Sequence record: OQ031492
Source of the DNA: Escherichia phage MRostami-2023b
Length of the DNA stretch: 64,000 nt
Reading direction: 5' to 3' (one strand)
Shown: piece after piece, positions 1-64,000 of the stretch
Numbering within the stretch: position 1 is the stretch's first letter
How the letters are laid out: every line of letters starts with the position of its first letter
Notes under the pieces: model-generated
The model's input: only the letters and a program-made list of their open reading frames with translations
Told to the model about the DNA's origin: nothing
Databases searched by the model: none
Made by a program: the position numbers and the translations under genes

Positions 1-1
1 A

Positions 2-538
2 TCTAACAGATGGTCAGAAGTGTACGCATCTACAGGAACCATTAATACTTCAGATGGAACATTAAAAACTAAACCTACAGAGATTGAAGATATTTTACTG
101 AAAGCATGGGAAGATATTCATGTAATCTCTTACCAATGGCTTAGTGCTGTCGCGGAGAAAGGAGATTCTGCGCGTATTCATTTTGGTGTTATAGCTCAAG
201 ACGTAAGAGATATTCTGATTAATTATGGTTTAATGGATGAAAATAGCACTGATTGTAAGTATGCTTTTCTGTGTTATGATGAATACCCTGCTATGTACGA
301 TAGTGTTGTTACGGGACAAAAAGAAATCCCTTTATTTGATGATGAAGGGAATGTTGTAATTGATGAAGAAGGTAATCCAGTAACAATCGTAGAAGATGTT
401 GTAGAAACTATCGAAATAATTCCAGCAGGATCGCGATGGGGTATCCGCGCTGACCAAATGTTTTTTATTGAGATGGCTTATCAACGTAAAAAGTTAAAAG
501 CTCTTGAAGAAAGGCTTGCAACCCTAGAAAGTAAATAA
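2..538 (+). CDS. Tail fibre/spike C-terminal fragment with intramolecular chaperone-like domain (5' end outside window)
   Basis: Frame open to window edge; C-terminal region resembles auto-cleaving chaperone domains of phage fibres/endosialidase-type spikes (IHFGVIAQDV..., coiled-coil tail). Confidence 0.5.
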   Translation, partial: SNRWSEVYASTGTINTSDGTLKTKPTEIEDILLKAWEDIHVISYQWLSAVAEKGDSARIHFGVIAQDVRDILINYGLMDENSTDCKYAFLCYDEYPAMYDSVVTGQKEIPLFDDEGNVVIDEEGNPVTIVEDVVETIEIIPAGSRWGIRADQMFFIEMAYQRKKLKALEERLATLESK

Positions 539-586
539 TACCGCTTAGGCGGTATTTCAATCTTTATATCTCACTTAGAGGTACTC

Positions 587-850
587 ATGGCTAAAGAGAA
601 AAACGGTTTTAAAAAATTTATTCGCGGAATGTTCTGCACTTACCCCGGCAACGGGGTAAGCTCTACGAAAGTCTGGAACGCTGTAGGCATGTCTGTTATG
701 ACAGGTATGTTTATCTTTTTAGGAATAGAAAAAGAAATTCCTGAATGGATGGGTTGGGCTTTTGTTTTCATGATAACCCCTTCTCGCCTCATGAAAAATC
801 TTGTTGATTTACGTTGGGGCAGATCACAATCTACCAAAGAGGATGACTAA
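587..850 (+). CDS. Small membrane protein
   Basis: 87 aa ORF, hydrophobic segments, RBS agagg upstream, stop overlaps next start. Confidence 0.4.
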   Translation: MAKEKNGFKKFIRGMFCTYPGNGVSSTKVWNAVGMSVMTGMFIFLGIEKEIPEWMGWAFVFMITPSRLMKNLVDLRWGRSQSTKEDD

Positions 851-2337
851 TGGACGAATATGGTTTGACAGATGCGGGATTTGTAATCCCAACTTTTGAC
901 GATGTTTTAAACAACTACATGACAGCAGTAAAAAACACATTTGGTGCAGATGCAGCCACTTCGGAAGATACTGTGATCGGACAACTGTTTAGAATAATTG
1001 CATACACAGATTACACATTGTGGGAAGGTATGCAAGGGGTCTATAATACTCAAACACTGGATGGTGCAGAAGGTATTTATCTTGACGAAATCTTTTCTAA
1101 ACGCGGTTTCTATCGAGCAGGGGCAGCAGCAAGTACAGGCTATGCGTATGTTAAGAGTAATAACAAAGCAGCTTGGACTTATGAGCTAGGCACAGATATT
1201 TACTTCAACTCTGATAGTGATATGAACTACTATGTTAGCACACCAACTATGTTGAATGCTAAGATTGCGGCTTATCAAATCTCTCGTGCTAATGCAACTG
1301 CTACAGGTGTTCCAAATATTACTTTTTATGCACAAAGTGCGGTAGACGGAGGGCTAAACAGTAAAACACTTGCACCTGGTTCTTCTACATTTATAACCGA
1401 TCTTGAAACTTTTATCAAGGCGAATTTAACAGAAGCTGATCGTAGTCTTGTATTTTCTGATTCAGGTAACTTATCAATTGGTTTTACTTCTTTAACCAGT
1501 GATACTCCAGTGGGACTAGTAACTCCTATCAAATTTTATGCCAGTGTTCCAGTTGGAACCAAATGGAGTGAAATTCCAGTAGTTGCAGCAGAGAAAGGAT
1601 ACAATCCTGTTGGTGTGGAGTCTATTACAGGGATATCTTCTACCTTTACAGGTTATCTTGACAGTGGTAACTTTTATTCATTTTCTCCTGGTCGGGATGT
1701 TGAGACAGACGCAGAATTCCGCTCTCGTTTCAATGACAACGTTGATGAAGCTAATGCGGGGACACGAGCAGCTATTGTGAAAGCACTACTGCTTACAGAT
1801 GGTGTTACCAAAGTGAAAATCTACGATAACCCCACATTACACGATCAAGAACATGCTCCAGCTATGACTTTCCAGACCATAGTTTATGGTGGCAGTGCAG
1901 AAGAAATTGCAAATGTTATCTATAAAACCAAACCAATCAACACTTTGACACACGGAACAACTAACATAACAGTTACAACAGAAGATGGAGGACAAGAAAT
2001 TATTCGCTTCTCTCCTGGTGCTTCTGCTATGTATTCTGTAAAACTTGTTTATCAAACTGTCAACGGAACAACTTTAAGTGGAACAGAAAAACAAAACATT
2101 GTAGAAGCTTTACAAAACCTGCAAGCTTACTTTGAATTAGGTTCTTCAGTAACGAACGATCAAATCAAAGGTGTTATTTATGCAGCACTTGCTTTTGGAC
2201 GCTTGACTTCTCTTCGTGTTTATGTTAAACTTAATACTGAGGATGACAGTAAATATACAGAGAATAATATAGTTCCTGCTTATAATGTTGTCCCTTCTTT
2301 TGACCTTGATAACATTTCTTACGAGTATGGAGTGTAA
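850..2337 (+). CDS. Baseplate J-like structural protein
   Basis: 495 aa; order J-like/I-like/fibre/assembly-chaperone mirrors P2-type baseplate-fibre cassette; start overlaps upstream stop. Confidence 0.45.
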   Translation: MDEYGLTDAGFVIPTFDDVLNNYMTAVKNTFGADAATSEDTVIGQLFRIIAYTDYTLWEGMQGVYNTQTLDGAEGIYLDEIFSKRGFYRAGAAASTGYAYVKSNNKAAWTYELGTDIYFNSDSDMNYYVSTPTMLNAKIAAYQISRANATATGVPNITFYAQSAVDGGLNSKTLAPGSSTFITDLETFIKANLTEADRSLVFSDSGNLSIGFTSLTSDTPVGLVTPIKFYASVPVGTKWSEIPVVAAEKGYNPVGVESITGISSTFTGYLDSGNFYSFSPGRDVETDAEFRSRFNDNVDEANAGTRAAIVKALLLTDGVTKVKIYDNPTLHDQEHAPAMTFQTIVYGGSAEEIANVIYKTKPINTLTHGTTNITVTTEDGGQEIIRFSPGASAMYSVKLVYQTVNGTTLSGTEKQNIVEALQNLQAYFELGSSVTNDQIKGVIYAALAFGRLTSLRVYVKLNTEDDSKYTENNIVPAYNVVPSFDLDNISYEYGV

Positions 2338-2339
2338 AA

Positions 2340-2969
2340 ATGGCAGTGAGTGTTGACCATGTAACAACTTGGGCCAGTATCAATGAAGATGTTAAAAACC
2401 TTCTGATTGAAGATTTTAAATCTTCTCCTAACATTGTCAAGCTCCTCTACATCGTATCCAGTGAAAAGCAAAAGATAGATCAGGCAATGATCTATCTTGC
2501 TAAACACCGCTTGATCTCTACAGCCACAGGCAAATACCTAGATATTCTAGGGGAAGAAATGGGGATCGAACGGAATGGCTCTGATGATGAAGAGTATAGA
2601 ACAATATTAAAAATCAGGGCTTACCGCGTAGCCTCATCGGGGACTCGTGGTGACATAATTGATATCTTCGCCCGTTTCACAGGAACAGAGCGTGAAACGC
2701 TTAATACTTACGTAGGTTTGAATAAAACCTTTGATGTGTTTTTCTACAACCTGTGTCTTCAATCTGATCAAGCTTTAGAGCAGTTGCTAAGTGTTTTCCC
2801 TATTATTAGTAGCTACCGTCTTGGAGCAAAAGCAGGATCAGCTTTTGGTTTTAGTTCTTATTATGCTACCAAACCGCCTCATGGTATTGGTGGTTTAGGT
2901 TCCCTGTACATGGAATCTACTGGGGATGAAACAGGACGCATGTGTACGCTTCTCAAGCAAATAGATTAA
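2340..2969 (+). CDS. Baseplate/tail protein (P2 gpI-like position)
   Basis: 209 aa, positional analogy, tightly coupled to flanking structural genes. Confidence 0.4.
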   Translation: MAVSVDHVTTWASINEDVKNLLIEDFKSSPNIVKLLYIVSSEKQKIDQAMIYLAKHRLISTATGKYLDILGEEMGIERNGSDDEEYRTILKIRAYRVASSGTRGDIIDIFARFTGTERETLNTYVGLNKTFDVFFYNLCLQSDQALEQLLSVFPIISSYRLGAKAGSAFGFSSYYATKPPHGIGGLGSLYMESTGDETGRMCTLLKQID

Positions 2970-2978
2970 GGAGTTTAA

Positions 2979-4040
2979 ATGGCGAAGCCAATATATTATC
3001 CTGACTGGGCTACACAAACTGTAACGCTCCCAGGAACTTTAAACACAAACAAAATTAGACCTAAAGAAACCATCCGCACAATTGGTATGGATTATGGTCA
3101 AATCATGACTTGCGAAGAAATGAACTGGATTCTTAATAATATCGGTTTATGGATTCGCTATTTGGTGGATGACTTTCTTCCAACTTTACCTAATACCTAC
3201 TTGCCTTTAGTGGGAACTAAGATTACAATGGCAGGTGATGCTACTGGTGAGGCTACTTGGAACGGTAACAAAGAAGTTACTTTATCTATCCAGGTTCAAG
3301 ATAACAGTCATAATCACTTGTCGGCAAACATTACAGATGCCACTAGTTCAACAGTAACACCAAACGTGTTGGTAAAACGTGATGCGGGTGGTGCTATTTA
3401 TGGTGGCGATGTTTATGTTAACGGTACTTCCACAACAGATCCTGCAACACTGTTCTTCAAAAACTTTGCAGGACAAACAAATGGTGAGATTTCTGCCGAG
3501 TATCAAAGCGGAGGTCAGCTTTACATCTATCGTAGAAATCCTAGCACAGGTAGTGTATCGGCAGGTATTCGTTTATATGACGCAGGTTATGTTCTAATAG
3601 ATAATCCAAGATCAAACAGTGGACAAGATACTTCTAACGGAAATGCTTTAGTTCGTTTAGATTATCTGAACTCTCGTTTGACTTCCCTTCAGAACACATT
3701 GCAGACGAATATTAACACTGTTCAAAACAACTTGAATAATGTTAACAACAACCTCTCTTCTCGTATAAACAATGTAGAAAGTAATCATCAAAGTCAGATT
3801 ACAAATAACTACAACTATGCTAACGGAACCTTTGTAAGAGATATTCGTTATACTAGCCAAGGTGTGTATTATCCACCAGGGAACGAGGTTTCTTGGACTT
3901 ATATCTGTTCTTCTGGTTATGTTCTTTCTGGTATTATCGTACAGGAAACAGGACGTAGCTCTGCGGATAACATCGGTGGGGTTTACTTCAAACGCCTCCA
4001 GCGCAACGTTAACGGAAACTGGTACGACATTGGAGGCTAA
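2979..4040 (+). CDS. Tail fibre protein with coiled-coil segment
   Basis: 353 aa; N/Q-rich heptad-like stretch LNSRLTSLQNTLQTNINTVQNNLNNVNNNL typical of fibre shafts. Confidence 0.5.
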   Translation: MAKPIYYPDWATQTVTLPGTLNTNKIRPKETIRTIGMDYGQIMTCEEMNWILNNIGLWIRYLVDDFLPTLPNTYLPLVGTKITMAGDATGEATWNGNKEVTLSIQVQDNSHNHLSANITDATSSTVTPNVLVKRDAGGAIYGGDVYVNGTSTTDPATLFFKNFAGQTNGEISAEYQSGGQLYIYRRNPSTGSVSAGIRLYDAGYVLIDNPRSNSGQDTSNGNALVRLDYLNSRLTSLQNTLQTNINTVQNNLNNVNNNLSSRINNVESNHQSQITNNYNYANGTFVRDIRYTSQGVYYPPGNEVSWTYICSSGYVLSGIIVQETGRSSADNIGGVYFKRLQRNVNGNWYDIGG

Positions 4041-4586
4041 ATGATATTTACAAACTTTAAAAAATATATTCCTGAAGACCCTGAACTAAAAGAATTGGTA
4101 GAAGCAGAGAACATTCTTTTTCTTCGTTGCGATCAAGGTTACGATTGGTATGATTTACGTAGCACAGAATTCAATAACGATAAAATGAAAGTCGTTTTTG
4201 ATGATCAAAATCGTATTGTGTTTTGGAATACTGATCCTACACTACTTTGCCCTGAAGATCTTTCTATAGCACAAGTAGACTTTAATATAGATACTTTTGA
4301 GGATATTAGGAACAAGGTTCTGGATTTAGAAACCTTAACTCTTAAGGATAAAGAGTATTCCCGTGAAGAGTTGATGACACAAGCTAGTGCAAAAATTCGC
4401 TCTTTACAAGAAACAGCGGTAGCACTTATAACACCTTTACAGTATGCTAAAGATTTAGAAATGGCTACTGAAGACGAATTAGCTTATCTTAAAAATCTTC
4501 AAGTTTATGTAGTTAAACTAAATCGTGTTCCGCTTCAAAAAGACTATCCTTACGCTATAGATTGGCCTACATTACCGACAGAATAA
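4041..4586 (+). CDS. Tail fibre assembly chaperone-like protein
   Basis: 181 aa immediately downstream of fibre gene (stop/start abutting); size and position typical. Confidence 0.4.
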   Translation: MIFTNFKKYIPEDPELKELVEAENILFLRCDQGYDWYDLRSTEFNNDKMKVVFDDQNRIVFWNTDPTLLCPEDLSIAQVDFNIDTFEDIRNKVLDLETLTLKDKEYSREELMTQASAKIRSLQETAVALITPLQYAKDLEMATEDELAYLKNLQVYVVKLNRVPLQKDYPYAIDWPTLPTE

Positions 4587-4595
4587 GGGATCACT

Positions 4596-4931
4596 ATGGA
4601 ATTTCAAGAAGCATGGGGACTTGCAAAGGATGCAATAATCCCTTTAATCGGAGTCATCTGGTTCTTTTTCAAACAAAAAATGGATAAATTCGGCTCTGAT
4701 CTTGAGGAAATGGAGGAGAAAAGTCGAGAGCTAGAGAAGAAGTTGGTCTTTGTTGAATCAACTTATGCAACTAAAGCCGAACTTACCCAGATGCTAAATC
4801 AAATTAACTCTACATTAATGGCAAATAATAACACCCTTGAGCAAAAAATTGAAAAGATTATGGACCTCAAGAATGCGACTATCCAAATGATGCTAGATGA
4901 CATAGTTAAACGTACACAGAATAAGGGGTAA
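4596..4931 (+). CDS. Hypothetical protein with N-terminal TM segment and coiled coil
   Basis: 111 aa ORF, hydrophobic N-terminus. Confidence 0.4.
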   Translation: MEFQEAWGLAKDAIIPLIGVIWFFFKQKMDKFGSDLEEMEEKSRELEKKLVFVESTYATKAELTQMLNQINSTLMANNNTLEQKIEKIMDLKNATIQMMLDDIVKRTQNKG

Positions 4932-4934
4932 TTA

Positions 4935-7900
4935 ATGGCAACATTCCCAACATATCCAGCAACGTCTCTCGAACAGGGCGTAGACCTGGTTATTTTCTCA
5001 TCTAACCAACTCCATGATGTTATTAATGGAAGTGCTACAGAGAGTATTGAAACAGAATCAGGGTTGATACCAACCCTGAGAAAAGCCCTTGTTGACAACT
5101 TTTTCTTTAAAAGCCCATTGGATTGGGCGCAAGGCACAAACGAAACAGTTTTTAACCAACTTCGTTATTTCCAGAATGGAGTATTGAGCGGTTATTACTA
5201 TGCCCCTAACGCTACATTGGTTAACCCAATCCCTATGCAAGGGACTCCAGTAGGAGATAACAACTGGGTATTGTGGGGACTGAAGACAGAACAATTGGCA
5301 ACAGAAGTCACCCCTTGGGTATATTCTGGTGCAACTGGTTATGAAACAGTAATTAGTCCTCCTTACATCTTTGATAGTGCTATTGTTACGATCAATGGTG
5401 TTATTCAGGTTCTGGGGGAAGCTTTCCGTATAGAAGATAGTAAGATCATCTTATCTGAACCTTTGGGACACGATCCTGCAACAGGACTGCCAAACAAACT
5501 TTTTGCTTATATTGGCAAAATCGTAGCTTCAGCAGATACAGATCCTAATCTAGAGAACCGTCTTGTTAGTTTAGAAACAAAAACGGAAGAACTAACAGAA
5601 AGCATGGATAAAGTCCCTCTGCAAACTATTGCTCGTAAGTATGGTTTGTTAGATGATGAGGTGGCTTACGCAACAGCAGGTCAATCGTTAACAGGGATTA
5701 AAGCTCTGTATGATCCGGTAGCACAGTCTTCCTACACATTACCTCCTAACATCACAGGAACTTTAACATCCTTATCTGTTTCTGGAGTAATGACTTATTC
5801 TGGAGGATCTGTAGACCTTTCTGCACTGGCTGTTGAGCGTGGACAGTTTGTTCATTTGCCTACAAGCTTTGGTAATAACGTAACTCTGACAGCTAAAAAT
5901 CAGACGATTGGACGTGGTGCTGGTCGTTATCGTTGGGCTGGAAGTTTACCAAAAAGTATTTTGGCCTCTGATACATTGGAGACAAGCGGAGGATTAGGTC
6001 CAAATGCATGGGTTCTGACTAATACAGAAGGACTGTTAACTCCTCGTGGTGGAACATACAACGATCTATTCGATGTTGTCTACTTGTCAGAATTTGCTAA
6101 CAATACAACTACCTATACCACACCAGAAGCAGCTTTCCAGGCGGCACTGTTAGCAGCAAAAGCTTCGAAAAGCAAGATTCTCGATGCTTACGGTTGCGAC
6201 ATGACTTTCACGACAAGCTCTTTTGATATTCAAGATATCACTTTGCGTGGTGGTGTGTTCCGTGGTCAACGCGACTATCGTGTGCAGAATGCTACAGTAG
6301 AAGGCACAACTTTCCGTAACTCTCGTGTTATGTATTGGGGTGGTGCTGTGCGCATGTTCGATTGTTTGTGGGACGGTGCTCCTCGCGCAGGTCAAGTTGG
6401 TAGCTTGGTATTCCAAGGCAACCCAATATCAGGTACTTTTGAAATTGATAATTGTACTTTTAAAAACGGGTTATATGGCATTCTTCAACAAGGAACAGGG
6501 GAACCAGTAACACGCGGTGTCTTCCGTAACCTTACCTTCATGGACATGCAAGGTGATGCAATAGAACTGAACGTCATCAATAAACATTATGACGATGGTT
6601 GTGTGATTGAGAATATTTACCTGTCTAATATCGATGGGACTAACGCTCCTATTCCTCTGTCCAACTGGGGTATCGGTATCGGTGTAGCTGGTAAAGGACC
6701 ATATGGTTACGGAATCCCTGATGATCAATATTGTAAGAACATTACAATTCGTAACGTTTTTGCAAAACGTTGTCGTCAGATTGTCCACGTAGAAGTTGGT
6801 CGTAATATCTCTATCGAAAACATTCATGGCGATCCAGATCAAACCGTATCTGTTGGGACAGGTTTGGCAACTGGCGCAGTTGTAATGTATGGAAGTAAAG
6901 ACTTTACGATTGATGGTGTTTATGGAGAGCCTAAAACAGACGGTAGCACACTTGCAAGTAATATCCGTATGATTTACTTGGAGTGGGGAACTAACGCAGT
7001 TCTGGATGAAGAGGGTAATCCGGTAGTTCCGGCACAGGGCAGACCTTCAAACCCATGCTTTAACTATTCTGTTCGTAACATTCACACCAAAACTGGGCGT
7101 GTTTTTGCGGGAGTTTCCGCTGGGCCAGGTTATGAAAACAGAGTTAGCTTTGAAAATATTCGTTGCGCTGCCTTGCAGTTGTTCGGTATAGCTTCTTGGC
7201 TTTCAATGTCTAACATCACCTGTAATATCTTCGATTGTGTTGGTCAACCTGAATCTGGTCCAGGGACATTTTATGATGGATTCTTCCGTAGAGAAAAATC
7301 TGTTCTTGAAATGGTTAACGTAAACTGTTACCCAGATGGCAAGACGATGGTTACTGGTCGTCCACAGTGGAGCCGTTGCCGTTACTCGGATATTCATCGT
7401 GTCAACTGTAATGTTGAAGCTAATATGTATACCAATATCGCAGGTGGTATTGGAGCTATTGTAGGGACAACGGGCAAAGTTTATTACTTAGAGCCTAATC
7501 CTAGTCGAAACATTGATGGAATGCATTTCCCAACAGGGAAAGAGTTTGACAAAGGGGATATGATAGTCAAGGCGGATAATACGTTCTTCCTTGTAACAAC
7601 AAGTGGGGCATATATTCCAGATATCCCAGCTTTCGGTATTCGAGCTACACAGGCAGGAGATACCTTCCTGACACAGAACTTGACTCCTAACGGGACAGCA
7701 ACAAATGCTTCTTGGTTGTATCATTACCCTCTGTCAGCAGGGACACGTATCCGTATTCCTGGCGCTGGTGTAGGTGGAGCAGATTTGGACACAGTTATTA
7801 CTCGTGCACCTTATCAAGATAATGATACGTGGACTAACCCAGTTAAAATAGACATTGCAGATCCAATTGTAACGCCTACAAGTGCTGGAGTTAGAATTAA

Positions 7901-7988
7901 AACCATACCTAATGATTCCAGTAATGTTTCTGTAGGTAATACTGCGGTTATTCGCCCAACGCCAGTAGTAGATGTGCCAACAACCTAA
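4935..7988 (+). CDS. Tailspike/large receptor-binding protein with right-handed beta-helix (pectate-lyase-like) region
   Basis: 1017 aa; repeated N-I-x-I-x-N motifs (NITIRNVFAKRC...ISIENIHGD) characteristic of parallel beta-helix depolymerase spikes. Confidence 0.55.
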   Translation: MATFPTYPATSLEQGVDLVIFSSNQLHDVINGSATESIETESGLIPTLRKALVDNFFFKSPLDWAQGTNETVFNQLRYFQNGVLSGYYYAPNATLVNPIPMQGTPVGDNNWVLWGLKTEQLATEVTPWVYSGATGYETVISPPYIFDSAIVTINGVIQVLGEAFRIEDSKIILSEPLGHDPATGLPNKLFAYIGKIVASADTDPNLENRLVSLETKTEELTESMDKVPLQTIARKYGLLDDEVAYATAGQSLTGIKALYDPVAQSSYTLPPNITGTLTSLSVSGVMTYSGGSVDLSALAVERGQFVHLPTSFGNNVTLTAKNQTIGRGAGRYRWAGSLPKSILASDTLETSGGLGPNAWVLTNTEGLLTPRGGTYNDLFDVVYLSEFANNTTTYTTPEAAFQAALLAAKASKSKILDAYGCDMTFTTSSFDIQDITLRGGVFRGQRDYRVQNATVEGTTFRNSRVMYWGGAVRMFDCLWDGAPRAGQVGSLVFQGNPISGTFEIDNCTFKNGLYGILQQGTGEPVTRGVFRNLTFMDMQGDAIELNVINKHYDDGCVIENIYLSNIDGTNAPIPLSNWGIGIGVAGKGPYGYGIPDDQYCKNITIRNVFAKRCRQIVHVEVGRNISIENIHGDPDQTVSVGTGLATGAVVMYGSKDFTIDGVYGEPKTDGSTLASNIRMIYLEWGTNAVLDEEGNPVVPAQGRPSNPCFNYSVRNIHTKTGRVFAGVSAGPGYENRVSFENIRCAALQLFGIASWLSMSNITCNIFDCVGQPESGPGTFYDGFFRREKSVLEMVNVNCYPDGKTMVTGRPQWSRCRYSDIHRVNCNVEANMYTNIAGGIGAIVGTTGKVYYLEPNPSRNIDGMHFPTGKEFDKGDMIVKADNTFFLVTTSGAYIPDIPAFGIRATQAGDTFLTQNLTPNGTATNASWLYHYPLSAGTRIRIPGAGVGGADLDTVITRAPYQDNDTWTNPVKIDIADPIVTPTSAGVRIKTIPNDSSNVSVGNTAVIRPTPVVDVPTT

Positions 7989-7994
7989 TGGAAT

Positions 7995-8019
7995 AGAGGG
8001 GGGAATCCCCCTCTTCTTC
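7995..8019 (+). terminator. Hairpin terminator-like element
   Basis: gaggggg-gaat-ccccctc stem-loop followed by T-rich tract right after spike stop. Confidence 0.45.
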
Positions 8020-8050
8020 CAATAGAATGGTCTAATGATAGGAGAGATAA

Positions 8051-10075
8051 ATGAATTTAACAAGACCTAATAGTGCGATAGCCGATCTGGTAGAAGCTAC
8101 TTATCGAAAACGTCGCAGCTTTGAGGCAGGTTTTACATTACGTAATTCCCGTGAAGTTTTGCTGTTAGCAGCAGAAGGGAATTATTACCAATGGAAAGGA
8201 ACTTTTCCTAAAGTAGTTCCAGCAAACTCTACGCCAGCCACCACAGGTGGTATTTCTTCCCTTGCATGGCAAAATGTTGGGACCGCTGATGATATAGCAA
8301 TTATCAATGCCAAGTTTACGGCAATGCAGCAACAGATTGATGATCTGTCGGAAACAATACCTGAAGCTGGTAAATCGGCTTATCAGATCGCACTTGATAA
8401 TGGTTTTGTTGGAACAGAAGCACAATGGCTTGCTTCTTTGAAAGGGGATACTGGTGCTCAACTTAATATTAAAGGATCATTAGCAAACACTAGTGAACTA
8501 CCATCCACAGGTAACGTTGCAGGGGATGGTTATATCGTAGGTGATGTAATCTACGCTTGGGATGGTTCTGTTTGGAAACTTATTTCTTCTCTTGGGCCAG
8601 AAGGTAAATCAGCTTACGAGGTATGGTTGGCAGATGGTAATACAGGATCTGTTTATGATTTTCTTACCTCTATAAAAGGTGATAAAGGTGATGTTGGTCC
8701 TACAGGGCCACAGGGAGCACCTGGTGTTAACGCCAATGGTTTTGATTATCGTGGGGATTTGCCTTCTACAAGTAACTTACCACAACCAAACTCTGAAAAC
8801 GTAAGTCAAGCTTATTCTATCAATGGTAATCTTTATGTCTCTAATGGGACAGCTTGGGTCAACATGGGTAATATTGTTGGTCCTCAAGGTCCACAAGGTG
8901 AGGCAGGTAAAGACGGTCTTGATGGAACAGATGGAGATGAAGGGAAATCTGCATATCAAAGTTGGCTGGATGCTGGTAATGAAGGGACAGAAGTAGATTT
9001 TATTGCCTCACTTAAAGGTCCAAAAGGAGACAAAGGTGATCAAGGAGAGCGAGGTCCACAAGGTGAACTAGGTCCACAAGGACCAGTGGGTGCAACAGGA
9101 TCAGGCTTAGATATTATCGGGGTTCTGAACAGTGAAGCTGAACTTCCTCCTACCGGAGAAGTAGGTGATGCATATAAAATTAATAATGATTTATATGTTT
9201 GGGTTCAAGATGCTACGGAATGGATGAATGTTGGCAGTCTTGGAGGAACATCAATTACAGCTAAAGGTCATGTTCCGAACAGTGAAGCTCTCCCTGTTTA
9301 TAATAACTATGGCGATGCCTACTTAACTGAAGACACTAGTAATCTTTACATCTATACCTACGATCAAGACACCAATTCCGCATCTTTTGTTGACATGGGA
9401 AGTATTAAAGGCGACAAAGGTGAAAAAGGGGATAAAGGAGATAAGGGTGATCCTGGAACAAACGGAACCAACGGTACTGATGGGACCAACGGTAAGGACG
9501 GCGCACAGTGGTTTGTAGCAACAACTAATCCAGTTGCAGGAGACGGTGTTATCAATGATTACGCCTTCAATACTACCACTGGAGCAGTGTTTAAGAAAAC
9601 AGATTCTTCTACGTGGACGCTTATAGGCACTCTTCCTAGTATACCAGAAGCCCCTCAAGACGGCTTGACGTATGGTCGGTCTGATGGAAACTGGATCGAA
9701 ATATCAGGATCAGATCCTACGGAAGCTATAACACCAACTAGAGTTACAGCAGGTTTCATGGAACTTGAAACAACTACTGCCAACTCTGGAGCATCTTGGA
9801 CTCCTTCTGGAACTTCCAATATGTATGTTGTTACAGTGACTGATGCTCTGACAGTTGGAGCATGGCCTGGTGTCACTGGCTCTACTAAACCTAAAGCGTT
9901 TTCAGCAATGATTTATTTGATTCAAGATACAACGGGACACACGGTTACACTAGATGCGTCTTATGGAGCACTAAATGATACAGAAATAGCAACTACTGCT
10001 AACGCAGTAACAATTTTGCAATTAACGTATCCTGGTGTGGGTAATGTCGTGGACATGGTTGTTGTAACACGATAA
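8051..10075 (+). CDS. Tail fibre with collagen-like Gly-X-Y repeats
   Basis: 674 aa; several G-X-Y runs (GPQGPQGEAGKDGLDGTDGDEGK; GPKGDKGDQGERGPQGELGPQGPVG; KGDKGEKGDKGDKGDPGTNGTNGTDGTNGKDG). Confidence 0.6.
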   Translation: MNLTRPNSAIADLVEATYRKRRSFEAGFTLRNSREVLLLAAEGNYYQWKGTFPKVVPANSTPATTGGISSLAWQNVGTADDIAIINAKFTAMQQQIDDLSETIPEAGKSAYQIALDNGFVGTEAQWLASLKGDTGAQLNIKGSLANTSELPSTGNVAGDGYIVGDVIYAWDGSVWKLISSLGPEGKSAYEVWLADGNTGSVYDFLTSIKGDKGDVGPTGPQGAPGVNANGFDYRGDLPSTSNLPQPNSENVSQAYSINGNLYVSNGTAWVNMGNIVGPQGPQGEAGKDGLDGTDGDEGKSAYQSWLDAGNEGTEVDFIASLKGPKGDKGDQGERGPQGELGPQGPVGATGSGLDIIGVLNSEAELPPTGEVGDAYKINNDLYVWVQDATEWMNVGSLGGTSITAKGHVPNSEALPVYNNYGDAYLTEDTSNLYIYTYDQDTNSASFVDMGSIKGDKGEKGDKGDKGDPGTNGTNGTDGTNGKDGAQWFVATTNPVAGDGVINDYAFNTTTGAVFKKTDSSTWTLIGTLPSIPEAPQDGLTYGRSDGNWIEISGSDPTEAITPTRVTAGFMELETTTANSGASWTPSGTSNMYVVTVTDALTVGAWPGVTGSTKPKAFSAMIYLIQDTTGHTVTLDASYGALNDTEIATTANAVTILQLTYPGVGNVVDMVVVTR

Positions 10076-10078
10076 CAG

Positions 10079-10103
10079 AAGCCCCGAAAGGGGCTTTCTT
10101 TTT
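10079..10103 (+). terminator. Rho-independent terminator
   Basis: aagcccc-gaaa-ggggctt hairpin followed by tttctttttat. Confidence 0.75.
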
Positions 10104-10116
10104 ATGGAGGGTTTAA

Positions 10117-12789
10117 ATGTTTCCAATTCCAATATTTACTATTATGACCAGCACTGGTGTCGTTCCTCTGCCAGCAGGTATTGTTAAAAAAGTAATCACT
10201 TTAGATTACCCAGATAACGCTGGTAATTCTAACAGCAGTTTAGCAATTTTGCTTAATGATGGTAGATTGTTTACTCAAGGCGCAAACCTCTTTGGTGAGA
10301 TTGCAGATGGAACTCGTAGTGCACGATTCAATAATTTCTACTTAGCTTCTACTGTAGTAGCGGATGTGTTTACCGCAGATCGTTGTTTTGTTATTAAAAC
10401 TAACAGCGGGGGATGGCAATATTCAGGATTGACAGCAGGGTTGGTAGGATCTATAGCAGCAGGTGGTACGGATGCATGTGTAACTACTTGGACCAGCTTT
10501 CCATCTGTAATAACAGGGACTATCTCTTTAGCCAATCTTAAAGAGGTTAAGGGAGGATATAACAACACTCTCTGGTTAATGAATAGTGGTGTTCTTTATG
10601 GATCAGGTCAAAACACAGTAGGCAGTTTAGGTGCAAGTACTACTAACGAAGTTTCTACTCCTCGTCAGATAACAAGTTCAGCAGTTGCTTTTGATGCAGG
10701 TTACAACCAATGCTCTTATGTCAACAATGTGGGAACCTTGCGTGTTTGTGGAGCTAGTAAAGGTTTAGCAGGTAATAATAACACAACAACCGCTTTTGTC
10801 AATGCCACGATATCCACTACTGAAACAGTGTATGTCAAAGATTACATCAATACAGTTTCCCAGACAATAGTTGTAGGAGATACCTCCGGTGGCGCGGGTA
10901 CAGTAAACTACTTATATGTTAGATCTAATACAGAAACAACCTACACTAAACTGGACACCTTTGCAGCAGGTTTCTCAACATGGAAATTTCCACCAAGCCG
11001 CCACTCTTTTTTCGTTGGGATCAATAATTCCTTGTGGGCTATTGGTAAGAACTACACTGCAAACTTAGGTTTGGGATATGATTCTGCGAGCGGAGATCCA
11101 CTCCAAGTGGGAAAACCAGTTAAACCTGAAGGAGTGGGTTCCTGGGATATAAACAAGCTCACAAGCGTTCATACGTTGAATATGGATATTACTAACCAAT
11201 TAGGTTATCAAGGAACCTTTTTCGTTTATAACGGGGATATGTATTATTCCGGTATTTGGAAAGATGGGAAAGCCTCGTATCTGTTCAATAGTGGTCTAAA
11301 CTATAATAAATTCACACCAATAGCAAGCTCCGTGATTACGGGGGATGTTCTGGCAACTGGCTTAACTACAGATTCTTTAGGAATTTGTATTGTAGGTGGA
11401 ACTAAACAGTTGACACATTCTGTTAGCCCAGAAGGAGGTAAACTTTTCAATATTAAATACACTTCTTCTGCCCCTGCAAACATGACAATATCATCTACTG
11501 GTTTAATGACTTTCCATGCAGAAGGTGGTTTTGATGCAGGTATGACAGCCTTAAACGCTGAAGGAACAACTTTATCAGATACCTCTGGAGGATATGCTTC
11601 AACATTGAGTGTTTACACCCCTAGCTTATCTGCGATGGATGTAGGAACAACACAAACAATGGTAGCAGAAATAACGCCAACAGGAGCAGCAAGCTTACCT
11701 GGTATGGTTGTTGAGTATACAACTACAGATCCTAATGTTGCTACAGTAGATCCTACAACTGGTGTAATAACTGGTGTTGGTGATGGTGGTTGTAGAATTG
11801 GTTGCACAGCTACATATCAAGGTGTTGTTACCGCTTCTGATAGTTCTTATTTAACGGTGAACGCTGTTGCGGGAAAGGAGTTAGCTCCATCTCCGAGTAG
11901 TAGTTTAACGGTTCTAAACGGATATTTCAACCACTCGGCAGATGGGGCAATTACGTTCCCAATTTTATCGGGTACTGTCACACCAGCTAACTTTGTAGTT
12001 AAGGTGGATGACGTTGTAATACCTTCAAATAAAGTAATATTTAGAAATAAAGCTTTCTCTACAGTGGATAGTTATCCAGCAGGAGAATATAGACTGGCTA
12101 TTGAATTTGCAAGTGCTTCAGTAGTGAATAGTGTTGATGTGTCTATGGAAGCAAATCCAGATCTTTTAGAATTATGGGGCGGCAACAGAATTGGTTATTC
12201 TACAAGCCCAGCCTCACAATTCTTAAAAGGTTGTGCTAACTTAAGACGAATAACTTCTGATTGTTTTAGTAACACATCTTACACCGGAACATCTATAAGT
12301 GGTATCTTCTCTGGCTGTACAAGTTTGACAGCTATCCCTGAAGGATTATTCAGTGATGCTTTATTTCCTTCAATGACAACAATGTCAAGCACGTTTGAAG
12401 GTTGTACATCTTTAACATCTATTCCTTCAGATTTATTTAAAAATCTATCAAAAGTTACAAGATATTCTTACACCTTTAAAGATTGCACCTCTCTTGCAGA
12501 AGTTCCAGCAGGAATGTTTGATAATATTCCAACGAAAGTGACCTCTTTAACAGCTACATTCCAAGGTTGTTTAGCACTTACAGATTTTAATAAAATCTTT
12601 AATGACAACCCAGGGTTAACTGTTTGTGGTAAACGTGGAGCATTATCTTCTTTCTTTAGTGGATGCACAAATCTTACAGGAACAGGAACAACATTAACAA
12701 ATACATTAGGCGGAGTAGCTAATAGTTACCTATTCAGGTATTGCACAAAACTTTCTGATTATAACAATATTCCTTCGGGTTATAAATAA
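10117..12789 (+). CDS. Tail fibre/adhesin with Ig-like region and C-terminal BspA-type leucine-rich repeats
   Basis: 890 aa; C-terminal repeats GCTSLTAIPEGLF / GCTSLTSIPSDLF / DCTSLAEVPAGMF / GCLALTDF / GCTNLTG. Confidence 0.5.
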   Translation: MFPIPIFTIMTSTGVVPLPAGIVKKVITLDYPDNAGNSNSSLAILLNDGRLFTQGANLFGEIADGTRSARFNNFYLASTVVADVFTADRCFVIKTNSGGWQYSGLTAGLVGSIAAGGTDACVTTWTSFPSVITGTISLANLKEVKGGYNNTLWLMNSGVLYGSGQNTVGSLGASTTNEVSTPRQITSSAVAFDAGYNQCSYVNNVGTLRVCGASKGLAGNNNTTTAFVNATISTTETVYVKDYINTVSQTIVVGDTSGGAGTVNYLYVRSNTETTYTKLDTFAAGFSTWKFPPSRHSFFVGINNSLWAIGKNYTANLGLGYDSASGDPLQVGKPVKPEGVGSWDINKLTSVHTLNMDITNQLGYQGTFFVYNGDMYYSGIWKDGKASYLFNSGLNYNKFTPIASSVITGDVLATGLTTDSLGICIVGGTKQLTHSVSPEGGKLFNIKYTSSAPANMTISSTGLMTFHAEGGFDAGMTALNAEGTTLSDTSGGYASTLSVYTPSLSAMDVGTTQTMVAEITPTGAASLPGMVVEYTTTDPNVATVDPTTGVITGVGDGGCRIGCTATYQGVVTASDSSYLTVNAVAGKELAPSPSSSLTVLNGYFNHSADGAITFPILSGTVTPANFVVKVDDVVIPSNKVIFRNKAFSTVDSYPAGEYRLAIEFASASVVNSVDVSMEANPDLLELWGGNRIGYSTSPASQFLKGCANLRRITSDCFSNTSYTGTSISGIFSGCTSLTAIPEGLFSDALFPSMTTMSSTFEGCTSLTSIPSDLFKNLSKVTRYSYTFKDCTSLAEVPAGMFDNIPTKVTSLTATFQGCLALTDFNKIFNDNPGLTVCGKRGALSSFFSGCTNLTGTGTTLTNTLGGVANSYLFRYCTKLSDYNNIPSGYK

Positions 12790-12791
12790 GA

Positions 12792-12819
12792 AAAGGAGCC
12801 ATTTGGCTCCTTTCTTTTA
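12792..12819. terminator. Bidirectional rho-independent terminator between convergent gene blocks
   Basis: aaaggagcc-attt-ggctccttt hairpin flanked by A-run and T-run; genes converge here. Confidence 0.75.
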
Positions 12820-12845
12820 TAAAAACTCTTTATAGATCAATAAGA

Positions 12846-13733
12846 TCAGAATGGAATATCATCATCGAAGTCCATTGGAGGTTCTTCTTGATTACTTGGA
12901 GTTGGTTCTGGTTGTGGTTCAGGTTTTTTAACTTCTTTCTTCTCTTCTTTCTTAGGTTGTTCTGCGGAACCACGAATGGCAGCAGCAACTTTATCAGACA
13001 AAGCTAGAACTTTACGAGCAGAGTCAATCAAATCTTCTACAGATACAGTCTTAATGGTATGGTCTTTACAAGCATTGAGGATAGCGTGACCAACAGATGC
13101 CCCAAGATCATAATCATTAATGTCAACGCCACGAGATTCAGCAATTTCCGATTTCAGCGTGACAGTTGCAGATTGAACAACCCCAGCGATATCGAAAGCA
13201 TCACCTTTAACACCATTACGAATCAGTTCCAGTGCACCATTTACTGCGTGACCAGTTTCCAGACCTACAGTATCACGTTTTTTATAGGACTGCTTAGGAG
13301 CAGCATCGTTGGAACCTTTATTGCCAGAAGATTTGTTAGACTTCTGAACACCATCGGTAGACAATACTGTAATACGAGATTTTTTAGTATTGTAGTAAGT
13401 TTTACCGCCTTTATTATCAACGCGATCAATATCAATACTTACTTCTACACCTTTTTCAATAGTGATCCAATTATCACCTTCTTTGACTTGCAGGTTTTCA
13501 TAACCTTCTTTCAGTTCAATGTCACCAAGAGAAATCCAAACACCTTTCTCATCTGGTTTAGCACCTTTCTCTTTCAGAACAAGAGAAGCTCGGTGAGTTG
13601 AAACAATCGTTTTTCCTTCCCAATGAAAAGTTTTAGGTTCAGCGAATTTATCCAGTTTAACGTAGTCTACGATACCAGTTGCATAAGTTACGGTTTTGCC
13701 TTTACGATCAGTTTCAGTATTAATTACGGACAT
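12846..13733 (-). CDS. ssb: Single-stranded DNA-binding protein with E. coli SSB-type acidic C-terminal tail
   Basis: 295 aa; C-terminus ...PPMDFDDDIPF identical in type to bacterial SSB-Ct; Pro/Glu/Lys-rich linker before tail. Confidence 0.6.
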   Translation of the reverse strand: MSVINTETDRKGKTVTYATGIVDYVKLDKFAEPKTFHWEGKTIVSTHRASLVLKEKGAKPDEKGVWISLGDIELKEGYENLQVKEGDNWITIEKGVEVSIDIDRVDNKGGKTYYNTKKSRITVLSTDGVQKSNKSSGNKGSNDAAPKQSYKKRDTVGLETGHAVNGALELIRNGVKGDAFDIAGVVQSATVTLKSEIAESRGVDINDYDLGASVGHAILNACKDHTIKTVSVEDLIDSARKVLALSDKVAAAIRGSAEQPKKEEKKEVKKPEPQPEPTPSNQEEPPMDFDDDIPF

Positions 13734-13749
13734 TATTATCTCCTCTACA

Positions 13750-14142
13750 TTACATTAATTTTGCACAGAAAGAGCGGAGTCTTTCCATATCATCTTGCTC
13801 TAACAGGTATTTACCTTTACCTATTCCAACTCCAATTTCACCATTAGGGAAATGAACTATTTGCACTGGAAAACCTCCGAGTTTAATTGTGGCAGCTTTG
13901 CCTTCTTCGTCTATAACGTTTCGGATTGTATCTTGCAGTGAAATGAATTCTTTGTTTGTAACAGTGGTTTCAATTATTTCAGATGTTTCAACACGAGCAG
14001 TTAGCTTCTTGTTTCCACCTTGAATAACCAAAATTTGAAAATAAAAAGAGTTGTCAAGACCTACAACATTTTTCTCAACTAGTGTCAAACTGGTATAGTT
14101 TCCATAAACAGTTTCAACAGCTATCTTAGAACGTTCAGTCAT
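13750..14142 (-). CDS. Hypothetical protein
   Basis: 130 aa ORF in replication operon. Confidence 0.4.
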   Translation of the reverse strand: MTERSKIAVETVYGNYTSLTLVEKNVVGLDNSFYFQILVIQGGNKKLTARVETSEIIETTVTNKEFISLQDTIRNVIDEEGKAATIKLGGFPVQIVHFPNGEIGVGIGKGKYLLEQDDMERLRSFCAKLM

Positions 14143-14187
14143 TGAATGCTATCCTATCATAAAATGTTTAATATTGTCAAGCTTTAA

Positions 14188-14781
14188 TTACCAAGGAATA
14201 TCCTCTTCTTCCAATCTGGTATCTACTTGAGGTGGACGTGGAACCTTAACCTCTTTCACAAAACGAAGATATGGGAAACGTGTAGCAATTTTAATAACGT
14301 GTTTGGCATCTTCTCTAACGTCTTTGTGCAAGAAGCAGATCCCTGTTTCCAAGGTTGTTTCAAAATCTTTAGAATAATAACAATCCTTCCCATCAAATGC
14401 AGCCTGGCAGATGGACAGATCGAACTCATTTAGAAAGGTTGTCATTACGCTTGGTTCCATAATCATAAGGTTGCAAAGCTGACCATCACGTTCAAACTCA
14501 AAAACGTGTTTAAGACCAGTAACACCTTCATAATTGTCAGAAGCCTCTTTGTTTCCTAGTTTACGAATATTGGTTCCCATTAAAGCAGATGCAATTAATC
14601 CTTGTATTTGTTCTTCAGTCCGATGTGCAGGAAGGGATGTATAGAAATCAAGATCACGTCCAGCAATATCAAGAATACGCCAATCACGAACAGCACCGCC
14701 AGCCAAGACAGAATTAGGATCAGCGATCTTTAATACGGTAAGAATTTCTTTGGCAATATTGATTTGTTTTGATTTAGTCAT
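14188..14781 (-). CDS. Pol-beta-superfamily nucleotidyltransferase (CCA-adding-enzyme head-domain-like) with SSB-tail-like C-terminus
   Basis: VLAGGAVRDWRILDIAGRDLDFY matches GGxVRD...DxD nucleotidyltransferase motif of class II tRNA nucleotidyltransferases; ends ...EEEDIPW. Confidence 0.5.
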   Translation of the reverse strand: MTKSKQINIAKEILTVLKIADPNSVLAGGAVRDWRILDIAGRDLDFYTSLPAHRTEEQIQGLIASALMGTNIRKLGNKEASDNYEGVTGLKHVFEFERDGQLCNLMIMEPSVMTTFLNEFDLSICQAAFDGKDCYYSKDFETTLETGICFLHKDVREDAKHVIKIATRFPYLRFVKEVKVPRPPQVDTRLEEEDIPW

Positions 14782-14992
14782 TGATACGCTCCACAGTTAC
14801 TTTTACAACATCATCCATATTAATCTCATCCCCCAAGACCTCAATAACACCTTCCTCATAAAGTCGAGCACATTCTTCCCACACTTCAGCTTCCGTCATT
14901 CCACCTGCAATCTTATTTGCAAGACCTTTAATAACATCTTCATTTTGTTCATCAACAAGAATTGAAACATTAAAGCTCACTAATTTACGCAT
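14774..14992 (-). CDS. Hypothetical protein
   Basis: 72 aa ORF, start overlaps downstream gene. Confidence 0.35.
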   Translation of the reverse strand: MRKLVSFNVSILVDEQNEDVIKGLANKIAGGMTEAEVWEECARLYEEGVIEVLGDEINMDDVVKVTVERIND

Positions 14993-15169
14993 TGTTTTCT
15001 CCTTATACTTCTAAACGGAAAGTTTCTTTAGATACAAAATCGTATCCACCTTTTTCAAGCCAGTCATTGTAAACCTCATCGGCTTGAGACTCTATCATAA
15101 AATACCGAGTGGTAACTTCGTCTCCGACAATACGCACAATTTTATAGCAAATCATGATACCATTTCCCA

Positions 15170-15362
15170 TTAATCTTCCTCCAGATCAATTTCATTATAA
15201 CAATGTATACAGAAACCATCATTGTGCATATGTTGTTCATAAGACATATCTTTACCACAAGACCAACAACGGATATCCCCATCGTCCCATTCACGTTCTT
15301 CTTCGCCTTCAAATTCATCTGGTAGGTAAGGCATACCAAAATAATCTAAATCGTAACTCATA
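15170..15362 (-). CDS. Small zinc-ribbon protein
   Basis: Start re-set to ATG after RBS aggaga (MSYDLDYFG...); CWSCG...CIHC Cys pairs; 9 N just upstream. Confidence 0.4.
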
Positions 15363-15410
15363 TCTTCTCCTANNNNNNNNNAGAAACTCCTTAAAAAGCA
15401 ATAGGTTAGA

Positions 15411-18400
15411 CTAATGGCAACTGGCCCAGGAATTTCCCACGTCATATCCAGCAGTAAGCTGAACATTAAGATTGTAAAATTCTCCAGCCTTAGTAACAGC
15501 TAAAGCAGCAAGTTCACCTGCCCGACTATAAGCTGTAAACCATCCACCTTTGGGAGATTCATGAATGTTAGCCCAAATTTGCCCTGTCTCTTTTTCCTTA
15601 TTATGCTTCCATTCTTCGACTTTAGCAAGGCATTCTTTATCAATTTTCTTTTGTTCTTCAGGATCGTCTACTTTCTTCCAACCTAATGATTCAGGTGAAA
15701 ACCATTTGAATTCTACAAGGTTACGAGAAACTTCAAGCTGGGCTTCATCGTGGTATGCAATCATTTGTTGCACGAAGTCTTTATTCTTCCAGTCATCTTT
15801 AAAGAAGTCAACACTTAGCCCTTCTTCTTCGATCATGTCATCATAAATAACCATTGCACGTTTAGCACAGATAACCCCACCGCTTTGGAACAGAGAGTTA
15901 AGAATCGCGTGAGCAGAACGAGTAGGAACCTTACGACCGTCAATACCCAAAACATATTGTTTACCAGTCTTAACCCAAAAATCGTTTAAACGTTCTTTAA
16001 GACGCGCCAATGGGAATGCAGCTTCCCAGAAAGCATCAAACACCAATTGACCTGTAAACTTATCGCTACCAATTGTTTTAGCAACCTTGTCGGCTTGTGC
16101 ACCATAGGTAATACCATACTTAACAGATTTAGCAGGACTACGTTCAAATTTACGTCCAATAGTTTCAGTGATACGTTTTGCCATCATTGTGTGAACATCG
16201 TTAGGTTTCTCTAACAACAGAGCGTTACAATATTCGTGTGGCTCCGGCTCGTACCGCCAACAGTTNNNNNNNNNNNNNNNNNNNNNNNNNNNNNNNNNNN
16301 NNNNNNNNNNNNNNNNNNNNNNNNNNNNNNNNNNNNNNNNNNNNNNNNNNNNNNNNNNNNNNNNNNNNNNNNNNNNNNNNNNNNNNNNNNNNNNNNNNNN
16401 NNNNNNNNNNNNNNNNNNNNNNNNNNNNNNNNNNNNNNNNNNNNNNNNNNNNNNNNNNNNNNNNNNNNNNNNNNNNNNNNNNNNNNNNNNNNNNNNNNNN
16501 NNNNNNNNNNNNNNNNNNNNNNNNNNNNNNNNNNNNNNNNNNNNNNNNNNNNNNNNNNNNNNNNNNNNNNNNNNNNNNNNNNNNNNNNNNNNNNNNNNNN
16601 NNNNNNNNNNNNNNNNNNNNNNNNNNNNNNNNNNNNNNNNNNNNNNNNNNNNNNNNNNNNNNNNNNNNNNNNNNNNNNNNNNNNNNNNNNNNNNNNNNNN
16701 NNNNNNNNNNNNNNNNNNNNNNNNNNNNNNNNNNNNNNNNNNNNNNNNNNNNNNNNNNNNNNNNNNNNNNNNNNNNNNNNNNNNNNNNNNNNNNNNNNNN
16801 NNNNNNNNNNNNNNNNNNNNNNNNNNNNNNNNNNNNNNNNNNNNNNNNNNNNNNNNNNNNNNNNNNNNNNNNNNNNNNNNNNNNNNNNNNNNNNNNNNNN
16901 NNNNNNNNNNNNNNNNNNNNNNNNNNNNNNNNNNNNNNNNNNNNNNNNNNNNNNNNNNNNNNNNNNNNNNNNNNNNNNNNNNNNNNATCGCCAAACAGTA
17001 GTGTGATTCAATTTTTGCTTCCAAAGAGTCGAAGTCGTAGCCGATCTGGAAGTATTTAGGAACTTCTACACCAAACAAGTTACGCATCTCCCATCCAAAC
17101 AAAGATGTGACACGAGGAATATTAGCTACAGATCTATGCTTCATACGAGAGGTTGCAGCATCACATGTAGCGGCTGGGGTAGGAATACGCCCATCCGCCC
17201 TTACTGCGGCTAAGAAACCTTTGTCATATTCTTGATCTTCCTCATCTTCTTCCCAATCAGCACCACCGCCTAAAATAGAGTTTCTACGATGCTTATACGT
17301 TAAGTATTCTACAATCTGTGTAGCATAAGGGAATTTCTCACCTAAAGCTTGCAGGTTAGGACAGATTTCTTTTTCCTGACCTTTGGTAAAACATGGGTTA
17401 GTCAATACTTTAAGACCGCGACCCTTACCTTTTGCTATACGCTCTTGAATCTTCCTTTCCAAGGTTTCCGGTGTGCACTCCAGATGATCACAACGGTCCT
17501 GACAAAAATTAGAAGATAGAGTTTGCTCAACGTAAGCTCGAATACCTTTCTGAAGTTCTTCCTCGCTCTTTTTAATCTTGGTGCCAGATTTAAGAGTCAA
17601 GTCTTTATCTTTATATTCAGACGGTACCCAACCTAATCCTACAAGCCAGTTTTTAATATGGGTTGTATCGTTCAATGTTGCAGGGATGTTAGGATCACAC
17701 AGAGGCTCATCTGCTGCAACTGGCAGTTTCCACTCTTTCCCCAACATAACTAACCACCAATCGCCATCCCTCTCTTCCAAATGACCATCATGTTTCTTAG
17801 CAAAATTGATCATATGGTTAGTTGGCTCTAAGTTCTTTTTAATTTGCAACTTAGGTGGAATAAAAGCTTTAAGATAACCTTTTGTTGCTGGTTTAGGTGG
17901 CAAAATAGGCTCAACGAGTAAACGAAGACGCTCCATTTCTGCATCCAAAAAAGCAAGGTTCTCTTCTGCTTGTTTCATGTTAAAAGCAAACCCACGGTGT
18001 TCCTGGCGTGTAATAATGTCTGCTACACGTTGTTCAAGTTCAAATGGACCTTCCCATTTATCATAATCACCCCATTCTTCCATAAGGTAATTATATACGC
18101 TCGTATTGGCTTTGTTGTCATAGATACAGTAATAAAGCATATCCGCAGCAAAAGTCTTAAATCGATCTTCTTCTGGAATCTCTTTACGGAAATCTATTTT
18201 TACATCACCACCTGCTTTTCGAGAAAGTGCTGCCAAGCTATGTCCTGATTTGCCCTCAATCTTTCGATCTGGGTTTAACACTTTACTCAAAATCAAGGAG
18301 TCAATAAGTTTTACCTTATTTTTGCCCCACGTATTATATTTAACACTGTAATCTAATCCATAAAACAGTTTTGTAGCCAACCAGTCGTAGTTGATACCGT

Positions 18401-18743
18401 TGTGAGCCACAGCCATTTCAACCAGATATTCAGGCTTGTCTTTAAAATAACCTTCATGATTAATAAAATCTGGGAAATCTTTTAGTTGAAAATGTGTGTA
18501 ATCTTGCGCCACATACTCTTTAAGAACATATGTGTATTTACCATCTGACTCTTCATAAGGACGCCCATCAAAGATGTATTTAGGGCCATCGTGGAAAGCT
18601 ATTATTTCTCCTGTTTCATGGTTCTCTAAGACAATACAGTGCATTTGAAATGTGTCTTTGAGACGATAAGGACTAGCTAAATAATCAATAGTGTCATTAT
18701 TCAACAATCCGTTTGCTTCAATATCCCATGTAAACTTACTCAC
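15411..18743 (-). CDS. DNA polymerase, family A (PolI/T7-like) with N-terminal 3'-5' exonuclease; interior masked by 721 N
   Basis: Exo I motif WDIEANGL; motif B RSPAKSVKYGITYGAQ; motif C HDEAQLEV; 1110 codons including N run 16266-16986. Confidence 0.85.
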   Translation of the reverse strand: MSKFTWDIEANGLLNNDTIDYLASPYRLKDTFQMHCIVLENHETGEIIAFHDGPKYIFDGRPYEESDGKYTYVLKEYVAQDYTHFQLKDFPDFINHEGYFKDKPEYLVEMAVAHNGINYDWLATKLFYGLDYSVKYNTWGKNKVKLIDSLILSKVLNPDRKIEGKSGHSLAALSRKAGGDVKIDFRKEIPEEDRFKTFAADMLYYCIYDNKANTSVYNYLMEEWGDYDKWEGPFELEQRVADIITRQEHRGFAFNMKQAEENLAFLDAEMERLRLLVEPILPPKPATKGYLKAFIPPKLQIKKNLEPTNHMINFAKKHDGHLEERDGDWWLVMLGKEWKLPVAADEPLCDPNIPATLNDTTHIKNWLVGLGWVPSEYKDKDLTLKSGTKIKKSEEELQKGIRAYVEQTLSSNFCQDRCDHLECTPETLERKIQERIAKGKGRGLKVLTNPCFTKGQEKEICPNLQALGEKFPYATQIVEYLTYKHRRNSILGGGADWEEDEEDQEYDKGFLAAVRADGRIPTPAATCDAATSRMKHRSVANIPRVTSLFGWEMRNLFGVEVPKYFQIGYDFDSLEAKIESHYCLAXXXXXXXXXXXXXXXXXXXXXXXXXXXXXXXXXXXXXXXXXXXXXXXXXXXXXXXXXXXXXXXXXXXXXXXXXXXXXXXXXXXXXXXXXXXXXXXXXXXXXXXXXXXXXXXXXXXXXXXXXXXXXXXXXXXXXXXXXXXXXXXXXXXXXXXXXXXXXXXXXXXXXXXXXXXXXXXXXXXXXXXXXXXXXXXXXXXXXXXXXXXXXXXXXXXXXXXXXXXXXXXXXXXXXXXXXXXXXXXXXNCWRYEPEPHEYCNALLLEKPNDVHTMMAKRITETIGRKFERSPAKSVKYGITYGAQADKVAKTIGSDKFTGQLVFDAFWEAAFPLARLKERLNDFWVKTGKQYVLGIDGRKVPTRSAHAILNSLFQSGGVICAKRAMVIYDDMIEEEGLSVDFFKDDWKNKDFVQQMIAYHDEAQLEVSRNLVEFKWFSPESLGWKKVDDPEEQKKIDKECLAKVEEWKHNKEKETGQIWANIHESPKGGWFTAYSRAGELAALAVTKAGEFYNLNVQLTAGYDVGNSWASCH
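16266..16986. other. Masked sequence (721 N) inside DNA polymerase gene
   Basis: N run. Confidence 0.9.
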
Positions 18744-19537
18744 TATTCCTCCTTTCTAATGTTCTCCAGAACCCACTGAAGTTCTTTTAAACTTAAGCTT
18801 CTTACTCCCGCAGTTTTACTAGCTTCAGCTTTAAGTAACGGGTAAGCCTCAATGATACGTGTTTTAAGATCAGAAGTCAAGGCTTTTAAAAAGTAGGTAG
18901 ATGCTTCAGATAAAGAATCTTCTTCTGATAACACTTTACCTGCACTTGCTCCCGCTCTCCTAACGGCTATGTCGTAGTCTTTACTGTTGCCTAATACGAA
19001 TAGTCGATTTTCTCCTAAAACAACGGGAGAACGCTTCTCGTTGCGTTTAATCCATATCTGGAATACACAAGGAACATCCCAAGGTTCTCCATGAAGAATA
19101 AAAGATCCTTTTGGACATTCTTCTTCGTAAAGAAGATGCATGTGGGGATTTAGTTTGTGTGCAAAAAAGATTTTTTGAAATGTGCGAGGCAAGATAAAAC
19201 AAATACCACCTTCGTTATCCAACATTTCAGCACAATGGTTAAAGAACTTAATGGCAAGACTGGCATTTTTTCCAAACGGAGGATTACCGACAAAAGCAGT
19301 TACACTACCAACAGACTCAACAGATTGAGCTAAAAAATCTGCCTCAATACAATCTTCAAACTTAGGGTCAATATCAAAAGAAGTTATGTTTTTAAAACAA
19401 GAAGAGAAAGCTCCTTCTCCCGCAGATGGTTCTACGTAGTTAGCTTCCTCTCCAAAAATTTCTTTGATCTTATCACATAAGAACCCCGCATAAGCGGGGT
19501 TAGTGTAATATTGATCAAGTGTATTCAACTTGCTCAA
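18743..19537 (-). CDS. N6-adenine DNA methyltransferase-like protein
   Basis: SAM motif EPSAGEGAF followed by catalytic NPPFG motif; stop overlaps polymerase start. Confidence 0.55.
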   Translation of the reverse strand: MSKLNTLDQYYTNPAYAGFLCDKIKEIFGEEANYVEPSAGEGAFSSCFKNITSFDIDPKFEDCIEADFLAQSVESVGSVTAFVGNPPFGKNASLAIKFFNHCAEMLDNEGGICFILPRTFQKIFFAHKLNPHMHLLYEEECPKGSFILHGEPWDVPCVFQIWIKRNEKRSPVVLGENRLFVLGNSKDYDIAVRRAGASAGKVLSEEDSLSEASTYFLKALTSDLKTRIIEAYPLLKAEASKTAGVRSLSLKELQWVLENIRKEE

Positions 19538-19546
19538 TAGTCCTCC

Positions 19547-19978
19547 TTAGTTGTTAGCGAACTCAATAGTGAGGTCAACTTTACCATCGTCAGAAATAAC
19601 CATGTTTTTGGTATTTTTAAAGATGATATCTACTTTACCTTCACTTACACGACAGAATGCGACACCATCTGCAACTTTATCGATATAATATTTGTAAGAA
19701 AGAATACCCACTTTACTACGACCAGCACCTTTTGTGAAAGAAGGGCTTACATCGAAACGGAAACCTTTAGAAGAAACAACACGGTAAGAACGTCCAGTTG
19801 GAAGATGTTCAATAACAGAGACATTGTTCTCAACAACTTTTACAGCAAACTCTTCAGGATGATCCTCAACAATCATATGTGGGATGGCAAATGCCAACGC
19901 TTGTTTGTGTTTAATAACACCAGCACCCAGAGCACCAGCAGCTTTAACTTTTGCATTCAGATCGATTGTCATACGCAT
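19547..19978 (-). CDS. Hypothetical protein
   Basis: 143 aa ORF with RBS agaggaga. Confidence 0.4.
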   Translation of the reverse strand: MRMTIDLNAKVKAAGALGAGVIKHKQALAFAIPHMIVEDHPEEFAVKVVENNVSVIEHLPTGRSYRVVSSKGFRFDVSPSFTKGAGRSKVGILSYKYYIDKVADGVAFCRVSEGKVDIIFKNTKNMVISDDGKVDLTIEFANN

Positions 19979-20011
19979 TTTTACTTCTCCTCTTGTTTGG
20001 TTGATGAGACA

Positions 20012-20040
20012 AGTATAAGTCCCTTCCGTAAAGTTGTCAA
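20012..20040 (-). promoter_or_regulatory. Sigma70-like promoter (TTGACA-17-TATACT) on minus strand
   Basis: Reverse complement reads TTGACAactttacggaagggactTATACT upstream of gene at 19978. Confidence 0.45.
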
Positions 20041-20047
20041 CAGGTAT

Positions 20048-20072
20048 TTTTAATAAAAGGGCCGAAGCCCTT
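20048..20072 (-). terminator. Hairpin terminator after primase-helicase
   Basis: aagggc-cgaa-gccctt stem-loop followed on minus strand by U-rich tract. Confidence 0.5.
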
Positions 20073-21849
20073 AATAGTTGCTATCCGTAGGCAAATTAGC
20101 AGGATTGTTGAAATACTGCTCTTTGTCATGCAGGGTTGCAGTTCTAATGTCATAGTAAAACTGCCCTGCCGGACCAGTTTCCGAGAACTCACGGTTTTTT
20201 AGGATAAAACAATGAGTCGTATTGCGTTCTACAGGGTCTTCAGCGGCTTTATCTCGTTCCAAAGCCAAGGTAATACCAGCACCTTTAGCCAAGAAACTAC
20301 TACCCATTGCATCGTCCTCTGTTAAGTGTTCATTGCCACCATTAGCCGATTTCTTAACGTGTGAGATGACGATAATAGTTATAGCATACTCTTTCATGAT
20401 GCGCTTCAACCATGTTGCTAACTCTTCCTGGGCTTGAACATCCATACCAGAAAGCAAATCAGAATAAGGGTCGATAACAAGAATTGTTACTCCAAAATAG
20501 ATGATCATCTCCAAAACTTTTTCTTTGATAGACTCCACATCTGCTCCACGATCATCACACACATAAAAACGTGGTGATCCATCTTCTCTTTCGTAAAAAT
20601 CTAGGATTTTTTCTTTATTCTCTTCCAAGATTTGAAATTTCTCTTCCGGTGTTTTCCTGTGTAGAGGAATATGCAGGAACGAGGACAACAGGTTACGAGA
20701 ATATTTCTTATAAGTTGCTTCCAAGGATAAAATGCCTAGGGTATGTTCTGGGTGCGCAACAATAATATGTTTGGTGATCTCGTTCACCATCAAAGTTTTA
20801 CCGATACTGGTCTTTGCCAGGATGACGGTAATCTCTTCCTCTACTAAACCACCACCCAGCATATTTGCAGCAACACGCATAAAAGGAGGCAAGGTAATCA
20901 TCTTGGATTCCAAGCATTCTAATGCGGCTTCATACAAGACATTAGAAGCATAAACACCTGCTGGGGTGTATAGACGAGCACTCCAAAAAGCTTTTACGAA
21001 GTCTTTTGCACGACCTTCTTCCAGATATTGATTGGCATCCTTAAGATCCATCTGCATACGGTAGACTTTGTTACGAGGCAGCACCTTAACAATATTTTCA
21101 AATGCCTCATTACCAGCTTTGTCATTATCCATGCAAACAATAATCTTCTTAAATTTTTCAAAGAAGGGATATTGTGCCTGAACTTGTTTATACATACTGG
21201 TTTCACCAGTTGTGCCACTAACTACTGCTGGAAGTTCATATTTGTTGTCCAAGTTTTCAGACAGCATTTGATAAGCTGCCAGAGCATCGTGTTCACCACC
21301 TGTAATTACCACAGTATGAGAACGGTCTGCAAAACGAATTTGTCCAAAAAGATCTACATCTTTACCTACTTGACCAATAGGTTTACTGAAATCTTTAGGA
21401 TGAATACGACGCTTAAAACCAACCAATTCTTTACCGATAGTAGTTGGATATAAACAACTTTCTACTACCATCTGATCCCCTTCCTGACGGTATTCATAAC
21501 GAACACCATAGAAAGATGAAACTTTTTCTTTAATACCTCGATAACCACGTGGGTTGGTTGATGTTTCTTGAACAATTTTACGATGAATCTGTTTATTAAA
21601 TTCCGAACCCACAATCTCCTCCTCTTCTTCTAAAACTTCACCATTTTCTCGTAACCATTCTACGCTAGGAATAGTGTATTCACACGCAAAGCACTTAGCA
21701 CCTTTATGCTCTCCATTAGAATCTAATCCATAAACCATCAGGTTATTACGAGAGCGATCCTTGCCATTTTTCATGCAGCGCGGACAACCTGTATGCCCTT
21801 CCTTGCTAAGATCAACATCAAATCCATATTTAGTTATAATGTGCGACAC
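20071..21849 (-). CDS. Bifunctional primase-helicase (T7 gp4-like)
   Basis: N-terminal Cys4 zinc ribbon (CPRC...CFAC), TOPRIM-like CMDNDKAG, Walker A AKTSIGKT in C-terminal helicase domain. Confidence 0.8.
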   Translation of the reverse strand: MSHIITKYGFDVDLSKEGHTGCPRCMKNGKDRSRNNLMVYGLDSNGEHKGAKCFACEYTIPSVEWLRENGEVLEEEEEIVGSEFNKQIHRKIVQETSTNPRGYRGIKEKVSSFYGVRYEYRQEGDQMVVESCLYPTTIGKELVGFKRRIHPKDFSKPIGQVGKDVDLFGQIRFADRSHTVVITGGEHDALAAYQMLSENLDNKYELPAVVSGTTGETSMYKQVQAQYPFFEKFKKIIVCMDNDKAGNEAFENIVKVLPRNKVYRMQMDLKDANQYLEEGRAKDFVKAFWSARLYTPAGVYASNVLYEAALECLESKMITLPPFMRVAANMLGGGLVEEEITVILAKTSIGKTLMVNEITKHIIVAHPEHTLGILSLEATYKKYSRNLLSSFLHIPLHRKTPEEKFQILEENKEKILDFYEREDGSPRFYVCDDRGADVESIKEKVLEMIIYFGVTILVIDPYSDLLSGMDVQAQEELATWLKRIMKEYAITIIVISHVKKSANGGNEHLTEDDAMGSSFLAKGAGITLALERDKAAEDPVERNTTHCFILKNREFSETGPAGQFYYDIRTATLHDKEQYFNNPANLPTDSNY

Positions 21850-21861
21850 TTTGTTCTCCTG

Positions 21862-22140
21862 TTAAAATGGTTCGTTAGTCTCCATCATATATTCTGCTTC
21901 TAGTTCTTCCATATGCTTTCTAAATTGGAAAGCAATTTCTGCTACAGTTACATTTAAATCTTTTTCAAAAACTTCTGTAGAGCCTTCATAAAAACGAATA
22001 CCGTCAATTAAAAGCCCTCCGTGGTAATCCCAATCACTTTCACGAGAAAGCGGGTTAGGCTCTTCATAATAGTAATCCACCTCCACGACTAAAGCTTTCC
22101 CGTTACGAGTGGTGTATTCAAAATCAAAAGTGTTAATCAT
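21862..22140 (-). CDS. Hypothetical protein
   Basis: 92 aa ORF. Confidence 0.35.
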   Translation of the reverse strand: MINTFDFEYTTRNGKALVVEVDYYYEEPNPLSRESDWDYHGGLLIDGIRFYEGSTEVFEKDLNVTVAEIAFQFRKHMEELEAEYMMETNEPF

Positions 22141-23085
22141 TATAGCTCCTCAAATAAAAGTCTACGACGCTCATTCAACACATCAATGTGATAATGAGTC
22201 CTGACATACTTAGCTAATGCTAATCCTTTCTCCATGCAAACATCGGGAGCACTTAATAAGTATTCCGTAATATCTTTCCACTCGGAAGGTGTTTCAGCAA
22301 AGAATAACAAATCTTTAAACTCTTGTGTATGATAATTCTCACGAGGAGAACAGATCAAAGGTAAACCCTTAGCACCTGCCTCAAGAATTTTTAAGATTGC
22401 TTTTTGCATTATTAAACACGTTATCAATCAATGGCGCAAGACTGATTTGATGACCATCGTAAGATTCCATGTAGTTGGCATATGGTCTTACACCTTCATA
22501 AACACAAGTTGGTGCTACATTTTCTCTGATCACAGACCATTCACGACTACTTAAAACTTCAGAATCCCTACGAAAACCACATATTGTAAGATCTTTACCA
22601 AAATCGGGCAAGATAGCCAAATCTTGTTTATGTGTTTCACTTCCAGCCCAGACTAATGGAGTTTTGGAGTAGCGATCACGGGTCAACACAAATTGACCTT
22701 CATCGTAAGGAAGACCATTAGGGATTATGTGCACATTATCATTGTATTGTGAAAGTTCAACTTGCAAAGCAGGTGTCGTAGTTGTAACAAGATCGCTGTG
22801 CTCTAAAAACCATTTTAAATGTTCACGAATACCTGATTCAAAAATACCTTCTAACATGTGTCCTTTTGGAATAACTAAAGAGTCATCCAAATCCATAACC
22901 ATTTTAAAGCCTAGGTTTTTAAGGGCTAAAAAGCCCTCTTTACCTTTTGTTGGCACTCCGTTAAAAACGAAAACGTTGTGTTTAGGTTGTGAAGAGAACT
23001 GCCTTGAGTAAGGCAGCACTACCCTATGGAAATCGCAGACACTATAATTGATTCCGTTACGATTGTCAAGAATTATTTGTCCCAT
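22140..23085 (-). pseudogene. Glycosyltransferase paralogue interrupted by a frameshift (two overlapping ORFs 22381-23085 and 22140-22427)
   Basis: Both pieces align colinearly to the intact neighbour 23093-23920 (…DNVFNNAKSNLK | ILEAGAKGLPLICS…); frame changes within 22381-22427. Confidence 0.5.
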
Positions 23086-23092
23086 ACTTCAC

Positions 23093-23920
23093 CTACAAAC
23101 TTTCAATAACCTGGCGTCGCAACTCGTTTGCATCTGCCAGATTATAATGTGTTCGAACATGTTCAGCCAAGAACAAGCCACGATCTTCCCGATAGTTTGG
23201 ATTGCGAAGAAGCTTAACAATTTCGTAATGCCATTCTGCTTTATTCTCTGCGTAAGCAACAGCGCGAGCATCTACAGGGTTAAAATAAGGTAATACCTTA
23301 GAACAAACAATTGGAATACCTTTTGCTCCAGCTTCCAGGATTTTGAGATTACTTTTACAATTATTAAAATCATTATCTACCAAAGGAGCTATAGCAATAG
23401 CATGACTTTCGTAAACACTCATGTAATTATCTAAATCTTTTACAGCGGCTTTATATTTAGCATTTGGTAAATTTCTGCGAATCTTAATCCACTCTTGTCC
23501 CGTGATGCTTTGTGATGCTTCATATCCCGCAATAGTAAGAAGTTCATCATCGAAAGTATTAGAGACTAGTCGTAAGTCTGGTTCGTGACTAGCACCGCCA
23601 GCCCATACAACAGGGGTACCTGATGAACGATCATTTGACAAAGTGAATTGTCCGCTATCAAAAGGAAGTGCATTTCGGATCACAACAACATTCCTATTTA
23701 AGTGACGGATCTTATATGCCAAATATTCCGTAGTCACAATAACCACATCAGCAAGCTTAACCATAGCTACAATAGCATGAGTGTTTGACTCGTATAGACT
23801 TGCTAAATAATGTTCTGGATTAAGTTGGTAGAAATCATCTAAATCTACAACAATCTTAACACCTTGACGTTTCAAAGATAAAACGTATTCTGCACCTTTA
23901 GAATGGATACGGTTAAACAC
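23093..23920 (-). CDS. Glycosyltransferase (GT-B/GT4-like C-terminal motif)
   Basis: 275 aa; KILEAGAKGIPIVCS resembles the E-A-x-A-x-G-x-P-V-V donor-binding motif of GT1/GT4 enzymes; paralogue of adjacent gene. Confidence 0.45.
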   Translation of the reverse strand: MFNRIHSKGAEYVLSLKRQGVKIVVDLDDFYQLNPEHYLASLYESNTHAIVAMVKLADVVIVTTEYLAYKIRHLNRNVVVIRNALPFDSGQFTLSNDRSSGTPVVWAGGASHEPDLRLVSNTFDDELLTIAGYEASQSITGQEWIKIRRNLPNAKYKAAVKDLDNYMSVYESHAIAIAPLVDNDFNNCKSNLKILEAGAKGIPIVCSKVLPYFNPVDARAVAYAENKAEWHYEIVKLLRNPNYREDRGLFLAEHVRTHYNLADANELRRQVIESL

Positions 23921-24028
23921 AACAACATCTTTCTTAGGTTGAATATTATTGTTGTTAAATGGTATAACAATACGATGATAGTCACAACCGCTGTGAGGTT
24001 TTGCATCAATTTTAGTTTAGACCATTTT

Positions 24029-24712
24029 TTATTTGACATGTGCTAGTGCCTCCTCATAGGAAATTCGGATTTTCCCATTTTTAATATCTTCTAAAGATGC
24101 TTTATATTCTTCCCAGTTAATCCCAATAGCAGCCTCTTTCTCTTCTTTTGTCAGGTTAGCAAAAGGCATAGGATTGTTTCCAAAAACATCGTCTGGGTGG
24201 ATATAAGCCATGATACGAAGTGGACAAGGTGTTGCCTGAATACCATGATTCAAACCAGCAGCTTGCAAACGGTGTCCCCATTCAGCATCTTCAAAACCAT
24301 AACCGTGAGTGTAAGGACGGAAATAACCCATCTTCTCAACAACGGCACGAGAATACATTGCAAATTGACACATTGCAAGTTCCCAGAGAATAACTTCTCC
24401 TTTGCTTCCAACAACTTTATCTTTGAAGTACTCCGGCATACCAAAGAAATCCCATCCTCCAGAGACAGCTTGATCTACAAAATATGTTTCCCATCCCTCC
24501 ATGACTGGGTAGCAATCGTCGTCAAAAATAAACCAATAATCATAACCTTCTTCATAAAACTGGTGCATAAGTTCATTTCTGGCATAAGCTACACCTTTAC
24601 GATCTGGATCGTTGAATACTCGAAAATCTGCACGTGGATCTGTTACAAGGTAGTCTTTAAGTGGACGGACACCTACAGTGATAACACCCACTCCGATTTT
24701 AATATTTTCCAT
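24029..24712 (-). CDS. Glycosyltransferase (GT-A fold, DxD motif)
   Basis: 227 aa; hydrophobic strand followed by FIFDDDCYP. Confidence 0.45.
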   Translation of the reverse strand: MENIKIGVGVITVGVRPLKDYLVTDPRADFRVFNDPDRKGVAYARNELMHQFYEEGYDYWFIFDDDCYPVMEGWETYFVDQAVSGGWDFFGMPEYFKDKVVGSKGEVILWELAMCQFAMYSRAVVEKMGYFRPYTHGYGFEDAEWGHRLQAAGLNHGIQATPCPLRIMAYIHPDDVFGNNPMPFANLTKEEKEAAIGINWEEYKASLEDIKNGKIRISYEEALAHVK

Positions 24713-24720
24713 TTTCTCTC

Positions 24721-25284
24721 CTAAATAGTTTTACTGTGATCATGACAGTGTAATAAATGATGTATAGACCGTTGAGGATTTGTTTGACCTAATCTGTAAA
24801 TGTGAAACAGATACATTCCCCGCATCAATCCTAACCTCTTTCCTTTTTCATGTAAAGTGCGAGAGAAAATTAAGTCGAATTGGATAGATTTTTCTTCGAA
24901 AGGAATTTCATTCCACAATGATTTTCTAAAAAGCAAAAAGAAACCTGCCAGAGGTGTTCCGAAAGGAACTTCTTCAACACTTACTTTATGATATTCTCTT
25001 GCAATCTTAGCATATTCTATATGGTTTAGAATATCTGGATCATCGTTAATTTGGTTAGAGAAAAGCTGATAACCACTGCCTAACCTGTTACAAGTTGCAC
25101 CTATTACATCAAAAGGCGGGTTTGACATAACAAGCTCTTCAAGCATAGATGGTTGATCAGGTAGGAGGAACATTGTATCGGTATCTCTTAAACACACCCA
25201 ACTATCATCTGGAAGAACGGCAATGGCTTCATTGATAGCCTTGCCGATATTTCCTGTCAGATAGGGAGTAATATAATAAATCAT
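24721..25284 (-). CDS. Putative glycosyltransferase-like protein
   Basis: 187 aa; CLRDTDTMF DxD-like motif; weak. Confidence 0.3.
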   Translation of the reverse strand: MIYYITPYLTGNIGKAINEAIAVLPDDSWVCLRDTDTMFLLPDQPSMLEELVMSNPPFDVIGATCNRLGSGYQLFSNQINDDPDILNHIEYAKIAREYHKVSVEEVPFGTPLAGFFLLFRKSLWNEIPFEEKSIQFDLIFSRTLHEKGKRLGLMRGMYLFHIYRLGQTNPQRSIHHLLHCHDHSKTI

Positions 25285-25300
25285 TCTCCCCTCCGTTATA

Positions 25301-25492
25301 TTAACTGTCAGCTACAATCCCACGTTTAATCATTTCTTGTTGGATTTGGATCACACGATCTCGTGCTTCCATATATTCTTTAAAAGATTCTTGGAGATGG
25401 TCACGGGCTACGTCCCGTAGTTTAATCAGTTTGTCGTTTGTCACTTCTTGAAGTTCAATCTCGCCAGTTTCATTGGTCCCAAGCGTTTTCAT
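25301..25492 (-). CDS. Hypothetical small protein
   Basis: 63 aa ORF. Confidence 0.3.
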   Translation of the reverse strand: MKTLGTNETGEIELQEVTNDKLIKLRDVARDHLQESFKEYMEARDRVIQIQQEMIKRGIVADS

Positions 25493-25700
25493 TTACAACC
25501 TCCTTAATAGCTACTGCACAGTTCTTACAAATACATTGACCTTTGTTCTTAGAAATTTCAATGTAAGGTTCATTTTCGTTTTCTCCGCGTCGTGAGTCGT
25601 ATATTACTGTATTGAAGCAGACAACGCAAATGTTTTTAATAACGACATATTTTTGCACTTTCTGTTTAGTGCGAAAATTGACTTCAATGACTTCTCCCAT
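25470..25700 (-). CDS. Small Cys-rich (zinc-binding?) protein
   Basis: Start placed at internal ATG with RBS aggggag; CVVCFN...CICKNC. Confidence 0.35.
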   Translation of the reverse strand: MGEVIEVNFRTKQKVQKYVVIKNICVVCFNTVIYDSRRGENENEPYIEISKNKGQCICKNCAVAIKEVVNENAWDQ

Positions 25701-25984
25701 CAATGAATCTCCCCTAAAATGTTGTTTTGAGACATTACTGCGGAGCATTCTACAGCATCATGAGTCCTTGCAAAACGCTCCCACAACACAGCATCTACTT
25801 TAAGAACCATACAAGGATAAATACTGTCGTTGATCATGTCAATGCTATATTTATCTACATCCTTTTCATCTTCCATAAACAAAGTAGCGTATGCTTCTAA
25901 ATGCTTACGGGTGTAGTATACATCCTCTTCAGTAAGACCGACAACCAGGTAACTTGCTACAACAACAGTATTATCTTCTTGCAT
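25700..25984 (-). CDS. Hypothetical protein
   Basis: Start placed at ATG preceded by GGGGAG RBS; ATGA overlap with downstream gene. Confidence 0.35.
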   Translation of the reverse strand: MQEDNTVVVASYLVVGLTEEDVYYTRKHLEAYATLFMEDEKDVDKYSIDMINDSIYPCMVLKVDAVLWERFARTHDAVECSAVMSQNNILGEIH

Positions 25985-25985
25985 T

Positions 25986-26507
25986 TTAACTCCCCTTTGG
26001 TAGATAGAAACCATGCACTTTATCTCGATAAACAAGACGCATATCACGTTCCCAGTGTGTTCTTATATTCCGTTTCTTGAAGTATAGAGCACCTTTAGTA
26101 ACATCTAAAACAGACCGCAATTCAGGAAAATGTTTCTCTAAATAAAGTAAACGCTCCGCTATTGCTTTTGCTTCCTGCCACTTATCTTTCTCTGTTACGT
26201 TAAAAGTTTTCGCATATGAGAATTGCCCTTTCTGGAACAAGACTCCTCTGACTGTGTTAGGGAAGTAGGTATCATTTCTTCTGTTGATTACCACATTCCC
26301 AACGGCATTCATTCCTTTTTTACCCAGACCGCGACCTTCTGCGTAAATTGCACAAGCTAATAGAATTTTATCATTATATTGCTTTGTACATTTGTGAACT
26401 ACTTTAGCGGTTTTTACGTTTGCAGCTTCGGCTTTCGCCACAACAGGTGTAAATGTAAAAGCAGTTAAGGATAGTAACGCAACTGTTACAAAGTTTTTTA
26501 TCAGCAA
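25986..26507 (-). CDS. Secreted cell-wall hydrolase (SleB/Hydrolase_2-like), candidate endolysin
   Basis: N-terminal signal peptide (…PVVAKAEA); CAIYAEGRG…NAVGNVVINR…FPNTVRGVLFQKGQFS matches SleB-type motif. Confidence 0.65.
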   Translation of the reverse strand: MLIKNFVTVALLSLTAFTFTPVVAKAEAANVKTAKVVHKCTKQYNDKILLACAIYAEGRGLGKKGMNAVGNVVINRRNDTYFPNTVRGVLFQKGQFSYAKTFNVTEKDKWQEAKAIAERLLYLEKHFPELRSVLDVTKGALYFKKRNIRTHWERDMRLVYRDKVHGFYLPKGS

Positions 26508-26567
26508 ATTTTGCCTCCTTTTTAAGTTAACGAATTTCTAGTATAACACGATAGAGGCTTTATTGCA

Positions 26568-26587
26568 AGAGGGGGATTTCTCCCCCT
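26568..26587. other. G-run hairpin between TerD-like gene and hydrolase gene
   Basis: gaggggga-tttc-tccccctc perfect 8-bp stem; no clear U-tract. Confidence 0.3.
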
Positions 26588-26606
26588 CAAAATCATTTGT
26601 TAATTA

Positions 26607-27209
26607 TTACGGACATTCATACCATTCTTTTTTACCACCAAAGGCCATCACCACATCACAAATATCCAGACCAGCTTTACCTACACCATATGCTTTCAGC
26701 TTCCATTCCCCATCTTCACGAACCAAGGAAGCCACGTGGCAGATTGTGTTGCCAGCTACTTCAGGAGCCAGGAAGTCAAAATCCAGAATTTCCACATTGC
26801 GCTCGGAGTCGAAGATTTTAAGCATACCTTCAGAAGCATGACCAAAACGTTTCAGACCTGTATCATCATCAATGGTCAGAACAAAGGCAATCTCTTGTGC
26901 ATCAGGAGAGATTTTAGCCAGAGTAATATCAATCTGCTCCATGCTGCCAGTTCCATCACGAACATCGTCACCAGCGAAGGTAGAACGTTCAGGATCAAAC
27001 TTGTTAGCATAGCAAACCAGATGACGTGCAGACAGCATTTCAGGATTGCCAGCGGCATTGTGACGACAAACCAGTGCACTTACATCCAGATCTAGTTTAG
27101 AATCAGATTTCCAAGAGAATTCCAGGCGCAGTTCTTTCAGAGCCGGAGCAACTTTCTTCAGGGAAATTTTTTCGCTAGAGCCTTTTTTCAGGGAAATTTT
27201 ATCAGTCAT
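26607..27209 (-). CDS. TerD-domain protein
   Basis: 200 aa; N-terminus KISLKKGSSEKISLKK and GDDVRDGTGS Ca-binding-like motif typical of TerD/TerE family. Confidence 0.65.
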   Translation of the reverse strand: MTDKISLKKGSSEKISLKKVAPALKELRLEFSWKSDSKLDLDVSALVCRHNAAGNPEMLSARHLVCYANKFDPERSTFAGDDVRDGTGSMEQIDITLAKISPDAQEIAFVLTIDDDTGLKRFGHASEGMLKIFDSERNVEILDFDFLAPEVAGNTICHVASLVREDGEWKLKAYGVGKAGLDICDVVMAFGGKKEWYECP

Positions 27210-27224
27210 TTTTTGTCTCCTCTA

Positions 27225-27494
27225 TTATTTAAGTGTAATACCAGTTACAGTCAATTCTACTTCCAAAAGCTTAGATGTGTTTTGGATTGATACTAATTGT
27301 GCATGATGGTTTAGTTCTACAGCAGAATAATCATTTTCCCCATCATCTACTTTTAAATAAACAATGATTTCACTAAGGTCTAAACCATTTTCGTCAAATG
27401 CATTTTCATAGACGAAAGTATCTCCTACATCCAAATCTTTAATGGTAAGGCATCGTTTATTTACTTTTTGCTCATCAATTTCGAAGTTTAACAC
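27225..27494 (-). CDS. Hypothetical protein, paralogue of 28516-28794
   Basis: LDVGDTFVYENAFDENGLD…VELTVTGITLK parallels the other copy. Confidence 0.4.
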   Translation of the reverse strand: MLNFEIDEQKVNKRCLTIKDLDVGDTFVYENAFDENGLDLSEIIVYLKVDDGENDYSAVELNHHAQLVSIQNTSKLLEVELTVTGITLK

Positions 27495-27723
27495 TTCTTC
27501 CTCCTAATGTTATCTCCGGTTTGTATATACGAAGAATTATAGCATTTTCATTTTCTTTGTCAACCAATTCTTCATAATCAGGCCATACATGAATCTCTAC
27601 TCTACTTACAATATCTTCCATTCGCACAGTCCCAATGAAATACTCTTTGAGACTGCGCATAATGAAAGCTTCTCTCTCGCGCCAATAATTTTCTATGACT
27701 TGAGAGGCAAGCTCGTCGATCAT
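27475..27723 (-). CDS. Hypothetical protein
   Basis: 82 aa, translationally coupled. Confidence 0.35.
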   Translation of the reverse strand: MIDELASQVIENYWREREAFIMRSLKEYFIGTVRMEDIVSRVEIHVWPDYEELVDKENENAIILRIYKPEITLGGRSVKLRN

Positions 27724-28514
27724 TTTTTAGCACCTACTTTAACAACCCACTCTCCGAACTCTTCAGATAAGAGTTTGTCATAAAGCTCTGAATCTGTCAA
27801 GTCTAAATCTTTAATGCCAATAAAACCAACATTATCATAAGCATTTGCCAGTTCTTTCAGGAAGCCAAACTTCTCATTACCAACGCCAACCATGAACCAA
27901 TAAATAGGTTTATTCTTATTCTCTTCGATAAGACGACGAACAGCACTAGGATCACCATTCTCACCATCAGTCTGGAAGAATACAACACCAGGGGTAACGT
28001 CAGCACCTGGTTCAGATACAGCTACAACTTTTTCACGCTCTACAGACACTGTTTCAGTTTTACCAAGCAGACGATTAAAGAAGCCTTTCTTTGGAGCCTC
28101 CTCTTGTACCACTTGTTTAGTGGTAATATATTTAGTAACAGTGCCAAAATACTCATCGTAGATATCTGCCATTACAGGGGCGTAATTTGTTCCACCTCCG
28201 ATACGAACATTACGCATACATTTACCAACATAATCGTCGTAAACATTTGCTGTTGCTGGAGTAAGCTCTTGGGAACTCGTATTGAAGGCCCACATATCAA
28301 TTTGTTGATTATCGTCGAACAGCATACCAAAAGGAAGCAGTTTACCTACAAAATCACTCACTACCCCACTAGAATATAGACCATGCATACTACCAGAAAT
28401 ATCTAGAGCACATGCTACACGAAGAACAATCTTACCTTCATTCAGGTTCTTATTCTTTTTCAGAGAGAAAGCAAGGTTTTCTTGACGTTTTTTCAGGCTG
28501 ATTTTCTCGGACAT
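27720..28514 (-). CDS. von Willebrand factor A (vWA) domain protein with TerD-like N-terminal motif
   Basis: MIDAS motif DISGSM; N-terminus MSEKISLKK. Confidence 0.6.
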   Translation of the reverse strand: MSEKISLKKRQENLAFSLKKNKNLNEGKIVLRVACALDISGSMHGLYSSGVVSDFVGKLLPFGMLFDDNQQIDMWAFNTSSQELTPATANVYDDYVGKCMRNVRIGGGTNYAPVMADIYDEYFGTVTKYITTKQVVQEEAPKKGFFNRLLGKTETVSVEREKVVAVSEPGADVTPGVVFFQTDGENGDPSAVRRLIEENKNKPIYWFMVGVGNEKFGFLKELANAYDNVGFIGIKDLDLTDSELYDKLLSEEFGEWVVKVGAKK

Positions 28515-28515
28515 A

Positions 28516-28794
28516 TTATTTCTCCTTCTTAAGTGTAATATTGGTAACTTCTAAATCTACTTCCACCATATTTGTATCTGGTGGGATGCAATGAGTATAG
28601 CCTCGTTGTGCTAGTGATCCATTAATACAAATCGCACTGTTTGTGGAATTTTTAATGAACACCAAGTTACGGTAGGTATCCAACCCTGCGTCTTCATAGG
28701 CATCATAATACATGAATGTGGCCCCTACGTCAAGATCTTCGAAAGCAATAGGTAAATCCTGACTTTTTTCTTCTTGAATATTGAATCTAAACAC
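28516..28794 (-). CDS. Hypothetical protein, paralogue of 27225-27494 (GTG start)
   Basis: Start re-set to GTG after gaggagg RBS giving M-FRFNIQEE… matching MLNFEIDEQ… of paralogue. Confidence 0.4.
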   Translation of the reverse strand: MFRFNIQEEKSQDLPIAFEDLDVGATFMYYDAYEDAGLDTYRNLVFIKNSTNSAICINGSLAQRGYTHCIPPDTNMVEVDLEVTNITLKKEK

Positions 28795-29350
28795 ACATAC
28801 CTCCTCTACCAATTTTGAAGCCCAAATCGTAAGCTTCCTTAGTGATCTTTTGTAACTCACTTATAGGAAGTGTTACAAGAGGATCATCTTCTTCAATTTC
28901 CATCTTGTCATCTTCTGTTTCAATGAGAGTATTATGCACTTTGTGATAAGGGTTGTCAACACGTTTAAACTTATTCTTTTCTGTGCTGAAAAAACAATCT
29001 GGATCTTCTTCACCATCACCCCAACCTTGGTTAGGATCTCCGTCAGATTGTTCTGTAGGGATTTCACCTGTAAAGTACTCTTCCAGCACCATAGCGATAC
29101 CGTCCCTTGGATTTGAGGAATGCATCAAATCACAAACCTTACTCCAATCCATAGCCCATTCAAATCGTTCACGAACACCATTTTCATCCTCCTTTCCAGA
29201 GAAAACACAACCATAACTATCATAGTTGCCATACATCTCTTCAATAACAACACCATCCTTCAAAAGAAAGAGGTAGCAAGGCGATCCGTCGAAAGAAGTA
29301 GAAAGGGCAGCTTTGCCCGATTCTTTGCACAAAAAACTAAAACAACCCAT
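28787..29350 (-). CDS. Hypothetical acidic protein
   Basis: 187 aa ORF. Confidence 0.4.
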   Translation of the reverse strand: MGCFSFLCKESGKAALSTSFDGSPCYLFLLKDGVVIEEMYGNYDSYGCVFSGKEDENGVRERFEWAMDWSKVCDLMHSSNPRDGIAMVLEEYFTGEIPTEQSDGDPNQGWGDGEEDPDCFFSTEKNKFKRVDNPYHKVHNTLIETEDDKMEIEEDDPLVTLPISELQKITKEAYDLGFKIGRGGMCV

Positions 29351-29544
29351 TACAAACCCTCCTTCAGATTATCAAGAGCTACAGTGGTTTCACAAAATTC
29401 TCCATAAGCTTTATGATGTTCCAGAAAAGCTTCGGGTCCACCCCAGTCATTATCTTGTGTATTCCAGCCATCAATAAAAGCATCTTCAATGATTGTGATC
29501 AGTTCTTGTCGAGTCAACTGGANNNNNNNNNNNNNNNNNNNGTA

Positions 29545-29718
29545 TTATACATCTTCTTCCTCCTCTAAGATATGGAACCCGTAATTACAATAATCCTGAA
29601 AGGTTTCGTGTGCAAGATCTTCTATATCTTCTTGAGACATATCATCTTCAATTTCGATATCTACAACCTCATTGCATCCACACCAAGCAGTTTCAATATT
29701 CACTCGTAATATTTTCAT
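29545..29718 (-). CDS. Hypothetical small acidic protein
   Basis: 57 aa, RBS ggaggagg, ATG; not in ORF table (<60 aa). Confidence 0.35.
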   Translation of the reverse strand: MKILRVNIETAWCGCNEVVDIEIEDDMSQEDIEDLAHETFQDYCNYGFHILEEEEDV

Positions 29719-29915
29719 TACTCCTCCTCCTCATTGAAGTCAATATCTGCAAGGAGTTCGAATTTACGGAAGTTACGACAACCTTCATAAATATAACAAT
29801 CACGACAAACTGCTAGAACACTTGGGGGATATATGCCTCCCATCGGTGCGAATCGTTTTTCGTCATCATAACGGACACCAATGTCTTCATCAATTATATA
29901 GATACGGATTCTCAT
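29718..29915 (-). CDS. Hypothetical small protein
   Basis: 65 aa, overlaps neighbours by 1-4 nt. Confidence 0.35.
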   Translation of the reverse strand: MRIRIYIIDEDIGVRYDDEKRFAPMGGIYPPSVLAVCRDCYIYEGCRNFRKFELLADIDFNEEEE

Positions 29916-31024
29916 TTACCAAGCCCTCGTTTCACAGCAGCTACCATCCCGTCTTCCAGAGATTGAACTTCATTAATATAATCAACACGAGCAGCACGGG
30001 CTTCCGTATTGATGCGGTTAGTTTCTTCCAACATCTTAACCAAGTTTTCCTGATCGTGACGCAGAGTTTCAATATCCAACACTTGACGGTTAGCCAGTGC
30101 TGCTGCTTCGATCTGATTCTGTGTGGCAAGATCGCTACCCAGTTTAATTGCCAGGTTAAATTCATCAAGAACGTTATTCTGCGTCTCTGCTGCTTTCATT
30201 TGACGTAAGCTCTCGATATACATTGAGAAGTTAGCAGAGTAAGCAGGAATAACATTATTTACTATGTTACGCGCAGATCGCATTAAGCTTGCAGAAACTT
30301 TTTGCATACCTTGTACACGCGGTCCCATTTGGACACACAGTAGGCGCAATGCTTTTAAATCTGCAATACGAATCTCCAGAAGATCCAAAGTATCTCGGAT
30401 CACTTGTCGCTGTTCTACTGCATCTTCTGGAAGAGCAGCCAAAGCTTGTTCTTCTTTTTCATAGGTTGCTGTTAGAAGCTGCATATCTCGGTTCAAACTT
30501 GCAGCATATTGTCCAATAGCTTGATGTAGCTTTTCAAGATATACCAAGGAATCTTCTTCTTTGCGAATATCCATTTGAAGGTTCTTTACCAACTCTTCAA
30601 TACGGTTATTAACATTATCAAACTCCCCAAACAGATCTTCTTTCATACCCATAACTTTTTTAATGAGTTTAGTAATACCCTTGCTTTGTTTAATAGAGTT
30701 TGGATCAAGTTGTTTTGCCTGTTTAATCAAAGCTGTGAGTCGTTCACTCATCTGATCGCCTTGATTACTACGTTGATGTTTTAATACCTCGGCATTCAAG
30801 GAACGCAAGGTTGTTCCTGCCTCTGCCCCAATCTCTTCAATCTCTTGTCGGGTCATAGAAGGCAAAACTGGAACTTCTTGCGGTGCCGCTGGTGCATAAA
30901 CAGGACTGGCATCTAACACGCTTGGAGCGAATACAGATTTACTTGCATCGGTTGTTGCAGCAAATACGCTCATTTCAGGCTTCTTCTGACCACCAGTAGC
31001 TGCTTTTAAAAATGGACTTGTCAT
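29912..31024 (-). CDS. TelA-like (toxic anion resistance / KlaA family) protein
   Basis: 370 aa, alpha-helical composition; size and Ter-gene context; by-eye only. Confidence 0.4.
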   Translation of the reverse strand: MTSPFLKAATGGQKKPEMSVFAATTDASKSVFAPSVLDASPVYAPAAPQEVPVLPSMTRQEIEEIGAEAGTTLRSLNAEVLKHQRSNQGDQMSERLTALIKQAKQLDPNSIKQSKGITKLIKKVMGMKEDLFGEFDNVNNRIEELVKNLQMDIRKEEDSLVYLEKLHQAIGQYAASLNRDMQLLTATYEKEEQALAALPEDAVEQRQVIRDTLDLLEIRIADLKALRLLCVQMGPRVQGMQKVSASLMRSARNIVNNVIPAYSANFSMYIESLRQMKAAETQNNVLDEFNLAIKLGSDLATQNQIEAAALANRQVLDIETLRHDQENLVKMLEETNRINTEARAARVDYINEVQSLEDGMVAAVKRGLGK

Positions 31025-31611
31025 TCTTCATTCTCCTCTTCTGCATCTCTTATATATGGTGAAACACCGTACTCTTTAGCTACTTTAACCCAATCGTCCC
31101 ATTTATACAACCATAATTTTCCTTCGGTCCCTTCTTTATCTGATTTCAACCACATATTAGGTTGCTTACCTGGGTGCATGCGATTAGGTTTACGATTATA
31201 ACCTCTAACACATCTTGTCGCAAACCTATCTACCAGAACAAGAACATATTTATATTCGTGGTTCAACGGCTCTTTGGAAGTGGCTTTAGGATTAGCCCCT
31301 AATTCTGCTGCCAGTTTTTGCCAATGAGCACCGTGCCTACTAAACTTACCCATACAACCATCAATAGCATGAGCAATTTCGTGCTTCATTGTATCCACGA
31401 TCATATCTCTTGTGGAGTTCTTATGCAAGTGCCAATTTACAACAACAATTTTATCTCGGTAGTTGCACCAACCGAAAGAGTTATTCACTTTGTTTCTAAC
31501 ACAAGCTTTATATCCTGCTTCACGTAACATGTTGTAGTAAACAGGAAAATCTTCTTTTATTTCCTGCATCACTTCCCACCACAAGAGTTGCAAGTCTCTC
31601 TCGGTATACAT
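31021..31611 (-). CDS. SprT-like zinc metalloprotease domain protein
   Basis: HEIAHAI (HExxH) followed by SRHGAHWQKLAAELG as in SprT-like domains. Confidence 0.55.
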   Translation of the reverse strand: MYTERDLQLLWWEVMQEIKEDFPVYYNMLREAGYKACVRNKVNNSFGWCNYRDKIVVVNWHLHKNSTRDMIVDTMKHEIAHAIDGCMGKFSRHGAHWQKLAAELGANPKATSKEPLNHEYKYVLVLVDRFATRCVRGYNRKPNRMHPGKQPNMWLKSDKEGTEGKLWLYKWDDWVKVAKEYGVSPYIRDAEEENEE

Positions 31612-31614
31612 AAC

Positions 31615-32208
31615 TTACACCTTAAAAGTGAAATGCGTGGTCGTGGCTTCAAAATCAGGGCCAGATAAACGTGCACTGAAATCTGAAATATTTGTAATTA
31701 AAAAGCTTTTATGCATACCTAACACAGCCACGCTTTCAATATCTTCTACTAACATTTCAATCATGTTAGAAACATGGCTGAACGTAGAGTTTTGTTTTTT
31801 GATGGTGTAGAAAGAAAGATTCCCACCTGCTGTATAAGATACCTCTTCAAAATCTTTAATCGTATATTGTGTACCATCAGTAAAGAAAATGGTAGCTTTA
31901 TTAGTAGCACGTTTCTTGTTTTTTGGTCCTTTTTTACGTTTACTGCGAGTAGGCAAACCGTTTGGGAACACCGTAGCTACAAATTCTTCAGGGGAAACCT
32001 CCTTACCGAAATCATAATCGTAAGAAACAGCGTCTATACACTCGTCGTCTTCATTTTTAAAATAATGAAAATAGGGCCAATTTGAGAGATTATCGAGCAT
32101 CTTATGCGCATCCACAACAGAGAACGTATCCCTCAAAGCACGTGTGATTTGCAAAGCATTAGGCAAACTTTTAACACCTGTAATGGAAGTACGAATAGAA
32201 ATTGTCAT
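31615..32208 (-). CDS. Hypothetical protein
   Basis: 197 aa ORF. Confidence 0.4.
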   Translation of the reverse strand: MTISIRTSITGVKSLPNALQITRALRDTFSVVDAHKMLDNLSNWPYFHYFKNEDDECIDAVSYDYDFGKEVSPEEFVATVFPNGLPTRSKRKKGPKNKKRATNKATIFFTDGTQYTIKDFEEVSYTAGGNLSFYTIKKQNSTFSHVSNMIEMLVEDIESVAVLGMHKSFLITNISDFSARLSGPDFEATTTHFTFKV

Positions 32209-32222
32209 TGTTTTTCTCCTTA

Positions 32223-32660
32223 TTAACGTCGCTTGCTACGAGATGAACTCTTTTTACTTAAAGGGCTATTGTAAGATTTACGAGTTGTATAGCTACTATT
32301 TGTTTTAAAAGTTTGTCTCGGCTTTTCATAAGTTTTTATCTCTTGTTTAGGCTTACCATAAAAATTAGTTTTCGGTTTAGGTGTATTATAATGCTTATTA
32401 ATAATCGTTCTGTTATCGTTATAATCCCCACTGCTACGATTACTACCACCACTCATCATATGCCCTAACAACATACCTGTAGCAAACTCACCAACACCGC
32501 TACTACTAGAACCGCCACCATTGTTGATAATAGTTGTATCTCCGTCAGATCCTTGTTGAGCGTATTGTTGAGGAGGTTGTTGGTATTGTGCAGGATTTGT
32601 TTCATCCTCGCAAGCTGTTAAAAAGATACAACCAATTAAAATCAGGGCTAGTTTTTTCAT
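32223..32660 (-). CDS. Lipoprotein
   Basis: Start at MKKLALILIGCIFLTAC (lipobox LTAC) after RBS aggaaa; Gly/Ser-rich. Confidence 0.5.
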   Translation of the reverse strand: MKKLALILIGCIFLTACEDETNPAQYQQPPQQYAQQGSDGDTTIINNGGGSSSSGVGEFATGMLLGHMMSGGSNRSSGDYNDNRTIINKHYNTPKPKTNFYGKPKQEIKTYEKPRQTFKTNSSYTTRKSYNSPLSKKSSSRSKRR

Positions 32661-32847
32661 ATTTGCTTTCCTCATTTTGACTATTAATACATCTGTGTTT
32701 GAAATCTCCAGAGAAGCAATAAAGTTGCTCTCCATCTCGGTATAAACTCACTTTACTGCCGTTGATTACGCTTGTCAATACAAAAATTACAACAAACAAC
32801 CCTATTGCAAAACAAATATTTTCAAACACAACCAACAAGTATTTCAT
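32602..32847 (-). CDS. Putative small membrane protein (overlaps lipoprotein start)
   Basis: 81 aa, hydrophobic segment, RBS gaggt. Confidence 0.3.
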   Translation of the reverse strand: MKYLLVVFENICFAIGLFVVIFVLTSVINGSKVSLYRDGEQLYCFSGDFKHRCINSQNEESKYEKTSPDFNWLYLFNSLRG

Positions 32848-33194
32848 TTTAAAAATACCTCATCATCAGTCTCATTATCCCAGAAGAACAAATCCCAACC
32901 ATTCGGATCATTCCATTTGGCTGCTGGAGAAGTCCATATTTGTTCGATATCAATATTCAAAACTTCACCGTTTCGTTTTGAAACAGCTTTAGTTAATTCC
33001 CAACGAGATACAGGCTCTACTTCCCCTGAACCACTCCCACAACAAGCTACCACGTTAGGAGGCAAATTAATTGGATCTTTGGTCACGATCATAACGCTTA
33101 CCCCAGGGTAAACTTTTGAAAGATAATCTAAAACGTAATCCACATCACCAGATAAATCCCAAACAAGTTCTTGAATTTCATCAAAATTATTCAT
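32844..33194 (-). CDS. Hypothetical acidic protein
   Basis: 116 aa ORF. Confidence 0.4.
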   Translation of the reverse strand: MNNFDEIQELVWDLSGDVDYVLDYLSKVYPGVSVMIVTKDPINLPPNVVACCGSGSGEVEPVSRWELTKAVSKRNGEVLNIDIEQIWTSPAAKWNDPNGWDLFFWDNETDDEVFLK

Positions 33195-33212
33195 AAGTCT
33201 CTCCTATAAAAT

Positions 33213-33230
33213 AGCCTCCCGAAGGAGGCT
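33213..33230 (-). terminator. Hairpin (terminator-like) after TerC
   Basis: agcctcc-cgaa-ggaggct; U-rich on minus strand. Confidence 0.45.
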
Positions 33231-33236
33231 CATCTA

Positions 33237-34211
33237 TTAAACAGCAGCTTCTTCTTTTTCAGGGAAGATAAAGCTTGCAATAACACCAAGAGCTAATGTG
33301 CCTAGAACAATCATCAGGCTTACGTTAGGGGAAATATCATGCGGGAGGAATGACCACTTGGCATGAAGTGTTTCACCGAACGGGTGATACATAAGTTTAG
33401 CACCAACAAACACCAGAACCACAGCAACAGCTTTCTCTAAGTGAACCAGATATTTCACAGCTACACTTAACACAAAGAAAAGTGCACGTAAACCAAGAAC
33501 AGCCATCAGCATTGCAGAATAAACTAGCAGAGGTTCTTGTGTCACACCGATCACAGCCGGAACTGAATCAAAAGAGAAGACAATATCTGTAAGCTCAATA
33601 ACAAACACACAAAGAATAGCAGGAGTTGCATATTTAATACCATTCTTAATGGTGATGAACTTTTCACCATCCAGTGCATTGTGCACAGGCAGAACTTTAC
33701 CTACTAAACGAACAGCCCAATGCTTAGAGTAATCAATATCCTCTTCTTCGTCACCACCTTTGATGATAGCCACGGCAGACCAAGCTACAATCAAACCGAA
33801 CAACACTTGGACCGACCAATGAAGGTTAAACAAAGCGGTCCCTGCTGCAACAAAAATACCTCGGAAGACAATGGCTCCTGCAATCCCCCAAAGTAAAATC
33901 TTATGTTGGAGATGTGTGCTCTTAATTCCAAAGCTTGCAAAAATTGCCATGAACACCATCAGGTTATCTACAGAAAGACTCTTTTCCAACACATAGCCAC
34001 TTAGGAAAAGCGCGGCAAACTCTTTACCATGTTCTACCCAAATGAATGCGTAATATCCTAAAGCTAAAGCAATCCAAAAAACAGACCAAAGCAAAGCAGA
34101 TTTAATTCCAATTTCTTTATTCTCTTTGTGACCAAAGAAATCAATACCAATAGACAATGCTAAAATACCAACTAAAACAACTACATCAATAATTGGGAAA
34201 CCAAGTTGCAT
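33237..34211 (-). CDS. TerC-family integral membrane protein
   Basis: 324 aa multi-TM protein with EKSLSVDN signature typical of TerC/Alx family. Confidence 0.7.
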   Translation of the reverse strand: MQLGFPIIDVVVLVGILALSIGIDFFGHKENKEIGIKSALLWSVFWIALALGYYAFIWVEHGKEFAALFLSGYVLEKSLSVDNLMVFMAIFASFGIKSTHLQHKILLWGIAGAIVFRGIFVAAGTALFNLHWSVQVLFGLIVAWSAVAIIKGGDEEEDIDYSKHWAVRLVGKVLPVHNALDGEKFITIKNGIKYATPAILCVFVIELTDIVFSFDSVPAVIGVTQEPLLVYSAMLMAVLGLRALFFVLSVAVKYLVHLEKAVAVVLVFVGAKLMYHPFGETLHAKWSFLPHDISPNVSLMIVLGTLALGVIASFIFPEKEEAAV

Positions 34212-34228
34212 TCTTTTCTCCTCTCTTT

Positions 34229-34288
34229 GCGGGGAACTATTCCCCGCTTCATGTGATATATCTTACTCTTTTTAAGAACTATGTCAAC
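34229..34288 (-). promoter_or_regulatory. Promoter plus leader hairpin of the same class as the 55.8-62.4 kb array, upstream of TerC
   Basis: Minus strand reads TTGACA-N17-TAAGAT-atatcac-…GCGGGGAAtagTTCCCCGC then RBS and ATG. Confidence 0.5.
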
Positions 34289-34290
34289 AC

Positions 34291-34512
34291 TTATTTTGTT
34301 GAATGAGAGGAAAAGATTCCTCGTAATACAGCCAGAATAAACGAAACACAAACCACGGTCCAGAAGGTTACTGGGACAGTGATATCTGCATGACCCATAA
34401 CTTCAGCAACATAGTTGTAAGCCAGCAACAGTAACCAAGCTGGAATCAAACTAAGCATAAAAGCAATAACAAAAAAGCTTACCACTGCAACAATACCTGC
34501 AAAAACACCCAT
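34291..34512 (-). CDS. Small membrane protein
   Basis: 73 aa, two hydrophobic helices. Confidence 0.4.
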   Translation of the reverse strand: MGVFAGIVAVVSFFVIAFMLSLIPAWLLLLAYNYVAEVMGHADITVPVTFWTVVCVSFILAVLRGIFSSHSTK

Positions 34513-34524
34513 ACTAATCTCCTC

Positions 34525-34998
34525 TTAAAGTTTATAAATAGTCACATCGTGACCTGTTTTTACTAAAGTTTCTTCAATCATCACTTGGATGATAGCCCAA
34601 TTACCTCCAGCATATCCAGCGCCAATCATAGGTAAGCCGATCTTACATTTTTGGTCACGGAGAAGCAAATCGTTAGCCATAGCTATTAGTGCATCGTAAA
34701 GTGCATCATAGTCCAACTGACGACCTTTAGCATTGTATCCGTAACGGTATTGCCCGTATAGATTATATACCAAAGGGTCTGATTGTTCGTCTGGCACCCC
34801 TAAACTAAAACAACCTAGTTTACTTTGATCACCAGCCATTGTGTCTAAGTCTGCTGCATATGCGTAAGGAAATGCTTGTTTGATTTGTGGGGCAATACCT
34901 GCCCCCATATTACACATACAGTTGCAACAATGAGCAATAACAGTTACTTCACCTGCTTTAGCGGCATCAATAAGATTACCTGTTTTCATTTTAAGCAT
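34525..34998 (-). CDS. Macro-domain (ADP-ribose binding/processing) protein
   Basis: Start set at MLKMKTG after RBS; VIAHCCNCMCNMGAGIA…LPMIGAGYAGGNW pattern. Confidence 0.55.
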   Translation of the reverse strand: MLKMKTGNLIDAAKAGEVTVIAHCCNCMCNMGAGIAPQIKQAFPYAYAADLDTMAGDQSKLGCFSLGVPDEQSDPLVYNLYGQYRYGYNAKGRQLDYDALYDALIAMANDLLLRDQKCKIGLPMIGAGYAGGNWAIIQVMIEETLVKTGHDVTIYKL

Positions 34999-35011
34999 TT
35001 TTAGCTCCTTA

Positions 35012-35839
35012 TTACAGAATGTGTTGTTTTGTGTAACGATCCAAGAATTCAAAGTTTTCAGCATACTTTGAAATTCGGTTGTAACCTTCTCCCAAGCATC
35101 CAAAGAAAAGTTGCTCTACATAGTAATGTGGCAATTGGCTAAGAATGATTTTGAAGTCTTCATGATTTTGGCCCATAAGATACTTAATAGGACGAACAAG
35201 ACACTGTGCATCACGTTCTTCATTAATCATTTTAACAAACGCTTCTGGTGTATTAATGTAGTTAAAATTCAGTTTAGCTTCGGTATCTGCTTGATTACCT
35301 TCGTATTTTGCAAAATACAAGAAGTAAACATCATTTTTAACTTGATTTTCATCAAGGATCTCAATCAGTTTGTCTTCATGCGTTCCAGTGATATTTACAT
35401 CATCAATGAATACAAGCTTCTTATCACCCCAGAATTCTTTGTTGCAGTAGAATGTATCCCCATCAATAAGTTTCTTACGACTAGCTTTATCCAAGAAGCC
35501 ATAATCGTTAATATAGCTAACTTTACGATGAATAATATCCAGTTCTGCTGAACGACCTTGATCATATTGTGCTTGCAACATATTAAAGTAATTAATAAAA
35601 TGATCTGTCATCATTGTTGCAGCATTATGCACATGGTTGTAAGGAGAAGGAATGATAACAAATTGTTCCCCAATATGTTTCATTGCCACTTGAGCAAAAA
35701 ACTGAAGTGCCAATTCTTTACCCATACGACGCGCGGCTTGGTTACTACCAAATTTCAATTTTGAATAATCTTGGATATCAAAAGTAGCAGTTTCCAGGTC
35801 ATCAAATTTATTTGCAAAAATTTGAGTTTGATTACGCAT
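35012..35839 (-). CDS. Type I phosphoribosyltransferase-like protein
   Basis: PRPP-binding motif KLVFIDDVNITGTHE. Confidence 0.5.
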   Translation of the reverse strand: MRNQTQIFANKFDDLETATFDIQDYSKLKFGSNQAARRMGKELALQFFAQVAMKHIGEQFVIIPSPYNHVHNAATMMTDHFINYFNMLQAQYDQGRSAELDIIHRKVSYINDYGFLDKASRKKLIDGDTFYCNKEFWGDKKLVFIDDVNITGTHEDKLIEILDENQVKNDVYFLYFAKYEGNQADTEAKLNFNYINTPEAFVKMINEERDAQCLVRPIKYLMGQNHEDFKIILSQLPHYYVEQLFFGCLGEGYNRISKYAENFEFLDRYTKQHIL

Positions 35840-36488
35840 TTACAATTTCTCCTCTTTTAAGTTTCTCTAGTAAGTCGTTAGGGTTCTTAATATGACAGAA
35901 GTTAAATCCTAAGTCAACACATTTTCCATCATATTCTTCACTATCGCCTACGTGCAACACTTCGTGCCCTAACAGAGGGATCGGAGAATACGTGAGCGTG
36001 CGAGCAAAGAATCGCGGATCTGGTTTACAAAGTAAAGCTTCATCCGAGAAATGGGTGAACTCAAAACAATTCCAACTATCAAACTTACAAGCACGACGCA
36101 GGATATCCCCTGATATGAAGTTGGTATTGCTCTTAATACTCAAATCATAACGCCCCGAAAGATACAGCAAGTACATCGGTAGATCCACAGCTACATGAGG
36201 TGGAAACTTAAGGAACCATTGTTCACACTCGAAACGNNNNNNNNNNNNNNNNNNNNNNNNNNNNNNNNNNNNNNNNNNNNNNNNNNNNNNNNNNNNNNNN
36301 NNNNNNNNNNNNNNNNNNNNNNNNNNNNNNNNNNNNNNNNNNNNNNNNNNNNNNNNNNNNNNNNNNNNNNNNNNNNNNNNNNNNNNNNNNNNNNNNNNNN
36401 NNNNNNNNNNNNNNNNNNNNNNNNNNNNNNNNNNNTTTGCAGTGATCAGTGTGTTCCATACATCAAAAGAGATATGTTTAATAGTCAT
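35832..36488 (-). CDS. HAD-superfamily hydrolase-like protein (interior masked by N)
   Basis: N-terminal ISFDVWNTLI (motif I-like), later KPDP and GDS; 199 N inside. Confidence 0.4.
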   Translation of the reverse strand: MTIKHISFDVWNTLITAXXXXXXXXXXXXXXXXXXXXXXXXXXXXXXXXXXXXXXXXXXXXXXXXXXXXXXXXXXXXXXXXXXXRFECEQWFLKFPPHVAVDLPMYLLYLSGRYDLSIKSNTNFISGDILRRACKFDSWNCFEFTHFSDEALLCKPDPRFFARTLTYSPIPLLGHEVLHVGDSEEYDGKCVDLGFNFCHIKNPNDLLEKLKRGEIVNA

Positions 36489-36489
36489 A

Positions 36490-37095
36490 TTAAGCCCACC
36501 ATGCGTCTAAGTTAAGATTACTGTCCACTACCACTTGTTCTATGTGGTAGCCTTTTATCTGTATCCCACTGTTCAAGAGCATATCATACGCTTCATTGAA
36601 ACGCAACTTATCTTCTGCGGAATATAAGCGAGCATTATAAAATCGGTAATCAACTTCTTCAGCATTAGAAGAAATACGGAAGAAGTTTGTTTCTACTTCG
36701 GGATCACTTGCTGAAGTCTTAATGTGAACTTCTCCGTAATTTTCTTTACTTAGATCCATGAAAAGAACACAGGCAACATGTTTAAACATTCGTTCCAGTT
36801 TGTAACGAACAACATTGAAACCTGCATTCTCAAGTTTTTCTACACACTGCAACATTAAAGTAGTGTCGAGATCGCTTTGATATTTTGTTAACATACGATC
36901 ACGTTGAGACTTTGTATCCCGATGTAAATCAATTGTTGTGCATTTGGCACCAATAATCTTAGCTGCTTTCATCAACTCTCCAGAACTAACGTTAGATAAA
37001 GTAAGATGAAAATGGGCTTTCCACACTTTTTTAGCAGGGACACCAAAAGATTTATCCCCACTATTCGGCATGTTGACTACTACACTATGTTGCAT
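36490..37095 (-). CDS. Hypothetical protein (weak H-x-T-x motif)
   Basis: 201 aa; HFHLTL motif; weak. Confidence 0.35.
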   Translation of the reverse strand: MQHSVVVNMPNSGDKSFGVPAKKVWKAHFHLTLSNVSSGELMKAAKIIGAKCTTIDLHRDTKSQRDRMLTKYQSDLDTTLMLQCVEKLENAGFNVVRYKLERMFKHVACVLFMDLSKENYGEVHIKTSASDPEVETNFFRISSNAEEVDYRFYNARLYSAEDKLRFNEAYDMLLNSGIQIKGYHIEQVVVDSNLNLDAWWA

Positions 37096-37110
37096 TACTT
37101 ATCTCCTCAC

Positions 37111-37335
37111 TTAAAATGGAAGTCTTTGAAGTTCATCTCCTCCGATATCAAGTAATTTAGCAACATCTCGATCAGAAAGCAACTCTTTTCTTTGTAAAAT
37201 ATCCACAAGGGTTGCAAGAATGTCCTTAACGTCCCGATCACTGTTCTTCAAAAGTTCTCCTGCCGTCCCTACTCTATCTCCTACAGCAAAATATGTAACC
37301 ATGAAACCTCCTAAGTTAATCTGATTGCCAACCAC
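37111..37335 (-). CDS. Hypothetical small protein
   Basis: 74 aa ORF overlapping nrdG start. Confidence 0.3.
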   Translation of the reverse strand: MVGNQINLGGFMVTYFAVGDRVGTAGELLKNSDRDVKDILATLVDILQRKELLSDRDVAKLLDIGGDELQRLPF

Positions 37336-37786
37336 TTGCCGTTTTGGTCCATAATCTTTGATTATCTGACCCTCTGAAAGGTTTTGTAGTTGGATTGTTT
37401 ATTTCATACTTTCCGTCTACAATAATGTCAACAAGATTTTTAATATACAAAGGCACTTCCTCAAAAGTATATCCTGTATACACCATTATATCTTTGCTTG
37501 ACCCATAAACGTCTCTAACCTTTTCTATAAGGTTTTTAACATTGTAAATATTCTGCGGATCTAATGGCTCTCCTCCTAAAATTGTTAAACCTTTTACAAA
37601 CGGTCTTGACAAATCTTTTAAAACTTGCTCTACATTTTCGTGAGTAAACGGTTTCCCATAAGAATAAGACCAGGCTTTTTGGTTAAAACAGCCACGACAA
37701 CCGTGGCTACAACCACTAACCCAGAGGGAGCACCTAACTCCCTCACCATTAATAAGATCTACAGGTTCGTATCCTGCAAAATTCAA
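37316..37786 (-). CDS. nrdG: Anaerobic ribonucleotide reductase activating protein (radical SAM)
   Basis: CSHGCRGCFN (CxxxCxxC) motif; overlaps nrdD stop. Confidence 0.8.
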   Translation of the reverse strand: MNFAGYEPVDLINGEGVRCSLWVSGCSHGCRGCFNQKAWSYSYGKPFTHENVEQVLKDLSRPFVKGLTILGGEPLDPQNIYNVKNLIEKVRDVYGSSKDIMVYTGYTFEEVPLYIKNLVDIIVDGKYEINNPTTKPFRGSDNQRLWTKTASGWQSD

Positions 37787-39597
37787 AAATGTTTCTCCCT
37801 TTGCAAAACTTCCTGCATTTTACCTTTGTTATAAGGCCGTGAATTAGGGGCAGAAAGATACCCTGATACACGTCTAACTACAGAAATAGTTTCTTCTTCA
37901 TGGTTGCCACAATCAGGACACTCAAACCCTTTAGCCGTTGCCTTAAATTCCCCATGAAAACCACACTTAAAGCATTGATCCACGGGCTGATTAATACCAA
38001 AATAGTGAATATGTTCATAAGCGTAGTCTACTAAAGTCTCCAAAGCTTCTAAGTTATTCTTTAAGTTTGGTGTTTCGACATAACTTATGTTACCACCATT
38101 ACTAATCTGTGCAAAACCTGCTTCATAATCCCATTTTTCAAAAGGGTTTGTTACCAACCACACAGGTTGATGAAAAGAGTTAGTAAGATAGTCTCTTTCT
38201 ACCAAACCTGGGTATTTTTCATTTAAAGCTGTTGCAAACTTATAGCACAAAGATTCTGCTGGAGTTCCATAGAGACTAAACGCCAAATTAGATCGTTCTT
38301 TAAACACAGCACACACATCTTTCATATGTTGCAGAATGTTTTTACCAAGTTCCTTTTTATCTTTTTCTTCTGGATAAAGGATTTCCAAAGCTTCGGCAAG
38401 ACCTACATAACCAATACTAATAGAAGCATAACCACCTTCAAACAAAACACCAATTTCATCGTTGGCATTTAAACGCGCTAAAGCCCCTTCCATGAAAAGA
38501 ATAGGGTTTTCAGATGCTTTGGTATGTCTGATACGGTTTACACGTAGCATGTGAGCATCGTAGGCTATCTCCATATGTTTATTAAGAAGATCGGTGAAAG
38601 ATTCTCCTTTACTTCTCGCTTCCGCAGCGATCAGAGGTAAGTTGATAGAAACTACTCCAAGGTTGAATCGTCCATCGTATTTTTCTCCTTGTTCTGTGAC
38701 ATAGTACGACAAAAAGGAACGACAACCCATACTCGTAACAGTGCCATCTGCTGATCCCGTAACTTCTTTGTTCAAAGGAACAGAAATAAAATCTGGATAA
38801 ATACGATCAGCACAACATGCCAAAGCTTGTTGCTTAAGGTCATAGTTAGGATCACTAGGTTTCATGTTAACACCTTCTTGTAAAAAGAAAATAACTTTAG
38901 GGAATACAGGCGTTACATGATCTTTGCCTAGACCATTACTATGCACTTTAAGATAGTTAGCTGTGATCATTCTGCCAAAAACAGAGGTATCCAGACCCAT
39001 ACTGATTGTAATAAAAGGAGATTGTCCATTAACACTCATTAAAGTATTAACCTGATACAAGAGAGTTTGCATAGCATCATATACATCTTGTTCGGTCATT
39101 TTTAGGGCTTCTTTCCTTGCATAACAACCGTAGCGACGTTTGGTTATCTCCATGTTTTTAAGGAAACTAGCTTCAACATAAGGACTAAGACCTTTATCAA
39201 TGTGCGCACACGTCTGACCTCCATACTGACTGGAGGCAACAGCTTGGATGATTTGAGTTAGCACTGTGGTAGCTACTCCAATAGATTTTGGTTTTTCTAT
39301 CTGTGCGGCACCGATTTTAAAACCATTTTCTAACATATCTTGATAATTAACAAGACAACAGTTTGTAAGAGGAGAGAGCAGATAATCCAAGTCGTGAATA
39401 TGTCCAAAACCTTCTGTATGCCACTCTGACAAGTTTTTTGGCAGTATCTGTGTCATTGCCATATGTTTGCTTAAAATCCCCGCCAAGAGATCCCTATGCG
39501 TGTTAACGAGGTGGGAAGGTTTGTTTGCATTCTCTCTAGTGTATGTTTCTGAAGTACGATCTAAAAAAGAAAAAACATCTTGGTACAAATCTTTCAT
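37783..39597 (-). CDS. nrdD: Anaerobic ribonucleoside-triphosphate reductase
   Basis: 604 aa; C-terminal Zn ribbon CFKCG…CPDCG and glycyl-radical motif RRVSGYL. Confidence 0.9.
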   Translation of the reverse strand: MKDLYQDVFSFLDRTSETYTRENANKPSHLVNTHRDLLAGILSKHMAMTQILPKNLSEWHTEGFGHIHDLDYLLSPLTNCCLVNYQDMLENGFKIGAAQIEKPKSIGVATTVLTQIIQAVASSQYGGQTCAHIDKGLSPYVEASFLKNMEITKRRYGCYARKEALKMTEQDVYDAMQTLLYQVNTLMSVNGQSPFITISMGLDTSVFGRMITANYLKVHSNGLGKDHVTPVFPKVIFFLQEGVNMKPSDPNYDLKQQALACCADRIYPDFISVPLNKEVTGSADGTVTSMGCRSFLSYYVTEQGEKYDGRFNLGVVSINLPLIAAEARSKGESFTDLLNKHMEIAYDAHMLRVNRIRHTKASENPILFMEGALARLNANDEIGVLFEGGYASISIGYVGLAEALEILYPEEKDKKELGKNILQHMKDVCAVFKERSNLAFSLYGTPAESLCYKFATALNEKYPGLVERDYLTNSFHQPVWLVTNPFEKWDYEAGFAQISNGGNISYVETPNLKNNLEALETLVDYAYEHIHYFGINQPVDQCFKCGFHGEFKATAKGFECPDCGNHEEETISVVRRVSGYLSAPNSRPYNKGKMQEVLQREKHF

Positions 39598-39667
39598 TAT
39601 TAATCCTTATTTTGTGAGTAGAACTATTATTCTACCTCTTCCAACCGAAAAAAGCTTTGAGGAAAAT

Positions 39668-39693
39668 CAAAAAAAGGCGCAAAGTGCGCCTTT
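39668..39693 (-). terminator. Rho-independent terminator
   Basis: ggcgca-aag-tgcgcc hairpin flanked by A8 (U-run on minus transcript). Confidence 0.75.
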
Positions 39694-39698
39694 AAGTT

Positions 39699-41087
39699 TT
39701 ATCGTTTGGAGAGGAATTGTCTTCCCATGATCTTACCGTTCTTTACAGCGGTCCCATCGTGTCCATTATAATCCCAAGTTCCATCAATGTTACGCAAGAA
39801 GCTATCACGAACAGTGTAGGCTTTACCGTTCTCTACTTTACTTTCTTCAACAATGATTGCCATAACAAGCTTATTTTCAATTTCGGTAGTAACCGATTCT
39901 TTAATACCCTCTGTAACTTCACGATCATATTGGATATAAACTCGCTCCTCGGTTACTTGCACATCAACCACATTTTTAAATGTGTATGTCTGTTGTGTAG
40001 TGTAGAGGACACGAACGACACTCTTCTTACCTACCGGAGGCTTCTTACGAGGCTTACGGTAACGTGGTTTAGGGTTGTTAGTTGGAAGCCAACCAACAAT
40101 ATCCCGATCATATCCAACATGACCCCAAGTGAAATGCGTAGCCGATCCACTATCCGTAGTTCCGTCACGAAAGAGAACTTCTACGTGACCACCACAAGGG
40201 CGGTGTCCACCATTATTATAGTTGTATTTTGCCGTGCGCGGGAGAATGAAGTATTCTTTAATCGCCCACTCTTCCAGATTGTCGATATTCCAAGTGAATA
40301 CTGTTCCCTTAGCAACATCTGTTTGACCATTGTTGAAGCGAACCTGCACGAAATCTTCTGAAGGCATAACACCTGTGTTCGGCAGATATTCAAATGCAGT
40401 ATCTTCCGCTACAAACTGTTCTTCCTCTTGCTCCTCAATACTTGGCACAGGCGCAGCTTCATCGTATTTCGCAGCAAACATATTTTTAAATTCTTGAGCC
40501 GTGACTTCTACAAGGCCGCGATCACCAGTAGCAGCAGAGTGTGGGCGTGGTAAATCCCCAACTTCAATATGCATTGCATCTAAGCCTGCTTGACGATCAA
40601 AGAAGATAACCTTGCGGAATTGTTTATCTTTATATTGTGGCAGTTCATACATACTTGGGTCGATTGTCTTCAAACGTTCAGCATCTTCTGGCTTCCAGAA
40701 GCTTTTACCTGTTGCAAATCTAAAGTCTACCAGTAGTTTAATAACATCTCCTAATGATAACCTATCTGCATCTACGAAAACGTCTTCGATTCCCAATAAC
40801 CCTGATTTCTTAAGAATCAGATCTAACATGTAACCTCCTGTGGTTTGTTCTGCGTCTGGATAACGATCAACACTGGTGCTGGTTACACCGTTTATTTCAC
40901 CAGTGGAGGCATTGTAGGAAATATATGGGAAGGTCATATCGTTCATTGCAAAATCACCTGAACAGGTTGGATCATCTTCTCCCTCCCAGCCATACACCTT
41001 CACAATACCTTCACACAATTTGTCATACACACCAGCGCGACGTGCTGCTTCAGCAACTTCCTGTTTACGGGCAAATTTATTAATCAT
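39699..41087 (-). CDS. Large hypothetical protein
   Basis: Start set at MINKFARK after AGGAGG RBS; ~462 aa. Confidence 0.45.
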   Translation of the reverse strand: MINKFARKQEVAEAARRAGVYDKLCEGIVKVYGWEGEDDPTCSGDFAMNDMTFPYISYNASTGEINGVTSTSVDRYPDAEQTTGGYMLDLILKKSGLLGIEDVFVDADRLSLGDVIKLLVDFRFATGKSFWKPEDAERLKTIDPSMYELPQYKDKQFRKVIFFDRQAGLDAMHIEVGDLPRPHSAATGDRGLVEVTAQEFKNMFAAKYDEAAPVPSIEEQEEEQFVAEDTAFEYLPNTGVMPSEDFVQVRFNNGQTDVAKGTVFTWNIDNLEEWAIKEYFILPRTAKYNYNNGGHRPCGGHVEVLFRDGTTDSGSATHFTWGHVGYDRDIVGWLPTNNPKPRYRKPRKKPPVGKKSVVRVLYTTQQTYTFKNVVDVQVTEERVYIQYDREVTEGIKESVTTEIENKLVMAIIVEESKVENGKAYTVRDSFLRNIDGTWDYNGHDGTAVKNGKIMGRQFLSKR

Positions 41088-41637
41088 GATTCCTCCTGTT
41101 AATTGCCATAGATGCACGAGGTTCGGCTATGGCTGTTGCATAAATATATGGATGACCTTGTGGGGACAATCTTGTTCCGAATGACCCTAATTCTAAACCA
41201 TTCATGTCTTCCACGTCAAGCCCTATTTCTGTTTCTACAATTCTTGTTTGGACTTTGTAGTAGGTCCAGAAGAAGTATCGCATTTCTTCGGCATACTCTT
41301 TCACTTCACCAAAGCTGGGATAGAACTCAATCAACTCCAGCTTCAAGAAGATGTTGAAGTGAGAATCATCCAACACTTCCTCTGTGCGGTAACATGGTGT
41401 CAGGGCCATGTAGGGATGACCAGCGATAAACTCGTAGCCATCCTTTTCCATTTGCAAGAATGATTGCTCGGCACTGGCAACATAAAACTTCCCATTAGGA
41501 TGCCCCAAAGGAGCATCTTCTTTGCCAGGTGGCAGTGTGAATGCCAAAATATCTGCATCCACTAAATAAGGAACATCTAACATTTCAGCAAAGCGTCCAT
41601 AACTCTGGATGGCTTCGGCAATCACACCTGTGTTCAT
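41080..41637 (-). CDS. Hypothetical protein
   Basis: 185 aa ORF. Confidence 0.4.
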   Translation of the reverse strand: MNTGVIAEAIQSYGRFAEMLDVPYLVDADILAFTLPPGKEDAPLGHPNGKFYVASAEQSFLQMEKDGYEFIAGHPYMALTPCYRTEEVLDDSHFNIFLKLELIEFYPSFGEVKEYAEEMRYFFWTYYKVQTRIVETEIGLDVEDMNGLELGSFGTRLSPQGHPYIYATAIAEPRASMAINRRNHD

Positions 41638-41885
41638 GACCTTCCTCCTGTGCGAAACGCACGTTTAGTAATGTTGGACATAATGATTAAATCTTGTAAA
41701 GTCATATCTGGGAACTGTTGTTCTAAAACTCCCTCAACAGCACCTATAATATCCGATAATTCAACAAGTTGCATTATTTTGCAATCCTGTTCAACAGCAT
41801 CAAAAAGTTCTTCTACTTCCTCTTTAATCTTTTCTATGCTGCCATAAGGTTGTTTCTTAATGTCTGTTATGTGATACCCCGCCAT
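41634..41885 (-). CDS. MazG-like nucleotide pyrophosphohydrolase (all-alpha NTP-PPase)
   Basis: 83 aa; EKIKEEVEELFDAVE…ELSDIIGAVEGVLEQ resembles EExxE / ELxDxL MazG motifs. Confidence 0.4.
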   Translation of the reverse strand: MAGYHITDIKKQPYGSIEKIKEEVEELFDAVEQDCKIMQLVELSDIIGAVEGVLEQQFPDMTLQDLIIMSNITKRAFRTGGRS

Positions 41886-43478
41886 TTAACGATCCTCTCT
41901 GATTTGATTAATCTTACGAGCAAGGGCAGCTATAAGCTTATCTTCTTCGGATACAGGAGCCGTGCTCTTACCTAAACGATGCATGTCTAGAATCTCTTGA
42001 ACAGTCCGGTTCCATTGTAGACATTTAATACAACGTGTATGTGCAACATACAGAAGATTTCGTTCTGATTCTTCAAGACCTACCCATTCACCCTTCTTAT
42101 CATAATTAGAAGGGAAGTCATTTGCAACAATAACCTGATCCCATTCCAAACCTTTTGATTTGTGGGCTGTAGTTAAAGTAACTTTAGCCGTTGGAGAGTT
42201 ACGGTGCATACGTAAAGTGTATGCAATATTATTAGCTTTACCAGAAACAACAATGTTTAAAAGTCGTTTTGCATCAGGATCTGATTCTGCACACTCTACA
42301 AATTCTTCCCAAGAAGTGTAAGGGAGAACTGTCTCATGCTTAACTTTGTCCAAATCACCTCTACGTAAAGCATTAACACTATCAACCATAGAAATGAAAT
42401 CTTTGGTATCTACGTTAATAATAATCTCTTCTCCGTTAGCGATTCGGTCCATAGCTTCGAGCAACAGAGTCAAATTCTTACGGAAAATAATGGTGTAAGG
42501 TTTACTATAATCTACCACATCAGAATGAAAACTTCCAGTGACAGTATCATAACCTTTGCCTACCAGCGGATGCTTCAGAGGTGAACGATCAGAAAGGATC
42601 GCATTAGCAATGTCCGCAACTTTAGGACCAAAACGAAAACAAGCTGTCAGAGGCAACTCAACCCCATATGTAGCTGTTTGCTTCATCATGTTCTGGCTTC
42701 CACGGAACTGATAAATACTCTGAAATTCATCACCCACAACAACAATACGTTTAGCCGATTTAGCATTACGAAGGATAGACAGGAATGCAGGGTTAACATC
42801 CTGGAATTCATCTCCAAAAATAATATCGTATCCTAAATCTTCTTTGCTCAATTCAAAGAGTTTCACATAGGTGTCATGAGTCATAATGGTTTCTGATTTA
42901 GGATCAATACGCTCACGCCAAAGTTGCTTCGCATATTTAACAACTTCGTTAATAAGTTTTTGTTCGTTGATGTTTTTACGTTTTAGGTCTGACATGTGCA
43001 CTTTAGGAAAATGTTTATGTCCGATATGTTCATCGTCAGAAAACTCATATTTAGCTAAAGTTTGTTTTACCATTAACCCGATCATTGCACGAGTCAGTAG
43101 CACTTTACCATTCTTATCGATCAAGTTCTGAATCTTGAATTTCTTGGCAATCTCACTACCAGTTCCAGCTACGTTAACATATTGACCTTCTGGACGAGAT
43201 AATTTGTGTCGAAGGTTTTGTGGAAGACGCTGGTAACAGATAGAATGTAGCGTTCGGCACATAACATTAGGCGGCATTTTACGTCGAGCTTCCTCTGCCA
43301 TACTTTTGTTAAATGCCAAGTATAGAATACTATCATTTGTGCCATTAGCCAACATATACAGTGTTGACGTTTTACCTGATCCAGATTTAGCTTGAATTGT
43401 AACGAAACGATTTTCTTTATACCCGCTTTCAATAGCGTATTGTTCCTCGGTAGGTGTAAAACTCAATTGTGTAGACAC
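41886..43478 (-). CDS. UvrD/Rep-type SF1 DNA helicase
   Basis: Walker A AKSGSGKT; motif III VVVGDEFQSIYQFRG; motif VI TAHKSKGLEWDQV. Confidence 0.75.
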   Translation of the reverse strand: MSTQLSFTPTEEQYAIESGYKENRFVTIQAKSGSGKTSTLYMLANGTNDSILYLAFNKSMAEEARRKMPPNVMCRTLHSICYQRLPQNLRHKLSRPEGQYVNVAGTGSEIAKKFKIQNLIDKNGKVLLTRAMIGLMVKQTLAKYEFSDDEHIGHKHFPKVHMSDLKRKNINEQKLINEVVKYAKQLWRERIDPKSETIMTHDTYVKLFELSKEDLGYDIIFGDEFQDVNPAFLSILRNAKSAKRIVVVGDEFQSIYQFRGSQNMMKQTATYGVELPLTACFRFGPKVADIANAILSDRSPLKHPLVGKGYDTVTGSFHSDVVDYSKPYTIIFRKNLTLLLEAMDRIANGEEIIINVDTKDFISMVDSVNALRRGDLDKVKHETVLPYTSWEEFVECAESDPDAKRLLNIVVSGKANNIAYTLRMHRNSPTAKVTLTTAHKSKGLEWDQVIVANDFPSNYDKKGEWVGLEESERNLLYVAHTRCIKCLQWNRTVQEILDMHRLGKSTAPVSEEDKLIAALARKINQIREDR

Positions 43479-43492
43479 GTATTTCTCCTCTC

Positions 43493-44008
43493 TTAATAAA
43501 AACTCTTGACAATCCTCATCATTTCCTTAGCTCTGCTGGCATAAGGTTCTTTTAGATTAGGTGGCAAATGTGCATTAATGTACCCCATTTGTTTTTCCCA
43601 TGTCCACTTATCTTTAAATCTTGGCATGGTGTCTCCTGCTAAACTGTTTTCTTTTCGTGTTTGAATAATCCAATTGCATGGAAAATGCACACCACCCTTA
43701 CGGAAGGGAATATAATGTCCCAATGTGAATGCCTTATTGTTCTTTAAACGTCCAGCTAAATTAAGATTAACAATAAGACTACGAAACACGTAGTATTGAT
43801 AAAGATTGTCAACAGTATATACAGAGTAGTATGCTCTAAGTGCATTATCTCTACTAAGATTACCAACATCCAAACTGCACCAGTTTAAATTACTTGGATC
43901 GTAGTTGTGATTATCAATCCATTCTTCTCTTTCCTCAAATTCTGCATTAACAGCAGACTGCCCTGCTGTAGATACAAAAAGAGAATTTGCATCAAAGAAC
44001 ATACTCAC
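43493..44008 (-). CDS. Hypothetical protein (possible degenerate HNH-like segment)
   Basis: 171 aa; GHYIPFRKGGVHFPCNW; weak. Confidence 0.35.
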   Translation of the reverse strand: MSMFFDANSLFVSTAGQSAVNAEFEEREEWIDNHNYDPSNLNWCSLDVGNLSRDNALRAYYSVYTVDNLYQYYVFRSLIVNLNLAGRLKNNKAFTLGHYIPFRKGGVHFPCNWIIQTRKENSLAGDTMPRFKDKWTWEKQMGYINAHLPPNLKEPYASRAKEMMRIVKSFY

Positions 44009-44015
44009 TCCCCCT

Positions 44016-44426
44016 TTAGTTTACATCGTTTAGAGCATTACCAATCTTTAAGATAATAACATCATTAAGAGCTTCTTCTCCATTAAGGCCAGAGAAAGCA
44101 GGAGTAACGAAAGTTACCATATAATAATGGTCTTCTTGTAGAATTGCGATAACGCCGTCTAGTTTAACATCTCCTGTGAAACGAAAAACTTTCAACTTTT
44201 GTTCTAAAGGAAGATCTCCTTCAACATTTAAAACCATATCTCCGACACCAAACTTTTCTGCCCCGATGTAGATGTAAGCTTGGTCCTCTTTTTTATGATA
44301 ATACAGTGTTGCTTGTTTGTCTTGTAGTGTTGTGATACCAAACACATCTACATCAATAATATTTTTCAAAAATTCTCCTCCCAAATCCAATAATTGTCTA
44401 CATAAGTAGGATGCTTTTTGTCCCAC
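44016..44426 (-). CDS. Hypothetical protein
   Basis: 136 aa ORF (start uncertain). Confidence 0.3.
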   Translation of the reverse strand: MGQKASYLCRQLLDLGGEFLKNIIDVDVFGITTLQDKQATLYYHKKEDQAYIYIGAEKFGVGDMVLNVEGDLPLEQKLKVFRFTGDVKLDGVIAILQEDHYYMVTFVTPAFSGLNGEEALNDVIILKIGNALNDVN

Positions 44427-44734
44427 TCTTTTCTAGCCCAAGCTACGGCTGCTACCAATACATCTCCATGACAAGGTTGAGGTGAGCAGAAGCAAACTAA
44501 ATCTTTCCCTTCTAACTCTAATAAATCTTCAAGAGTGATCTTACCACAACGAATTTGCTCCCACAACCACTCTTTATACCTTTTTATGGTTGATCCTCGT
44601 GGTTCATCATCTTTTAACTTAAAAGGATTTGCAAACTTAGAGGCTTTTAGTCCCATATGTGGCATTGCTCTACCAATATAAACAGCACCCTCTGGGATTG
44701 TTTTGCCTAAATGGTAAAAGTTTAATACCTTCAT
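44366..44734 (-). CDS. Hypothetical protein (Cys/His-containing, DUF4326-like)
   Basis: 122 aa; CFCSPQPCHGDVL motif. Confidence 0.35.
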   Translation of the reverse strand: MKVLNFYHLGKTIPEGAVYIGRAMPHMGLKASKFANPFKLKDDEPRGSTIKRYKEWLWEQIRCGKITLEDLLELEGKDLVCFCSPQPCHGDVLVAAVAWARKEWDKKHPTYVDNYWIWEENF

Positions 44735-44735
44735 A

Positions 44736-45098
44736 TTAACCTAAACACATACGTGCGATCAGACCCTGGATGAGTTTATCTGCTTCTTCGCGATCATAGT
44801 CGGTATCTTCTATACCACCATCTTCGTCACGATAAACTTTACCTTCCAGGTACCCAGCATCGATCAAACCAATAATCAAATCGAACTGCCAGCAAGAGTT
44901 ACCGAAAGGGCGTTTTCCACTGAAGCTATCTTCTTCTTCCCAAAGCGTAGAGAGCAGTCGTCTGAAATATTCACGCACAGTAACAGTGCCAAGATCATCG
45001 TCTTCAAAAACAACATCTAAAGCATCTGGTTCAGCTTTCTCTACAACAGGCACATAACGTTGACCATTAATAACAACATCTACGATTGTTTCTCTCAT
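44736..45098 (-). CDS. Hypothetical acidic protein
   Basis: 120 aa ORF. Confidence 0.4.
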   Translation of the reverse strand: MRETIVDVVINGQRYVPVVEKAEPDALDVVFEDDDLGTVTVREYFRRLLSTLWEEEDSFSGKRPFGNSCWQFDLIIGLIDAGYLEGKVYRDEDGGIEDTDYDREEADKLIQGLIARMCLG

Positions 45099-45454
45099 TT
45101 TTCCTCCTTTTTGTATTCAATGAACATATCTGCATAGTAAGCTTTACGTTCTTCAAATTTAGCAGGGTTTACCACAATGAAAANNNNNNNNNNNNNNNNN
45201 NNNNNNNNNNNNNNNNNNNNNNNNNNNNNNNNNNNNNNNNNNNNNNNNNNNNNNNNNNNNNNNNNNNNNNNNNNNNNNNNNNNNNNNNNNNNNNNNNNNN
45301 NNNNNNNNNNNNNNNNNNNNNNNNNNNNNNNNNNNNNNNNNNNNNNNNNNNNNNNNNNNNNNNNNNNNNNNNNNNNNNNNNNNNNNNNNNNNNNNNNNNN
45401 NNNNNNNNNNNNNNNNNNNNNNNNNNNNNNNNNNNNNNNNNNNNCTTTGCTCAT
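45095..45454 (-). CDS. Hypothetical protein, mostly masked by N
   Basis: Only termini readable. Confidence 0.25.
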   Translation of the reverse strand: MSKXXXXXXXXXXXXXXXXXXXXXXXXXXXXXXXXXXXXXXXXXXXXXXXXXXXXXXXXXXXXXXXXXXXXXXXXXXXXXXXXXXXXXXXXFIVVNPAKFEERKAYYADMFIEYKKEEK

Positions 45455-45762
45455 TACATCTCCTCGTCGGACTTCAAGGCTTTAGAGAATACTACGTTAA
45501 ACGTTTCACCGCAACCATTATTAACATAATACATGATGTAATTGTCATCTTCGTCTACAGGCGCACGATACTCCAGTTCATAACTGTATAAATTAGAATT
45601 ACTTGTGCAACCTTGTGGATACCAAAAGTAGAGTTCATCCCCAGATTCTACCCATTTAAGACCAGTCCGATCTTCAAATACTAATGTAGATGGATTTTCT
45701 GAATCTTTTACAGCTTCTTCGTAATACTGGTGCACCGTAACTGCTAATGATAATGTACTCAT
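45454..45762 (-). CDS. Hypothetical protein
   Basis: ATG start one codon inside the listed GTG start. Confidence 0.4.
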   Translation of the reverse strand: MSTLSLAVTVHQYYEEAVKDSENPSTLVFEDRTGLKWVESGDELYFWYPQGCTSNSNLYSYELEYRAPVDEDDNYIMYYVNNGCGETFNVVFSKALKSDEEM

Positions 45763-45935
45763 CACGCCTCCAAATAGTGTTTACAAATGACAAAACGCCA
45801 TGTTTGTTTATAATAGTCTCTTTTTTCAAGAGCCTCTTTGTAAGAGGGTATACGTTGCGACAGAAGCATCCATTCACAATCTGCACCCATTCTTCCATAA
45901 AGCGCGTAACGGATGTTACTTTGTTTATCTCCCAT
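45762..45935 (-). CDS. Hypothetical small protein (not in ORF table)
   Basis: 57 aa MGDKQSNIRYALYGRMGADCEWMLLSQ… with AAGGAGG RBS. Confidence 0.35.
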   Translation of the reverse strand: MGDKQSNIRYALYGRMGADCEWMLLSQRIPSYKEALEKRDYYKQTWRFVICKHYLEA

Positions 45936-45978
45936 AAACGCCTCCTTAATCTTGTTTACAAGTATACCCTCTAATTAG

Positions 45979-46176
45979 TTACACTTTTTCCCAAGTACCA
46001 AAAGCACAGGAAGGGTAGATTCCAACTTGAGGGTTTCCGTTATCATCTTTGAAAGTAAAACTGTTGTTGTCTTTATCAAGAACTGTAGAATAAATCTTAC
46101 CAACAGTAACGCAGTTGGAAGCTTGACCCAGTTCAGTGAGAGTAAGACATTTCATTTTCTGTTTCTTTGTAGCCAT
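45979..46176 (-). CDS. Hypothetical small protein
   Basis: 65 aa ORF. Confidence 0.3.
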   Translation of the reverse strand: MATKKQKMKCLTLTELGQASNCVTVGKIYSTVLDKDNNSFTFKDDNGNPQVGIYPSCAFGTWEKV

Positions 46177-46258
46177 TTATAAAATCTCCTTAGTAAGTGA
46201 ATCTTTATTCTACACAAAGAGCTTTGCACATGTCAAGTAACTCTTTGTCAGATTAGTC

Positions 46259-46528
46259 TTAATGATTGGTGATGTTGATGACAATCTTAGTTTCAACCTT
46301 AGCCCAACAGTAATCTGCTTCATTAAAACGACTAGTCACAATGTATTCTCCTGCACGAGAACCTGTTAAGCACACTGCACCTGTATCTGTAGCTAAGTAG
46401 TAGTCCCGTTCTTGTTCACTTACTTCTGAATCGTAGTAGTAGAAAACAGACATAGGTTCAATTTCAGATAAACGGTATAACTTTGGAACAGGGGATTTCT
46501 CGATAAACTCAACAGAAGTTTTACTCAT
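46259..46528 (-). CDS. Hypothetical protein
   Basis: 89 aa ORF. Confidence 0.35.
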   Translation of the reverse strand: MSKTSVEFIEKSPVPKLYRLSEIEPMSVFYYYDSEVSEQERDYYLATDTGAVCLTGSRAGEYIVTSRFNEADYCWAKVETKIVINITNH

Positions 46529-46761
46529 TTGTTTTCTCCTAGATCTAAACTAATTAAGAAGTCACGAAGGATGATCATTTGTTCTGTAGACAATGATAAT
46601 ACACCTTCTCCATAAATATCACCAGACCATTCAGCAGTTAGATCTAGTGTACCAGTACCAGGAAACCAATCAACAGTGATCTGATTACCATTAGAGTCAG
46701 GTAGTATTTCACTGACTAACATAACACACTCTCCTATTATTGTTCTTGATCTTACGATCAT
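46525..46761 (-). CDS. Hypothetical protein
   Basis: 78 aa ORF, ATGA overlap with downstream gene. Confidence 0.35.
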   Translation of the reverse strand: MIVRSRTIIGECVMLVSEILPDSNGNQITVDWFPGTGTLDLTAEWSGDIYGEGVLSLSTEQMIILRDFLISLDLGENK

Positions 46762-46898
46762 CTACCGATAAGAACAAGTACTTAAATCTCTGTTCTTCGA
46801 ACATCTAACGATAGAGATTAATCTATTACATAATCTATACTCGCTATCGCTCGACCCTTCGGGGTTAGGGTAGCATATTTTTTGAAAAAAGTCAACAC

Positions 46899-47249
46899 TT
46901 ATTTTTTGGTAAGTAGATAAATCAATTGTTCACCTGCTTCTGGTGCATATAGTGTTTTAGTATCGAAGTCAAAGAAGTGAGTGACTCCTGTTACTTTGGA
47001 TGCATGAATAGATAATCGTGCAAGCTTAAGCAGATTATCCATTTCCGCAATCTTTGCACGAAATACTGCACGTGTAGCGTCAAAAGCTGCATGTGGCATG
47101 TATTTACGATTTAGACTACTACGTTTAAATTTACGATAATCTGCAATGATCCTGTTACGTTCTTTGTTCAAGTGCTTTACCAGTGCAGTATATACATGTG
47201 GTTCTTTGTTAGCCATTGTTAATCTCCTCTTCATATGTTGGTAGTGCAT
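46899..47249 (-). CDS. Hypothetical basic protein
   Basis: 116 aa ORF. Confidence 0.35.
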   Translation of the reverse strand: MHYQHMKRRLTMANKEPHVYTALVKHLNKERNRIIADYRKFKRSSLNRKYMPHAAFDATRAVFRAKIAEMDNLLKLARLSIHASKVTGVTHFFDFDTKTLYAPEAGEQLIYLLTKK

Positions 47250-47421
47250 GGTATGCTATCACAGGTGCCAAGTCAAAATAAAAATGACCATTGATAACAG
47301 CTATCGTGCCATTGCGTGTTTTGTTAACTTCACAGAATCCCTTCTTGCCGTTTGCCATGATTACAAGCCACTCTCCGATAGGAACATCCTCGGTACCAGA
47401 TACTTTAATCCATCCACTCAC
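47209..47421 (-). CDS. Hypothetical protein
   Basis: 70 aa ORF. Confidence 0.3.
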   Translation of the reverse strand: MSGWIKVSGTEDVPIGEWLVIMANGKKGFCEVNKTRNGTIAVINGHFYFDLAPVIAYHALPTYEEEINNG

Positions 47422-47678
47422 TTTACTTCCCCTTTGTAATCGGACACTATACCAGGTCTTACTTTTGCCTTAAGATGTTTCAACTCTGCCATAGGAGTTG
47501 CTACTTGTATAAGGTTAATAATTTCAACCTCGTAGATAGTATACTCATAACCCGCATACTTCCCGATGGAATGCAGGTATTTGATAGCATGTTCAGGTGA
47601 ATCTGCTTCAACATACCCCAAATCTTTTGTAGTGCGGCCTTCACAGTCGCCTTCTGTAGTTACGTGATAAAGTGTCAT
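47418..47678 (-). CDS. Hypothetical protein
   Basis: 86 aa ORF. Confidence 0.35.
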   Translation of the reverse strand: MTLYHVTTEGDCEGRTTKDLGYVEADSPEHAIKYLHSIGKYAGYEYTIYEVEIINLIQVATPMAELKHLKAKVRPGIVSDYKGEVK

Positions 47679-47998
47679 AAAACCTCCTCCTTGTTGGCTG
47701 CTTCAATCATAGCGTTAAGAGTCTCCATACCACTTTCAACTGCTTGAGCAATCTCTTGGAACACAGTTTTCTTAAAGATGTATAAAGATCCTGCCTGTAA
47801 GCGTTGCACACAGCATAAGATGGTTTGGTGATCCATAACAAAATCACCATAAGCACAATCAATTTTCCCTGTGATTNNNNNNNNNNNNNNNNNNNNNNNN
47901 NNNNNNNNNNNNNNNNNNNNNNNNNNNNNNNNNNNNNNNNNNNNNNNNNNNNNNNNNNNNNNNNNNNNAATTGACACGCTAAACAGACTGTTTGACAT
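47675..47998 (-). CDS. Hypothetical protein (92 N inside)
   Basis: 107 codons incl. masked part. Confidence 0.3.
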   Translation of the reverse strand: MSNSLFSVSIXXXXXXXXXXXXXXXXXXXXXXXXXXXXXXXITGKIDCAYGDFVMDHQTILCCVQRLQAGSLYIFKKTVFQEIAQAVESGMETLNAMIEAANKEEVL

Positions 47999-48144
47999 TA
48001 AACCTCCTCATAGTAAGGTAAAGCCTTGATCAGTTGTTCTGAAGTGCCATTTTGCACCCACGTAACACCCTTGTCAAGAGAAACATACCCTTTCTTATTG
48101 ATAAATTTACGGAGACAACCAGTGAACTTGTTTTTGTAGATCAT
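47998..48144 (-). CDS. Hypothetical small protein (not in ORF table)
   Basis: 48 aa MIYKNKFTGCLRKFINKKGYVSLDKGVTWVQNG…; TAATG and ATGA overlaps. Confidence 0.3.
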   Translation of the reverse strand: MIYKNKFTGCLRKFINKKGYVSLDKGVTWVQNGTSEQLIKALPYYEEV

Positions 48145-48575
48145 TTCTTCTTTCCTTTCTTTAATTTGTTGTGACCTTTACCCTTATAAAGCTTGTGATT
48201 ACGAGCAGACGGGTTATTTTGGTTCTCCAGTCGGCTAACAGGTGTATTCCAAAGGTTTCCTGCTACAAAAGATGCTGCCACAAGTTCTTCCAGGTATACA
48301 AAATCCAAAGCAGGTATCTTTGTTTCCCTCCTCTCGTGTTCTACATTAGACAACACACCTTCTTCCTTACTGTCTTCTTTTTCAATTACAGACCAACCCT
48401 CTTCCTGCCAAGCTTCCCCTCTGAACCAAGTTTCCATGTTATAACCTTGTTCGTCGAGAATAACACCATCTCGCATTTCAAACCATTCGCCACCACAAAA
48501 ATGGCGGTGCTCAACACGTCTACCTTCCTTCATTGCTTCTTTAGCTTCGGGCCAAGTCAGTTTGATGTTTTGCAT
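48141..48575 (-). CDS. DUF2829-like protein with Lys-rich C-terminal tail
   Basis: N-terminal LTWPEAKEAMKEGRRVEHRHFCGGEWF resembles FxEAlxalKxGKRVxRxxW motif of DUF2829 phage proteins. Confidence 0.4.
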   Translation of the reverse strand: MQNIKLTWPEAKEAMKEGRRVEHRHFCGGEWFEMRDGVILDEQGYNMETWFRGEAWQEEGWSVIEKEDSKEEGVLSNVEHERRETKIPALDFVYLEELVAASFVAGNLWNTPVSRLENQNNPSARNHKLYKGKGHNKLKKGKKK

Positions 48576-48689
48576 TTGTTTTCTCCTTTTGTTTGGTAGG
48601 AGTTGATCTTAACAAGATTAAAAAGTATGTCAATACTTGATCTGAAATTATTTTCAGGTATCATGTATGAACATTAACAAGAGAGGTAG

Positions 48690-48983
48690 ATGATGAACAT
48701 TACTTTAGCAACTAAGAATATTTCTGAAACAATTAACGGTTTTGGTGTGATTGTAGCCTTGCACGGTAACAATGAGAAATGGTTGGCTTCTTTTGAAGAG
48801 GATCGTCAACACAACATTATTTTAGATGCTCCTATAAAAGTTATGCATATCGTTGGTGAAAGCAAAGTGCTTACTTCCTCCCGTTCAAAAGAACAAATTA
48901 CAAATGAATTAGTAAAACTGCTTGACAATGTTCTTAACATGTTTGATAATGCACCCATCGACACAAAACGTGTCTTAATGTGA
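48690..48983 (+). CDS. Hypothetical protein
   Basis: 97 aa, first gene of plus-strand block. Confidence 0.4.
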   Translation: MMNITLATKNISETINGFGVIVALHGNNEKWLASFEEDRQHNIILDAPIKVMHIVGESKVLTSSRSKEQITNELVKLLDNVLNMFDNAPIDTKRVLM

Positions 48984-48995
48984 AAGGAGAACCAA

Positions 48996-49283
48996 ATGTA
49001 TTATTCACAAGACGAAGTAGCAAACATTAAACTGGCAGTTGGCGATCTTATTGTGTCACCTAACTACTATTGGGATAACACAGATTTGGTTGAAGTAGTA
49101 ACCTATGTTGGAGTTGAAGGTATTGTGCTCTACACACTAGGTGGAGGTGTTGTTGGGGAAATGGAACGTTATACGACAACGAAGAAACTGGTAAGCTCTT
49201 ATCACATGTTTTTACACCAAGGTTCGGAAGAGTATACAGCTTTCTTGTTGAAATTAGATGCAGATCGGGAGAAGGCACGATGA
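48996..49283 (+). CDS. Hypothetical protein
   Basis: 95 aa, RBS aaaggaga. Confidence 0.4.
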   Translation: MYYSQDEVANIKLAVGDLIVSPNYYWDNTDLVEVVTYVGVEGIVLYTLGGGVVGEMERYTTTKKLVSSYHMFLHQGSEEYTAFLLKLDADREKAR

Positions 49284-49636
49284 AAATTGTACACGATGAA
49301 ATTCAAATAGAAGAAAGTGACCTGATGGATTTGGATGCAGCTTTGGGGAAGGTAATCTATGCAGGAATTAAAGCCTTCCGTGAGAAGGCAAACAATAGCA
49401 CGTTTGTCATGATCCCCACTAAACTGATGCGTGTTTTGTATCCAAATAGAAGTGCGCCGTATACAGATGAAGAAGAGGAGACAGGTAGAAGAGAGTGGTT
49501 AAATATTTTAGAAAAGATGGAGAATGCTTTTATTGATAGTGGTAATCCAGAAATCGTGTATGCTGAAGATCAAAGGAAGGCACGATTAGAAGGCCGTCTT
49601 TTATTCGCTAGTTATTTTGATAATCTTTGGAGCTAA
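49280..49636 (+). CDS. Hypothetical protein
   Basis: 118 aa, ATGA overlap. Confidence 0.4.
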   Translation: MKIVHDEIQIEESDLMDLDAALGKVIYAGIKAFREKANNSTFVMIPTKLMRVLYPNRSAPYTDEEEETGRREWLNILEKMENAFIDSGNPEIVYAEDQRKARLEGRLLFASYFDNLWS

Positions 49637-49638
49637 AT

Positions 49639-49815
49639 ATGTCTGAATTCTTCACAATGGCTTTCTTAGGGATCTATTTGATTATTAGTGCTGTTGGCTT
49701 AATCATGTCTCTAATAGAGGAAATGGGAATTAAGTGGAACTGTGCATTCGGTATAGCTCTTATGCTCACTCCGGTTTGGATCTACATCTGCAAATCGGTT
49801 GAACTAATTGGTTAA
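49639..49815 (+). CDS. Small membrane protein
   Basis: Start at MSEFFT; two hydrophobic helices. Confidence 0.35.
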   Translation: MSEFFTMAFLGIYLIISAVGLIMSLIEEMGIKWNCAFGIALMLTPVWIYICKSVELIG

Positions 49816-49825
49816 TGGAGGTAAT

Positions 49826-50164
49826 ATGTTTAGTAAAGAAATGAGAGAGGTGATCGCTACTCTGGTAGTTGATCATGGTGTTGAAGTTGAGCGTCACGTT
49901 TGGAAAGATGAGCCTCCTTTCTTTGATTTGGCATCACGGGCTAAAAGTCACATGTATCTCCTTGAAGATGATAAGGATTTTATTCTGCGTATGCGTTATG
50001 ATCGAGAGTTTAGAATTCCTCTTGACACAGATCCTGATGATGTAGTATTGTGGTTGGCAGAGCATTTCGCATTTAACGCTCTACATGGAAGAAGTTTTGG
50101 TAATGAACGTTGGGATACCATTTGTCGTAAACATAATATTGAACCAGAATACGGGAGTATGTAA
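49826..50164 (+). CDS. Hypothetical protein
   Basis: Start at ATG after ggaggt RBS. Confidence 0.4.
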   Translation: MFSKEMREVIATLVVDHGVEVERHVWKDEPPFFDLASRAKSHMYLLEDDKDFILRMRYDREFRIPLDTDPDDVVLWLAEHFAFNALHGRSFGNERWDTICRKHNIEPEYGSM

Positions 50165-50415
50165 TGTTAAGCGTTAAGCCTAAGATGATCAGTGAAGACC
50201 AGAAAGATTTCATTTACAAGTGTGGACGAATCTGGAGAGAGTATACCAAGGGTAACGAGGTCGTGGTGGTTACTGAACACCAGATTGAAATCTCTGATCT
50301 TTTCGGTGATTATTTGCAAGTGATCAAATTAGGCATTGACAGAGGTTTGGTGCAGGTGTTAACATTATCCCAAGTTGAAGCAGAACACTTAGACAAAATC
50401 ATTGTCGAGTTCTAA
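50164..50415 (+). CDS. Hypothetical protein
   Basis: 83 aa. Confidence 0.4.
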   Translation: MLSVKPKMISEDQKDFIYKCGRIWREYTKGNEVVVVTEHQIEISDLFGDYLQVIKLGIDRGLVQVLTLSQVEAEHLDKIIVEF

Positions 50416-50428
50416 GAGGAGAAAGAAT

Positions 50429-50593
50429 ATGATCTCTTTAGAATCAATAGCTTTTAAGAAAGGGTATACCGCAGGGTTCAAGTTTGGTATGTTTAATAAA
50501 GTAAATCCATATTGTCCAAAGACACACAAAAAGGAATTCGAAGAATGGGAAGATGGATTTTCTAAAGGCTACCAGGCAAAGGGTTGGTTGTAA
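50429..50593 (+). CDS. Hypothetical small protein
   Basis: Start at MISLESIAF after agaggaga RBS. Confidence 0.35.
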   Translation: MISLESIAFKKGYTAGFKFGMFNKVNPYCPKTHKKEFEEWEDGFSKGYQAKGWL

Positions 50594-50602
50594 GGAGAGA
50601 AT

Positions 50603-50767
50603 ATGATTTTAAACTTCATCATCAATTTGTGTTTGACATTGGGACTACTTTGTGCAATAGTATCCCCTCTGGTTGGTGAATATTGTTCAGAACTGGCGAT
50701 GTTTATAGTTCTTGGTGCGGCTATTGCTAATATGTTTGTCGCTGCGATTTGTATGTTGTGGGAATAG
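50603..50767 (+). CDS. Small hydrophobic membrane peptide (not in ORF table)
   Basis: 54 aa MILNFIINLCLTLGLLCAIVSPLVGEY… with aaggagag RBS. Confidence 0.35.
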   Translation: MILNFIINLCLTLGLLCAIVSPLVGEYCSELAMFIVLGAAIANMFVAAICMLWE

Positions 50768-50778
50768 GAGGGAAGTTT

Positions 50779-51135
50779 ATGAAAAAATTAATCTTAGCCA
50801 CATTGCTGGCTACCGTAAGCTTCACCACTTACGCTCAAAAATTTGTAGCAGTTAAAACGGATATTGGTAAAGATGTTGTGATCACAGGCAACAAATTTTA
50901 CTATACACCTGGAAATGGTGTTCTGGAAGAGTGCCAAGATGTTGAGGCATATACAGGAAAAGAAGATAACACGGAACGTCCTTTTTATTCGATTATAGCT
51001 ACTTGCAAAAATGAAATAGTAGCTATTAAACAATACAAAGATGCACCTGGAGGAGAGTACTTATTAATCAAGAATATTAAGAGTGAAAAAACTGCAAAGT
51101 TTACAGTAATTATTTTAAAAGGAGAAACGTTCTAA
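50779..51135 (+). CDS. Secreted/periplasmic protein with signal peptide
   Basis: MKKLILATLLATVSFTTYAQK… after ggaggg RBS. Confidence 0.45.
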   Translation: MKKLILATLLATVSFTTYAQKFVAVKTDIGKDVVITGNKFYYTPGNGVLEECQDVEAYTGKEDNTERPFYSIIATCKNEIVAIKQYKDAPGGEYLLIKNIKSEKTAKFTVIILKGETF

Positions 51136-52274
51136 TGAAATACACTATTTTTGGAGATGTGGCTGTTGTAAATAAGGAATATGGTGTTGAAGCTAATAAA
51201 CTTCCTGCTGGAGTTTGGGTTGTCAACTGCGATCCGCACGGTAACTACTCTTTAGTGCGTGGCGAAAGTTTCTCTCTTCCGAACACTCTTTATGGGGAAA
51301 CTAAAGACCGCGCCGCACATGTTATTAAAACATTTGCTCGTCGTAGTAAAGAAGGTAAAAATACTGGGGTGTTACTGACAGGGACAAAGGGCAGTGGTAA
51401 GACGATGTTAGCTAAACTGATTAGCATGTCCCTAATGTCCACAGAAGGTTTAGGTATTCCAACCATTTTGGTGACACAGCCTTACACAGATGCTGGATTC
51501 TTAGAATTTATGAGTAAAATTACAGATCGTGCTGTTGTTTTATTTGACGAGTTTGATAAAGTGTACGCTAAGAAAGAAGATCAGGAAGCACTGTTGACCT
51601 TGTTGGATGGAACAGGAAGTGGGAATAAACTTTACATCCTCACTAAAAATAGTGGTTATATCTCGGAATATTTTGTAAACCGTCCTAGTCGTATCTACTA
51701 CAGTTTCAATTACGATAAACTGTCTAGTGAAACTATGTTAGATTATTTGGATAAGAACTTGGTAAATAAAAAGCACGTAGATAACTTCCAACGTTTATGG
51801 GATGTTAGCACAGAGTTGTCTTTCGATGTTATTCAAGGCATTGTAGAAGAATTGAATTTCTATCCAAAAATGACTTTTAAAGAATGTCTTGAAATGATGG
51901 GTATTTCTTTAGGCAACGATGCTAAATGGAATGTGGCTTCTATCGTAGCTAATGGCAAAACGCTGAAGGTGAATTGGATCAATAACTGGCACGACTTCAC
52001 CCCTACTAAGTTTTTGTCGGGTGCTTGTTCCCTGAACATCTATCTGCAAAGCTTGAAAGATGATGAAGTGGAAGCAATGGAAACCAACAGTTATGTTATC
52101 CTGGATGAAGATGGCGATGCACATATTGATCTATGTGCAACTGCTGATGGTCTAACTTGTGATCTGATTGAAGGTGGTAAGATTCTGGTGATGAGCACTA
52201 CACCAGGAAACACTCTGCGAGTGGTGCTGGAGCCTGTAACACAACGTTCCACCACATTAGGTAGCGTGTTCTAA
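51135..52274 (+). CDS. AAA-type P-loop ATPase
   Basis: Walker A GTKGSGKTMLAK, Walker B-like VVLFDEFDK. Confidence 0.55.
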   Translation: MKYTIFGDVAVVNKEYGVEANKLPAGVWVVNCDPHGNYSLVRGESFSLPNTLYGETKDRAAHVIKTFARRSKEGKNTGVLLTGTKGSGKTMLAKLISMSLMSTEGLGIPTILVTQPYTDAGFLEFMSKITDRAVVLFDEFDKVYAKKEDQEALLTLLDGTGSGNKLYILTKNSGYISEYFVNRPSRIYYSFNYDKLSSETMLDYLDKNLVNKKHVDNFQRLWDVSTELSFDVIQGIVEELNFYPKMTFKECLEMMGISLGNDAKWNVASIVANGKTLKVNWINNWHDFTPTKFLSGACSLNIYLQSLKDDEVEAMETNSYVILDEDGDAHIDLCATADGLTCDLIEGGKILVMSTTPGNTLRVVLEPVTQRSTTLGSVF

Positions 52275-52282
52275 TAAAGATG

Positions 52283-53191
52283 NNNNNNNNNNNNNNNNNN
52301 NNNNNNNNNNNNNNNNNNNNNNNNNNNNNNNNNNNNNNNNNNNNNNNNNNNNNNNNNNNNNNNNNNNNNNNNNNNNNNNNNNNNNNNNNNNNNNNNNNNN
52401 NNNNNNNNNNNNNNNNNNNNNNNNNNNNNNNNNNNNNNNNNNNNNNNNNNNNNNNNNNNNNNNNNNNNNNNNNNNNNNNNNNNNNNNNNNNNNNNNNNNN
52501 NNNNNNNNNNNNNNNNNNNNNNNNNNNNNNNNNNNNNNNNNNNNNNNNNNNNNNNNNNNNNNNNNNNNNNNNNNNNNNNNNNNNNNNNNNNNNNNNNNNN
52601 NNNNNNNNNNNNNNNNNNNNNNNNNNNNNNNNNNNNNNNNNNNNNNNNNNNNNNNNNNNNNNNNNNNNNNNNNNNNNNNNNNNNNNNNNNNNNNNNNNNN
52701 NNNNNNNNNNNNNNNNNNNNNNNNNNNNNNNNNNNNNNNNNNNNNNNNNNNNNNNNNNNNNNNNNNNNNNNNNNNNNNNNNNNNNNNNNNNNNNNNNNNN
52801 NNNNNNNNNNNNNNNNNNNNNNNNNNNNNNNNNNNNNNNNNNNNNNNNNNNNNNNNNNNNNNNNNNNNNNNNNNNNNNNNNNNNNNNNNNNNNNNNNNNN
52901 NNNNNNNNNNNNNNNNNNNNNNNNNNNNNNNNNNNNNNNNNNNNNNNNNNNNNNNNNNNNNNNNNNNNNNNNNNNNNNNNNNNNNNNNNNNNNNNNNNNN
53001 NNNNNNNNNNNNNNNNNNNNNNNNNNNNNNNNNNNNNNNNNNNNNNNNNNNNNNNNNNNNNNNNNNNNNNNNNNNNNNNNNNNNNNNNNNNNNNNNNNNN
53101 NNNNNNNNNNNNNNNNNNNNNNNNNNNNNNNNNNNNNNNNNNNNNNNNNNNNNNNNNNNNNNNNNNNNNNNNNNNNNNNNNNNNNNNNNNN
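52283..53191. other. Masked sequence (909 N)
   Basis: N run; content unknowable. Confidence 0.9.
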
Positions 53192-53524
53192 AATCAACAG
53201 CAATGTTACATTAACTATGTCTATGATGAACAAGGTGTTCTCTGTGCCTTGAAATTTGGCATTACTAAAGATAGCGATAGGCGTATTAAAGAACAAAATA
53301 GCCATAATGTGTTAACTATGAAACAACACCAAGTGTGGCACTTCCCTACTGTTAAGCAGTGCAAAGATGCAGAGAGTCGTTGTAAGCGTATTCTTGATAC
53401 GGAAGCAGTGAGCAAATATGCTATGCCAGATGGCTACACAGAAACAGTAGAGTTATCTTGCATGGCATCAATACAAAACATTTATAAACTTTATGGTGGA
53501 ACATTACAGGAGGAAACATGTTAG
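53192..53524 (+). CDS. C-terminal part of a protein with T5orf172/GIY-YIG-like segment (5' part masked)
   Basis: YINYVYDEQGVLCALKFGITKDSDRRIKEQN; frame continuity across N unverifiable. Confidence 0.3.
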   Translation, partial: NQQQCYINYVYDEQGVLCALKFGITKDSDRRIKEQNSHNVLTMKQHQVWHFPTVKQCKDAESRCKRILDTEAVSKYAMPDGYTETVELSCMASIQNIYKLYGGTLQEETC

Positions 53525-53883
53525 TTGATGTTCAAATTATGCGCAATGAAAGGATGGACTTCTTTGAAGCAGTAGAGAAACATCTGATCCGATGGGACTA
53601 TGAATTTGTTCCTGCTGGATGTGGACCAGTAGAGCATTTAGCGGAAGACGACGATGTATACATGATCATTCGTCAAGTGTACCAGACAGACCAGTGCGAA
53701 GAAACTCCCGAACTGATTTTGTTTGAGTGTAAAGATCTTGCAAAATATTTTGACTATGGCGGAAAAGAGGGTCATAATCTCTCCAGATACAATAAACGTC
53801 TACTTATCTTAGACTACATGCGGAACAACAAACACAAACTCATCGACGCAGACGCAGTTTATGGCTACTGGTGGATGGATTAA
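53518..53883 (+). CDS. Hypothetical protein
   Basis: 121 aa, RBS aggagg. Confidence 0.4.
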   Translation: MLVDVQIMRNERMDFFEAVEKHLIRWDYEFVPAGCGPVEHLAEDDDVYMIIRQVYQTDQCEETPELILFECKDLAKYFDYGGKEGHNLSRYNKRLLILDYMRNNKHKLIDADAVYGYWWMD

Positions 53884-53896
53884 CAAAGGAGAAACT

Positions 53897-54085
53897 ATGG
53901 CACGTTTAGCAGATCATGAAATCTTTAAACCTATTCTGAACCACTATGATGAACTTAAAGCAGTGTTGGATTGTTATAGAGAGGATGAAGAACTCTTGGA
54001 GACAAACCTTAAAGTAGTTCTGATGAAAGCCTATCAGCAAGGGCAACGTGAAATTTTGGAGAGTATGAAAAATGCGAATAACTGA
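53897..54085 (+). CDS. Hypothetical small protein
   Basis: Start at MARLADHE after aaggaga RBS. Confidence 0.35.
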   Translation: MARLADHEIFKPILNHYDELKAVLDCYREDEELLETNLKVVLMKAYQQGQREILESMKNANN

Positions 54086-54614
54086 TGATTATGTATTCTT
54101 CTTTTCACATAAAGATGTTTTTAGTAATTGGTATATTGCACCCTTTACAGAAACCGAACCAGGTTACAATCAGACATTTAATTGTGTCGAACAATACATG
54201 ATGTGGCGTAAAGCTTTGCTTTTTAATGATCACAACACTGCACAGGCTATTCTGACTCATAGTTTGATACGGAAAGATGAGAAGATCCAAGCTTATTACA
54301 AACGTATGGGTAGGGCAGTGTCGGATTTTGATAACAATGTATGGGAAGAGAACCGTGAGCGTATTGTTATGCGAGGTTTATGCTTGAAATATGTACAGAA
54401 TCCAGATTTGTATGCAGACTTACACCTTTACCAATACAAAACGTTTGTTGAAGCAAGCCCCTACGATAAGGTTTACGGAATTGGAATGGGGATGTATGAA
54501 CCAGGGGTGCTAAACCCTGCCACCTGGAAAGGGCAGAATCTTTTAGGTAAATATCATAATAAACTGATCGAAATACTTTTCCCAGACAGAATACCGCAAA
54601 GACGATATTTGTGA
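54072..54614 (+). CDS. NADAR-domain protein (YbiA-like)
   Basis: FFFSHKDVFSNWY…EQYMMWRKALLF…DKVYGIGMG…GQNLLGKYHNKL matches NADAR/DUF1768 landmarks. Confidence 0.65.
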   Translation: MRITDDYVFFFSHKDVFSNWYIAPFTETEPGYNQTFNCVEQYMMWRKALLFNDHNTAQAILTHSLIRKDEKIQAYYKRMGRAVSDFDNNVWEENRERIVMRGLCLKYVQNPDLYADLHLYQYKTFVEASPYDKVYGIGMGMYEPGVLNPATWKGQNLLGKYHNKLIEILFPDRIPQRRYL

Positions 54615-54857
54615 TATTTTAACTTTTTTCATTTTTAGAACAAAGGTGTCACTTTGTAGCACAGAAATAAGGCTCCTACAGCACCGTAGAGAGCCTGTTA
54701 TTTTGTCCTATACAAACCCTTATCTTTTTCAGTTTGCATCACTAGGATTCGATCTAAGTGGGTTCCTGAAGGTCTACTAATAAGATTAAAGGTTATCTCA
54801 AATTCCCATTACCTATTATCTCAAAAATCCCTCAAATTATTTAAACTTTTTAAGAAT

Positions 54858-54895
54858 TTACAAAAGTGAAAGTTGAAAACCAAAATTTAAAGTTT
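54858..54895. repeat. A-rich direct repeat copy 1 in non-coding control region
   Basis: tacaaaagtgaaagttgaaaaccaaaatttaaagttta; near-copies at 54998-55035 and partial at 54937-54966. Confidence 0.5.
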
Positions 54896-54997
54896 AGGAA
54901 AATTATCTTAAAATGTTAGATACAAAACAAAACTCAAAAGTCAAGGAAAATTTTAAAAATTTTGCGCGCCCACAGTATTTAAAGTTTTTTTGCTTTT

Positions 54998-55035
54998 ACA
55001 AAAATGAAAGTACAAAAGCAAAATTTAAAGTTTAC
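54998..55035. repeat. A-rich direct repeat copy 2
   Basis: tacaaaaatgaaagtacaaaagcaaaatttaaagttta. Confidence 0.5.
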
Positions 55036-55039
55036 AAAA

Positions 55040-55175
55040 ATTTTTATGCAGGTGAGAATGAGAAGAGTTCTCATATGGAAATGCAAATGATAATGATTCG
55101 CATTTAAGTTTATAAATGAGATTGATTCTTATTTAATAAGGTAAATGATAACCATTCTCATTTAGAGAATGACGC
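55040..55175. promoter_or_regulatory. Cluster of palindromic operator-like sites
   Basis: gagaatgagaagagttctcat; aaatgc-aaatgataatgatt-cgcattt (Fur-box-like GATAATGAT core); cattctcatttagagaatg. Confidence 0.4.
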
Positions 55176-55420
55176 GCAGGGGCGGTGTTTGTCTCGCGCT
55201 CCCGTGTCCCCTCGCCATGTAATAAGAATAACAGATCCAGCCAGGAAAGCAAGCGATTATTTTATCTTTACATTTCTTTACAAATATATAGCGCCCAGCC
55301 TACCGGCGATCAACCTTCCAACCAGCGCCCTGGTATGTTAGCCCCGCCTTTACGCCGTGGGGTGGCGCTTCCTCTTCTGTATGTAAAACAGTATAAGCCC
55401 TATCCCTGGGCTTGTCAAGA

Positions 55421-55687
55421 TTATTTTTTGTTTTCTTGCCAGGTCAGGACACCTAGCCAAAAATGAATATCACCTTTTCCCCAATGTGGTATATTGCTTT
55501 CNNNNNNNNNACTGCAAGCCCATAGATAACCATTTGCGAACGTATCAAAATGATCTATATCCTCGACCTTATAATCTGATAGGTTGAGAACGGTTTCAAC
55601 CTTTAAGCCCGTTGCGCTTGCTACCTGGTGCACCGTGCCGCCTTGCCAGCCCAATGAGTGCATAAGGTGTAATGTAGTATTTGTCAT
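55421..55687 (-). CDS. Hypothetical protein divergent from the early-gene array (8 N inside)
   Basis: 88 aa ORF; possible TTGCTA-17-TATCAT promoter upstream. Confidence 0.3.
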   Translation of the reverse strand: MTNTTLHLMHSLGWQGGTVHQVASATGLKVETVLNLSDYKVEDIDHFDTFANGYLWACSXXXESNIPHWGKGDIHFWLGVLTWQENKK

Positions 55688-55796
55688 GGTATCGCCCTTT
55701 CTTTGATGTGCGCCCTGGTTGGCGCGGTAGAAAGATGATAGCCCTTTCTTTTATATATAGCAAGCAAAAAGAAAATAAAAAAGATTGAAAAAGTGA

Positions 55797-55854
55797 TTGA
55801 CGTTCGCCAGGTGGCGGCATAATATTTACCACGTAGGGCGGCAATGGTGCCGCT
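55797..55854 (+). promoter_or_regulatory. Sigma70-type promoter (TTGACG-17-TAATAT) plus conserved leader hairpin
   Basis: -10 followed by ttaccacGTAGGGCGGCAatggTGCCGC. Confidence 0.6.
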
Positions 55855-55874
55855 CATTATTTGGAGTTAAAATC

Positions 55875-56072
55875 ATGGCAACATTGCACATTGTGGCGAA
55901 AGCTGGACAAATAAACGTGGTAGTAAACGGTTTTACTGAGTTCAGTCATCCCCAGGATGATCATGAAACGGTTTTATCTTTCATTGATTCACTGTTAGAA
56001 ATGGGAGTAATTACAGAAGACCAGCACGCTACAAAATGCAAACGCGTTAATCAAATTGCAGGGATAGAATAA
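55875..56072 (+). CDS. Small early-type protein
   Basis: 65 aa from ATG after ggagtt RBS. Confidence 0.4.
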   Translation: MATLHIVAKAGQINVVVNGFTEFSHPQDDHETVLSFIDSLLEMGVITEDQHATKCKRVNQIAGIE

Positions 56073-56078
56073 AAAGTA

Positions 56079-56137
56079 TTGACAACAAACAACAACCTGA
56101 TAAGATGTATCACATAGGGCGGGAAGTGGTTTCCCGC
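56079..56137 (+). promoter_or_regulatory. Promoter (TTGACA-16-TAAGAT) plus leader hairpin
   Basis: gtatcacATAGGGCGGGAAgtggtTTCCCGC. Confidence 0.55.
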
Positions 56138-56162
56138 TCGTAACAGAAGAGAGATTATCATC

Positions 56163-56435
56163 ATGGCATCATATAGCGCAACAATGATCGTAGCTGGCAC
56201 CACTGGTAAACCTATGTGCGGTGGCGGATCTTTCGCAAATATCAACATTGACGGGCGTTTATCCCTGGACGCAGCGATCACCGTGGCGCGGGAAACATTT
56301 AAGAAAGAATGTAAATTCAATAAACAAGATTATCTCGGTTTTGCTATTGAAAAAACCGCGCGCTTTGTTGATTATAAAAGCCCGAAAATGGTTGACACTA
56401 CATTAAAAGCGCAAGATGTAGCGTTTTTGCTTTAA
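56163..56435 (+). CDS. Small early-type protein
   Basis: 90 aa, RBS agaagagag. Confidence 0.4.
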   Translation: MASYSATMIVAGTTGKPMCGGGSFANINIDGRLSLDAAITVARETFKKECKFNKQDYLGFAIEKTARFVDYKSPKMVDTTLKAQDVAFLL

Positions 56436-56438
56436 GGC

Positions 56439-56494
56439 TTGACATTAACGACTAATTTGTTAATATGTTACATAAAGCGGGAATAGTTCCCGCT
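56439..56494 (+). promoter_or_regulatory. Promoter (TTGACA-16-TAATAT) plus leader hairpin
   Basis: AGCGGGAAtagTTCCCGCT after -10. Confidence 0.55.
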
Positions 56495-56511
56495 ATTTGT
56501 AAGGTGGTAGA

Positions 56512-56769
56512 ATGTTTTACATCAAATTAAAAGGTCACGTGATCGCGTTCAAAGATAACGCTTTTTACAGATTAGCAAAATATGCGTTAATACATCCCCA
56601 CTATGTTTATATAAGGGGGCGTGATGAAATAAATATCTTTGATCAAACAACATGCGAGAACATCGAGATCCGCAAGGTTGGCGTACGTGATTATCGTACA
56701 TCTTTCTACCCTTGCAAGGATTCAGCAAGTCTTTTCAAAGTATGCCAATTGTTGAAAAAAGGTGGTTAA
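56512..56769 (+). CDS. Small early-type protein
   Basis: 85 aa, RBS aaggtgg. Confidence 0.4.
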   Translation: MFYIKLKGHVIAFKDNAFYRLAKYALIHPHYVYIRGRDEINIFDQTTCENIEIRKVGVRDYRTSFYPCKDSASLFKVCQLLKKGG

Positions 56770-56770
56770 T

Positions 56771-57328
56771 ATGGGCCGCGAATATGTGATCCAGTCTTGG
56801 GTAAAACATGAAGCAGATGATCCGCGCATCATTCCCGATCATCTTATCGATGAATCCACGGGATATAGCGGTGAGCAAATAGGTAACAGATTAGCACGTA
56901 GTAACGGCAACGTAAAAGCACGTTATGTGCGCCCTGGCTGGCTGGCAAATGGTAACGCTGATTTATCCAGTGCGGAAGATGCGAGCGACGGCGCGAAAGA
57001 TAATCCTTTGTACAAAGTTGATCCGGCTTTTCGTGTCCTGGATGAATACCCCAGCAAGATAGCGGCGCTCGATCAGGCCCTGGAAAGTAAGCGCATCACC
57101 TGGACCGCTTACAACATGGCAAAAAACGTACTTGATGGTAAATTGATTCAAGCTGAAAGAAAATTAGCCAAAATTGCAGCTATAGCCCAGGAGGAAGACG
57201 AGGAGACAACGGAAGAGGAAGAGTACGAAGAGATCCCGCCGTTGTTGTGTGTTGATGCTTTTCCTGATTATCAGCCGACAGAGGAAGAAAAAAGGATCGC
57301 ACTAGAAAACTTTGAAAATAGTCTTTGA
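56771..57328 (+). CDS. Acidic hypothetical protein
   Basis: 185 aa from MGREYVIQ; Glu-rich C-terminal tract. Confidence 0.4.
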   Translation: MGREYVIQSWVKHEADDPRIIPDHLIDESTGYSGEQIGNRLARSNGNVKARYVRPGWLANGNADLSSAEDASDGAKDNPLYKVDPAFRVLDEYPSKIAALDQALESKRITWTAYNMAKNVLDGKLIQAERKLAKIAAIAQEEDEETTEEEEYEEIPPLLCVDAFPDYQPTEEEKRIALENFENSL

Positions 57329-57382
57329 CATATCGCCGCCACTGGCATAATATTTACCACGTAGGGCGGCAATGGTGCCGCT
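57325..57382 (+). promoter_or_regulatory. Promoter (TTGACA-17-TAATAT) plus leader hairpin
   Basis: Near-identical to 55797-55854 element. Confidence 0.55.
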
Positions 57383-57410
57383 CATAGTAAAATTATGCAA
57401 GAGGTTTGCA

Positions 57411-57506
57411 ATGATTAATAAAGAAAATAGCTTGACGGTTGGAACGATTAACGCTATCATTTTCGCCGTTCCATTTTGGGTTGTAGTAGCGGCTATTATT
57501 TTCTAA
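57411..57506 (+). CDS. Tiny hydrophobic peptide (31 aa)
   Basis: MINKENSLTVGTINAIIFAVPFWVVVAAIIF; own promoter-hairpin. Confidence 0.3.
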   Translation: MINKENSLTVGTINAIIFAVPFWVVVAAIIF

Positions 57507-57515
57507 AAAATATTC

Positions 57516-57576
57516 TTGACAACGTTTTTTAATCTGATAAGATGTATCACATAGGGCGGCGGAATACTTCCCCGCC
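57516..57576 (+). promoter_or_regulatory. Promoter (TTGACA-16-TAAGAT) plus leader hairpin
   Basis: gtatcacATAGGGCGGCGGAAtacTTCCCCGCC. Confidence 0.55.
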
Positions 57577-57597
57577 AAAACAAAAAAGGGTAACACA

Positions 57598-57960
57598 ATG
57601 AGCAAGCAAATCAGTACTATCATGTTTAATCTGGTATCTTTCCGCGATGATATGAAAAATTTACCACGTGAAACGGTTGATATTCATGTTTCAGCTTATC
57701 GCGCCCTTATTGACATGTTACCGCTAAAACGTGATCAACATGCCGCTAATATGATGCTTAATGCTATGCTTAAAAAGATGATTCAAACTGATCTCACCCT
57801 GGCATATGAGTATCAAGGGCGCTTATATGCAACTTACAACAAAACGGTACCTGGTTTGGGAAGTACCGAAGAGTTGCACGGCTTAAACCTGGATCAAAAC
57901 ACTTGGGATAGTATGCGCCGCGTTATGGTATGGGCCGAAAGCGGTAAAATTTACGAATAA
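57598..57960 (+). CDS. Small early-type protein
   Basis: 120 aa. Confidence 0.4.
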   Translation: MSKQISTIMFNLVSFRDDMKNLPRETVDIHVSAYRALIDMLPLKRDQHAANMMLNAMLKKMIQTDLTLAYEYQGRLYATYNKTVPGLGSTEELHGLNLDQNTWDSMRRVMVWAESGKIYE

Positions 57961-57966
57961 AAACGG

Positions 57967-58023
57967 TTGACACTGTTTAAACTTCTGGTATAGTTTATCA
58001 CGTAGGGCGGCAATGGTGCCGCC
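57967..58023 (+). promoter_or_regulatory. Promoter (TTGACA-16-TATAGT) plus leader hairpin
   Basis: ttatcacGTAGGGCGGCAatggTGCCGCC. Confidence 0.55.
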
Positions 58024-58043
58024 AACAATAAAAGGTTAACACC

Positions 58044-58409
58044 ATGGCTATTAATATCAATGTTTCCGCTTATGCTACCCTGGCTAACACGGCTAAAATC
58101 GAATTATCCAGCATTGAGGCGGTGCATATTAGCGCCCGTCGCTGGTTTCAAAAGTCTTATGGTAATACTTATTTCTCTTTGATGGTTGACGTTGAGATCG
58201 GCGGTAAATTGATCGAAGTGGTTAACGTTCCGTTTCAATATGGCTATGGTGATCATTTTGATACCGTCGCCCTGGAAGAATTTAGCAAGGTTATCAACCT
58301 TGAGGGCAAGGAATTTTCACGCGGCGCGTATCTTTCCCGTTTTTGCCGTGACAATGGGATCACTGTATACAGTCATGCAAGCGATGTTAAACGTAAAAAA
58401 GATCTATAA
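58044..58409 (+). CDS. Small early-type protein
   Basis: 121 aa. Confidence 0.4.
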   Translation: MAININVSAYATLANTAKIELSSIEAVHISARRWFQKSYGNTYFSLMVDVEIGGKLIEVVNVPFQYGYGDHFDTVALEEFSKVINLEGKEFSRGAYLSRFCRDNGITVYSHASDVKRKKDL

Positions 58410-58415
58410 AAAGCA

Positions 58416-58475
58416 TTGACAGCACGAATAAAAAGCGTAAAATGTTTTATATCGAGAGCGGGAACACTTCCCGCC
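58416..58475 (+). promoter_or_regulatory. Promoter (TTGACA-16-TAAAAT) plus leader hairpin
   Basis: GCGGGAAcacTTCCCGC after -10. Confidence 0.5.
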
Positions 58476-58498
58476 TCACTGAAAAAGAGAGAAAAATC

Positions 58499-58738
58499 AT
58501 GGCTAAATCTAAAATGTACAACGGTCACAAAAACAAAACTCATTGGAATGTAAGCCTTTGGATTAATAACGATGAATCGTTATACCGGTTGGCCCAAGAT
58601 TTTATTAACGCTAATGCTAATCGTAATGATGCGGCGCGGGATATGATGCTTTTTCTGGAACAAACTGGACAAGATAAAACGCCAGACGGTTTCAAATATA
58701 GCACTACTGCGATCCGTGCCGCGATGGTTGGAATGTAA
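58499..58738 (+). CDS. Small early-type protein
   Basis: 79 aa from MAKSKMY. Confidence 0.4.
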   Translation: MAKSKMYNGHKNKTHWNVSLWINNDESLYRLAQDFINANANRNDAARDMMLFLEQTGQDKTPDGFKYSTTAIRAAMVGM

Positions 58739-58746
58739 TAAAAACA

Positions 58747-58805
58747 GTTGACAACGTTTAAAATTAGTGTAAGATGTATCACATAGGGCGGGAAGTGGTT
58801 TCCCG
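58747..58805 (+). promoter_or_regulatory. Promoter (TTGACA-16-TAAGAT) plus leader hairpin
   Basis: Near-identical to 56079-56137 element. Confidence 0.55.
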
Positions 58806-58828
58806 CCAAAACAGAGAGATTAAAGATT

Positions 58829-59056
58829 ATGGCTATCAATATTGTTCGCGTATCCGGCACCGTTGGCACTTCACAGGTTATTGCAGTCGTCACNNNNNNN
58901 NNNNNNNNNNNNNNNNNNNNNNCCTTGAATAAGTGGGCTATTGCTAATTTTGGGGAATATGCAAGCGTCGAGTACATCGAATCCTACCAGGTGCCAACCA
59001 TCAGCCTAACCGATCTCAACGTTGATCGCCTGTTATGCCTGGATGAATTAATCTGA
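58829..59056 (+). CDS. Small early-type protein (39 N inside)
   Basis: 75 codons incl. masked part. Confidence 0.3.
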   Translation: MAINIVRVSGTVGTSQVIAVVXXXXXXXXXXXLNKWAIANFGEYASVEYIESYQVPTISLTDLNVDRLLCLDELI

Positions 59057-59065
59057 AAAAGATTG

Positions 59066-59122
59066 TTGACACGGGAAAGAAAAAGAGTAAACTATATTAC
59101 GTAGGGCGGCAATGGTGCCGCT
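59066..59122 (+). promoter_or_regulatory. Promoter (TTGACA-16-TAAACT) plus leader hairpin
   Basis: atattacGTAGGGCGGCAatggTGCCGC. Confidence 0.5.
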
Positions 59123-59143
59123 CACAACAGAAGAGAGATTATC

Positions 59144-59339
59144 ATGNNNNNNNNNNNNNNNNNNNNNNNNNNNNNNNNNNNNNNNNNNNNNNNNNNNNNN
59201 NNNNNNNNNNNNNNNNNNNNNNNNNNNNNNNNNNNNNNNNNNNNNNNNNNNNNNNNNNNNNNNNNNNNNNNNNNNNNNNNNNNNNNNNNNNNNNNNNNNN
59301 NNNNNNNNNNNNNNNNNNNNNNNNNTTATAAAATAAAGC
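59144..59339 (+). CDS. Small ORF, start only; remainder masked
   Basis: ATG after agaagagagattatc RBS; 179 N follow. Confidence 0.2.
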
Positions 59340-59401
59340 TTGACAATAATTTGTTATCTAGTAAAGTGTACGACATAGGGCGGGGCAATAAGGCAACGCC
59401 C
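59340..59401 (+). promoter_or_regulatory. Promoter (TTGACA-16-TAAAGT) plus leader hairpin variant
   Basis: gtacgacATAGGGCGGGG…CGCCC. Confidence 0.45.
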
Positions 59402-59419
59402 ACTAATGAGGGTAAAATC

Positions 59420-59524
59420 ATGTTAGAGAAAATTTTCACGGTTGCAGTGGTTGGCCTGGCGTTATCGGTTGGAGTGGTTGCAACTATGGCTAACATGATC
59501 CTATCTTCCCACGGTATCGGCTAA
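59420..59524 (+). CDS. Tiny hydrophobic peptide (34 aa)
   Basis: MLEKIFTVAVVGLALSVGVVATMANMILSSHGIG. Confidence 0.3.
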   Translation: MLEKIFTVAVVGLALSVGVVATMANMILSSHGIG

Positions 59525-59534
59525 GGTGAAACAA

Positions 59535-59750
59535 ATGATCACGAATAAGACAGGTAAAACGGAATTTTTACGCGGCTTGCAAGTTGGTAAACCTGAGATC
59601 TGGCATTGTACTAAATCCGCACACAATGAAATGAAAGACTTTACCGCTAGTTTACAACGTGTTAAAATATCTATTACGCAGAAAAAAGCCTTGATAGTTG
59701 CAGAAAACGAGATCCCGCAAACCATTATTATTGTCGAGCGTACAGCATGA
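59535..59750 (+). CDS. Small early-type protein
   Basis: Start at ATG after aaggtg. Confidence 0.35.
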   Translation: MITNKTGKTEFLRGLQVGKPEIWHCTKSAHNEMKDFTASLQRVKISITQKKALIVAENEIPQTIIIVERTA

Positions 59751-60133
59751 AAACAGAAATCATTAACGAAATCATCAACGGCTATAAAGAAGCCTTTATT
59801 TTTGCTGAATCAGCAAGGGATCATGAAGGTAATTTTATTGATAACTTAGACGATTATGATTTTTCTCCTAGCGCGGACAAACGGATCGCCCAGGATGTAA
59901 CAGCCTTTATTAATGCTAATCTTGCCGCTATCTCTGAGGCAATGAGCGACGGCGCAACAGCCAACCAGATCGGCAATGATTTACATTTTACCCGTAACGG
60001 TCACGGCGTAGGCTTTTGGGATCGCCTTGAAATCTACACCACTAACACGGCGAACCGCCTAACCAATGCAGCTAAGTTTATGCCGAACGTGTCGGCTTAC
60101 ATTGGTGAAGATAATTTGATTTATATTGAATAA
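59747..60133 (+). CDS. Small early-type protein
   Basis: 128 aa, ATGA overlap. Confidence 0.4.
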   Translation: MKTEIINEIINGYKEAFIFAESARDHEGNFIDNLDDYDFSPSADKRIAQDVTAFINANLAAISEAMSDGATANQIGNDLHFTRNGHGVGFWDRLEIYTTNTANRLTNAAKFMPNVSAYIGEDNLIYIE

Positions 60134-60139
60134 AAAGTA

Positions 60140-60252
60140 TTGACACAGATCGCCAGTGTGATAATATTTACCACGTAGGGCGGCAATGGTGCCGCTGACA
60201 CAGATCGCCAGTGTGCTTATATTTAATGCGTAGGGCGGCAATGGTGCCGCCG
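60140..60252 (+). repeat. Tandem duplication of promoter plus leader hairpin unit (two ~56-bp copies)
   Basis: ttgacacagatcgccagtgtg…gtagggcggcaatggtgccgc followed by ctgacacagatcgccagtgtg…gtagggcggcaatggtgccgcc. Confidence 0.6.
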
Positions 60253-60269
60253 ATAATGAGGAAAGTAAA

Positions 60270-60569
60270 ATGGAAACTATCGCTATTGTTACCGTAGAAA
60301 AACTGGTTGTTGGTGATGTATTCGCGTTAATGGTGCCTAACAGCAGCAAGCTGGGCGCTTATGAAGTAATGGATCATAAAAATGAATCATTTGGCGACGG
60401 TTGCACAATGGCGGTAAAATCTTTAAAGGATGGAATCATCCGCCAGGCTAACTGGCACAAAGGGAATCAAGTCGGATTAATATCAGCTAATTTCTTGCCA
60501 GAAGAGCAAACGTTAGACCAACTATCAGGCGGTAAGACGTTAGCCGAACTACTGGAAACAGCGATCTAA
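60270..60569 (+). CDS. Small early-type protein
   Basis: 99 aa. Confidence 0.4.
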   Translation: METIAIVTVEKLVVGDVFALMVPNSSKLGAYEVMDHKNESFGDGCTMAVKSLKDGIIRQANWHKGNQVGLISANFLPEEQTLDQLSGGKTLAELLETAI

Positions 60570-60577
60570 TCAACAAA

Positions 60578-60593
60578 GGGGCGGCAACGCCCC
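60578..60593 (+). other. GNRA-loop hairpin in intergenic leader
   Basis: GGGGCG-gcaa-CGCCCC; no U-tract. Confidence 0.4.
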
Positions 60594-60613
60594 ACGTCAG
60601 AAAGGAAAAGATT

Positions 60614-60850
60614 ATGAGTATTGCAACAGTATTAAACGCCGTTAAAACCGCTGAATCATCCGGCTTACATGTTGAGCTTATAGATCAACCAGGTGGCGAT
60701 CTCCTTGTCCAGGTTTACCCGCCGAAAGTAGGGGATGATCATTATTGGTGCTATTCTGATACGTTCGAACAAGTAGACACGAAAGCGATCACGGCTTTTA
60801 TTTTAAAAGCTATTGAAGAAAATAACTTTCATTATAACATCAATCAATAA
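60614..60850 (+). CDS. Small early-type protein
   Basis: 78 aa. Confidence 0.4.
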   Translation: MSIATVLNAVKTAESSGLHVELIDQPGGDLLVQVYPPKVGDDHYWCYSDTFEQVDTKAITAFILKAIEENNFHYNINQ

Positions 60851-60859
60851 ACCATAAGC

Positions 60860-60875
60860 GGGGCGGTAACGCCCC
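60860..60875 (+). other. GNRA-loop hairpin in intergenic leader
   Basis: GGGGCG-gtaa-CGCCCC. Confidence 0.4.
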
Positions 60876-60905
60876 ATTAAACGCAATAGGAAGAGGCTAG
60901 AAAGC

Positions 60906-61190
60906 ATGAAAAAGATGATCGCAGTAGTTGCCCTGGTTGTTGGTATTAACGCGCCTGTACTGGCTAATGAGTTGCCAGAATCCATCACGTTAACCGATAT
61001 TAACGCAGTGAATCGGATCGGTGTTAATTATCGCCTATGCCTTGCCGCTAAAACTTTCCAGGACGGCACAACAGAGTACTACGGATTCGAGGGTATCCGC
61101 TGCGGTGAGCTTTCACGCGACCTTAAGGAAGATCCAGACCTTGAGGCCATACCGATGACCGTAAACGGTAAAGCCCACGTAAACCGCTAA
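60906..61190 (+). CDS. Small secreted protein with signal peptide
   Basis: MKKMIAVVALVVGINAPVLA…. Confidence 0.4.
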   Translation: MKKMIAVVALVVGINAPVLANELPESITLTDINAVNRIGVNYRLCLAAKTFQDGTTEYYGFEGIRCGELSRDLKEDPDLEAIPMTVNGKAHVNR

Positions 61191-61192
61191 CC

Positions 61193-61327
61193 ATGAGAAA
61201 GGTAATCATCACAATGGGGATCGTAGTAGCAACGCTGGCGCTTATCCCTTTCATGGTTGAACATGTGCTGATCAATGTTGTCCTGGTAGTCAGTGACCTA
61301 TTGGAAACGGTTGGCAACTGGTTTTAA
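61193..61327 (+). CDS. Small hydrophobic membrane peptide (not in ORF table)
   Basis: 44 aa MRKVIITMGIVVATLALIPFMVEHVLINVV…. Confidence 0.3.
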   Translation: MRKVIITMGIVVATLALIPFMVEHVLINVVLVVSDLLETVGNWF

Positions 61328-61335
61328 GATAATAA

Positions 61336-61362
61336 ATAGGGCTTGCAATAGTCCTATTTTTT
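61336..61362 (+). terminator. Rho-independent terminator
   Basis: atagggc…gtcctat stem followed by tttttt. Confidence 0.5.
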
Positions 61363-61501
61363 GTTATACTTATTGAACGGGCGGCACCTGGGAGCAGGGG
61401 AAGATAATCACCAGAAGACCCCGCTATATATTGATAACTAACGCCTATCAAACAACAAAACATCAAAGGAACAAACTATCAAATCTTTACAATTCTACCT
61501 A

Positions 61502-61551
61502 TTGACACCGGATCACGCTTACATTATTATTTATCACGTAGGGCGAGAATG
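61502..61551 (+). promoter_or_regulatory. Promoter (TTGACA-17-TATTAT) plus start of leader, truncated by N run
   Basis: ttatcacGTAGGGCGAG then masked. Confidence 0.45.
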
Positions 61552-61825
61552 NNNNNNNNNNNNNNNNNNNNNNNNNNNNNNNNNNNNNNNNNNNNNNNNN
61601 NNNNNNNNNNNNNNNNNNNNNNNNNNNNNNNNNNNNNNNNNNNNNNNNNNNNNNNNNNNNNNNNNNNNNNNNNNNNNNNNNNNNNNNNNNNNNNNNNNNN
61701 NNNNNNNNNNNNNNNNNNNNNNNNNNNNNNNNNNNNNNNNNNNNNNNNNNNNNNNNNNNNNNNNNNNNNNNNNNNNNNNNNNNNNNNNNNNNNNNNNNNN
61801 NNNNNNNNNNNNNNNNNNNNNNNNN
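61552..61825. other. Masked sequence (274 N) bounded by near-identical promoter-leader copies
   Basis: Both flanks read attattatttatcacgtagggcgag. Confidence 0.8.
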
Positions 61826-61874
61826 TCATGTTAAATTATTATTTATCACGTAGGGCGAGCAATACAGCAAGCCC
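61826..61874 (+). promoter_or_regulatory. Second copy of -10 plus leader element (-35 masked)
   Basis: tattat-ttatcac-gtagggcgagcaatacagcaagccc. Confidence 0.4.
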
Positions 61875-61891
61875 ACAAAGAGGAAAAGAAG

Positions 61892-62260
61892 ATGAGCAAA
61901 TCAGCAATTAAAGCAGTTGAAAAAGCGCAAGAAGTGATCGCAACGTCCACCACTGGCGCAAAGGTTAATCTCGTTGGTTATCTGACAGATGAAACTATCC
62001 GTAAAAATTGGCGTAATGCTGATTTACTGGCTTGCTTATTGATTAATAGTGTCGCTAATGCTTTCCAGTGTGAAACAGCCGAGAGCCTGGAGGAAAACTT
62101 GTTTGATAATATGGATCAAGCCATTGAAACCTATATACAATCAAACCTGGATAGCTGGAACAGTAAAACATGGCCCGACAATTTACGCGATACAACTGAT
62201 CAACTGATCCGCCTTGCTGTGATGGTTGAACGCGATAACGTTTACAACAGCACAAAGTAA
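61892..62260 (+). CDS. Small early-type protein
   Basis: 122 aa. Confidence 0.4.
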   Translation: MSKSAIKAVEKAQEVIATSTTGAKVNLVGYLTDETIRKNWRNADLLACLLINSVANAFQCETAESLEENLFDNMDQAIETYIQSNLDSWNSKTWPDNLRDTTDQLIRLAVMVERDNVYNSTK

Positions 62261-62269
62261 GATTATACA

Positions 62270-62290
62270 AGGGCGCACCAAGCGCCCTTT
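62270..62290 (+). terminator. Hairpin terminator (weak U-tract), same stem as 62828-62861
   Basis: agggcgc-accaa-gcgccct. Confidence 0.4.
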
Positions 62291-62325
62291 AACGTAAAGA
62301 AATGTAAATAATGCGCTATCCCCTA

Positions 62326-62354
62326 TTGACAGGGGATCGGCGTTATATTATATT
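62326..62354 (+). promoter_or_regulatory. Sigma70-type promoter (TTGACA-17-TATATT) with -35 embedded in palindrome
   Basis: atcccctaTTGACAggggat inverted repeat around -35. Confidence 0.45.
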
Positions 62355-62399
62355 TAACTCACTGGCAGCAAACAACGAAACGAAACAAAGGACAATACC

Positions 62400-62819
62400 A
62401 TGAACATTAAATCAAATAATCCAGCTTACTCCTTCGATAACGCTTTTTGTCACGGTAGCGCCGCCAAAGGCTTCGAAATCGATGGTAAATTGGTTATCGT
62501 GAACGTTGACGGGGAAGAGGTTGCAGTATATCCGGTAAACGATGTTAAAAGCCGTTTACAATGCCGCATGGATGTTACCGCGTATCAGCTTGATCCGATC
62601 CGTGTAGTTGCCCTGGTCCTGGAAGAAGAGATCAAAGCAATGCATCATAGTAACAAGTTTATTGGTGACGCGCAGGACAATATGAAAGTATGCCGCAGTA
62701 AAGTTAATGAAGCCTTGAAAGAATGCGGTTTTAAGGATCTGATGATTAAACGTGATGAAAAATTCCGCTTTCGTAATGACCTGGCGAACCGGATCTACTC
62801 AATATATGAAGCGTTATAA
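62400..62819 (+). CDS. Small early-type protein
   Basis: 139 aa. Confidence 0.4.
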   Translation: MNIKSNNPAYSFDNAFCHGSAAKGFEIDGKLVIVNVDGEEVAVYPVNDVKSRLQCRMDVTAYQLDPIRVVALVLEEEIKAMHHSNKFIGDAQDNMKVCRSKVNEALKECGFKDLMIKRDEKFRFRNDLANRIYSIYEAL

Positions 62820-62827
62820 TTGACAAC

Positions 62828-62861
62828 AAAAAAAGGGGCGCACCAAGCGCCCTTTCTTTTT
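62828..62861 (+). terminator. Rho-independent terminator
   Basis: aaaggggcgc-accaa-gcgccctttcttttt. Confidence 0.75.
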
Positions 62862-62879
62862 GCCCGAATAATGTTGATA

Positions 62880-63440
62880 GCTTTCGCCTATGAAAAACCG
62901 ACACAGAACAAAACTGAATAGATCGCGGTATCGAGCTAATCAACCATTAAACGAATAACCATACCTCCCAGGGTAACAGGTTGTTAGAGAGCCATTTAGA
63001 GCGGTTAAAATCGATCAACAACCAACAACAAACCATCAAAAACACCCTTTTACCTCCTTTCTAGTGCAATGATAACCATTATCATCTATCCATGTTTATC
63101 TATGCAATATAAGTGCATAACTATAATGTTGATAATAGTTCGCAACAACTAACTAACCAACAACCTAAAACAATAAGCAAACTAATCATAATCAAAGGAA
63201 TAATAGCAAGATGATTGATAACGACAAACAATCAAACCATGATGAATACTAAGCAAGATAACGATAACACGACAAAACAACCAACTAACGAACAATAACA
63301 AACGAAACCATTAAAATAATAACTATTGCCATAATAGTGACTGAATGAAATCATTACAAAACGAATCATTCCCAGGATCATCATTAGCACGCTATGCCGG
63401 ACACATAGCGAGCTAATAATAAGCCAACTACACCCCAACA
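62880..63440. other. ORF-free A/C-skewed low-complexity tract
   Basis: Plus strand almost devoid of G runs; repeated aacaa/ccaacaa/ataacga units; no credible ORF. Confidence 0.5.
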
Positions 63441-64000
63441 ATCATAACCATCGGTGACGGTTATTTCTTGTTATTGCGTAGCTTGCAATAATTGCAAGCG
63501 TAATTACGCTTACACTTATTGCGCTGGCTTATTATTAGCATTATATGTAATTACCAAGATCATAACATTAGCGCAATAACAATAATCATTGTGATAATTA
63601 CATAAGGAAATAATTAGCATGGCAATAATTATGGGGGCAATGGGAGGATGATTATCATCATTCCGATACATTGCACACTATGCACATAATAGAATAAAAG
63701 TCAATAATTTTGGGGGCGAAATGTTACCGCCACAGGCGGGAATGTTGAGCATCTTCTCTTAAACGTAAATAAAATCAGAAAATTCTTGATTTATTCTAGT
63801 TTTTATGTTAATAAACGTTTAAATAATAATCATTCTCATATAAATAATAGTCTGCTTGTCATGAGTGGGATTAGTTGACAGTGTTCCGTCATATGATGAA
63901 GTTGCCAAACCATTGATAAATAAGTGTTTGTGTGATTTATAATCAAGTGGCCCACCTTGTCGCTATGTTGGCATGAGCCTTGCATAAGTCATTGAATACG

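Follow-up and report, generated by a model that had tools for sequence, protein, structure and literature searches.

The analysed window (the whole 64,000-nucleotide stretch of record OQ031492) comes from a Phapecoctavirus, a phAPEC8-like coliphage. Its plus strand carries, at 55797–61876, a row of small genes organised in 13–14 units. The unit order is an A-rich tract, TTGACA, a 16/17-nt spacer, TAnnnT, a 7-nt discriminator and a purine (the predicted +1), followed usually by TAGGGCGG, a GC hairpin of 7–10 bp, a purine-rich leader of ~19 nt and the ATG. This promoter/hairpin layout is real and under selection, and it is a variant of the promoter/stem-loop cassettes known before from T4-like phages. 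Exact plus-strand matches to TTGACA-N16/17-TAnnnT start at 56079, 56439, 57325, 57516, 57967, 58416, 58748, 59066, 59340, 60140, 61502 and 62326, and a TTGACG-type -35 site lies at 55797. The initial annotation had claimed about 16 such promoters within 55797–62400, placed before small genes and followed by a fixed 7-nt spacer and a conserved block; the array, the promoter motif (TTGACG at 55797), the spacer and the block were all recovered, while the motif search lowered the count to 13–15. Promoter 62326 has no hairpin, and an additional unit lies on the minus strand at 34287.

Unit 1 (55797–55855) combines the -35 TTGACG (55797–55802) with the -10 TAATAT (55820–55825), the discriminator ttaccac, a predicted +1 G at 55833 and the hairpin GGGCGGCA-AUGG-UGCCGCUC (55836–55855), and precedes a 65-aa ORF (55875–56072). 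A small inverted repeat, CGCCAGGTGGCG, is located inside its -35/-10 spacer. Units 2 to 10 all begin with TTGACA, and the spacer is 16 nt long in each of them except unit 4 (17 nt). Unit 2 (56079–56139; TAAGAT, gtatcac, predicted +1 A 56114) has the hairpin GGGCGGGAA-GUGGU-UUCCCGCUC (56117–56139) and the ORF 56163–56435. Unit 3 (56439–56494; TAATAT, gttacat, predicted +1 A 56474), with the hairpin AGCGGGAA-UAG-UUCCCGCU (56476–56494), precedes two ORFs (56512–56769 and 56771–57328). Unit 4 (57325–57383; TAATAT, ttaccac, predicted +1 G 57361; hairpin 57364–57383) is followed by a 31-aa hydrophobic ORF (57411–57506), and unit 5 (57516–57576; TAAGAT, gtatcac, predicted +1 A 57551), whose hairpin (57555–57576) contains one bulged C, by the ORF 57598–57960. 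The hairpin of unit 6 (57967–58026; TATAGT, ttatcac, predicted +1 G 58002) spans 58006–58023, or 58002–58026 with its terminal extension, and lies before the ORF 58044–58409. The leader of unit 7 (58416–58477; TAAAAT, gttttat, predicted +1 A 58451) starts with AUCGAGAG and forms a hairpin at 58454–58477, ahead of an ORF assigned to DUF7249 (58499–58738). In unit 8 (58748–58807; TAAGAT, gtatcac, predicted +1 A 58783) the hairpin (58787–58807) precedes a partly N-masked ORF (58829–59056). Unit 9 (59066–59125; TAAACT, atattac, predicted +1 G 59101; hairpin 59104–59123, with extension 59101–59125) precedes an N-masked ORF that begins at 59144. The hairpin of unit 10 (59340–59401; TAAAGT, gtacgac, predicted +1 A 59375) lies at 59378–59401, includes a 2x2 internal loop and is followed by a 34-aa hydrophobic ORF (59420–59524) and then by two promoter-less ORFs, which extend to 60133.

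Unit 11 (60140–60251) contains a 55-bp tandem duplication (60141–60250; 2.0 copies, 90% identical). In the first copy the TTGACA promoter is intact and the hairpin lies at 60179–60196; the second, from 60195/60196, has a degraded -35 (CTGACA) and a hairpin at 60234–60251, followed by the ORF 60270–60569. Further downstream, two promoter-less hairpins with GNRA loops were found, GGGGCG-GCAA-CGCCCC (60578–60593), located 20 nt upstream of the ORF 60614–60850, and GGGGCG-GUAA-CGCCCC (60860–60875), located 30 nt upstream of the ORF 60906–61190, which encodes a signal-peptide protein. The first intrinsic-terminator-like site downstream of units 1–11 (a stem followed by TTTTTTGTT) lies at 61334–61359. 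Unit 12 (61502–61551; TTGACA, 17-nt spacer, TATTAT, ttatcac, predicted +1 G 61538) shows GTAGGGCGAGAATG, and its remainder is under an N mask (61552–61825). The -35 of unit 13 (61826–61876) is likewise masked by N, and the unit continues with the -10 TATTAT (61837–61842), ttatcac, a predicted +1 G at 61850, a hairpin (61853–61875) and the ORF 61892–62260. The consensus promoter without a leader hairpin (62326–62354; TTGACA, 17-nt spacer, TATATT) has a stem-loop upstream (62269–62289) and precedes the ORF 62400–62819, whose product shares 92% identity with an rV5 protein. The lone unit outside the array (34229–34287, minus strand; TTGACA, 16-nt spacer, TAAGAT, atatcac, predicted +1 A 34252) has the hairpin GCGGGGAA-UAG-UUCCCCGC (34247–34229) in the orientation of its own gene, and its orthologue in phAPEC8, at 121969(-), differs in the loop. 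The earlier suggestion of host-takeover or counter-defence genes found no support in the matches of the array's small ORFs, which were all PHROG families of unknown function, plus one Pfam DUF. The tiny hydrophobic peptides noticed earlier are indeed present (31, 34 and 44 aa, GRAVY about 1.5).

A hairpin accompanies 12 of the 13 array promoters, the exception being promoter 62326. It lies 10–11 nt past the -10, its stem starts 2–5 nt past the predicted +1, and its predicted stability is -12 to -16 kcal/mol. Among random 32-mers from the window, 28 of 3812 (0.7%) folded with dG <= -11 and a stem start by +6, and only one of the 11 exact promoter matches outside the array (34287, minus strand) has such a hairpin. 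When whole predicted 5' UTRs were folded, the hairpin was dominant and the SD/AUG region mostly open; the number of unpaired 5' bases peaked at 3 (range 0–6). The hairpins described in the initial annotation are present, whereas its description of the loops as often tetraloop-like does not hold, since the unit loops (AUGG, GUGGU, UAG, UAC, CAC and AAUAAG) are not classical GNRA or UNCG loops.

The comparative set comprised 91 units from 8 genomes, and across eight relatives a given promoter and gene often come with different hairpins, each of them stable. Among 25 gene clusters common to several genomes, the hairpin type differs in 10, with every version stable, and in 4 of those 10 the promoter is of the same type despite the different hairpin. 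A single gene has 5 hairpin types across the relatives, and all 49 distinct hairpins of the set fold at -10 to -17 kcal/mol. The initial claim that the stems co-vary with pairing kept was upheld, as 85.8% of the cells were paired versus 72.8% after shuffling (85.8% being reached by 0 of 500 shuffles) and 34–51% after sliding, with both sides changed in 6 of 10 pairs, although the pair count used related sequences, each aligned according to its own fold, so that these statistics lean to structure. In 34 of the 49 hairpins the sense strand folds more stably than the antisense strand, and G-U pairs lie in the outer stem. These observations favour a hairpin maintained by selection, with a sequence that is freely exchangeable. 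Against this reading, one hairpin type contains a C-A mismatch where the opposite strand would form a G-U pair.

Whole cassettes were gained or lost across the eight relatives, with breakpoints inside units. Synteny breaks relative to three relatives (55826–55862, 56437, 57479–57495, 58738–58748 and 59375/6) are all in or beside units. One promoter was found before 3–4 different genes in the relatives, a chimeric hairpin of phAPEC8 consists of two types fused in the loop, and the window itself contains the 55-bp duplication of unit 11.

The explanation proposed here, to which we assign an about even chance of being correct, is that the units are sigma-70 early cassettes, whose 5'-terminal hairpin stabilises and insulates short mRNAs and whose repeated blocks serve as recombination sites. 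Judging from the sequence, unmodified host RNA polymerase with sigma-70 would act on the A-rich UP-like tract, the consensus -35 and the good -10, and would begin transcription 8 nt past the -10, at the conserved purine. The predicted transcript opens with ~3 unpaired bases (RUA), followed by the GC-rich hairpin of 7–10 bp, an unstructured purine-rich leader of ~19 nt with the ribosome-binding site, and the ORF. Selection, as comparison of the relatives shows, keeps the hairpin while its sequence swaps freely. The hairpin most likely acts as a 5' stabiliser that leaves RppH and RNase E no single-stranded 5' end to attack, and each newly acquired small ORF would receive an identical, insulated 5' UTR. 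The homology patches would be the discriminator with RTAGGGCGG, the AAUGGU loop and the ACAGAAGAGAGA leader; recombination or gene conversion at these patches, suggested by the breakpoints and chimeras observed, would add, delete and swap cassettes, promoters and hairpins. Emory et al. reportedly found in 1992 that mRNA is stabilised by a stem-loop lying no more than 2–4 nt from the 5' end, mostly independently of the stem-loop's sequence. Three unpaired 5' bases may still permit RppH action, which counts against a stabilising role: the Bacillus RppH enzyme needs at least 2 unpaired bases and prefers at least 3, according to a review that also lists the studies of RNase E and the 5'-terminal stem-loops of ompA/papA (PMC3997798). 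RNase E, once loaded, readily passes an orthogonal stem-loop, and therefore hairpins that become internal in read-through transcripts would protect little. Mapped transcript 5' ends, half-lives and expression timing for this phage group were not found in the searchable literature.

Exact TAGGGCGG occurs in 10 copies in the window, all on the plus strand at 55834–60238, and TAGGGCGA adds two copies (61539 and 61851). In the 147.7-kb phAPEC8 genome, all 13 copies of TAGRGCGR are inside the array and on one strand. Conservation reaches at least 90% at the unpaired +2 T and +3 A, and the loop-edge A18/A19/T20 are nearly invariant; together with GGGCGG, the +2 T, the +3 A and the loop-proximal AAU are more conserved than pairing demands. 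This extra conservation points to either a putative sequence-specific reader or homogenisation by gene conversion. The former would make the conserved block (cac-RTAGGGCGG with the AAUGGU loop) a site for a phage-encoded protein, and with its array-exclusive motif this is a credible, albeit improbable, alternative, which the initial annotation had already raised. Such a protein might use the block as a DNA operator at +1 for the joint shut-off of early promoters, or as an RNA tag at the 5' end of early mRNAs for their timed stabilisation, translation control or destruction. Co-regulated gene sets with a common tag are a usual phage design, exemplified by T4 RegB and RegA. However, units 56439 (AAAGCGGG) and 58416 (ATCGAGAGCGGG) keep the hairpin without the TAGGGCGG block, as does the unit hairpin GGGGCG-ACAAG-CGCCCC of the relatives. 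In rV5, which belongs to a different subfamily and thereby extends the conservation of the hairpin, GC hairpins stand at +4/+5 behind 5 of ~12 promoters of the homologous array, without TAGGGCGG, and the rV5-like contig L008 has the block without the hairpin. Moreover, orthologous units vary in loops and stems, and no candidate binding protein was found, the neighbouring ORFs all being of unknown function.

It is rather unlikely that the hairpin and the purine-rich initial transcript act on RNA polymerase, aiding its escape from strong promoters (e.g. by favouring sigma release or by preventing backtracking or promoter-proximal pausing). Near-consensus promoters with UP-like tracts, such as those of the array, are a class limited by escape. 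A constant distance separates the stem from the -10, the C(-1)/R(+1) start context is conserved, and the start of unit 7, AUCGAGAG, corresponds to the opening 8 nt of the T7 A1 transcript. Nevertheless, the stem would be complete only with the polymerase ~35 nt downstream, after escape, equally strong promoters elsewhere in the genome have no hairpins, and the array itself includes the two promoter-less intercistronic hairpins.

A further, quite improbable reading regards the hairpins as attenuators or terminators that limit upstream read-through and so leave each gene under the control of its own promoter, as suggested for the promoter-early stem-loop cassettes (PeSLs) of T4-like phages. One PeSL stem-loop of RB49/phi1 lowered lacZ expression to roughly the same extent as rrnB T1 (PMC2839356; PMC4122927), and the units here are dense and co-directional, with no other terminator before 61334. 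A hairpin that lies downstream of its own start site would, though, halt the transcript of its own unit just as well, and this position, together with a T-rich tail in only one of 13 hairpins (unit 1), indicates that the unit hairpin is not a terminator; A-rich sequence follows the others, and the opposite strand likewise has no T-run.

Very improbable, too, is an action of the inverted repeats as DNA (a cruciform or single-stranded hairpin), in which ORFan cassettes would be moved by a dedicated recombinase or nuclease with the repeats as its crossover site, as with integron attC sites. The gain and loss of cassettes, the promoter and hairpin swaps and the one loop-joined chimera would fit, and phAPEC8 has a 'putative site-specific recombinase' and an endonuclease annotated nearby; the authors of the PeSL studies brought up this idea as well and detected mini-circles (PMC2839356; PMC4122927). 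General homologous recombination on patches of 10–20 nt gives the same patterns, though, a fixed crossover point was not seen, the hairpin orientation always equals the transcription direction (the lone minus-strand unit included), and the G-U pairs favour the sense RNA. The phAPEC8 annotation would make the 20-mer a promoter for an RNA polymerase or sigma factor specific to the phage; this idea is largely refuted and has hardly any probability left, since, despite its conserved repetition upstream of genes and a loose likeness to T7-type promoters (CAC-ATAGGG), an RNA polymerase gene is absent from all phAPEC8 annotation, a complete sigma-70 promoter always precedes the block by 8 nt, and the 3' half of the 20-mer is the variable hairpin.

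In T7, the class III promoter/phi10 leader has a GGG-rich start right after the promoter and an mRNA-stabilising 5' stem-loop. The units share this order of conserved promoter, GGG-rich start and 5' stem-loop, but T7 uses a single-subunit phage polymerase, none of which is annotated in phAPEC8, and the sequence resemblance to the phi10 promoter/leader does not exceed that of shuffled controls and is not significant (per-unit p 0.01 to 0.7). The 20-mer itself is already on record: the phAPEC8 RefSeq entry NC_020079 has eleven features, all within the array, named 'putative promoter determined with PHIRE', which are the same 20-mer (GTAGGGCGGCAATGGTGCCG and variants) in the same places. The entry labels it a phage promoter, apart from the adjoining 'host dependent promoter', and its annotation of the 20-mer states no hairpin, leader or recombination role. 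The ompA/papA 5' stabilisers (PMC3997798) resemble the units in having a stable hairpin ~2–4 nt from the 5' end (here predicted), an unimportant stem sequence (consistent with the hairpin swaps) and an unstructured ribosome-binding region downstream of the hairpin. They are, however, single cellular genes with measured half-lives, whereas the units exceed 13 copies per phage genome, are tied to promoters and are known from sequence.

The closest described concept is that of the PeSLs of the T4-like phages RB49/phi1, PST and nt-1 (Arbiol et al. 2010, PMC2839356; Comeau et al. 2014, PMC4122927). Common to both are a strong sigma-70-consensus promoter, an AT-rich tract overlapping the upstream stop codon, a GC-rich stem-loop beside the promoter, then an SD and ATG, many repeats in a hyperplastic region of small ORFans, and indels, replacements and chimeras of close relatives at the motifs, including in-loop crossover. 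The lineage here is Stephanstirmvirinae and Vequintavirinae, not Straboviridae, and an additional conserved RTAGGGCGG block is present. The PeSL stem-loop lies mostly between the -35 and -10 or over the -10 (e.g. GGGAGTAgTAAGATACTCCC in a Krischvirus), whereas here it is fixed, from about +4 of the transcribed leader. PeSL stem-loops were described as terminators, while the hairpins here lack a U-tract and, as terminators, would not spare their own transcript. With a hairpin that is transcribed and has no U-tract, the cassettes described here are thus analogous to PeSLs but stand outside that family.

A motif search of the window revealed that the array of promoters and leader hairpins, placed by the initial annotation at 55797-62400, stands, with its count of about 16 promoters reduced to 13-15. 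Exact matches to TTGACA-N16/17-TAnnnT start on the + strand at 56079, 56439, 57325, 57516, 57967, 58416, 58748, 59066, 59340, 60140, 61502 and 62326. A promoter with TTGACG was found at 55797 (+), and one further unit, with its -10 at 61837 (+), has its -35 under an N mask. In total, 13 units of the array have a predicted early promoter of the sigma-70 consensus (TTGACA, 16/17-nt spacer, TAnnnT). The window contains 2701 N-masked bases in eleven runs (e.g. 16266-16986, 52283-53191, 59147-59325 and 61552-61825); four runs lie inside 55500-61825 and cover parts of three units, and within the array, an entire small gene, the larger part of another unit along with its gene, and the last unit's -35 are masked.

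The anatomy of the units is uniform. An A-rich tract, which holds the stop codon of the preceding gene, lies directly upstream of the -35 (AAAAA within 12 nt in about 9 of the 13 units), and a TG extension precedes the -10 in five units. The seven bases after the -10 are ttaccac, gtatcac, ttatcac or near variants, and these are followed by a purine (the predicted +1) and then mostly by TAGGGCGG. This exact 8-mer occurs in 10 copies in 64 kb, every one on the + strand and within 55834-60238, while TAGGGCGA is present twice, at 61539 and 61851. In 12 of the 13 units (the exception being 62326) a hairpin of -12 to -16 kcal/mol starts 2-5 nt after the purine, i.e. downstream of the -10 and uniformly at about +4; equally good folding was found for 28 of 3812 random 32-mers from the window. 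The stem-loops proposed initially are present, but their loops (AUGG, GUGGU, UAG, UAC, CAC and AAUAAG) are not classical tetraloops. The leader after the hairpin has a median length of 19 nt, often contains ..ACAACAGAAGAGAGA.. and ends at the ATG. When the predicted 5' UTRs were folded through the start codon (Z-scores of -1.6 to -4.4), the 5' hairpin was the main structure and most ribosome-binding regions were open. The layout is restricted to one array and one strand, with only 1 of the 11 exact promoter matches outside the array (34287, -, oriented with its own gene) having the unit design.

Two local variations were also found. The whole 60140 unit is duplicated in tandem at 60141-60250 (+; 55 bp, 2.0 copies, 90% identical), with the -35 degraded to CTGACA and the -10 altered in the second copy; the relatives have a single copy. 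Moreover, two nearly identical hairpins with GNRA loops, GGGGCG-GCAA-CGCCCC (60578-60593) and GGGGCG-GUAA-CGCCCC (60860-60875), lie 20-30 nt ahead of genes without a promoter of their own, and therefore hairpins in the array also occur between cistrons.

The region 55700-62400 matched 271 phage records, the best of which were Escherichia phages of the genus Phapecoctavirus (Stephanstirmvirinae, phAPEC8 group) with 93-97% identity, and the matches were split into many separate pieces. The array, of 6.6 kb in the window, reaches about 10-12 kb in relatives: that of phiWec179 has ~12 kb and 37 small genes and that of ECO340P2 ~10 kb, with all genes annotated as hypothetical proteins. The complete phAPEC8 genome contains 53 TTGACA-N16-18-TAnnnT sites, 15 of them with a 5' hairpin, and 13 of these 15 lie in the array, which spans the record ends (from 143.7 kb onward, continuing over 1-4.5 kb). 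Thirteen copies of TAGRGCGR are present in this genome, all on the + strand and all in the array (one 8.6-kb region), with none on the other strand.

The motif thus recurs in the relatives, where the initial annotation had suggested looking for it, and 91 units from eight genomes (the window, phiWec179, ECO340P2, phAPEC8 and four IMG/VR genomes) were compared, with separate clustering of promoters, hairpins and the initial 75 nt of the genes. Among the 25 gene clusters present in at least two genomes, 10 were associated with more than one hairpin type and 8 with more than one promoter type, and in 4 the hairpin differed while promoter and gene agreed. The gene at 56163 is preceded by five hairpin types among the genomes, and one promoter type was found ahead of three or four different genes. 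A chimeric hairpin, composed of the 5' and 3' arms of two types with the junction at the AATGGT loop, was identified in phAPEC8 at record position 145900. Along a backbone whose order is conserved, entire cassettes are present in some genomes and missing from others, and the ends of the BLAST blocks against three relatives (55826-55862, 56437, 57479-57495, 58738-58748 and 59375/6) all fall in or beside units, with homology beginning exactly at TAGGGCGG in two cases. The modules have been re-assorted at the conserved blocks.

The relationship extends, more loosely, to rV5 (Vequintavirinae), in which the gene directly downstream of the array is 92% identical at the protein level. In the homologous rV5 array, GC hairpins such as AAAGGCGGGAAUGUUUCCCGCC lie at +4/+5 behind five of about 12 consensus promoters and lack the TAGGGCGG block, and one rV5-like contig has the block and no hairpin; the arrangement of a promoter followed by a hairpin therefore predates the conserved block. 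An IMG/VR scan for TTGACA-N16/17-TAnnnT-N7-RTAGGGCGG revealed, beyond Phapecoctavirus, a few unrelated contigs (L003/L004/L013, L005, L006 and L011; 40-69% GC, one of 279 kb), a number in the rough range of chance expectation; a stable hairpin follows GGGCGG in 4 of the 6 independent loci.

The evidence for a selected RNA structure is mainly comparative. All 49 distinct hairpins are stable, and orthologous units carry different stable hairpins, i.e. it is the structure and not the stem sequence that is kept. A stable hairpin is maintained at a fixed distance from the -10 despite sequence replacement: between the predicted +1 (8 nt after the -10) and the stem, the number of unpaired bases has a mode of 3 (23 of 49) and a range of 0-6. 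Since these natural swaps are equivalent to ready-made compensatory-mutation experiments, they argue for selection acting on the structure of the mRNA 5' end, and they constitute stronger evidence than pair counts. A plain MAFFT alignment with RNAalifold gave no consensus structure, because stems of unequal length were out of register; it was replaced by an N-padded alignment registered on the invariant C-G pair. There, the co-variation of stems with retained pairing, as initially proposed, exceeded the shuffled and slid controls: 85.8% of cells were paired versus 72.8% in shuffles (0/500 reached the observed value) and 34-51% with the partner slid, both-sided changes occurred in 6 of 10 pairs and the covariation score was 0.338 versus 0.157, figures that lean towards structure because related sequences were used and the register was set by the individual fold of each. 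The sense fold is more stable than the antisense one in 34 of 49 hairpins and G-U pairs are located in the outer stem, which weakly favours structure at the RNA level; one stem type with a C-A mismatch points against it. The +1 base was also considered as a partner for the base that follows the stem (G-C, A-U), an idea rejected because 19 distinct leaders showed no association. Rfam covariance models gave no match up to E = 1 in 54000-64000 on both strands.

The feature is real, non-random and under selection, and the most fitting description of the units is that of early-expression cassettes with a sigma-70 promoter and a transcribed 5' hairpin, for which we infer the transcription start site, the early timing and the role of the hairpin. 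The best fit for this role would be that of a 5'-terminal mRNA stabiliser, since the stem lies about 2-4 nt from the predicted 5' end, its sequence is irrelevant and an open ribosome-binding region follows. The work of Emory et al. in 1992 is said to agree with such a picture. The ompA/papA studies listed in a review (PMC3997798) agree with it too. Against it, three free 5' bases may still admit RppH, and RNase E, once loaded, bypasses orthogonal stem-loops.

A model with a recognition factor is kept alive by the conservation of +2 T, +3 A and the loop AAU beyond the needs of pairing. It is conceivable, but in our estimation improbable, that RUAGGGCGG with the GC stem and an AAUGGU-type loop forms a self-mark distinguishing immediate-early phage mRNAs from those of the host; its reader, a phage RNA-binding protein or nuclease or a retargeted host factor, would provide selective protection or translation during host mRNA destruction and a later coordinated shut-off, and the mark would also be a docking site letting captured ORFans join the regulon.

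That the hairpins act as terminators or attenuators is unlikely judging from the sequence. A T-rich tail of the kind expected of an intrinsic terminator follows 1 of the 13 hairpins (unit 1, tail ATTATTTGGA), whereas the others have A-rich tails and no T-run on either strand, and each hairpin sits within its own transcript. With only unit 1 T-tailed and the first terminator-like site downstream of the unit hairpins at 61334-61359 (a strong one follows at 62833-62855), the co-directional promoters probably give nested read-through transcripts.

The components of the unit are already in GenBank under a different interpretation. In the phAPEC8 RefSeq record, the upstream half of several units is labelled "putative host dependent promoter determined with MEME" and the 20-mer GTAGGGCGGCAATGGTGCCG or a variant, at eleven sites, "putative promoter determined with PHIRE"; the two features, at sites that have both, abut or share two bases. 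The PHIRE features indicate that the repeat was noticed in 2012 and interpreted as a phage promoter, but a promoter for a phage-encoded RNA polymerase is an unlikely explanation of the block, as the full phAPEC8 annotation contains no RNA polymerase gene and the block is located at and after the predicted sigma-70 start site, not upstream of it. A likeness to the T7 RNA polymerase promoter/phi10 leader (16 of 23 positions by eye) was also rejected, since local-alignment scores were not above those of shuffles and a polymerase gene is absent from phAPEC8. In the literature, searched by phage name, motif sequence and method, neither a description of the leader hairpin nor a transcript map for these phages was found; the rV5 paper reports sigma-70 promoters and terminators only.

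Seventeen ORFs, from the array and the DNA flanking it, were scanned; one is an ATPase, and the others match PHROG families without a known function. One array ORF matches Pfam DUF7249. Three ORFs encode hydrophobic peptides of 31-44 aa, in agreement with the tiny hydrophobic peptides noted initially, and one ORF has a signal peptide. An Srd homologue was reported in the rV5 paper, and an Srd-like RNase E activator was sought among the ORFs at 48.7-55.7 kb, which yielded nothing beyond one ATPase and families of unknown function. An ORFan of the rV5 array (gp200, 63 aa; rV5 sequence L023, 56-247) has copies 87-90% identical at the protein level in RB49-like phages of the T4 family, e.g. in Krischvirus PHB13 (L024, 2501-2692), and weaker relatives (37-43% identity) adjacent to the DNA ligase in T7-like phages. 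With the RB49-like copies, homology at the DNA level is confined to the ORF and ends at its borders, and the case looks like a recent ORFan exchange between phage families. At a Krischvirus locus, a stem-loop of the T4-like type, GGGAGTAgTAAGATACTCCC, lies over the -10. Such ORFans do cross phage families, landing behind the local type of promoter and stem-loop.

The array is bracketed by two non-coding stretches, which contain 9 of the 13 Fur-box-like sequences (AATGATAATCATTATC, up to 3 mismatches) of the window, where 1.6 would be expected. Such sites were located at 55086-55162, 63068-63086, 63644-63662 and 63822-63837, and include a triplet at 55085-55169 with 29-nt spacing and a one-mismatch site at 63068. 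From their sequence, these clusters may serve iron-responsive control or titration of the host Fur. A near-consensus promoter (TTGACA, 17-nt spacer, TATACT) at 55418-55390 (-), conserved in phAPEC8 at 143297 (-), faces about 230 nt of GC-rich, ORF-poor DNA, which extends to ~55150 and ends in a terminator-like hairpin (55173-55151) overlapping the Fur-like boxes. The minus-strand segment 55383-55150 is a candidate non-coding RNA, with no Rfam match and a fold z-score of only -0.7. On the other side, 62860-63700 (onward to 64000) comprises about 0.9 kb of AT-rich DNA with many short direct and inverted repeats and no convincing ORF; its equivalents are the "non-coding" box of rV5 (2.6 kb) and 5.5-7.0 kb in phAPEC8. 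As the ECO340P2 record starts at about window position 63773, 62860-64000 may lie close to an end of the genome, to a packaging site or to an origin.

Large lytic phages carry arrays of small genes of unknown function, the first to be expressed and quick to turn over. The way in which these genes are expressed on acquisition and shuffled is, to our knowledge, understood only in outline and only in T4-like phages. If the interpretation of the units is correct, the "PHIRE promoter" label in many database records would have to be corrected, the units would constitute strong, compact and insulated modules for expression in E. coli, and unit comparison between genomes would provide a simple map of cassette exchange in therapeutic coliphages.

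The closest known system is that of the promoter-early stem-loops (PeSLs) of T4-like phages, in which strong sigma-70 promoters are joined to GC-rich stem-loops, concentrated among ORFans, and mediate modular shuffling and mini-circle formation (Arbiol et al. 2010, PMC2839356; Comeau et al. 2014, PMC4122927). The array units share with them (i) a sigma-70-consensus early promoter with an AT-rich upstream tract, (ii) a stable GC-rich stem-loop within the same short intergenic motif, (iii) clustering in a hyperplastic region flanking small ORFans, and (iv) indels and replacements between close relatives that break in the motifs. The stem-loops of PeSLs occupy five positions, mostly in the -35/-10 spacer or overlapping the -10, whereas that of the array is uniform in position. 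A small inverted repeat, CGCCAGGTGGCG, is present at 55804-55817, between the -35 and -10 of unit 1, where the PeSLs of RB49/phi1 most commonly have their stem-loop. The one PeSL stem-loop tested showed terminator-like behaviour; the array hairpins, judged by their tails, would lack this feature of a "composite promoter-terminator motif", and the carrier lineage is Phapecoctavirus (Stephanstirmvirinae), not T4-like (Straboviridae). The array units are therefore analogous to PeSLs, differing in two defining features, terminator function and T4-like lineage. The logic of the T4-like phages is thus shared by a second group of coliphage myoviruses unrelated to them (phAPEC8-like and, more loosely, rV5-like), with a different design in which the promoter is followed by a transcribed hairpin and then by the ribosome-binding site.

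Follow-up and report, generated by a model that had tools for sequence, protein, structure and literature searches.

The locus analyzed here raises the question of whether three very short open reading frames for hydrophobic peptides, spread between positions 57,411 and 61,327, are genuine genes, how they would be expressed and what their products may do. The window, i.e. the whole stretch of 64,000 nucleotides from Escherichia phage MRostami-2023b (record OQ031492), is part of a lytic E. coli phage of the phAPEC8/rV5 type, Phapecoctavirus genomes (ESCO5, nieznany and phAPEC8) being about 96% identical to it.

Small hydrophobic proteins of the window

The four open reading frames listed in a first-pass annotation are all present on the + strand and encode, before the stop codon, peptides of 31 aa (P1, 57411-57506, MINKENSLTVGTINAIIFAVPFWVVVAAIIF), 34 aa (P2, 59420-59524, MLEKIFTVAVVGLALSVGVVATMANMILSSHGIG), 44 aa (P3, 61193-61327, MRKVIITMGIVVATLALIPFMVEHVLINVVLVVSDLLETVGNWF) and 54 aa (P4, 50603-50767). 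Their strong hydrophobicity was borne out, with maximal Kyte-Doolittle means over 19 residues (KD19) of 2.57, 2.34, 2.59 and 2.45, respectively. The description of single-helix peptides holds for P1 and P2. AlphaFold2 models P3 as one helix of 42 residues (residues 2-43, pLDDT 91.8). P4 is not a single helix, its two hydrophobic segments being split by the motif GEYCSE. P4 had also been presented as a similar peptide; it is indeed hydrophobic, but bears no sequence relationship to P1-P3. Since P1-P4 are mutually without sequence similarity, they do not constitute one family.

P4, preceded by an AGGAG Shine-Dalgarno (SD) sequence, sits within a tightly packed operon where the promoter-hairpin is absent, and is directly followed by the gene of a 121-aa signal-peptide protein (50770-51135, phrog_5474). 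The same operon encodes a 58-aa membrane protein with two segments (49639-49815, + strand), which was missing from the initial list. Both proteins cover the full profile of a PHROG family, phrog_27459 for P4 (E 1.4e-38) and phrog_22639 for the 58-aa protein (E 1.5e-42). A search retrieved P4 from 70 phage records, almost all of which call it a 'hypothetical protein'.

P1 and P2 follow promoter-hairpin elements

The claim that each of the three peptides follows a promoter-hairpin element proved correct for P1 and P2, and failed for P3. P1 and P2 lie in standard cassettes made of a sigma-70-type promoter, a GC hairpin, an SD sequence and the ORF. The element preceding P1 (57325-57383, + strand), delineated by pattern and promoter scans and RNAfold, contains a -35 box TTGACA (57325-57330), a -10 box TAATAT (57348-57353) and a GC hairpin (57364-57383, -14.4 kcal/mol with RNAfold) that begins a few nucleotides past the expected transcription start. 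An identical 20-mer of this element is annotated in the phAPEC8 record as 'putative promoter determined with PHIRE'. No ORF other than P1, which has a GAGG SD sequence at 57401-57404, lies between the promoters at 57325 and 57516. A dedicated promoter can thus be granted to P1 alone, which is monocistronic; P2 heads an operon of three genes, and neither P3 nor P4 has a promoter of its own.

The N-terminal half of P1 is polar and its membrane helix is C-terminal. Using tblastn, P1 was retrieved from 113 GenBank phage records, and it is intact in 11/11 sequences compared (the window and 10 relatives), with a length of 31-37 aa and a pN/pS of 0.37. The records of nieznany, Schickermooser, ukendt and Ro121c4YLVW already list it as a hypothetical protein. 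Searches against PHROG and Pfam profiles gave no match for P1, and a counterpart is absent from the rV5 locus fetched.

The element before P2 (59340-59401, + strand), recognized by the same scans and by folding, has its -35 box at 59340-59345, a -10 box TAAAGT at 59362-59367 and a variant hairpin, GGGCGGGGCAATAAGGCAACGCCC, at 59378-59401; the SD sequence of P2 is GAGG (59408-59411). In phAPEC8 and FV3 the promoter part is missing, yet the hairpin still accompanies P2, and in phi92 the sequence 5' of P2 is a junction within a hairpin. The genes co-transcribed with P2 (59535-60133, + strand) encode proteins of 71 aa (59535-59750, phrog_5988) and 128 aa (59747-60133, phrog_1915), to which PHROG and Pfam searches attached no function. 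P2 was recovered from 156 GenBank phage records by tblastn and belongs to phrog_14631 (E 8.5e-22, full profile covered), with a pN/pS of 0.29. All homologues retain its C-terminal motif ATM(A/S)NMILS(S/F)(H/N)GIG. Only two clusters were found for P2 in a search of 1.8 billion representative proteins.

P3 is the last gene of an operon encoding a signal-peptide protein

P3 lacks a promoter as well as a clear SD sequence. On the upstream side, about 950 nt and three genes separate it from the closest promoter-hairpin, where scans, folding and comparison with relatives identified two elements in tandem (60140-60250, + strand). These resemble what the loss of a cassette would leave behind, since Schickermooser has a 63-aa gene between them. 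The tandem elements serve a four-gene operon, of which P3 is the final gene and is directly followed by an intrinsic terminator (61334-61366, + strand; 10-bp stem, then a T run), also annotated at the equivalent place in the phAPEC8 record.

The gene immediately upstream of P3 (60906-61190, + strand) encodes a 94-aa protein with a predicted cleavable signal peptide (MKKMIAVVALVVGINAPVLA/NELPE), whose signal-peptide-like N-terminus is conserved together with two Cys residues. It adjoins P3 on the upstream side in every P3-carrying locus. P3 starts 2 nt past the stop of this gene in the window and overlaps that stop (ATGA) in Schickermooser and PsgM04F, the junction being TAAnnATG or ATGA in 9/9 loci. 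Such an abutting or overlapping start points to translational coupling. The 94-aa protein matches phrog_9845, and its AlphaFold2 model (pLDDT 78.5) shows a fold of three strands, a helix and a strand, for which Foldseek searches of PDB and BFVD returned no informative match.

P3 is a member of phrog_16005 (E 1e-29, full profile covered), was found by tblastn in 158 GenBank phage records and has a pN/pS of 0.38. Its predicted membrane-spanning stretch corresponds to residues 4-22, followed by a tail that is hydrophobic, then amphipathic. The phAPEC8 annotation uses a start giving 37 aa. Some homologues have Leu or Ile at residue 8 while the MRK sequence is conserved, which designates the first ATG as the true start, and the predicted P3 product is to be corrected to 44 aa. 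A spanin pair formed by P3 and its partner was rejected, P3 having only about 20 residues past the membrane stretch; nor does the partner qualify as an o-spanin, for its signal peptide ends VLA/NE, a cleavage site that lacks Cys.

Promoter-hairpin elements form a cassette array

Scanning the window with the pattern TTGAC-N15-40-TAGGGCG gave 10 matches versus 0.15 expected. The elements are structurally uniform, with hairpins folding at -12 to -15 kcal/mol that start, judging from sequence positions, about 3-5 nt past the expected transcription start, and each element is then followed by an SD sequence and an ATG. The hairpins have no U tract, which makes a role as terminator or attenuator doubtful. 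The indel breakpoints between relatives (58033-58051, 60196-60230 and 60593/60860) all fall within elements or hairpins, which is evidence that the peptide genes are likely to sit in a recombining cassette array.

This organization recalls the PeSL cassettes of T4-type phages, which associate an early promoter with a stem-loop (Arbiol et al. 2010, PMC2839356; Comeau et al. 2014, PMC4122927). As in PeSLs, a sigma-70-like promoter, a stable GC-rich stem-loop and an SD sequence are repeated in the intergenic spaces of small-orphan-gene arrays, and indels between close relatives end inside the elements. In contrast, the phage studied here belongs to Stephanstirmvirinae/Vequintavirinae and is not T4-type, so that the element is at most an analogue. 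The stem-loops of PeSLs fall into five position classes, whereas those of the window have one set position, right after the -10 box and within the predicted transcript. They are also devoid of a U tract, unlike PeSLs. This modular array of promoter-hairpin cassettes is a more interesting feature than the peptides that it surrounds.

Distribution among related phages

Orthologues of P1-P3 with intact ORFs span the two subfamilies Stephanstirmvirinae and Vequintavirinae. The families are confined to one phage lineage and so narrow that guilt-by-association reasoning reaches no further than the adjoining genes, and their distribution follows an accessory pattern, P1 being absent among the Vequintavirus records listed and P3 not being seen in Justusliebigvirus. 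In rV5 and FV3, P2 is likewise followed, in order, by the 71-aa gene, the 94-aa signal-peptide gene and P3. The rV5 orthologues of P3 and P2, gp170 and gp173, have been described as 'membrane protein, 1 TMD' with TMHMM/Phobius (Kropinski et al. 2013, PMC3606486, Table S3). According to tblastn, gp170 is 61% identical to P3 over the full length, with equal length and the same neighbour gene, and gp173 is 50% identical to P2 over the full length, with the same C-terminal motif. The two pairs do not differ in substance, and function is likewise unassigned for the rV5 proteins. The peptides are thus already annotated in related phages, as hypothetical or membrane proteins, and their observation in the sequence adds nothing beyond published annotation.

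A possible action on the cell envelope

Pfam, NCBIfam, Rfam, structural and published matches assign no function to the peptides, and none is attached to the PHROG families of P2, P3, P4 and the 58-aa protein. The initial proposal of superinfection-exclusion factors, toxins or membrane-targeting inhibitors is, in our reading, a generic one. Peptides of about 20-50 aa with one hydrophobic helix and inner-membrane action include, in bacteria, type I toxins (Hok, TisB, Ldr, Ibs) and regulators (AcrZ, MgrB, MgtS, KdpF, CydX), the T4 ac product being a further example. Pfam contains families for such small toxins and small membrane proteins, among them Hok, Ldr, TisB, Ibs, Fst, AcrZ, MgrB and KdpF. 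The Pfam-A and NCBIfam searches gave no family for any of the peptides at E <= 0.1, including these. The T4 ac gene is mentioned in PMC13250531. P1-P3 share size range, a single hydrophobic helix and, by prediction, a site of action in the inner membrane with the bacterial peptides, but are phage-borne and come without evident antisense RNA or similar control.

We consider it reasonably probable, taking the explanation as a whole, that P1, P2, P3, P4 and the 58-aa neighbour are true genes encoding small inner-membrane proteins, that they are unrelated to one another and belong to the accessory set of the phage, and that the peptides would be early accessory proteins acting on the cell envelope. 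Host RNA polymerase would transcribe these genes straight after infection. As expected from general knowledge of mRNA decay in E. coli, a hairpin located a few nucleotides from the mRNA 5' end would probably stabilize the transcript, and it may damp read-through. The peptides would then enter the inner membrane, where they would bind a membrane-embedded target through helix-helix contacts and not work as catalysts. Synthesis of P3 would keep pace with that of its periplasmic partner, the two probably forming an envelope module anchored in the membrane. The likeliest job of the peptides would be to modify the envelope of the infected cell, either by blocking DNA entry of further phages or by modulating a host membrane protein.

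In phage T4, the small inner-membrane protein Imm serves superinfection exclusion, Sp is periplasmic, and the two split the labour between membrane and periplasm. P3 and its signal-peptide partner resemble this division. Imm, an 83-aa protein (9.3 kDa), binds the tape-measure protein and thereby prevents translocation of the genome (bioRxiv 10.64898/2026.03.06.709160); it is, like the peptides, a small membrane protein of a lytic myovirus. However, Imm has several helices, no Imm-type similarity was found for the peptides in Pfam or PHROG, and the predicted fold of the partner matched no PDB entry. A bolder version, which we regard as speculative and rather unlikely, is that P3 and the coupled 94-aa partner constitute an undescribed two-part envelope module (e.g. 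for superinfection exclusion or anti-defence, the P3 helix anchoring or regulating the secreted protein), that P1 and P2 are specific inhibitors of host or defence membrane proteins, and that all of them are mobilized by the promoter-hairpin elements as plug-in cassettes.

The size of 31-44 aa and the single, very hydrophobic helix would also be typical of a membrane-damaging toxin, and at least one peptide might depolarize or permeabilize the inner membrane, like a chromosomal type I toxin or a small holin/antiholin-type protein, thus serving host shut-off or lysis timing instead of binding one specific target. This appears unlikely. Curated small-toxin and holin families are among those which gave no Pfam match at E <= 0.1, no endolysin-type match was obtained among the neighbours tested, and the genes lie in a host-promoter cassette array with no identified lysis gene adjoining. 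In addition, polar motifs conserved in P1 (N-terminal half) and P2 (C-terminal ATMxNMILSSxGIG) suggest specific contacts and not bulk damage. A holin assignment was rejected on the same grounds, the scanned neighbours showing no match to a lysozyme or endolysin family.

Conservation of the peptide sequences

Hydrophobicity alone is not beyond chance: among 279 ATG-ORFs of 25-70 aa in the six frames, 12 reach a KD19 >= 2.2, of which eight are non-candidates. The maximal KD19 of non-peptide genes is 2.01 (18 genes scored, the five small peptides excluded). The candidates stand above chance through an SD sequence (P1, P2 and P4) or a start abutting the upstream stop (P3), a same-strand, non-overlapping slot and, for P1-P3, intact orthologues with coding substitutions. 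P1-P3 are intact in every relative fetched that has the gene. Summed over the three families, 59, 30 and 77 sites are variable at codon positions 1, 2 and 3, respectively (chi-square p = 4e-5), the least variable being the second, which sets hydrophobicity. A 17-residue window with KD >= 2.3 is kept in all homologues, even at 50-54% identity, and the SD sequence and ATG of P1 and P2 are conserved. The antisense frame is likewise open in all homologues, which we attribute to T at codon position 2, with a pN/pS of 0.47-0.50, so that the selection signal separates the strands only modestly. Taken together, the sequence evidence argues for translation of the peptides.

It is improbable that they are translated but immaterial, as leader or spacer ORFs controlling mRNA stability or the next gene. 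P2 could play this part for the 71-aa gene, which starts 10 nt past the P2 end and has an SD-like AAGGTGA overlapping the P2 stop, with P1 as a filler between two promoters. In phAPEC8 and PsgM04F another gene is found directly 3' of P1, but in the window P1 is followed by a complete separate promoter, and P3, which directly precedes a terminator, leaves no further gene to control. Moreover, amino-acid sequence and hydrophobicity are retained at 50-54% identity and specific motifs are invariant. That the peptides are no genes at all, but chance ORFs in a U-rich spacer kept by constraint on DNA or RNA or by an opposite-strand gene, is hardly credible: against the eight hydrophobic non-candidates, the open antisense frame and the lack of annotation of P1 and P2 in many GenBank records, the sense frame is the sole + strand frame open in all homologues, has a lower pN/pS than the antisense one and conserves start, SD and stop positions, the ORFs are co-oriented with all neighbours and fill the slot after a promoter like the neighbouring 68-188-aa genes, the antisense ORFs run into promoter-hairpin elements with no obvious start signal in the window, and Rfam yields no family.

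P1-P3 are best viewed as genuine conserved genes for predicted small membrane-type peptides, inside a block of host-type (sigma-70-like) promoters.

Significance

As by-products, the analysis points out P1 and P2 as genes missing from the annotation of many records, corrects the P3 start and provides evidence placing the peptide genes in a recombining array. Phages encode a large class of small membrane proteins, most of which have not been studied; among those characterized, several, such as T4 Imm, control infection at the membrane. With 113 to 158 records each, the P1-P3 families are carried by numerous E. coli phages, including phages considered for therapy, and there is practical value in knowing whether these peptides exclude other phages or harm the host.

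Four small hydrophobic ORFs

The hydrophobic peptides are very probably real small membrane proteins. The + strand ORFs P1 (57411-57506), P2 (59420-59524), P3 (61193-61327) and P4 (50603-50767) were confirmed at the coordinates proposed by the first-pass annotation and encode 31, 34, 44 and 54 residues. Their hydrophobicity was confirmed as well, with best 19-residue Kyte-Doolittle means (KD19) of 2.57, 2.34, 2.59 and 2.45, respectively; the five small peptides apart, the maximum among 18 genes scored was 2.01. The single helix attributed to the peptides was found in P1 and P2, with one hydrophobic helix each, but not in P4, which has two hydrophobic segments. AlphaFold2 modelled P3 as one long helix of 42 residues, which is weakly informative because hydrophobic peptides default to helices. 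A membrane span is possible at residues 4-22 of P3; the residue at position 23 is charged, with a sign that varies among homologues (E, R or K), and the tail past it is hydrophobic, then amphipathic.

The grouping of P4 with P1-P3 as a "similar peptide" was not borne out. P4 is set apart by its two segments, the absence of sequence similarity and a different type of operon, packed and devoid of the promoter-hairpin element (a sigma-70-like promoter followed by a GC hairpin). P4 is directly followed by the gene of a 121-aa signal-peptide protein (50770-51135, +; phrog_5474), so that a small membrane protein lies beside a secreted protein twice in the window, at P4 and at P3. A 58-aa protein with two hydrophobic segments (49639-49815, +; phrog_22639) was absent from the first-pass list. 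On the - strand, a 55-aa hydrophobic ORF with the SD GGAG (23872-24039), flanked by two longer genes of that strand and overlapping each of them slightly, could be a further small membrane protein gene. In ESCO5, nieznany, alia and ukendt, the orthologues of a 120-aa gene (57598-57960) are labelled "membrane protein"; this label looks wrong, since the product reaches a KD19 of only 0.62 at best.

Database matches and previous annotation

Full-length PHROG matches were obtained for P2, P3, P4 and the 58-aa protein, all to families of unknown function, and P1 matched no PHROG. Scanning the peptides and their neighbours against Pfam and NCBIfam gave no match, and all PHROGs hit by this set are of unknown function. 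Over 49-64 kb, no Rfam family was hit at E ≤ 1, which gives no reason to regard the ORFs as known RNA elements. A phmmer search with P2 through 1.8 billion representative proteins recovered two clusters, both of the same lineage. In word-indexed searches, P3 and its partner, the 94-aa signal-peptide protein encoded directly upstream, matched the same phage group alone; relatives of all three were recovered from this phage lineage only.

The rV5 genome paper (PMC3606486) reports transmembrane domains in 15 rV5 proteins. In its Table S3, the entries for gp170 (44 aa) and gp173 (46 aa), the orthologues of P3 and P2, respectively, read "membrane protein, 1 TMD". Several records annotate P1 as a hypothetical protein. 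That the peptides exist and have membrane character is therefore published annotation. The ESCO5 orthologues of P1, P2 and P3 (locus L001, 1575-1667, 3592-3693 and 5364-5495) are all unannotated, as is P1 or P2 in many other records. The rV5 table excepted, we found nothing specific in the literature on the transcriptomics or function of early genes and small membrane proteins of Vequintavirus or Phapecoctavirus, and no paper addressing the function of the peptides.

Bacterial single-helix regulators and toxins offer analogies to the peptides. That they are membrane-damaging toxins is nevertheless unlikely, as none matched a small-toxin family, and we regard it as improbable that they are leader or spacer ORFs. 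Gene context and a missing lipobox led us to discard the holin and spanin readings.

Conservation of the coding sequences

Hydrophobicity alone was rejected as evidence for the genes, because eight of the 12 small ATG-ORFs with a KD19 of at least 2.2 (n=279, six frames) were non-candidates. Comparative evidence gives stronger support. GenBank phage records with a tblastn match numbered 113, 156, 158 and 70 for P1 to P4, and in a comparison set of 14 fetched loci from 13 phages the homologues of P1-P3 were all intact ORFs. Variable sites at codon positions 1, 2 and 3 summed to 59, 30 and 77 (p = 4e-5), position 2, which sets hydrophobicity, being the most constrained. At 50-54% identity (P2 in rV5, P1 in Klebsiella phage FKP3), homologues still have the hydrophobic window, along with specific polar motifs: MIxKENSLTVGTINA in P1 and ATM(A/S)NMILS(S/F)(H/N)GIG in P2. 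These are conserved coding sequences for hydrophobic helices.

Pooled pN/pS was 0.37, 0.29 and 0.38 for P1, P2 and P3. These values are less than decisive for the strand, because an antisense frame too is open in all homologues, with a pN/pS of 0.47-0.50. This openness is a by-product, since antisense stops need an A at sense position 2, which is absent from hydrophobic codons. Although the open antisense frame would favour the view that the ORFs are not genes at all, this is very improbable given the lower pN/pS of the sense frame, the conserved positions of its SD, start and stop and its orientation, which is that of every neighbour. The generic form of the first-pass interpretation, real and conserved small membrane proteins, stood in part; the promoter context ascribed to the peptides applied to two of the four, and one has a promoter to itself.

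Promoter-hairpin elements and operon context

The promoter-hairpin element is genuine. In a pattern scan, TTGAC-N15-40-TAGGGCG gave 10 + strand matches against 0.15 expected. All copies carry a near-consensus -35 box, a spacer of 16-17 nt, a -10 box TAnnnT and a GC hairpin that folds at -12 to -15 kcal/mol, with an SD and ATG 8-20 nt further 3'. Such an element precedes P1 (57325-57383) and P2 (59340-59401), but neither P3 nor P4. A dedicated promoter is a fair description for P1, the sole ORF between two promoters. In contrast, P2 is the first gene of an operon with 71-aa and 128-aa genes, and P3 is the fourth gene of an operon opening at tandem elements (60140-60250), with a terminator directly 3' of it (61334-61366, +).

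The ATG of P3 lies 2 nt 3' of the stop of the partner gene (60906-61190), and the junction reads TAAnnATG or ATGA in 9/9 loci. P3 is coupled to the gene of a secreted protein, and the junction, which bears the usual signature, predicts that the coupling is translational. The order P2 orthologue, 71-aa gene, signal-peptide gene, P3 orthologue is contiguous in rV5 and FV3. In the 94-aa partner, the N-terminus resembles a signal peptide and is conserved, as are two cysteines; the AlphaFold2 model of this protein (pLDDT 78.5) runs through three strands and a helix to a final strand. In Foldseek searches, the model had no PDB match at E < 0.1, and its only BFVD matches at E ≤ 0.01 were a near-duplicate with 96% identity and one phage protein that is uncharacterised. 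Since MRK is conserved and some homologues have Leu or Ile at residue 8, the true start of P3 is the first ATG, and the 37-aa version in phAPEC8 gp248 and many database entries is too short. The gp248 gene (L003 4185-4298) is annotated from the internal ATG.

A cassette array probably reshaped by recombination

From 55.8 kb on, the + strand is an array of short genes (55797-61545) in which a promoter, GC hairpin and SD each time drive one to four small orphan genes. The elements start at 55797, 56079, 56439, 57325, 57516, 57967, 58416, 58748, 59066, 59340, 60140, 60195 and 61502. Directly 5' of the array lies an AT-rich stretch (54615-55420), without convincing genes, which carries repeated motifs, including 2.9 copies of a 29-nt unit (55085-55169), and may be the counterpart of the rV5 ORF-free region 104013-106618. 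Runs of N total 2701 bases in the window (58894-58922, 59147-59325, 61552-61825 and eight more) and cut into genes adjoining P2 and genes 3' of P3.

Region 56700-61500 is ~95-98% identical to Phapecoctavirus genomes (nieznany, ESCO5, dw-ec, phAPEC8 relatives), with patchy coverage as expected for a mosaic region, and matches Justusliebigvirus (phi92) and Vequintavirus (rV5, FV3) more weakly. Compared with nieznany, Schickermooser, ESCO5 and ukendt, the window differs by insertions or deletions of whole cassettes, the breakpoints of which lie inside elements (58033-58051, 60196-60230, 60593/60860), a likeness to the PeSL cassettes of T4-type phages (PMC2839356, PMC4122927). At 60140-60250, two elements stand in direct tandem with no gene in between. 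Because Schickermooser still has a 63-aa gene at the equivalent spot, the arrangement resembles a scar left by element-element recombination that removed a cassette. The phi92 sequence 5' of P2 is a junction within a hairpin, and P1 has at least three different neighbourhoods. Near-identical GC hairpins without promoters (60578-60593, GGGGCGGCAACGCCCC; 60861-60876, GGGGCGGTAACGCCCC) flank gene 60614-60850, which is exactly missing in phage ukendt, with breakpoints at these hairpins. The hairpin 20-mer is annotated in the phAPEC8 record as "putative promoter determined with PHIRE" (phage promoter), probably a misread transcribed stem-loop.

A further 39-aa "membrane protein" cassette (phAPEC8 gp259, L003 980-1099; rV5 ORF 181, L008 7711-7830; L002 6641-6760) occurs in relatives but not in the window, which makes small membrane peptides a recurring cargo of the array.

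Proposed role of the peptides

The sigma-70-type promoters would be transcribed early by host RNA polymerase, giving mRNAs with a 5'-terminal hairpin whose stem would begin ~3-5 nt past the expected start site. In E. coli mRNA decay, a 5' hairpin should guard the mRNA from 5'-end-dependent degradation. The peptides would then insert into the inner membrane and act by binding a membrane-embedded target. An envelope-directed accessory function of this kind, such as exclusion or the modulation of a host membrane protein, is suggested tentatively by analogy. The T4 membrane protein Imm (9.3 kDa), which binds the tape-measure protein and so blocks genome entry (bioRxiv 10.64898/2026.03.06.709160), is the closest functional analogue. 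The value of these findings lies in the annotation corrections.

Follow-up and report, generated by a model that had tools for sequence, protein, structure and literature searches.

A tandem promoter-hairpin unit in the early region of a phAPEC8-like coliphage: a probable product of cassette duplication and exchange

Introduction

The promoter-early stem-loops (PeSLs) of the T4-like phages RB49/phi1, T4/PST and KVP40/nt-1 are strong sigma70 promoters combined with a stem-loop and repeated between ORFans in hyperplastic regions (Arbiol et al. 2010, PMC2839356; Comeau et al. 2014, PMC4122927). Where one phage has an ORFan with a PeSL on either side, its sibling has a single chimeric PeSL in the corresponding place; a back-to-back pair of PeSLs with nothing between them is not described in the portions of the two papers that were searched (PMC2839356, PMC4122927). 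In the literature on rV5/phAPEC8-group phages we found neither a description of such cassettes nor transcriptome data.

Tandem promoters are exemplified by rrn P1-P2. A hairpin that leaves about 0-4 unpaired nucleotides at the 5' end of a transcript blocks 5'-end-dependent decay by RNase E/RppH, and the ompA 5' UTR hairpin, studied by Emory, Bouvet and Belasco in 1992, is reportedly a 5'-terminal stem-loop mRNA stabiliser of this sort. Here we analyzed 64,000 nucleotides of Escherichia phage MRostami-2023b (record OQ031492; this whole stretch is referred to as the window), a phAPEC8-like coliphage (Phapecoctavirus, Stephanstirmvirinae) in which two copies of a promoter-hairpin unit stand back to back.

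Results and Discussion

The tandem and its transcription unit

Two head-to-tail 55-nt copies, at 60141-60195 and 60196-60250, were detected by repeat search with 50 of 55 positions identical (91%), and TRF reports the same tandem with a period of 55, 2.0 copies and a score of 185. A first-pass annotation of this DNA had described two consecutive copies of ~56 bp; the consecutive copies are recovered by both searches, and the period is corrected to 55. Its further claims, that spacer and hairpin are common to both copies and that the second has CTGACA (60195-200) in place of TTGACA, are borne out by direct reading. The copies share a 20-nt run, TGACACAGATCGCCAGTGTG, and a 22-nt run, CGTAGGGCGGCAATGGTGCCGC, as well as a 16-nt spacer, CAGATCGCCAGTGTG(A/C), between the -35 box and a TGn-extended -10 box; 7 nt past each -10 begins GTAGGGCGGCAATGGTGCCGC, which folds into a 7-bp hairpin. 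At the joint the hairpin end is followed immediately by TGACA, with microhomology of at most 1 nt, and the second -35 is CTGACA, its first base being supplied by the final C of hairpin 1 where the first -35 has a T. The repeat search of the window also returned a third copy, at 67% identity, at 59067. The features of the locus are as follows.

59747-60133: gene of 128 aa, upstream of the tandem
60112..60139, plus strand: AT-rich, UP-element-like stretch upstream of the first -35 (direct reading)
60131-60133, plus strand: stop codon TAA of the upstream gene, inside the AT-rich stretch
60140..60167, plus strand: unit 1 promoter (consensus scan 10/12 with TGn); -35 TTGACA at 60140-45, 16-nt spacer, TG at 60159-60, -10 TAATAT at 60162-67
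60175..60196, plus strand: predicted +1 at G60175 and hairpin 1 (fold -12.5 kcal/mol); GGCGGCA at 60179-85, loop ATGG, TGCCGCT at 60190-96, 7 bp including one G.U
60172-60201, plus strand: covariance-model match to hairpin 1, 43.2 bits
60195..60222, plus strand: unit 2 promoter, its -35 overlapping the 3' arm of hairpin 1; -35 CTGACA at 60195-200, 16-nt spacer, TG at 60214-15, -10 TTATAT at 60217-22 (alternative -10 TATATT at 60218-23)
60230..60251, plus strand: predicted +1 at G60230 and hairpin 2 (fold -14.2 kcal/mol); GGCGGCA at 60234-40, loop ATGG, TGCCGCC at 60245-51, 7 bp
60227-60256, plus strand: covariance-model match to hairpin 2, 46 bits
60258..60569, plus strand: Shine-Dalgarno GAGG (60258-61) and 99-aa ORFan (60270-60569), first of a four-gene unit
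60578-93 and 60860-75, plus strand: promoter-less intercistronic hairpins GGGGCGGCAACGCCCC and GGGGCGGTAACGCCCC
60614-60850, 60906-61190 and 61193-61327, plus strand: downstream ORFs of the transcription unit (ORF list)
61334-61359, plus strand: terminator-like hairpin with a T-run

The genes adjoining the tandem are of unknown function by comparison with PHROG and Pfam; the 99-aa ORFan belongs to PHROG 22684, a function-unknown family, and had no Pfam match. The hairpins at 60578-60593 and 60860-60875 (GGGGCG-GCAA/GTAA-CGCCCC) stand between small genes without a T-run, and may be RNA-stability or processing elements akin to the unit hairpins. A coding explanation of the repeat was rejected, as 55 nt is not a multiple of 3 and the minus-strand ORF at 60059-60349 would be frame-shifted between alleles; that ORF moreover runs antisense to conserved genes.

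The tandem of the promoter-hairpin unit is confirmed as real. Short repeats with hairpins are error-prone in assembly, Ns fall exactly at the joint in vB_EcoM_01, marking a site that is hard to assemble, and WPEC6 is suspiciously scrambled at such hairpins; it is nevertheless very improbable that the second copy is an artefact missing from the actual phage DNA, since the identical joint is present in the independently assembled ESCO5 (record version 3) and the copies differ at five sites, which no simple mis-count of repeats would produce. The k-mers of the joint and of the chimeric second copy described below, missing from the other alleles, would moreover point to an origin in real reads: because the joint k-mers are absent from single-unit and ORF-containing alleles, a graph chimera of such alleles could hardly have yielded them.

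Promoter-hairpin units of the early region

Many such cassettes populate the hyperplastic early region to which the tandem unit belongs, a context that the first-pass annotation had overlooked and by which the tandem is explained. At least 12 near-consensus sigma70-type promoters lie on the plus strand of the 55.8-60.3 kb early region, and in all 12 units a sequence like R-TAGGGCGG starts exactly 7 nt after the -10 and opens a 6-10 bp hairpin. Judged by sequence, these promoters comprise TTGACA (or a 5/6 match), a spacer of 16-17 nt, TAnnnT and often TGn. The 21-nt core GTAGGGCGGCAATGGTGCCGC occurs exactly six times in the window (55833, 57361, 58002, 59101, 60175 and 60230), always on the plus strand, against an expectation of 0 from 100 shuffles. 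Besides the two units of the tandem, the region holds the following.

55797..59401, plus strand: ten further promoter + 5' hairpin units, with promoter starts at 55797, 56079, 56439, 57325, 57516, 57967, 58416, 58748, 59066 and 59340

The same architecture recurs across the early regions of phAPEC8, tuntematon, ECML-183-2, KKP 3954 and phiWec179. Six genomes together provide 52 distinct leaders with at least 12 different stem sequences, and every one of the 52 keeps the 7-nt distance from -10 to R, leaves 0-5 unpaired 5' nucleotides before the hairpin and folds into a hairpin of 6-10 bp (-9 to -17 kcal/mol); when the predicted +1 is set at the conserved R, 28 of 29 distinct leaders have 0-4 unpaired 5' nucleotides. 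A covariance model seeded with seven real type-A sequences and searched against the loci of the window and its relatives gave 79 matches, on the plus strand only, which in the 64-kb window are confined to 55.8-61.9 kb. Rfam 15 contains no covariance model matching window positions 54500-63500 at E-values up to 1. RNAalifold applied to a MAFFT alignment of 29 leaders returned 0 pairs, the 3' arms being mis-registered where stem and loop lengths vary, and an Infernal-guided alignment was used in its place.

Under the model-guided alignment 96% of stem cells are paired. One stem position alternates between C-G and G-C in 14 of 40 distinct sequences and a second takes the form G.U, G-C or A-U; none of 500 shuffles attained the observed pairing or covariation score, the covariation consisting of one clearly compensatory position in an alignment that is itself fitted to the structure. 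For 21 of 29 distinct leaders, folding is better on the sense strand than on the antisense strand (p = 0.04). Sequence variation is very slight in the outer stem GGCGG/CCGCC and in the R-TAGGG prefix, so that recognition of the sequence by a protein is as compatible with these data as a purely structural role.

Downstream of these units, a consensus promoter at 61502 precedes GTAGGGCGAGAATG, in which the conserved prefix lacks a hairpin and runs directly into an ATG. The gene after this promoter (61502-61551) is masked by Ns (61552-61825), and a unit-like hairpin match lies at 61847-61878.

Comparison with PeSLs and with the phAPEC8 annotation

The units resemble PeSLs in having a sigma70-type promoter and a GC-rich stem-loop, in their intergenic position among ORFans with cassette-bounded indels, in their dense repetition within a hyperplastic region, in the chimeric single cassette found in a sibling, and in the use of cassette identity as the recombination substrate. 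They have no sequence in common with PeSLs and belong to another lineage, Stephanstirmvirinae/Vequintavirinae (rV5/phAPEC8-like, the window itself being Phapecoctavirus) rather than T4-like phages. The PeSL stem-loop is mostly placed between or over the -35/-10 boxes or upstream of them, whereas here it is fixed just after the predicted +1, and so would be transcribed as a 5' leader; five of six type-A stems here also lack the U-tract. The units are filed here as elements that appear to work like a PeSL, a new element of the PeSL kind outside the originally defined family.

At the orthologous site of the phAPEC8 record JX561091 two blocks, 3165-3201 and 3202-3221, are annotated under separate labels, "host dependent promoter (MEME)" and "promoter (PHIRE)". 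The latter is the hairpin core of the present unit, and the record misses the composite cassette, its structure and its role in indels; the database annotation is corrected in that the "PHIRE promoter" becomes the hairpin, predicted to be transcribed, of a composite cassette.

Alleles at the junction among related phages

About 60 GenBank phages match the locus at 93-99% identity, and in the replication genes the identity to phage tuntematon is 99.3%. At the junction of the 128-aa gene and the 99-aa gene the relatives present three alleles. State A, a single unit, is found in about 36 GenBank records, including phAPEC8, ABPW7 and tuntematon. State B is the tandem; of 73 matching GenBank records just two, ESCO5 and vB_EcoM_01, share its joint with the window, and in ESCO5 the two copies are identical (a perfect 55-nt duplication). 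State C, in about 21 records including DE16 and UP17, carries a 63-aa ORFan between unit 1 and a unit 2 whose -35 and spacer are unrelated to those of unit 1 and whose -10 segment is CTTATATTTAATGC. State A matches exactly the product to be expected from recombination between the identical hairpins of state C. One site thus displays a natural allele series of one unit, two units, and unit-ORF-unit.

Alignment of the copies and comparison with related genomes, two of the checks proposed by the first-pass annotation, locate five differences between copy 1 and copy 2 of the window (60161/60216 A>C, 60163/60218 A>T and 60171-73/60226-28 CCA>ATG). Four lie in copy 2 and belong to an existing -10 allele: the -10 segment at 60216-60229 is, base for base, the CTTATATTTAATGC of the DE16/UP17 downstream unit, and copy 2 is the -35 and spacer of unit 1 fused to the -10 segment of state-C unit 2. 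At the fifth, 60161, copy 1 carries the A of the ABPW7 variant. Because the differences match the DE16/UP17-type downstream segment, copy 2 reads as a recombinant patchwork, and the five differences are, by their sequence, imported alleles and not drift. The first-pass suggestion of a recent duplication or recombination between units is supported, and is sharpened by the precise one-module duplication joint, common with ESCO5; a reading of recent duplication followed by divergence fails at the five differing positions. The chimeric copy 2 was not found in other GenBank phages, among which no full-length match exceeds 94.6%.

The distribution of the tandem allele departs from core-genome relatedness: tuntematon, which matches the core best, has only one unit, and by their core genes the tandem-bearing phages are not one another's nearest relatives, a pattern to be expected of a mosaic region. 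Exact-pattern scans of IMG/VR and JGI metagenomes recovered neither the tandem joint nor the chimeric joint, and little weight is placed on these negatives, as only one contig in IMG/VR carries the unit 1 spacer and few the core. The 192-nt ORF of tuntematon and phiWec179 at window ~61330 was rejected as a copy of the DE16 ORFan at a second site, as BLASTP gave no alignment.

In vB_EcoM_01 (PP129558.1) the Ns, GGNNNNNNNGANACNGATCGCC, fall at ~640-655 of its locus, orthologous to window 60190-60205, and their pattern is partly as expected from a mixture of one-copy and two-copy molecules. The locus flags an error-prone assembly spot in phages of the rV5/phAPEC8 type.

Origin of the tandem

The overall explanation that we consider probable is that promoter + 5'-hairpin cassettes are shuffled by recombination and that the back-to-back pair arose by duplication and exchange. 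Dozens of cassettes with 20-35 nt of shared identity stand between the tiny early ORFans and would provide portable homology, and recombination between them would insert, delete and swap ORFan cassettes in a PeSL-like manner. In a first step exactly one module, from -35 to hairpin end, would have undergone an illegitimate duplication that used no more than 1 nt of microhomology; the sequence of the joint, common with ESCO5, most simply suggests one such event. In a second step, copy 2 would gain its -10 segment by exchange with an ORFan-containing (DE16/UP17-like) downstream unit. Alternatively, a U1-U1-ORF-U2 intermediate could have given rise to both tandem types through deletions at separate points, in the hairpin for the ESCO5 type or in CTwATATTTA for the window type; no such intermediate was observed among the relatives' alleles.

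Plain slippage, duplicating one unit that then drifted by point mutation with no other units involved, would account for the perfect 55-nt duplication in ESCO5 at the same joint, and the joint itself is simplest as a duplication. Random drift, however, would not recreate two existing alleles: four of the five differences, all in copy 2 and within 13 nt, reproduce the DE16/UP17 downstream -10 segment, CTTATATTTAATGC does occur at this locus in relatives, and the fifth reproduces the ABPW7 variant of copy 1. Slippage followed by drift is therefore judged improbable. About equally improbable is that the tandem represents the empty-site footprint of an excised ORF cassette, lost as a PeSL mini-circle or site-specifically at the hairpin base. 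Relatives do carry an ORFan between two units at the exact site, the joint coincides exactly with the hairpin's 3' base, and mini-circles are documented for the PeSLs of RB49 and phi1; but homologous excision would leave one chimeric unit of the phAPEC8 type and not two, in none of the relatives does a unit that carries the CAGATCGCCAGTGTG spacer stand on the downstream side of an ORF, and a precise deletion from hairpin end to next -35 would have proceeded without supporting homology.

Under duplication and exchange of cassettes, the tandem is a real but rare recombination by-product, ordinary in kind. It is likely to be near-neutral and unstable; its probable instability follows because recombination between its two hairpins would regenerate the exact ABPW7 single unit.

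Units as probable recombination points

Nine kb of the early region of the window correspond to 12-15 kb in relatives, split into 7-15 pieces. Homology breakpoints fall within 10 nt of a unit in 16 of 47 cases against 10.6% expected (binomial p = 1.6e-5; four relatives, leaving out breakpoints that adjoin masked Ns), a statistic that is indicative only, the comparisons being non-independent and BLAST segment ends favouring repeat edges. Stronger evidence for the units as recombination points comes from UPEC06 (Vequintavirinae), in which a homologue of the state-C ORFan, 76% identical, lies between two units (core GTAGGGCGGCAATAGTGCCGC) while its neighbour genes have no similarity to those of the window. 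The allele series indicates that in rV5/phAPEC8-like therapeutic coliphages the gain and loss of genes is driven by promoter/stem-loop cassettes, as it is by PeSLs in the T4-like phages, and large virulent phages in general may share the mechanism.

The early region of WPEC6 (PV763039.1) is scrambled into inverted blocks with respect to the window; examples from its locus are an inverted block at 2146-3254, a direct one at 3933-5656 and head-to-head units at 5632-5683. Unit hairpins coincide with several of the block ends (window 55830, 57382 and 60229), and the scrambling reflects either hairpin-mediated inversion or assembly chimeras at palindromes. WPEC genomes measure 155-161 kb, compared with ~150 kb for typical relatives. 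The window itself contains runs of N at 59147-59325 and ten other places, 2,701 N in total. The masking at 59147-59325 covers the ORF after unit 59066, at which tuntematon is longer by ~4.2 kb (~14 ORFans), and because of this masking the breakpoints of that indel are unreadable.

Predicted function of the units

Both copies of the tandem keep a -35, a 16-nt spacer, a TGn-extended -10 and the same +1 geometry. Host RNA polymerase would start at G60175 and G60230, with each transcript beginning 7 nt past the -10 at the R of R-TAGGGCGG, the start being placed by the fixed 7-nt distance together with the C|R dinucleotide. The -35-to-+20 spans of the two promoters abut (60140-60195 and 60195-60250), and the tandem would probably give gene 60270 and the three genes downstream (60270-61327) two adjacent starts, the longer transcript bearing two hairpins; the double promoter that the first-pass annotation had proposed for this gene is plausible from its sequence. 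Copy 2 has a -35 with a 5/6 match, and the AT-rich stretch found upstream of copy 1 (60112-60139) and of other units is absent from it, hairpin 1 standing in that place. Like rrn P1-P2, the locus presents two full -35/-10 sets on one strand that would feed one gene; unlike them, these are copies of one module, 55 bp apart, the second -35 overlapping the first hairpin, and they form a rare polymorphism and not a conserved design.

In each transcript a GC-rich hairpin would form immediately, 3-4 nt from the 5' end, and a short purine-rich leader with a Shine-Dalgarno sequence would come after it. The unit hairpin is most likely a 5'-terminal mRNA stabiliser, resembling that of the ompA 5' UTR in being stable and ~0-4 unpaired nucleotides from the predicted 5' end, and differing from ompA-type stabilisers in a strong conservation of outer-stem sequence that the mechanism does not need. 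In read-through transcripts, the unit hairpins and those at 60578/60860 could serve as 3' barriers or weak attenuators.

A role other than stabilisation, whether as terminator or attenuator, as operator or RNA site of an early shut-off regulator, or as a phage-specific promoter element, is rather unlikely. It would accommodate the sequence invariance of the R-TAGGGCGG prefix and outer stem across 47 distinct units, the annotation of the core as a promoter in phAPEC8, the similar promoter-less hairpins between downstream genes, and the reporter assays in which PeSL stem-loops cut read-through. Against termination, a T-rich tail follows only one of six type-A units, the other five leading into purine-rich leaders with a Shine-Dalgarno sequence, while terminator-like hairpins with T-runs are present at other sites of the region (61334 and 62833). 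The inner stem varies with pairing kept, its G.U pairs favouring RNA of the sense strand, and a near-consensus sigma70 promoter stands at a fixed distance upstream of every unit. This same upstream promoter led us to set aside an N4-like hairpin promoter for a phage RNA polymerase.

An altogether different proposal is that the invariant R-TAGGGCGG hairpin is the recognition site of a phage recombinase or nuclease, or of an RNA-binding regulator, such that the units would constitute an integron-like system of ORFan exchange in Stephanstirmvirinae and Vequintavirinae and the tandem an "empty cassette" junction cut and joined at the hairpin base; we hold this to be a speculative idea with little chance of being correct. 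The compact and portable promoter + 5'-hairpin module is a possible expression part.

Other repeats in the window

Just before the early region lies an AT-rich stretch of ~0.8 kb (54615-55420) without a convincing gene. It contains three ~29-nt repeats like AAATGATAATGATTCnCATTT at 55085-55169, which we presume to resemble Fur-box half-sites, and a ~45-nt direct repeat at 54857/54995, 138 nt apart. Tuntematon annotates a repeat_region at the site matching 54615-55420, and the rV5 paper mentions a "non-coding" box. Far from the early region, at 8675-9492, runs of 9-nt and 18-nt periodic repeats (e.g. AAGGTCCACAAGGAGAAC) suggest a collagen-like Gly-X-Y segment, probably in a tail-fibre-type gene.
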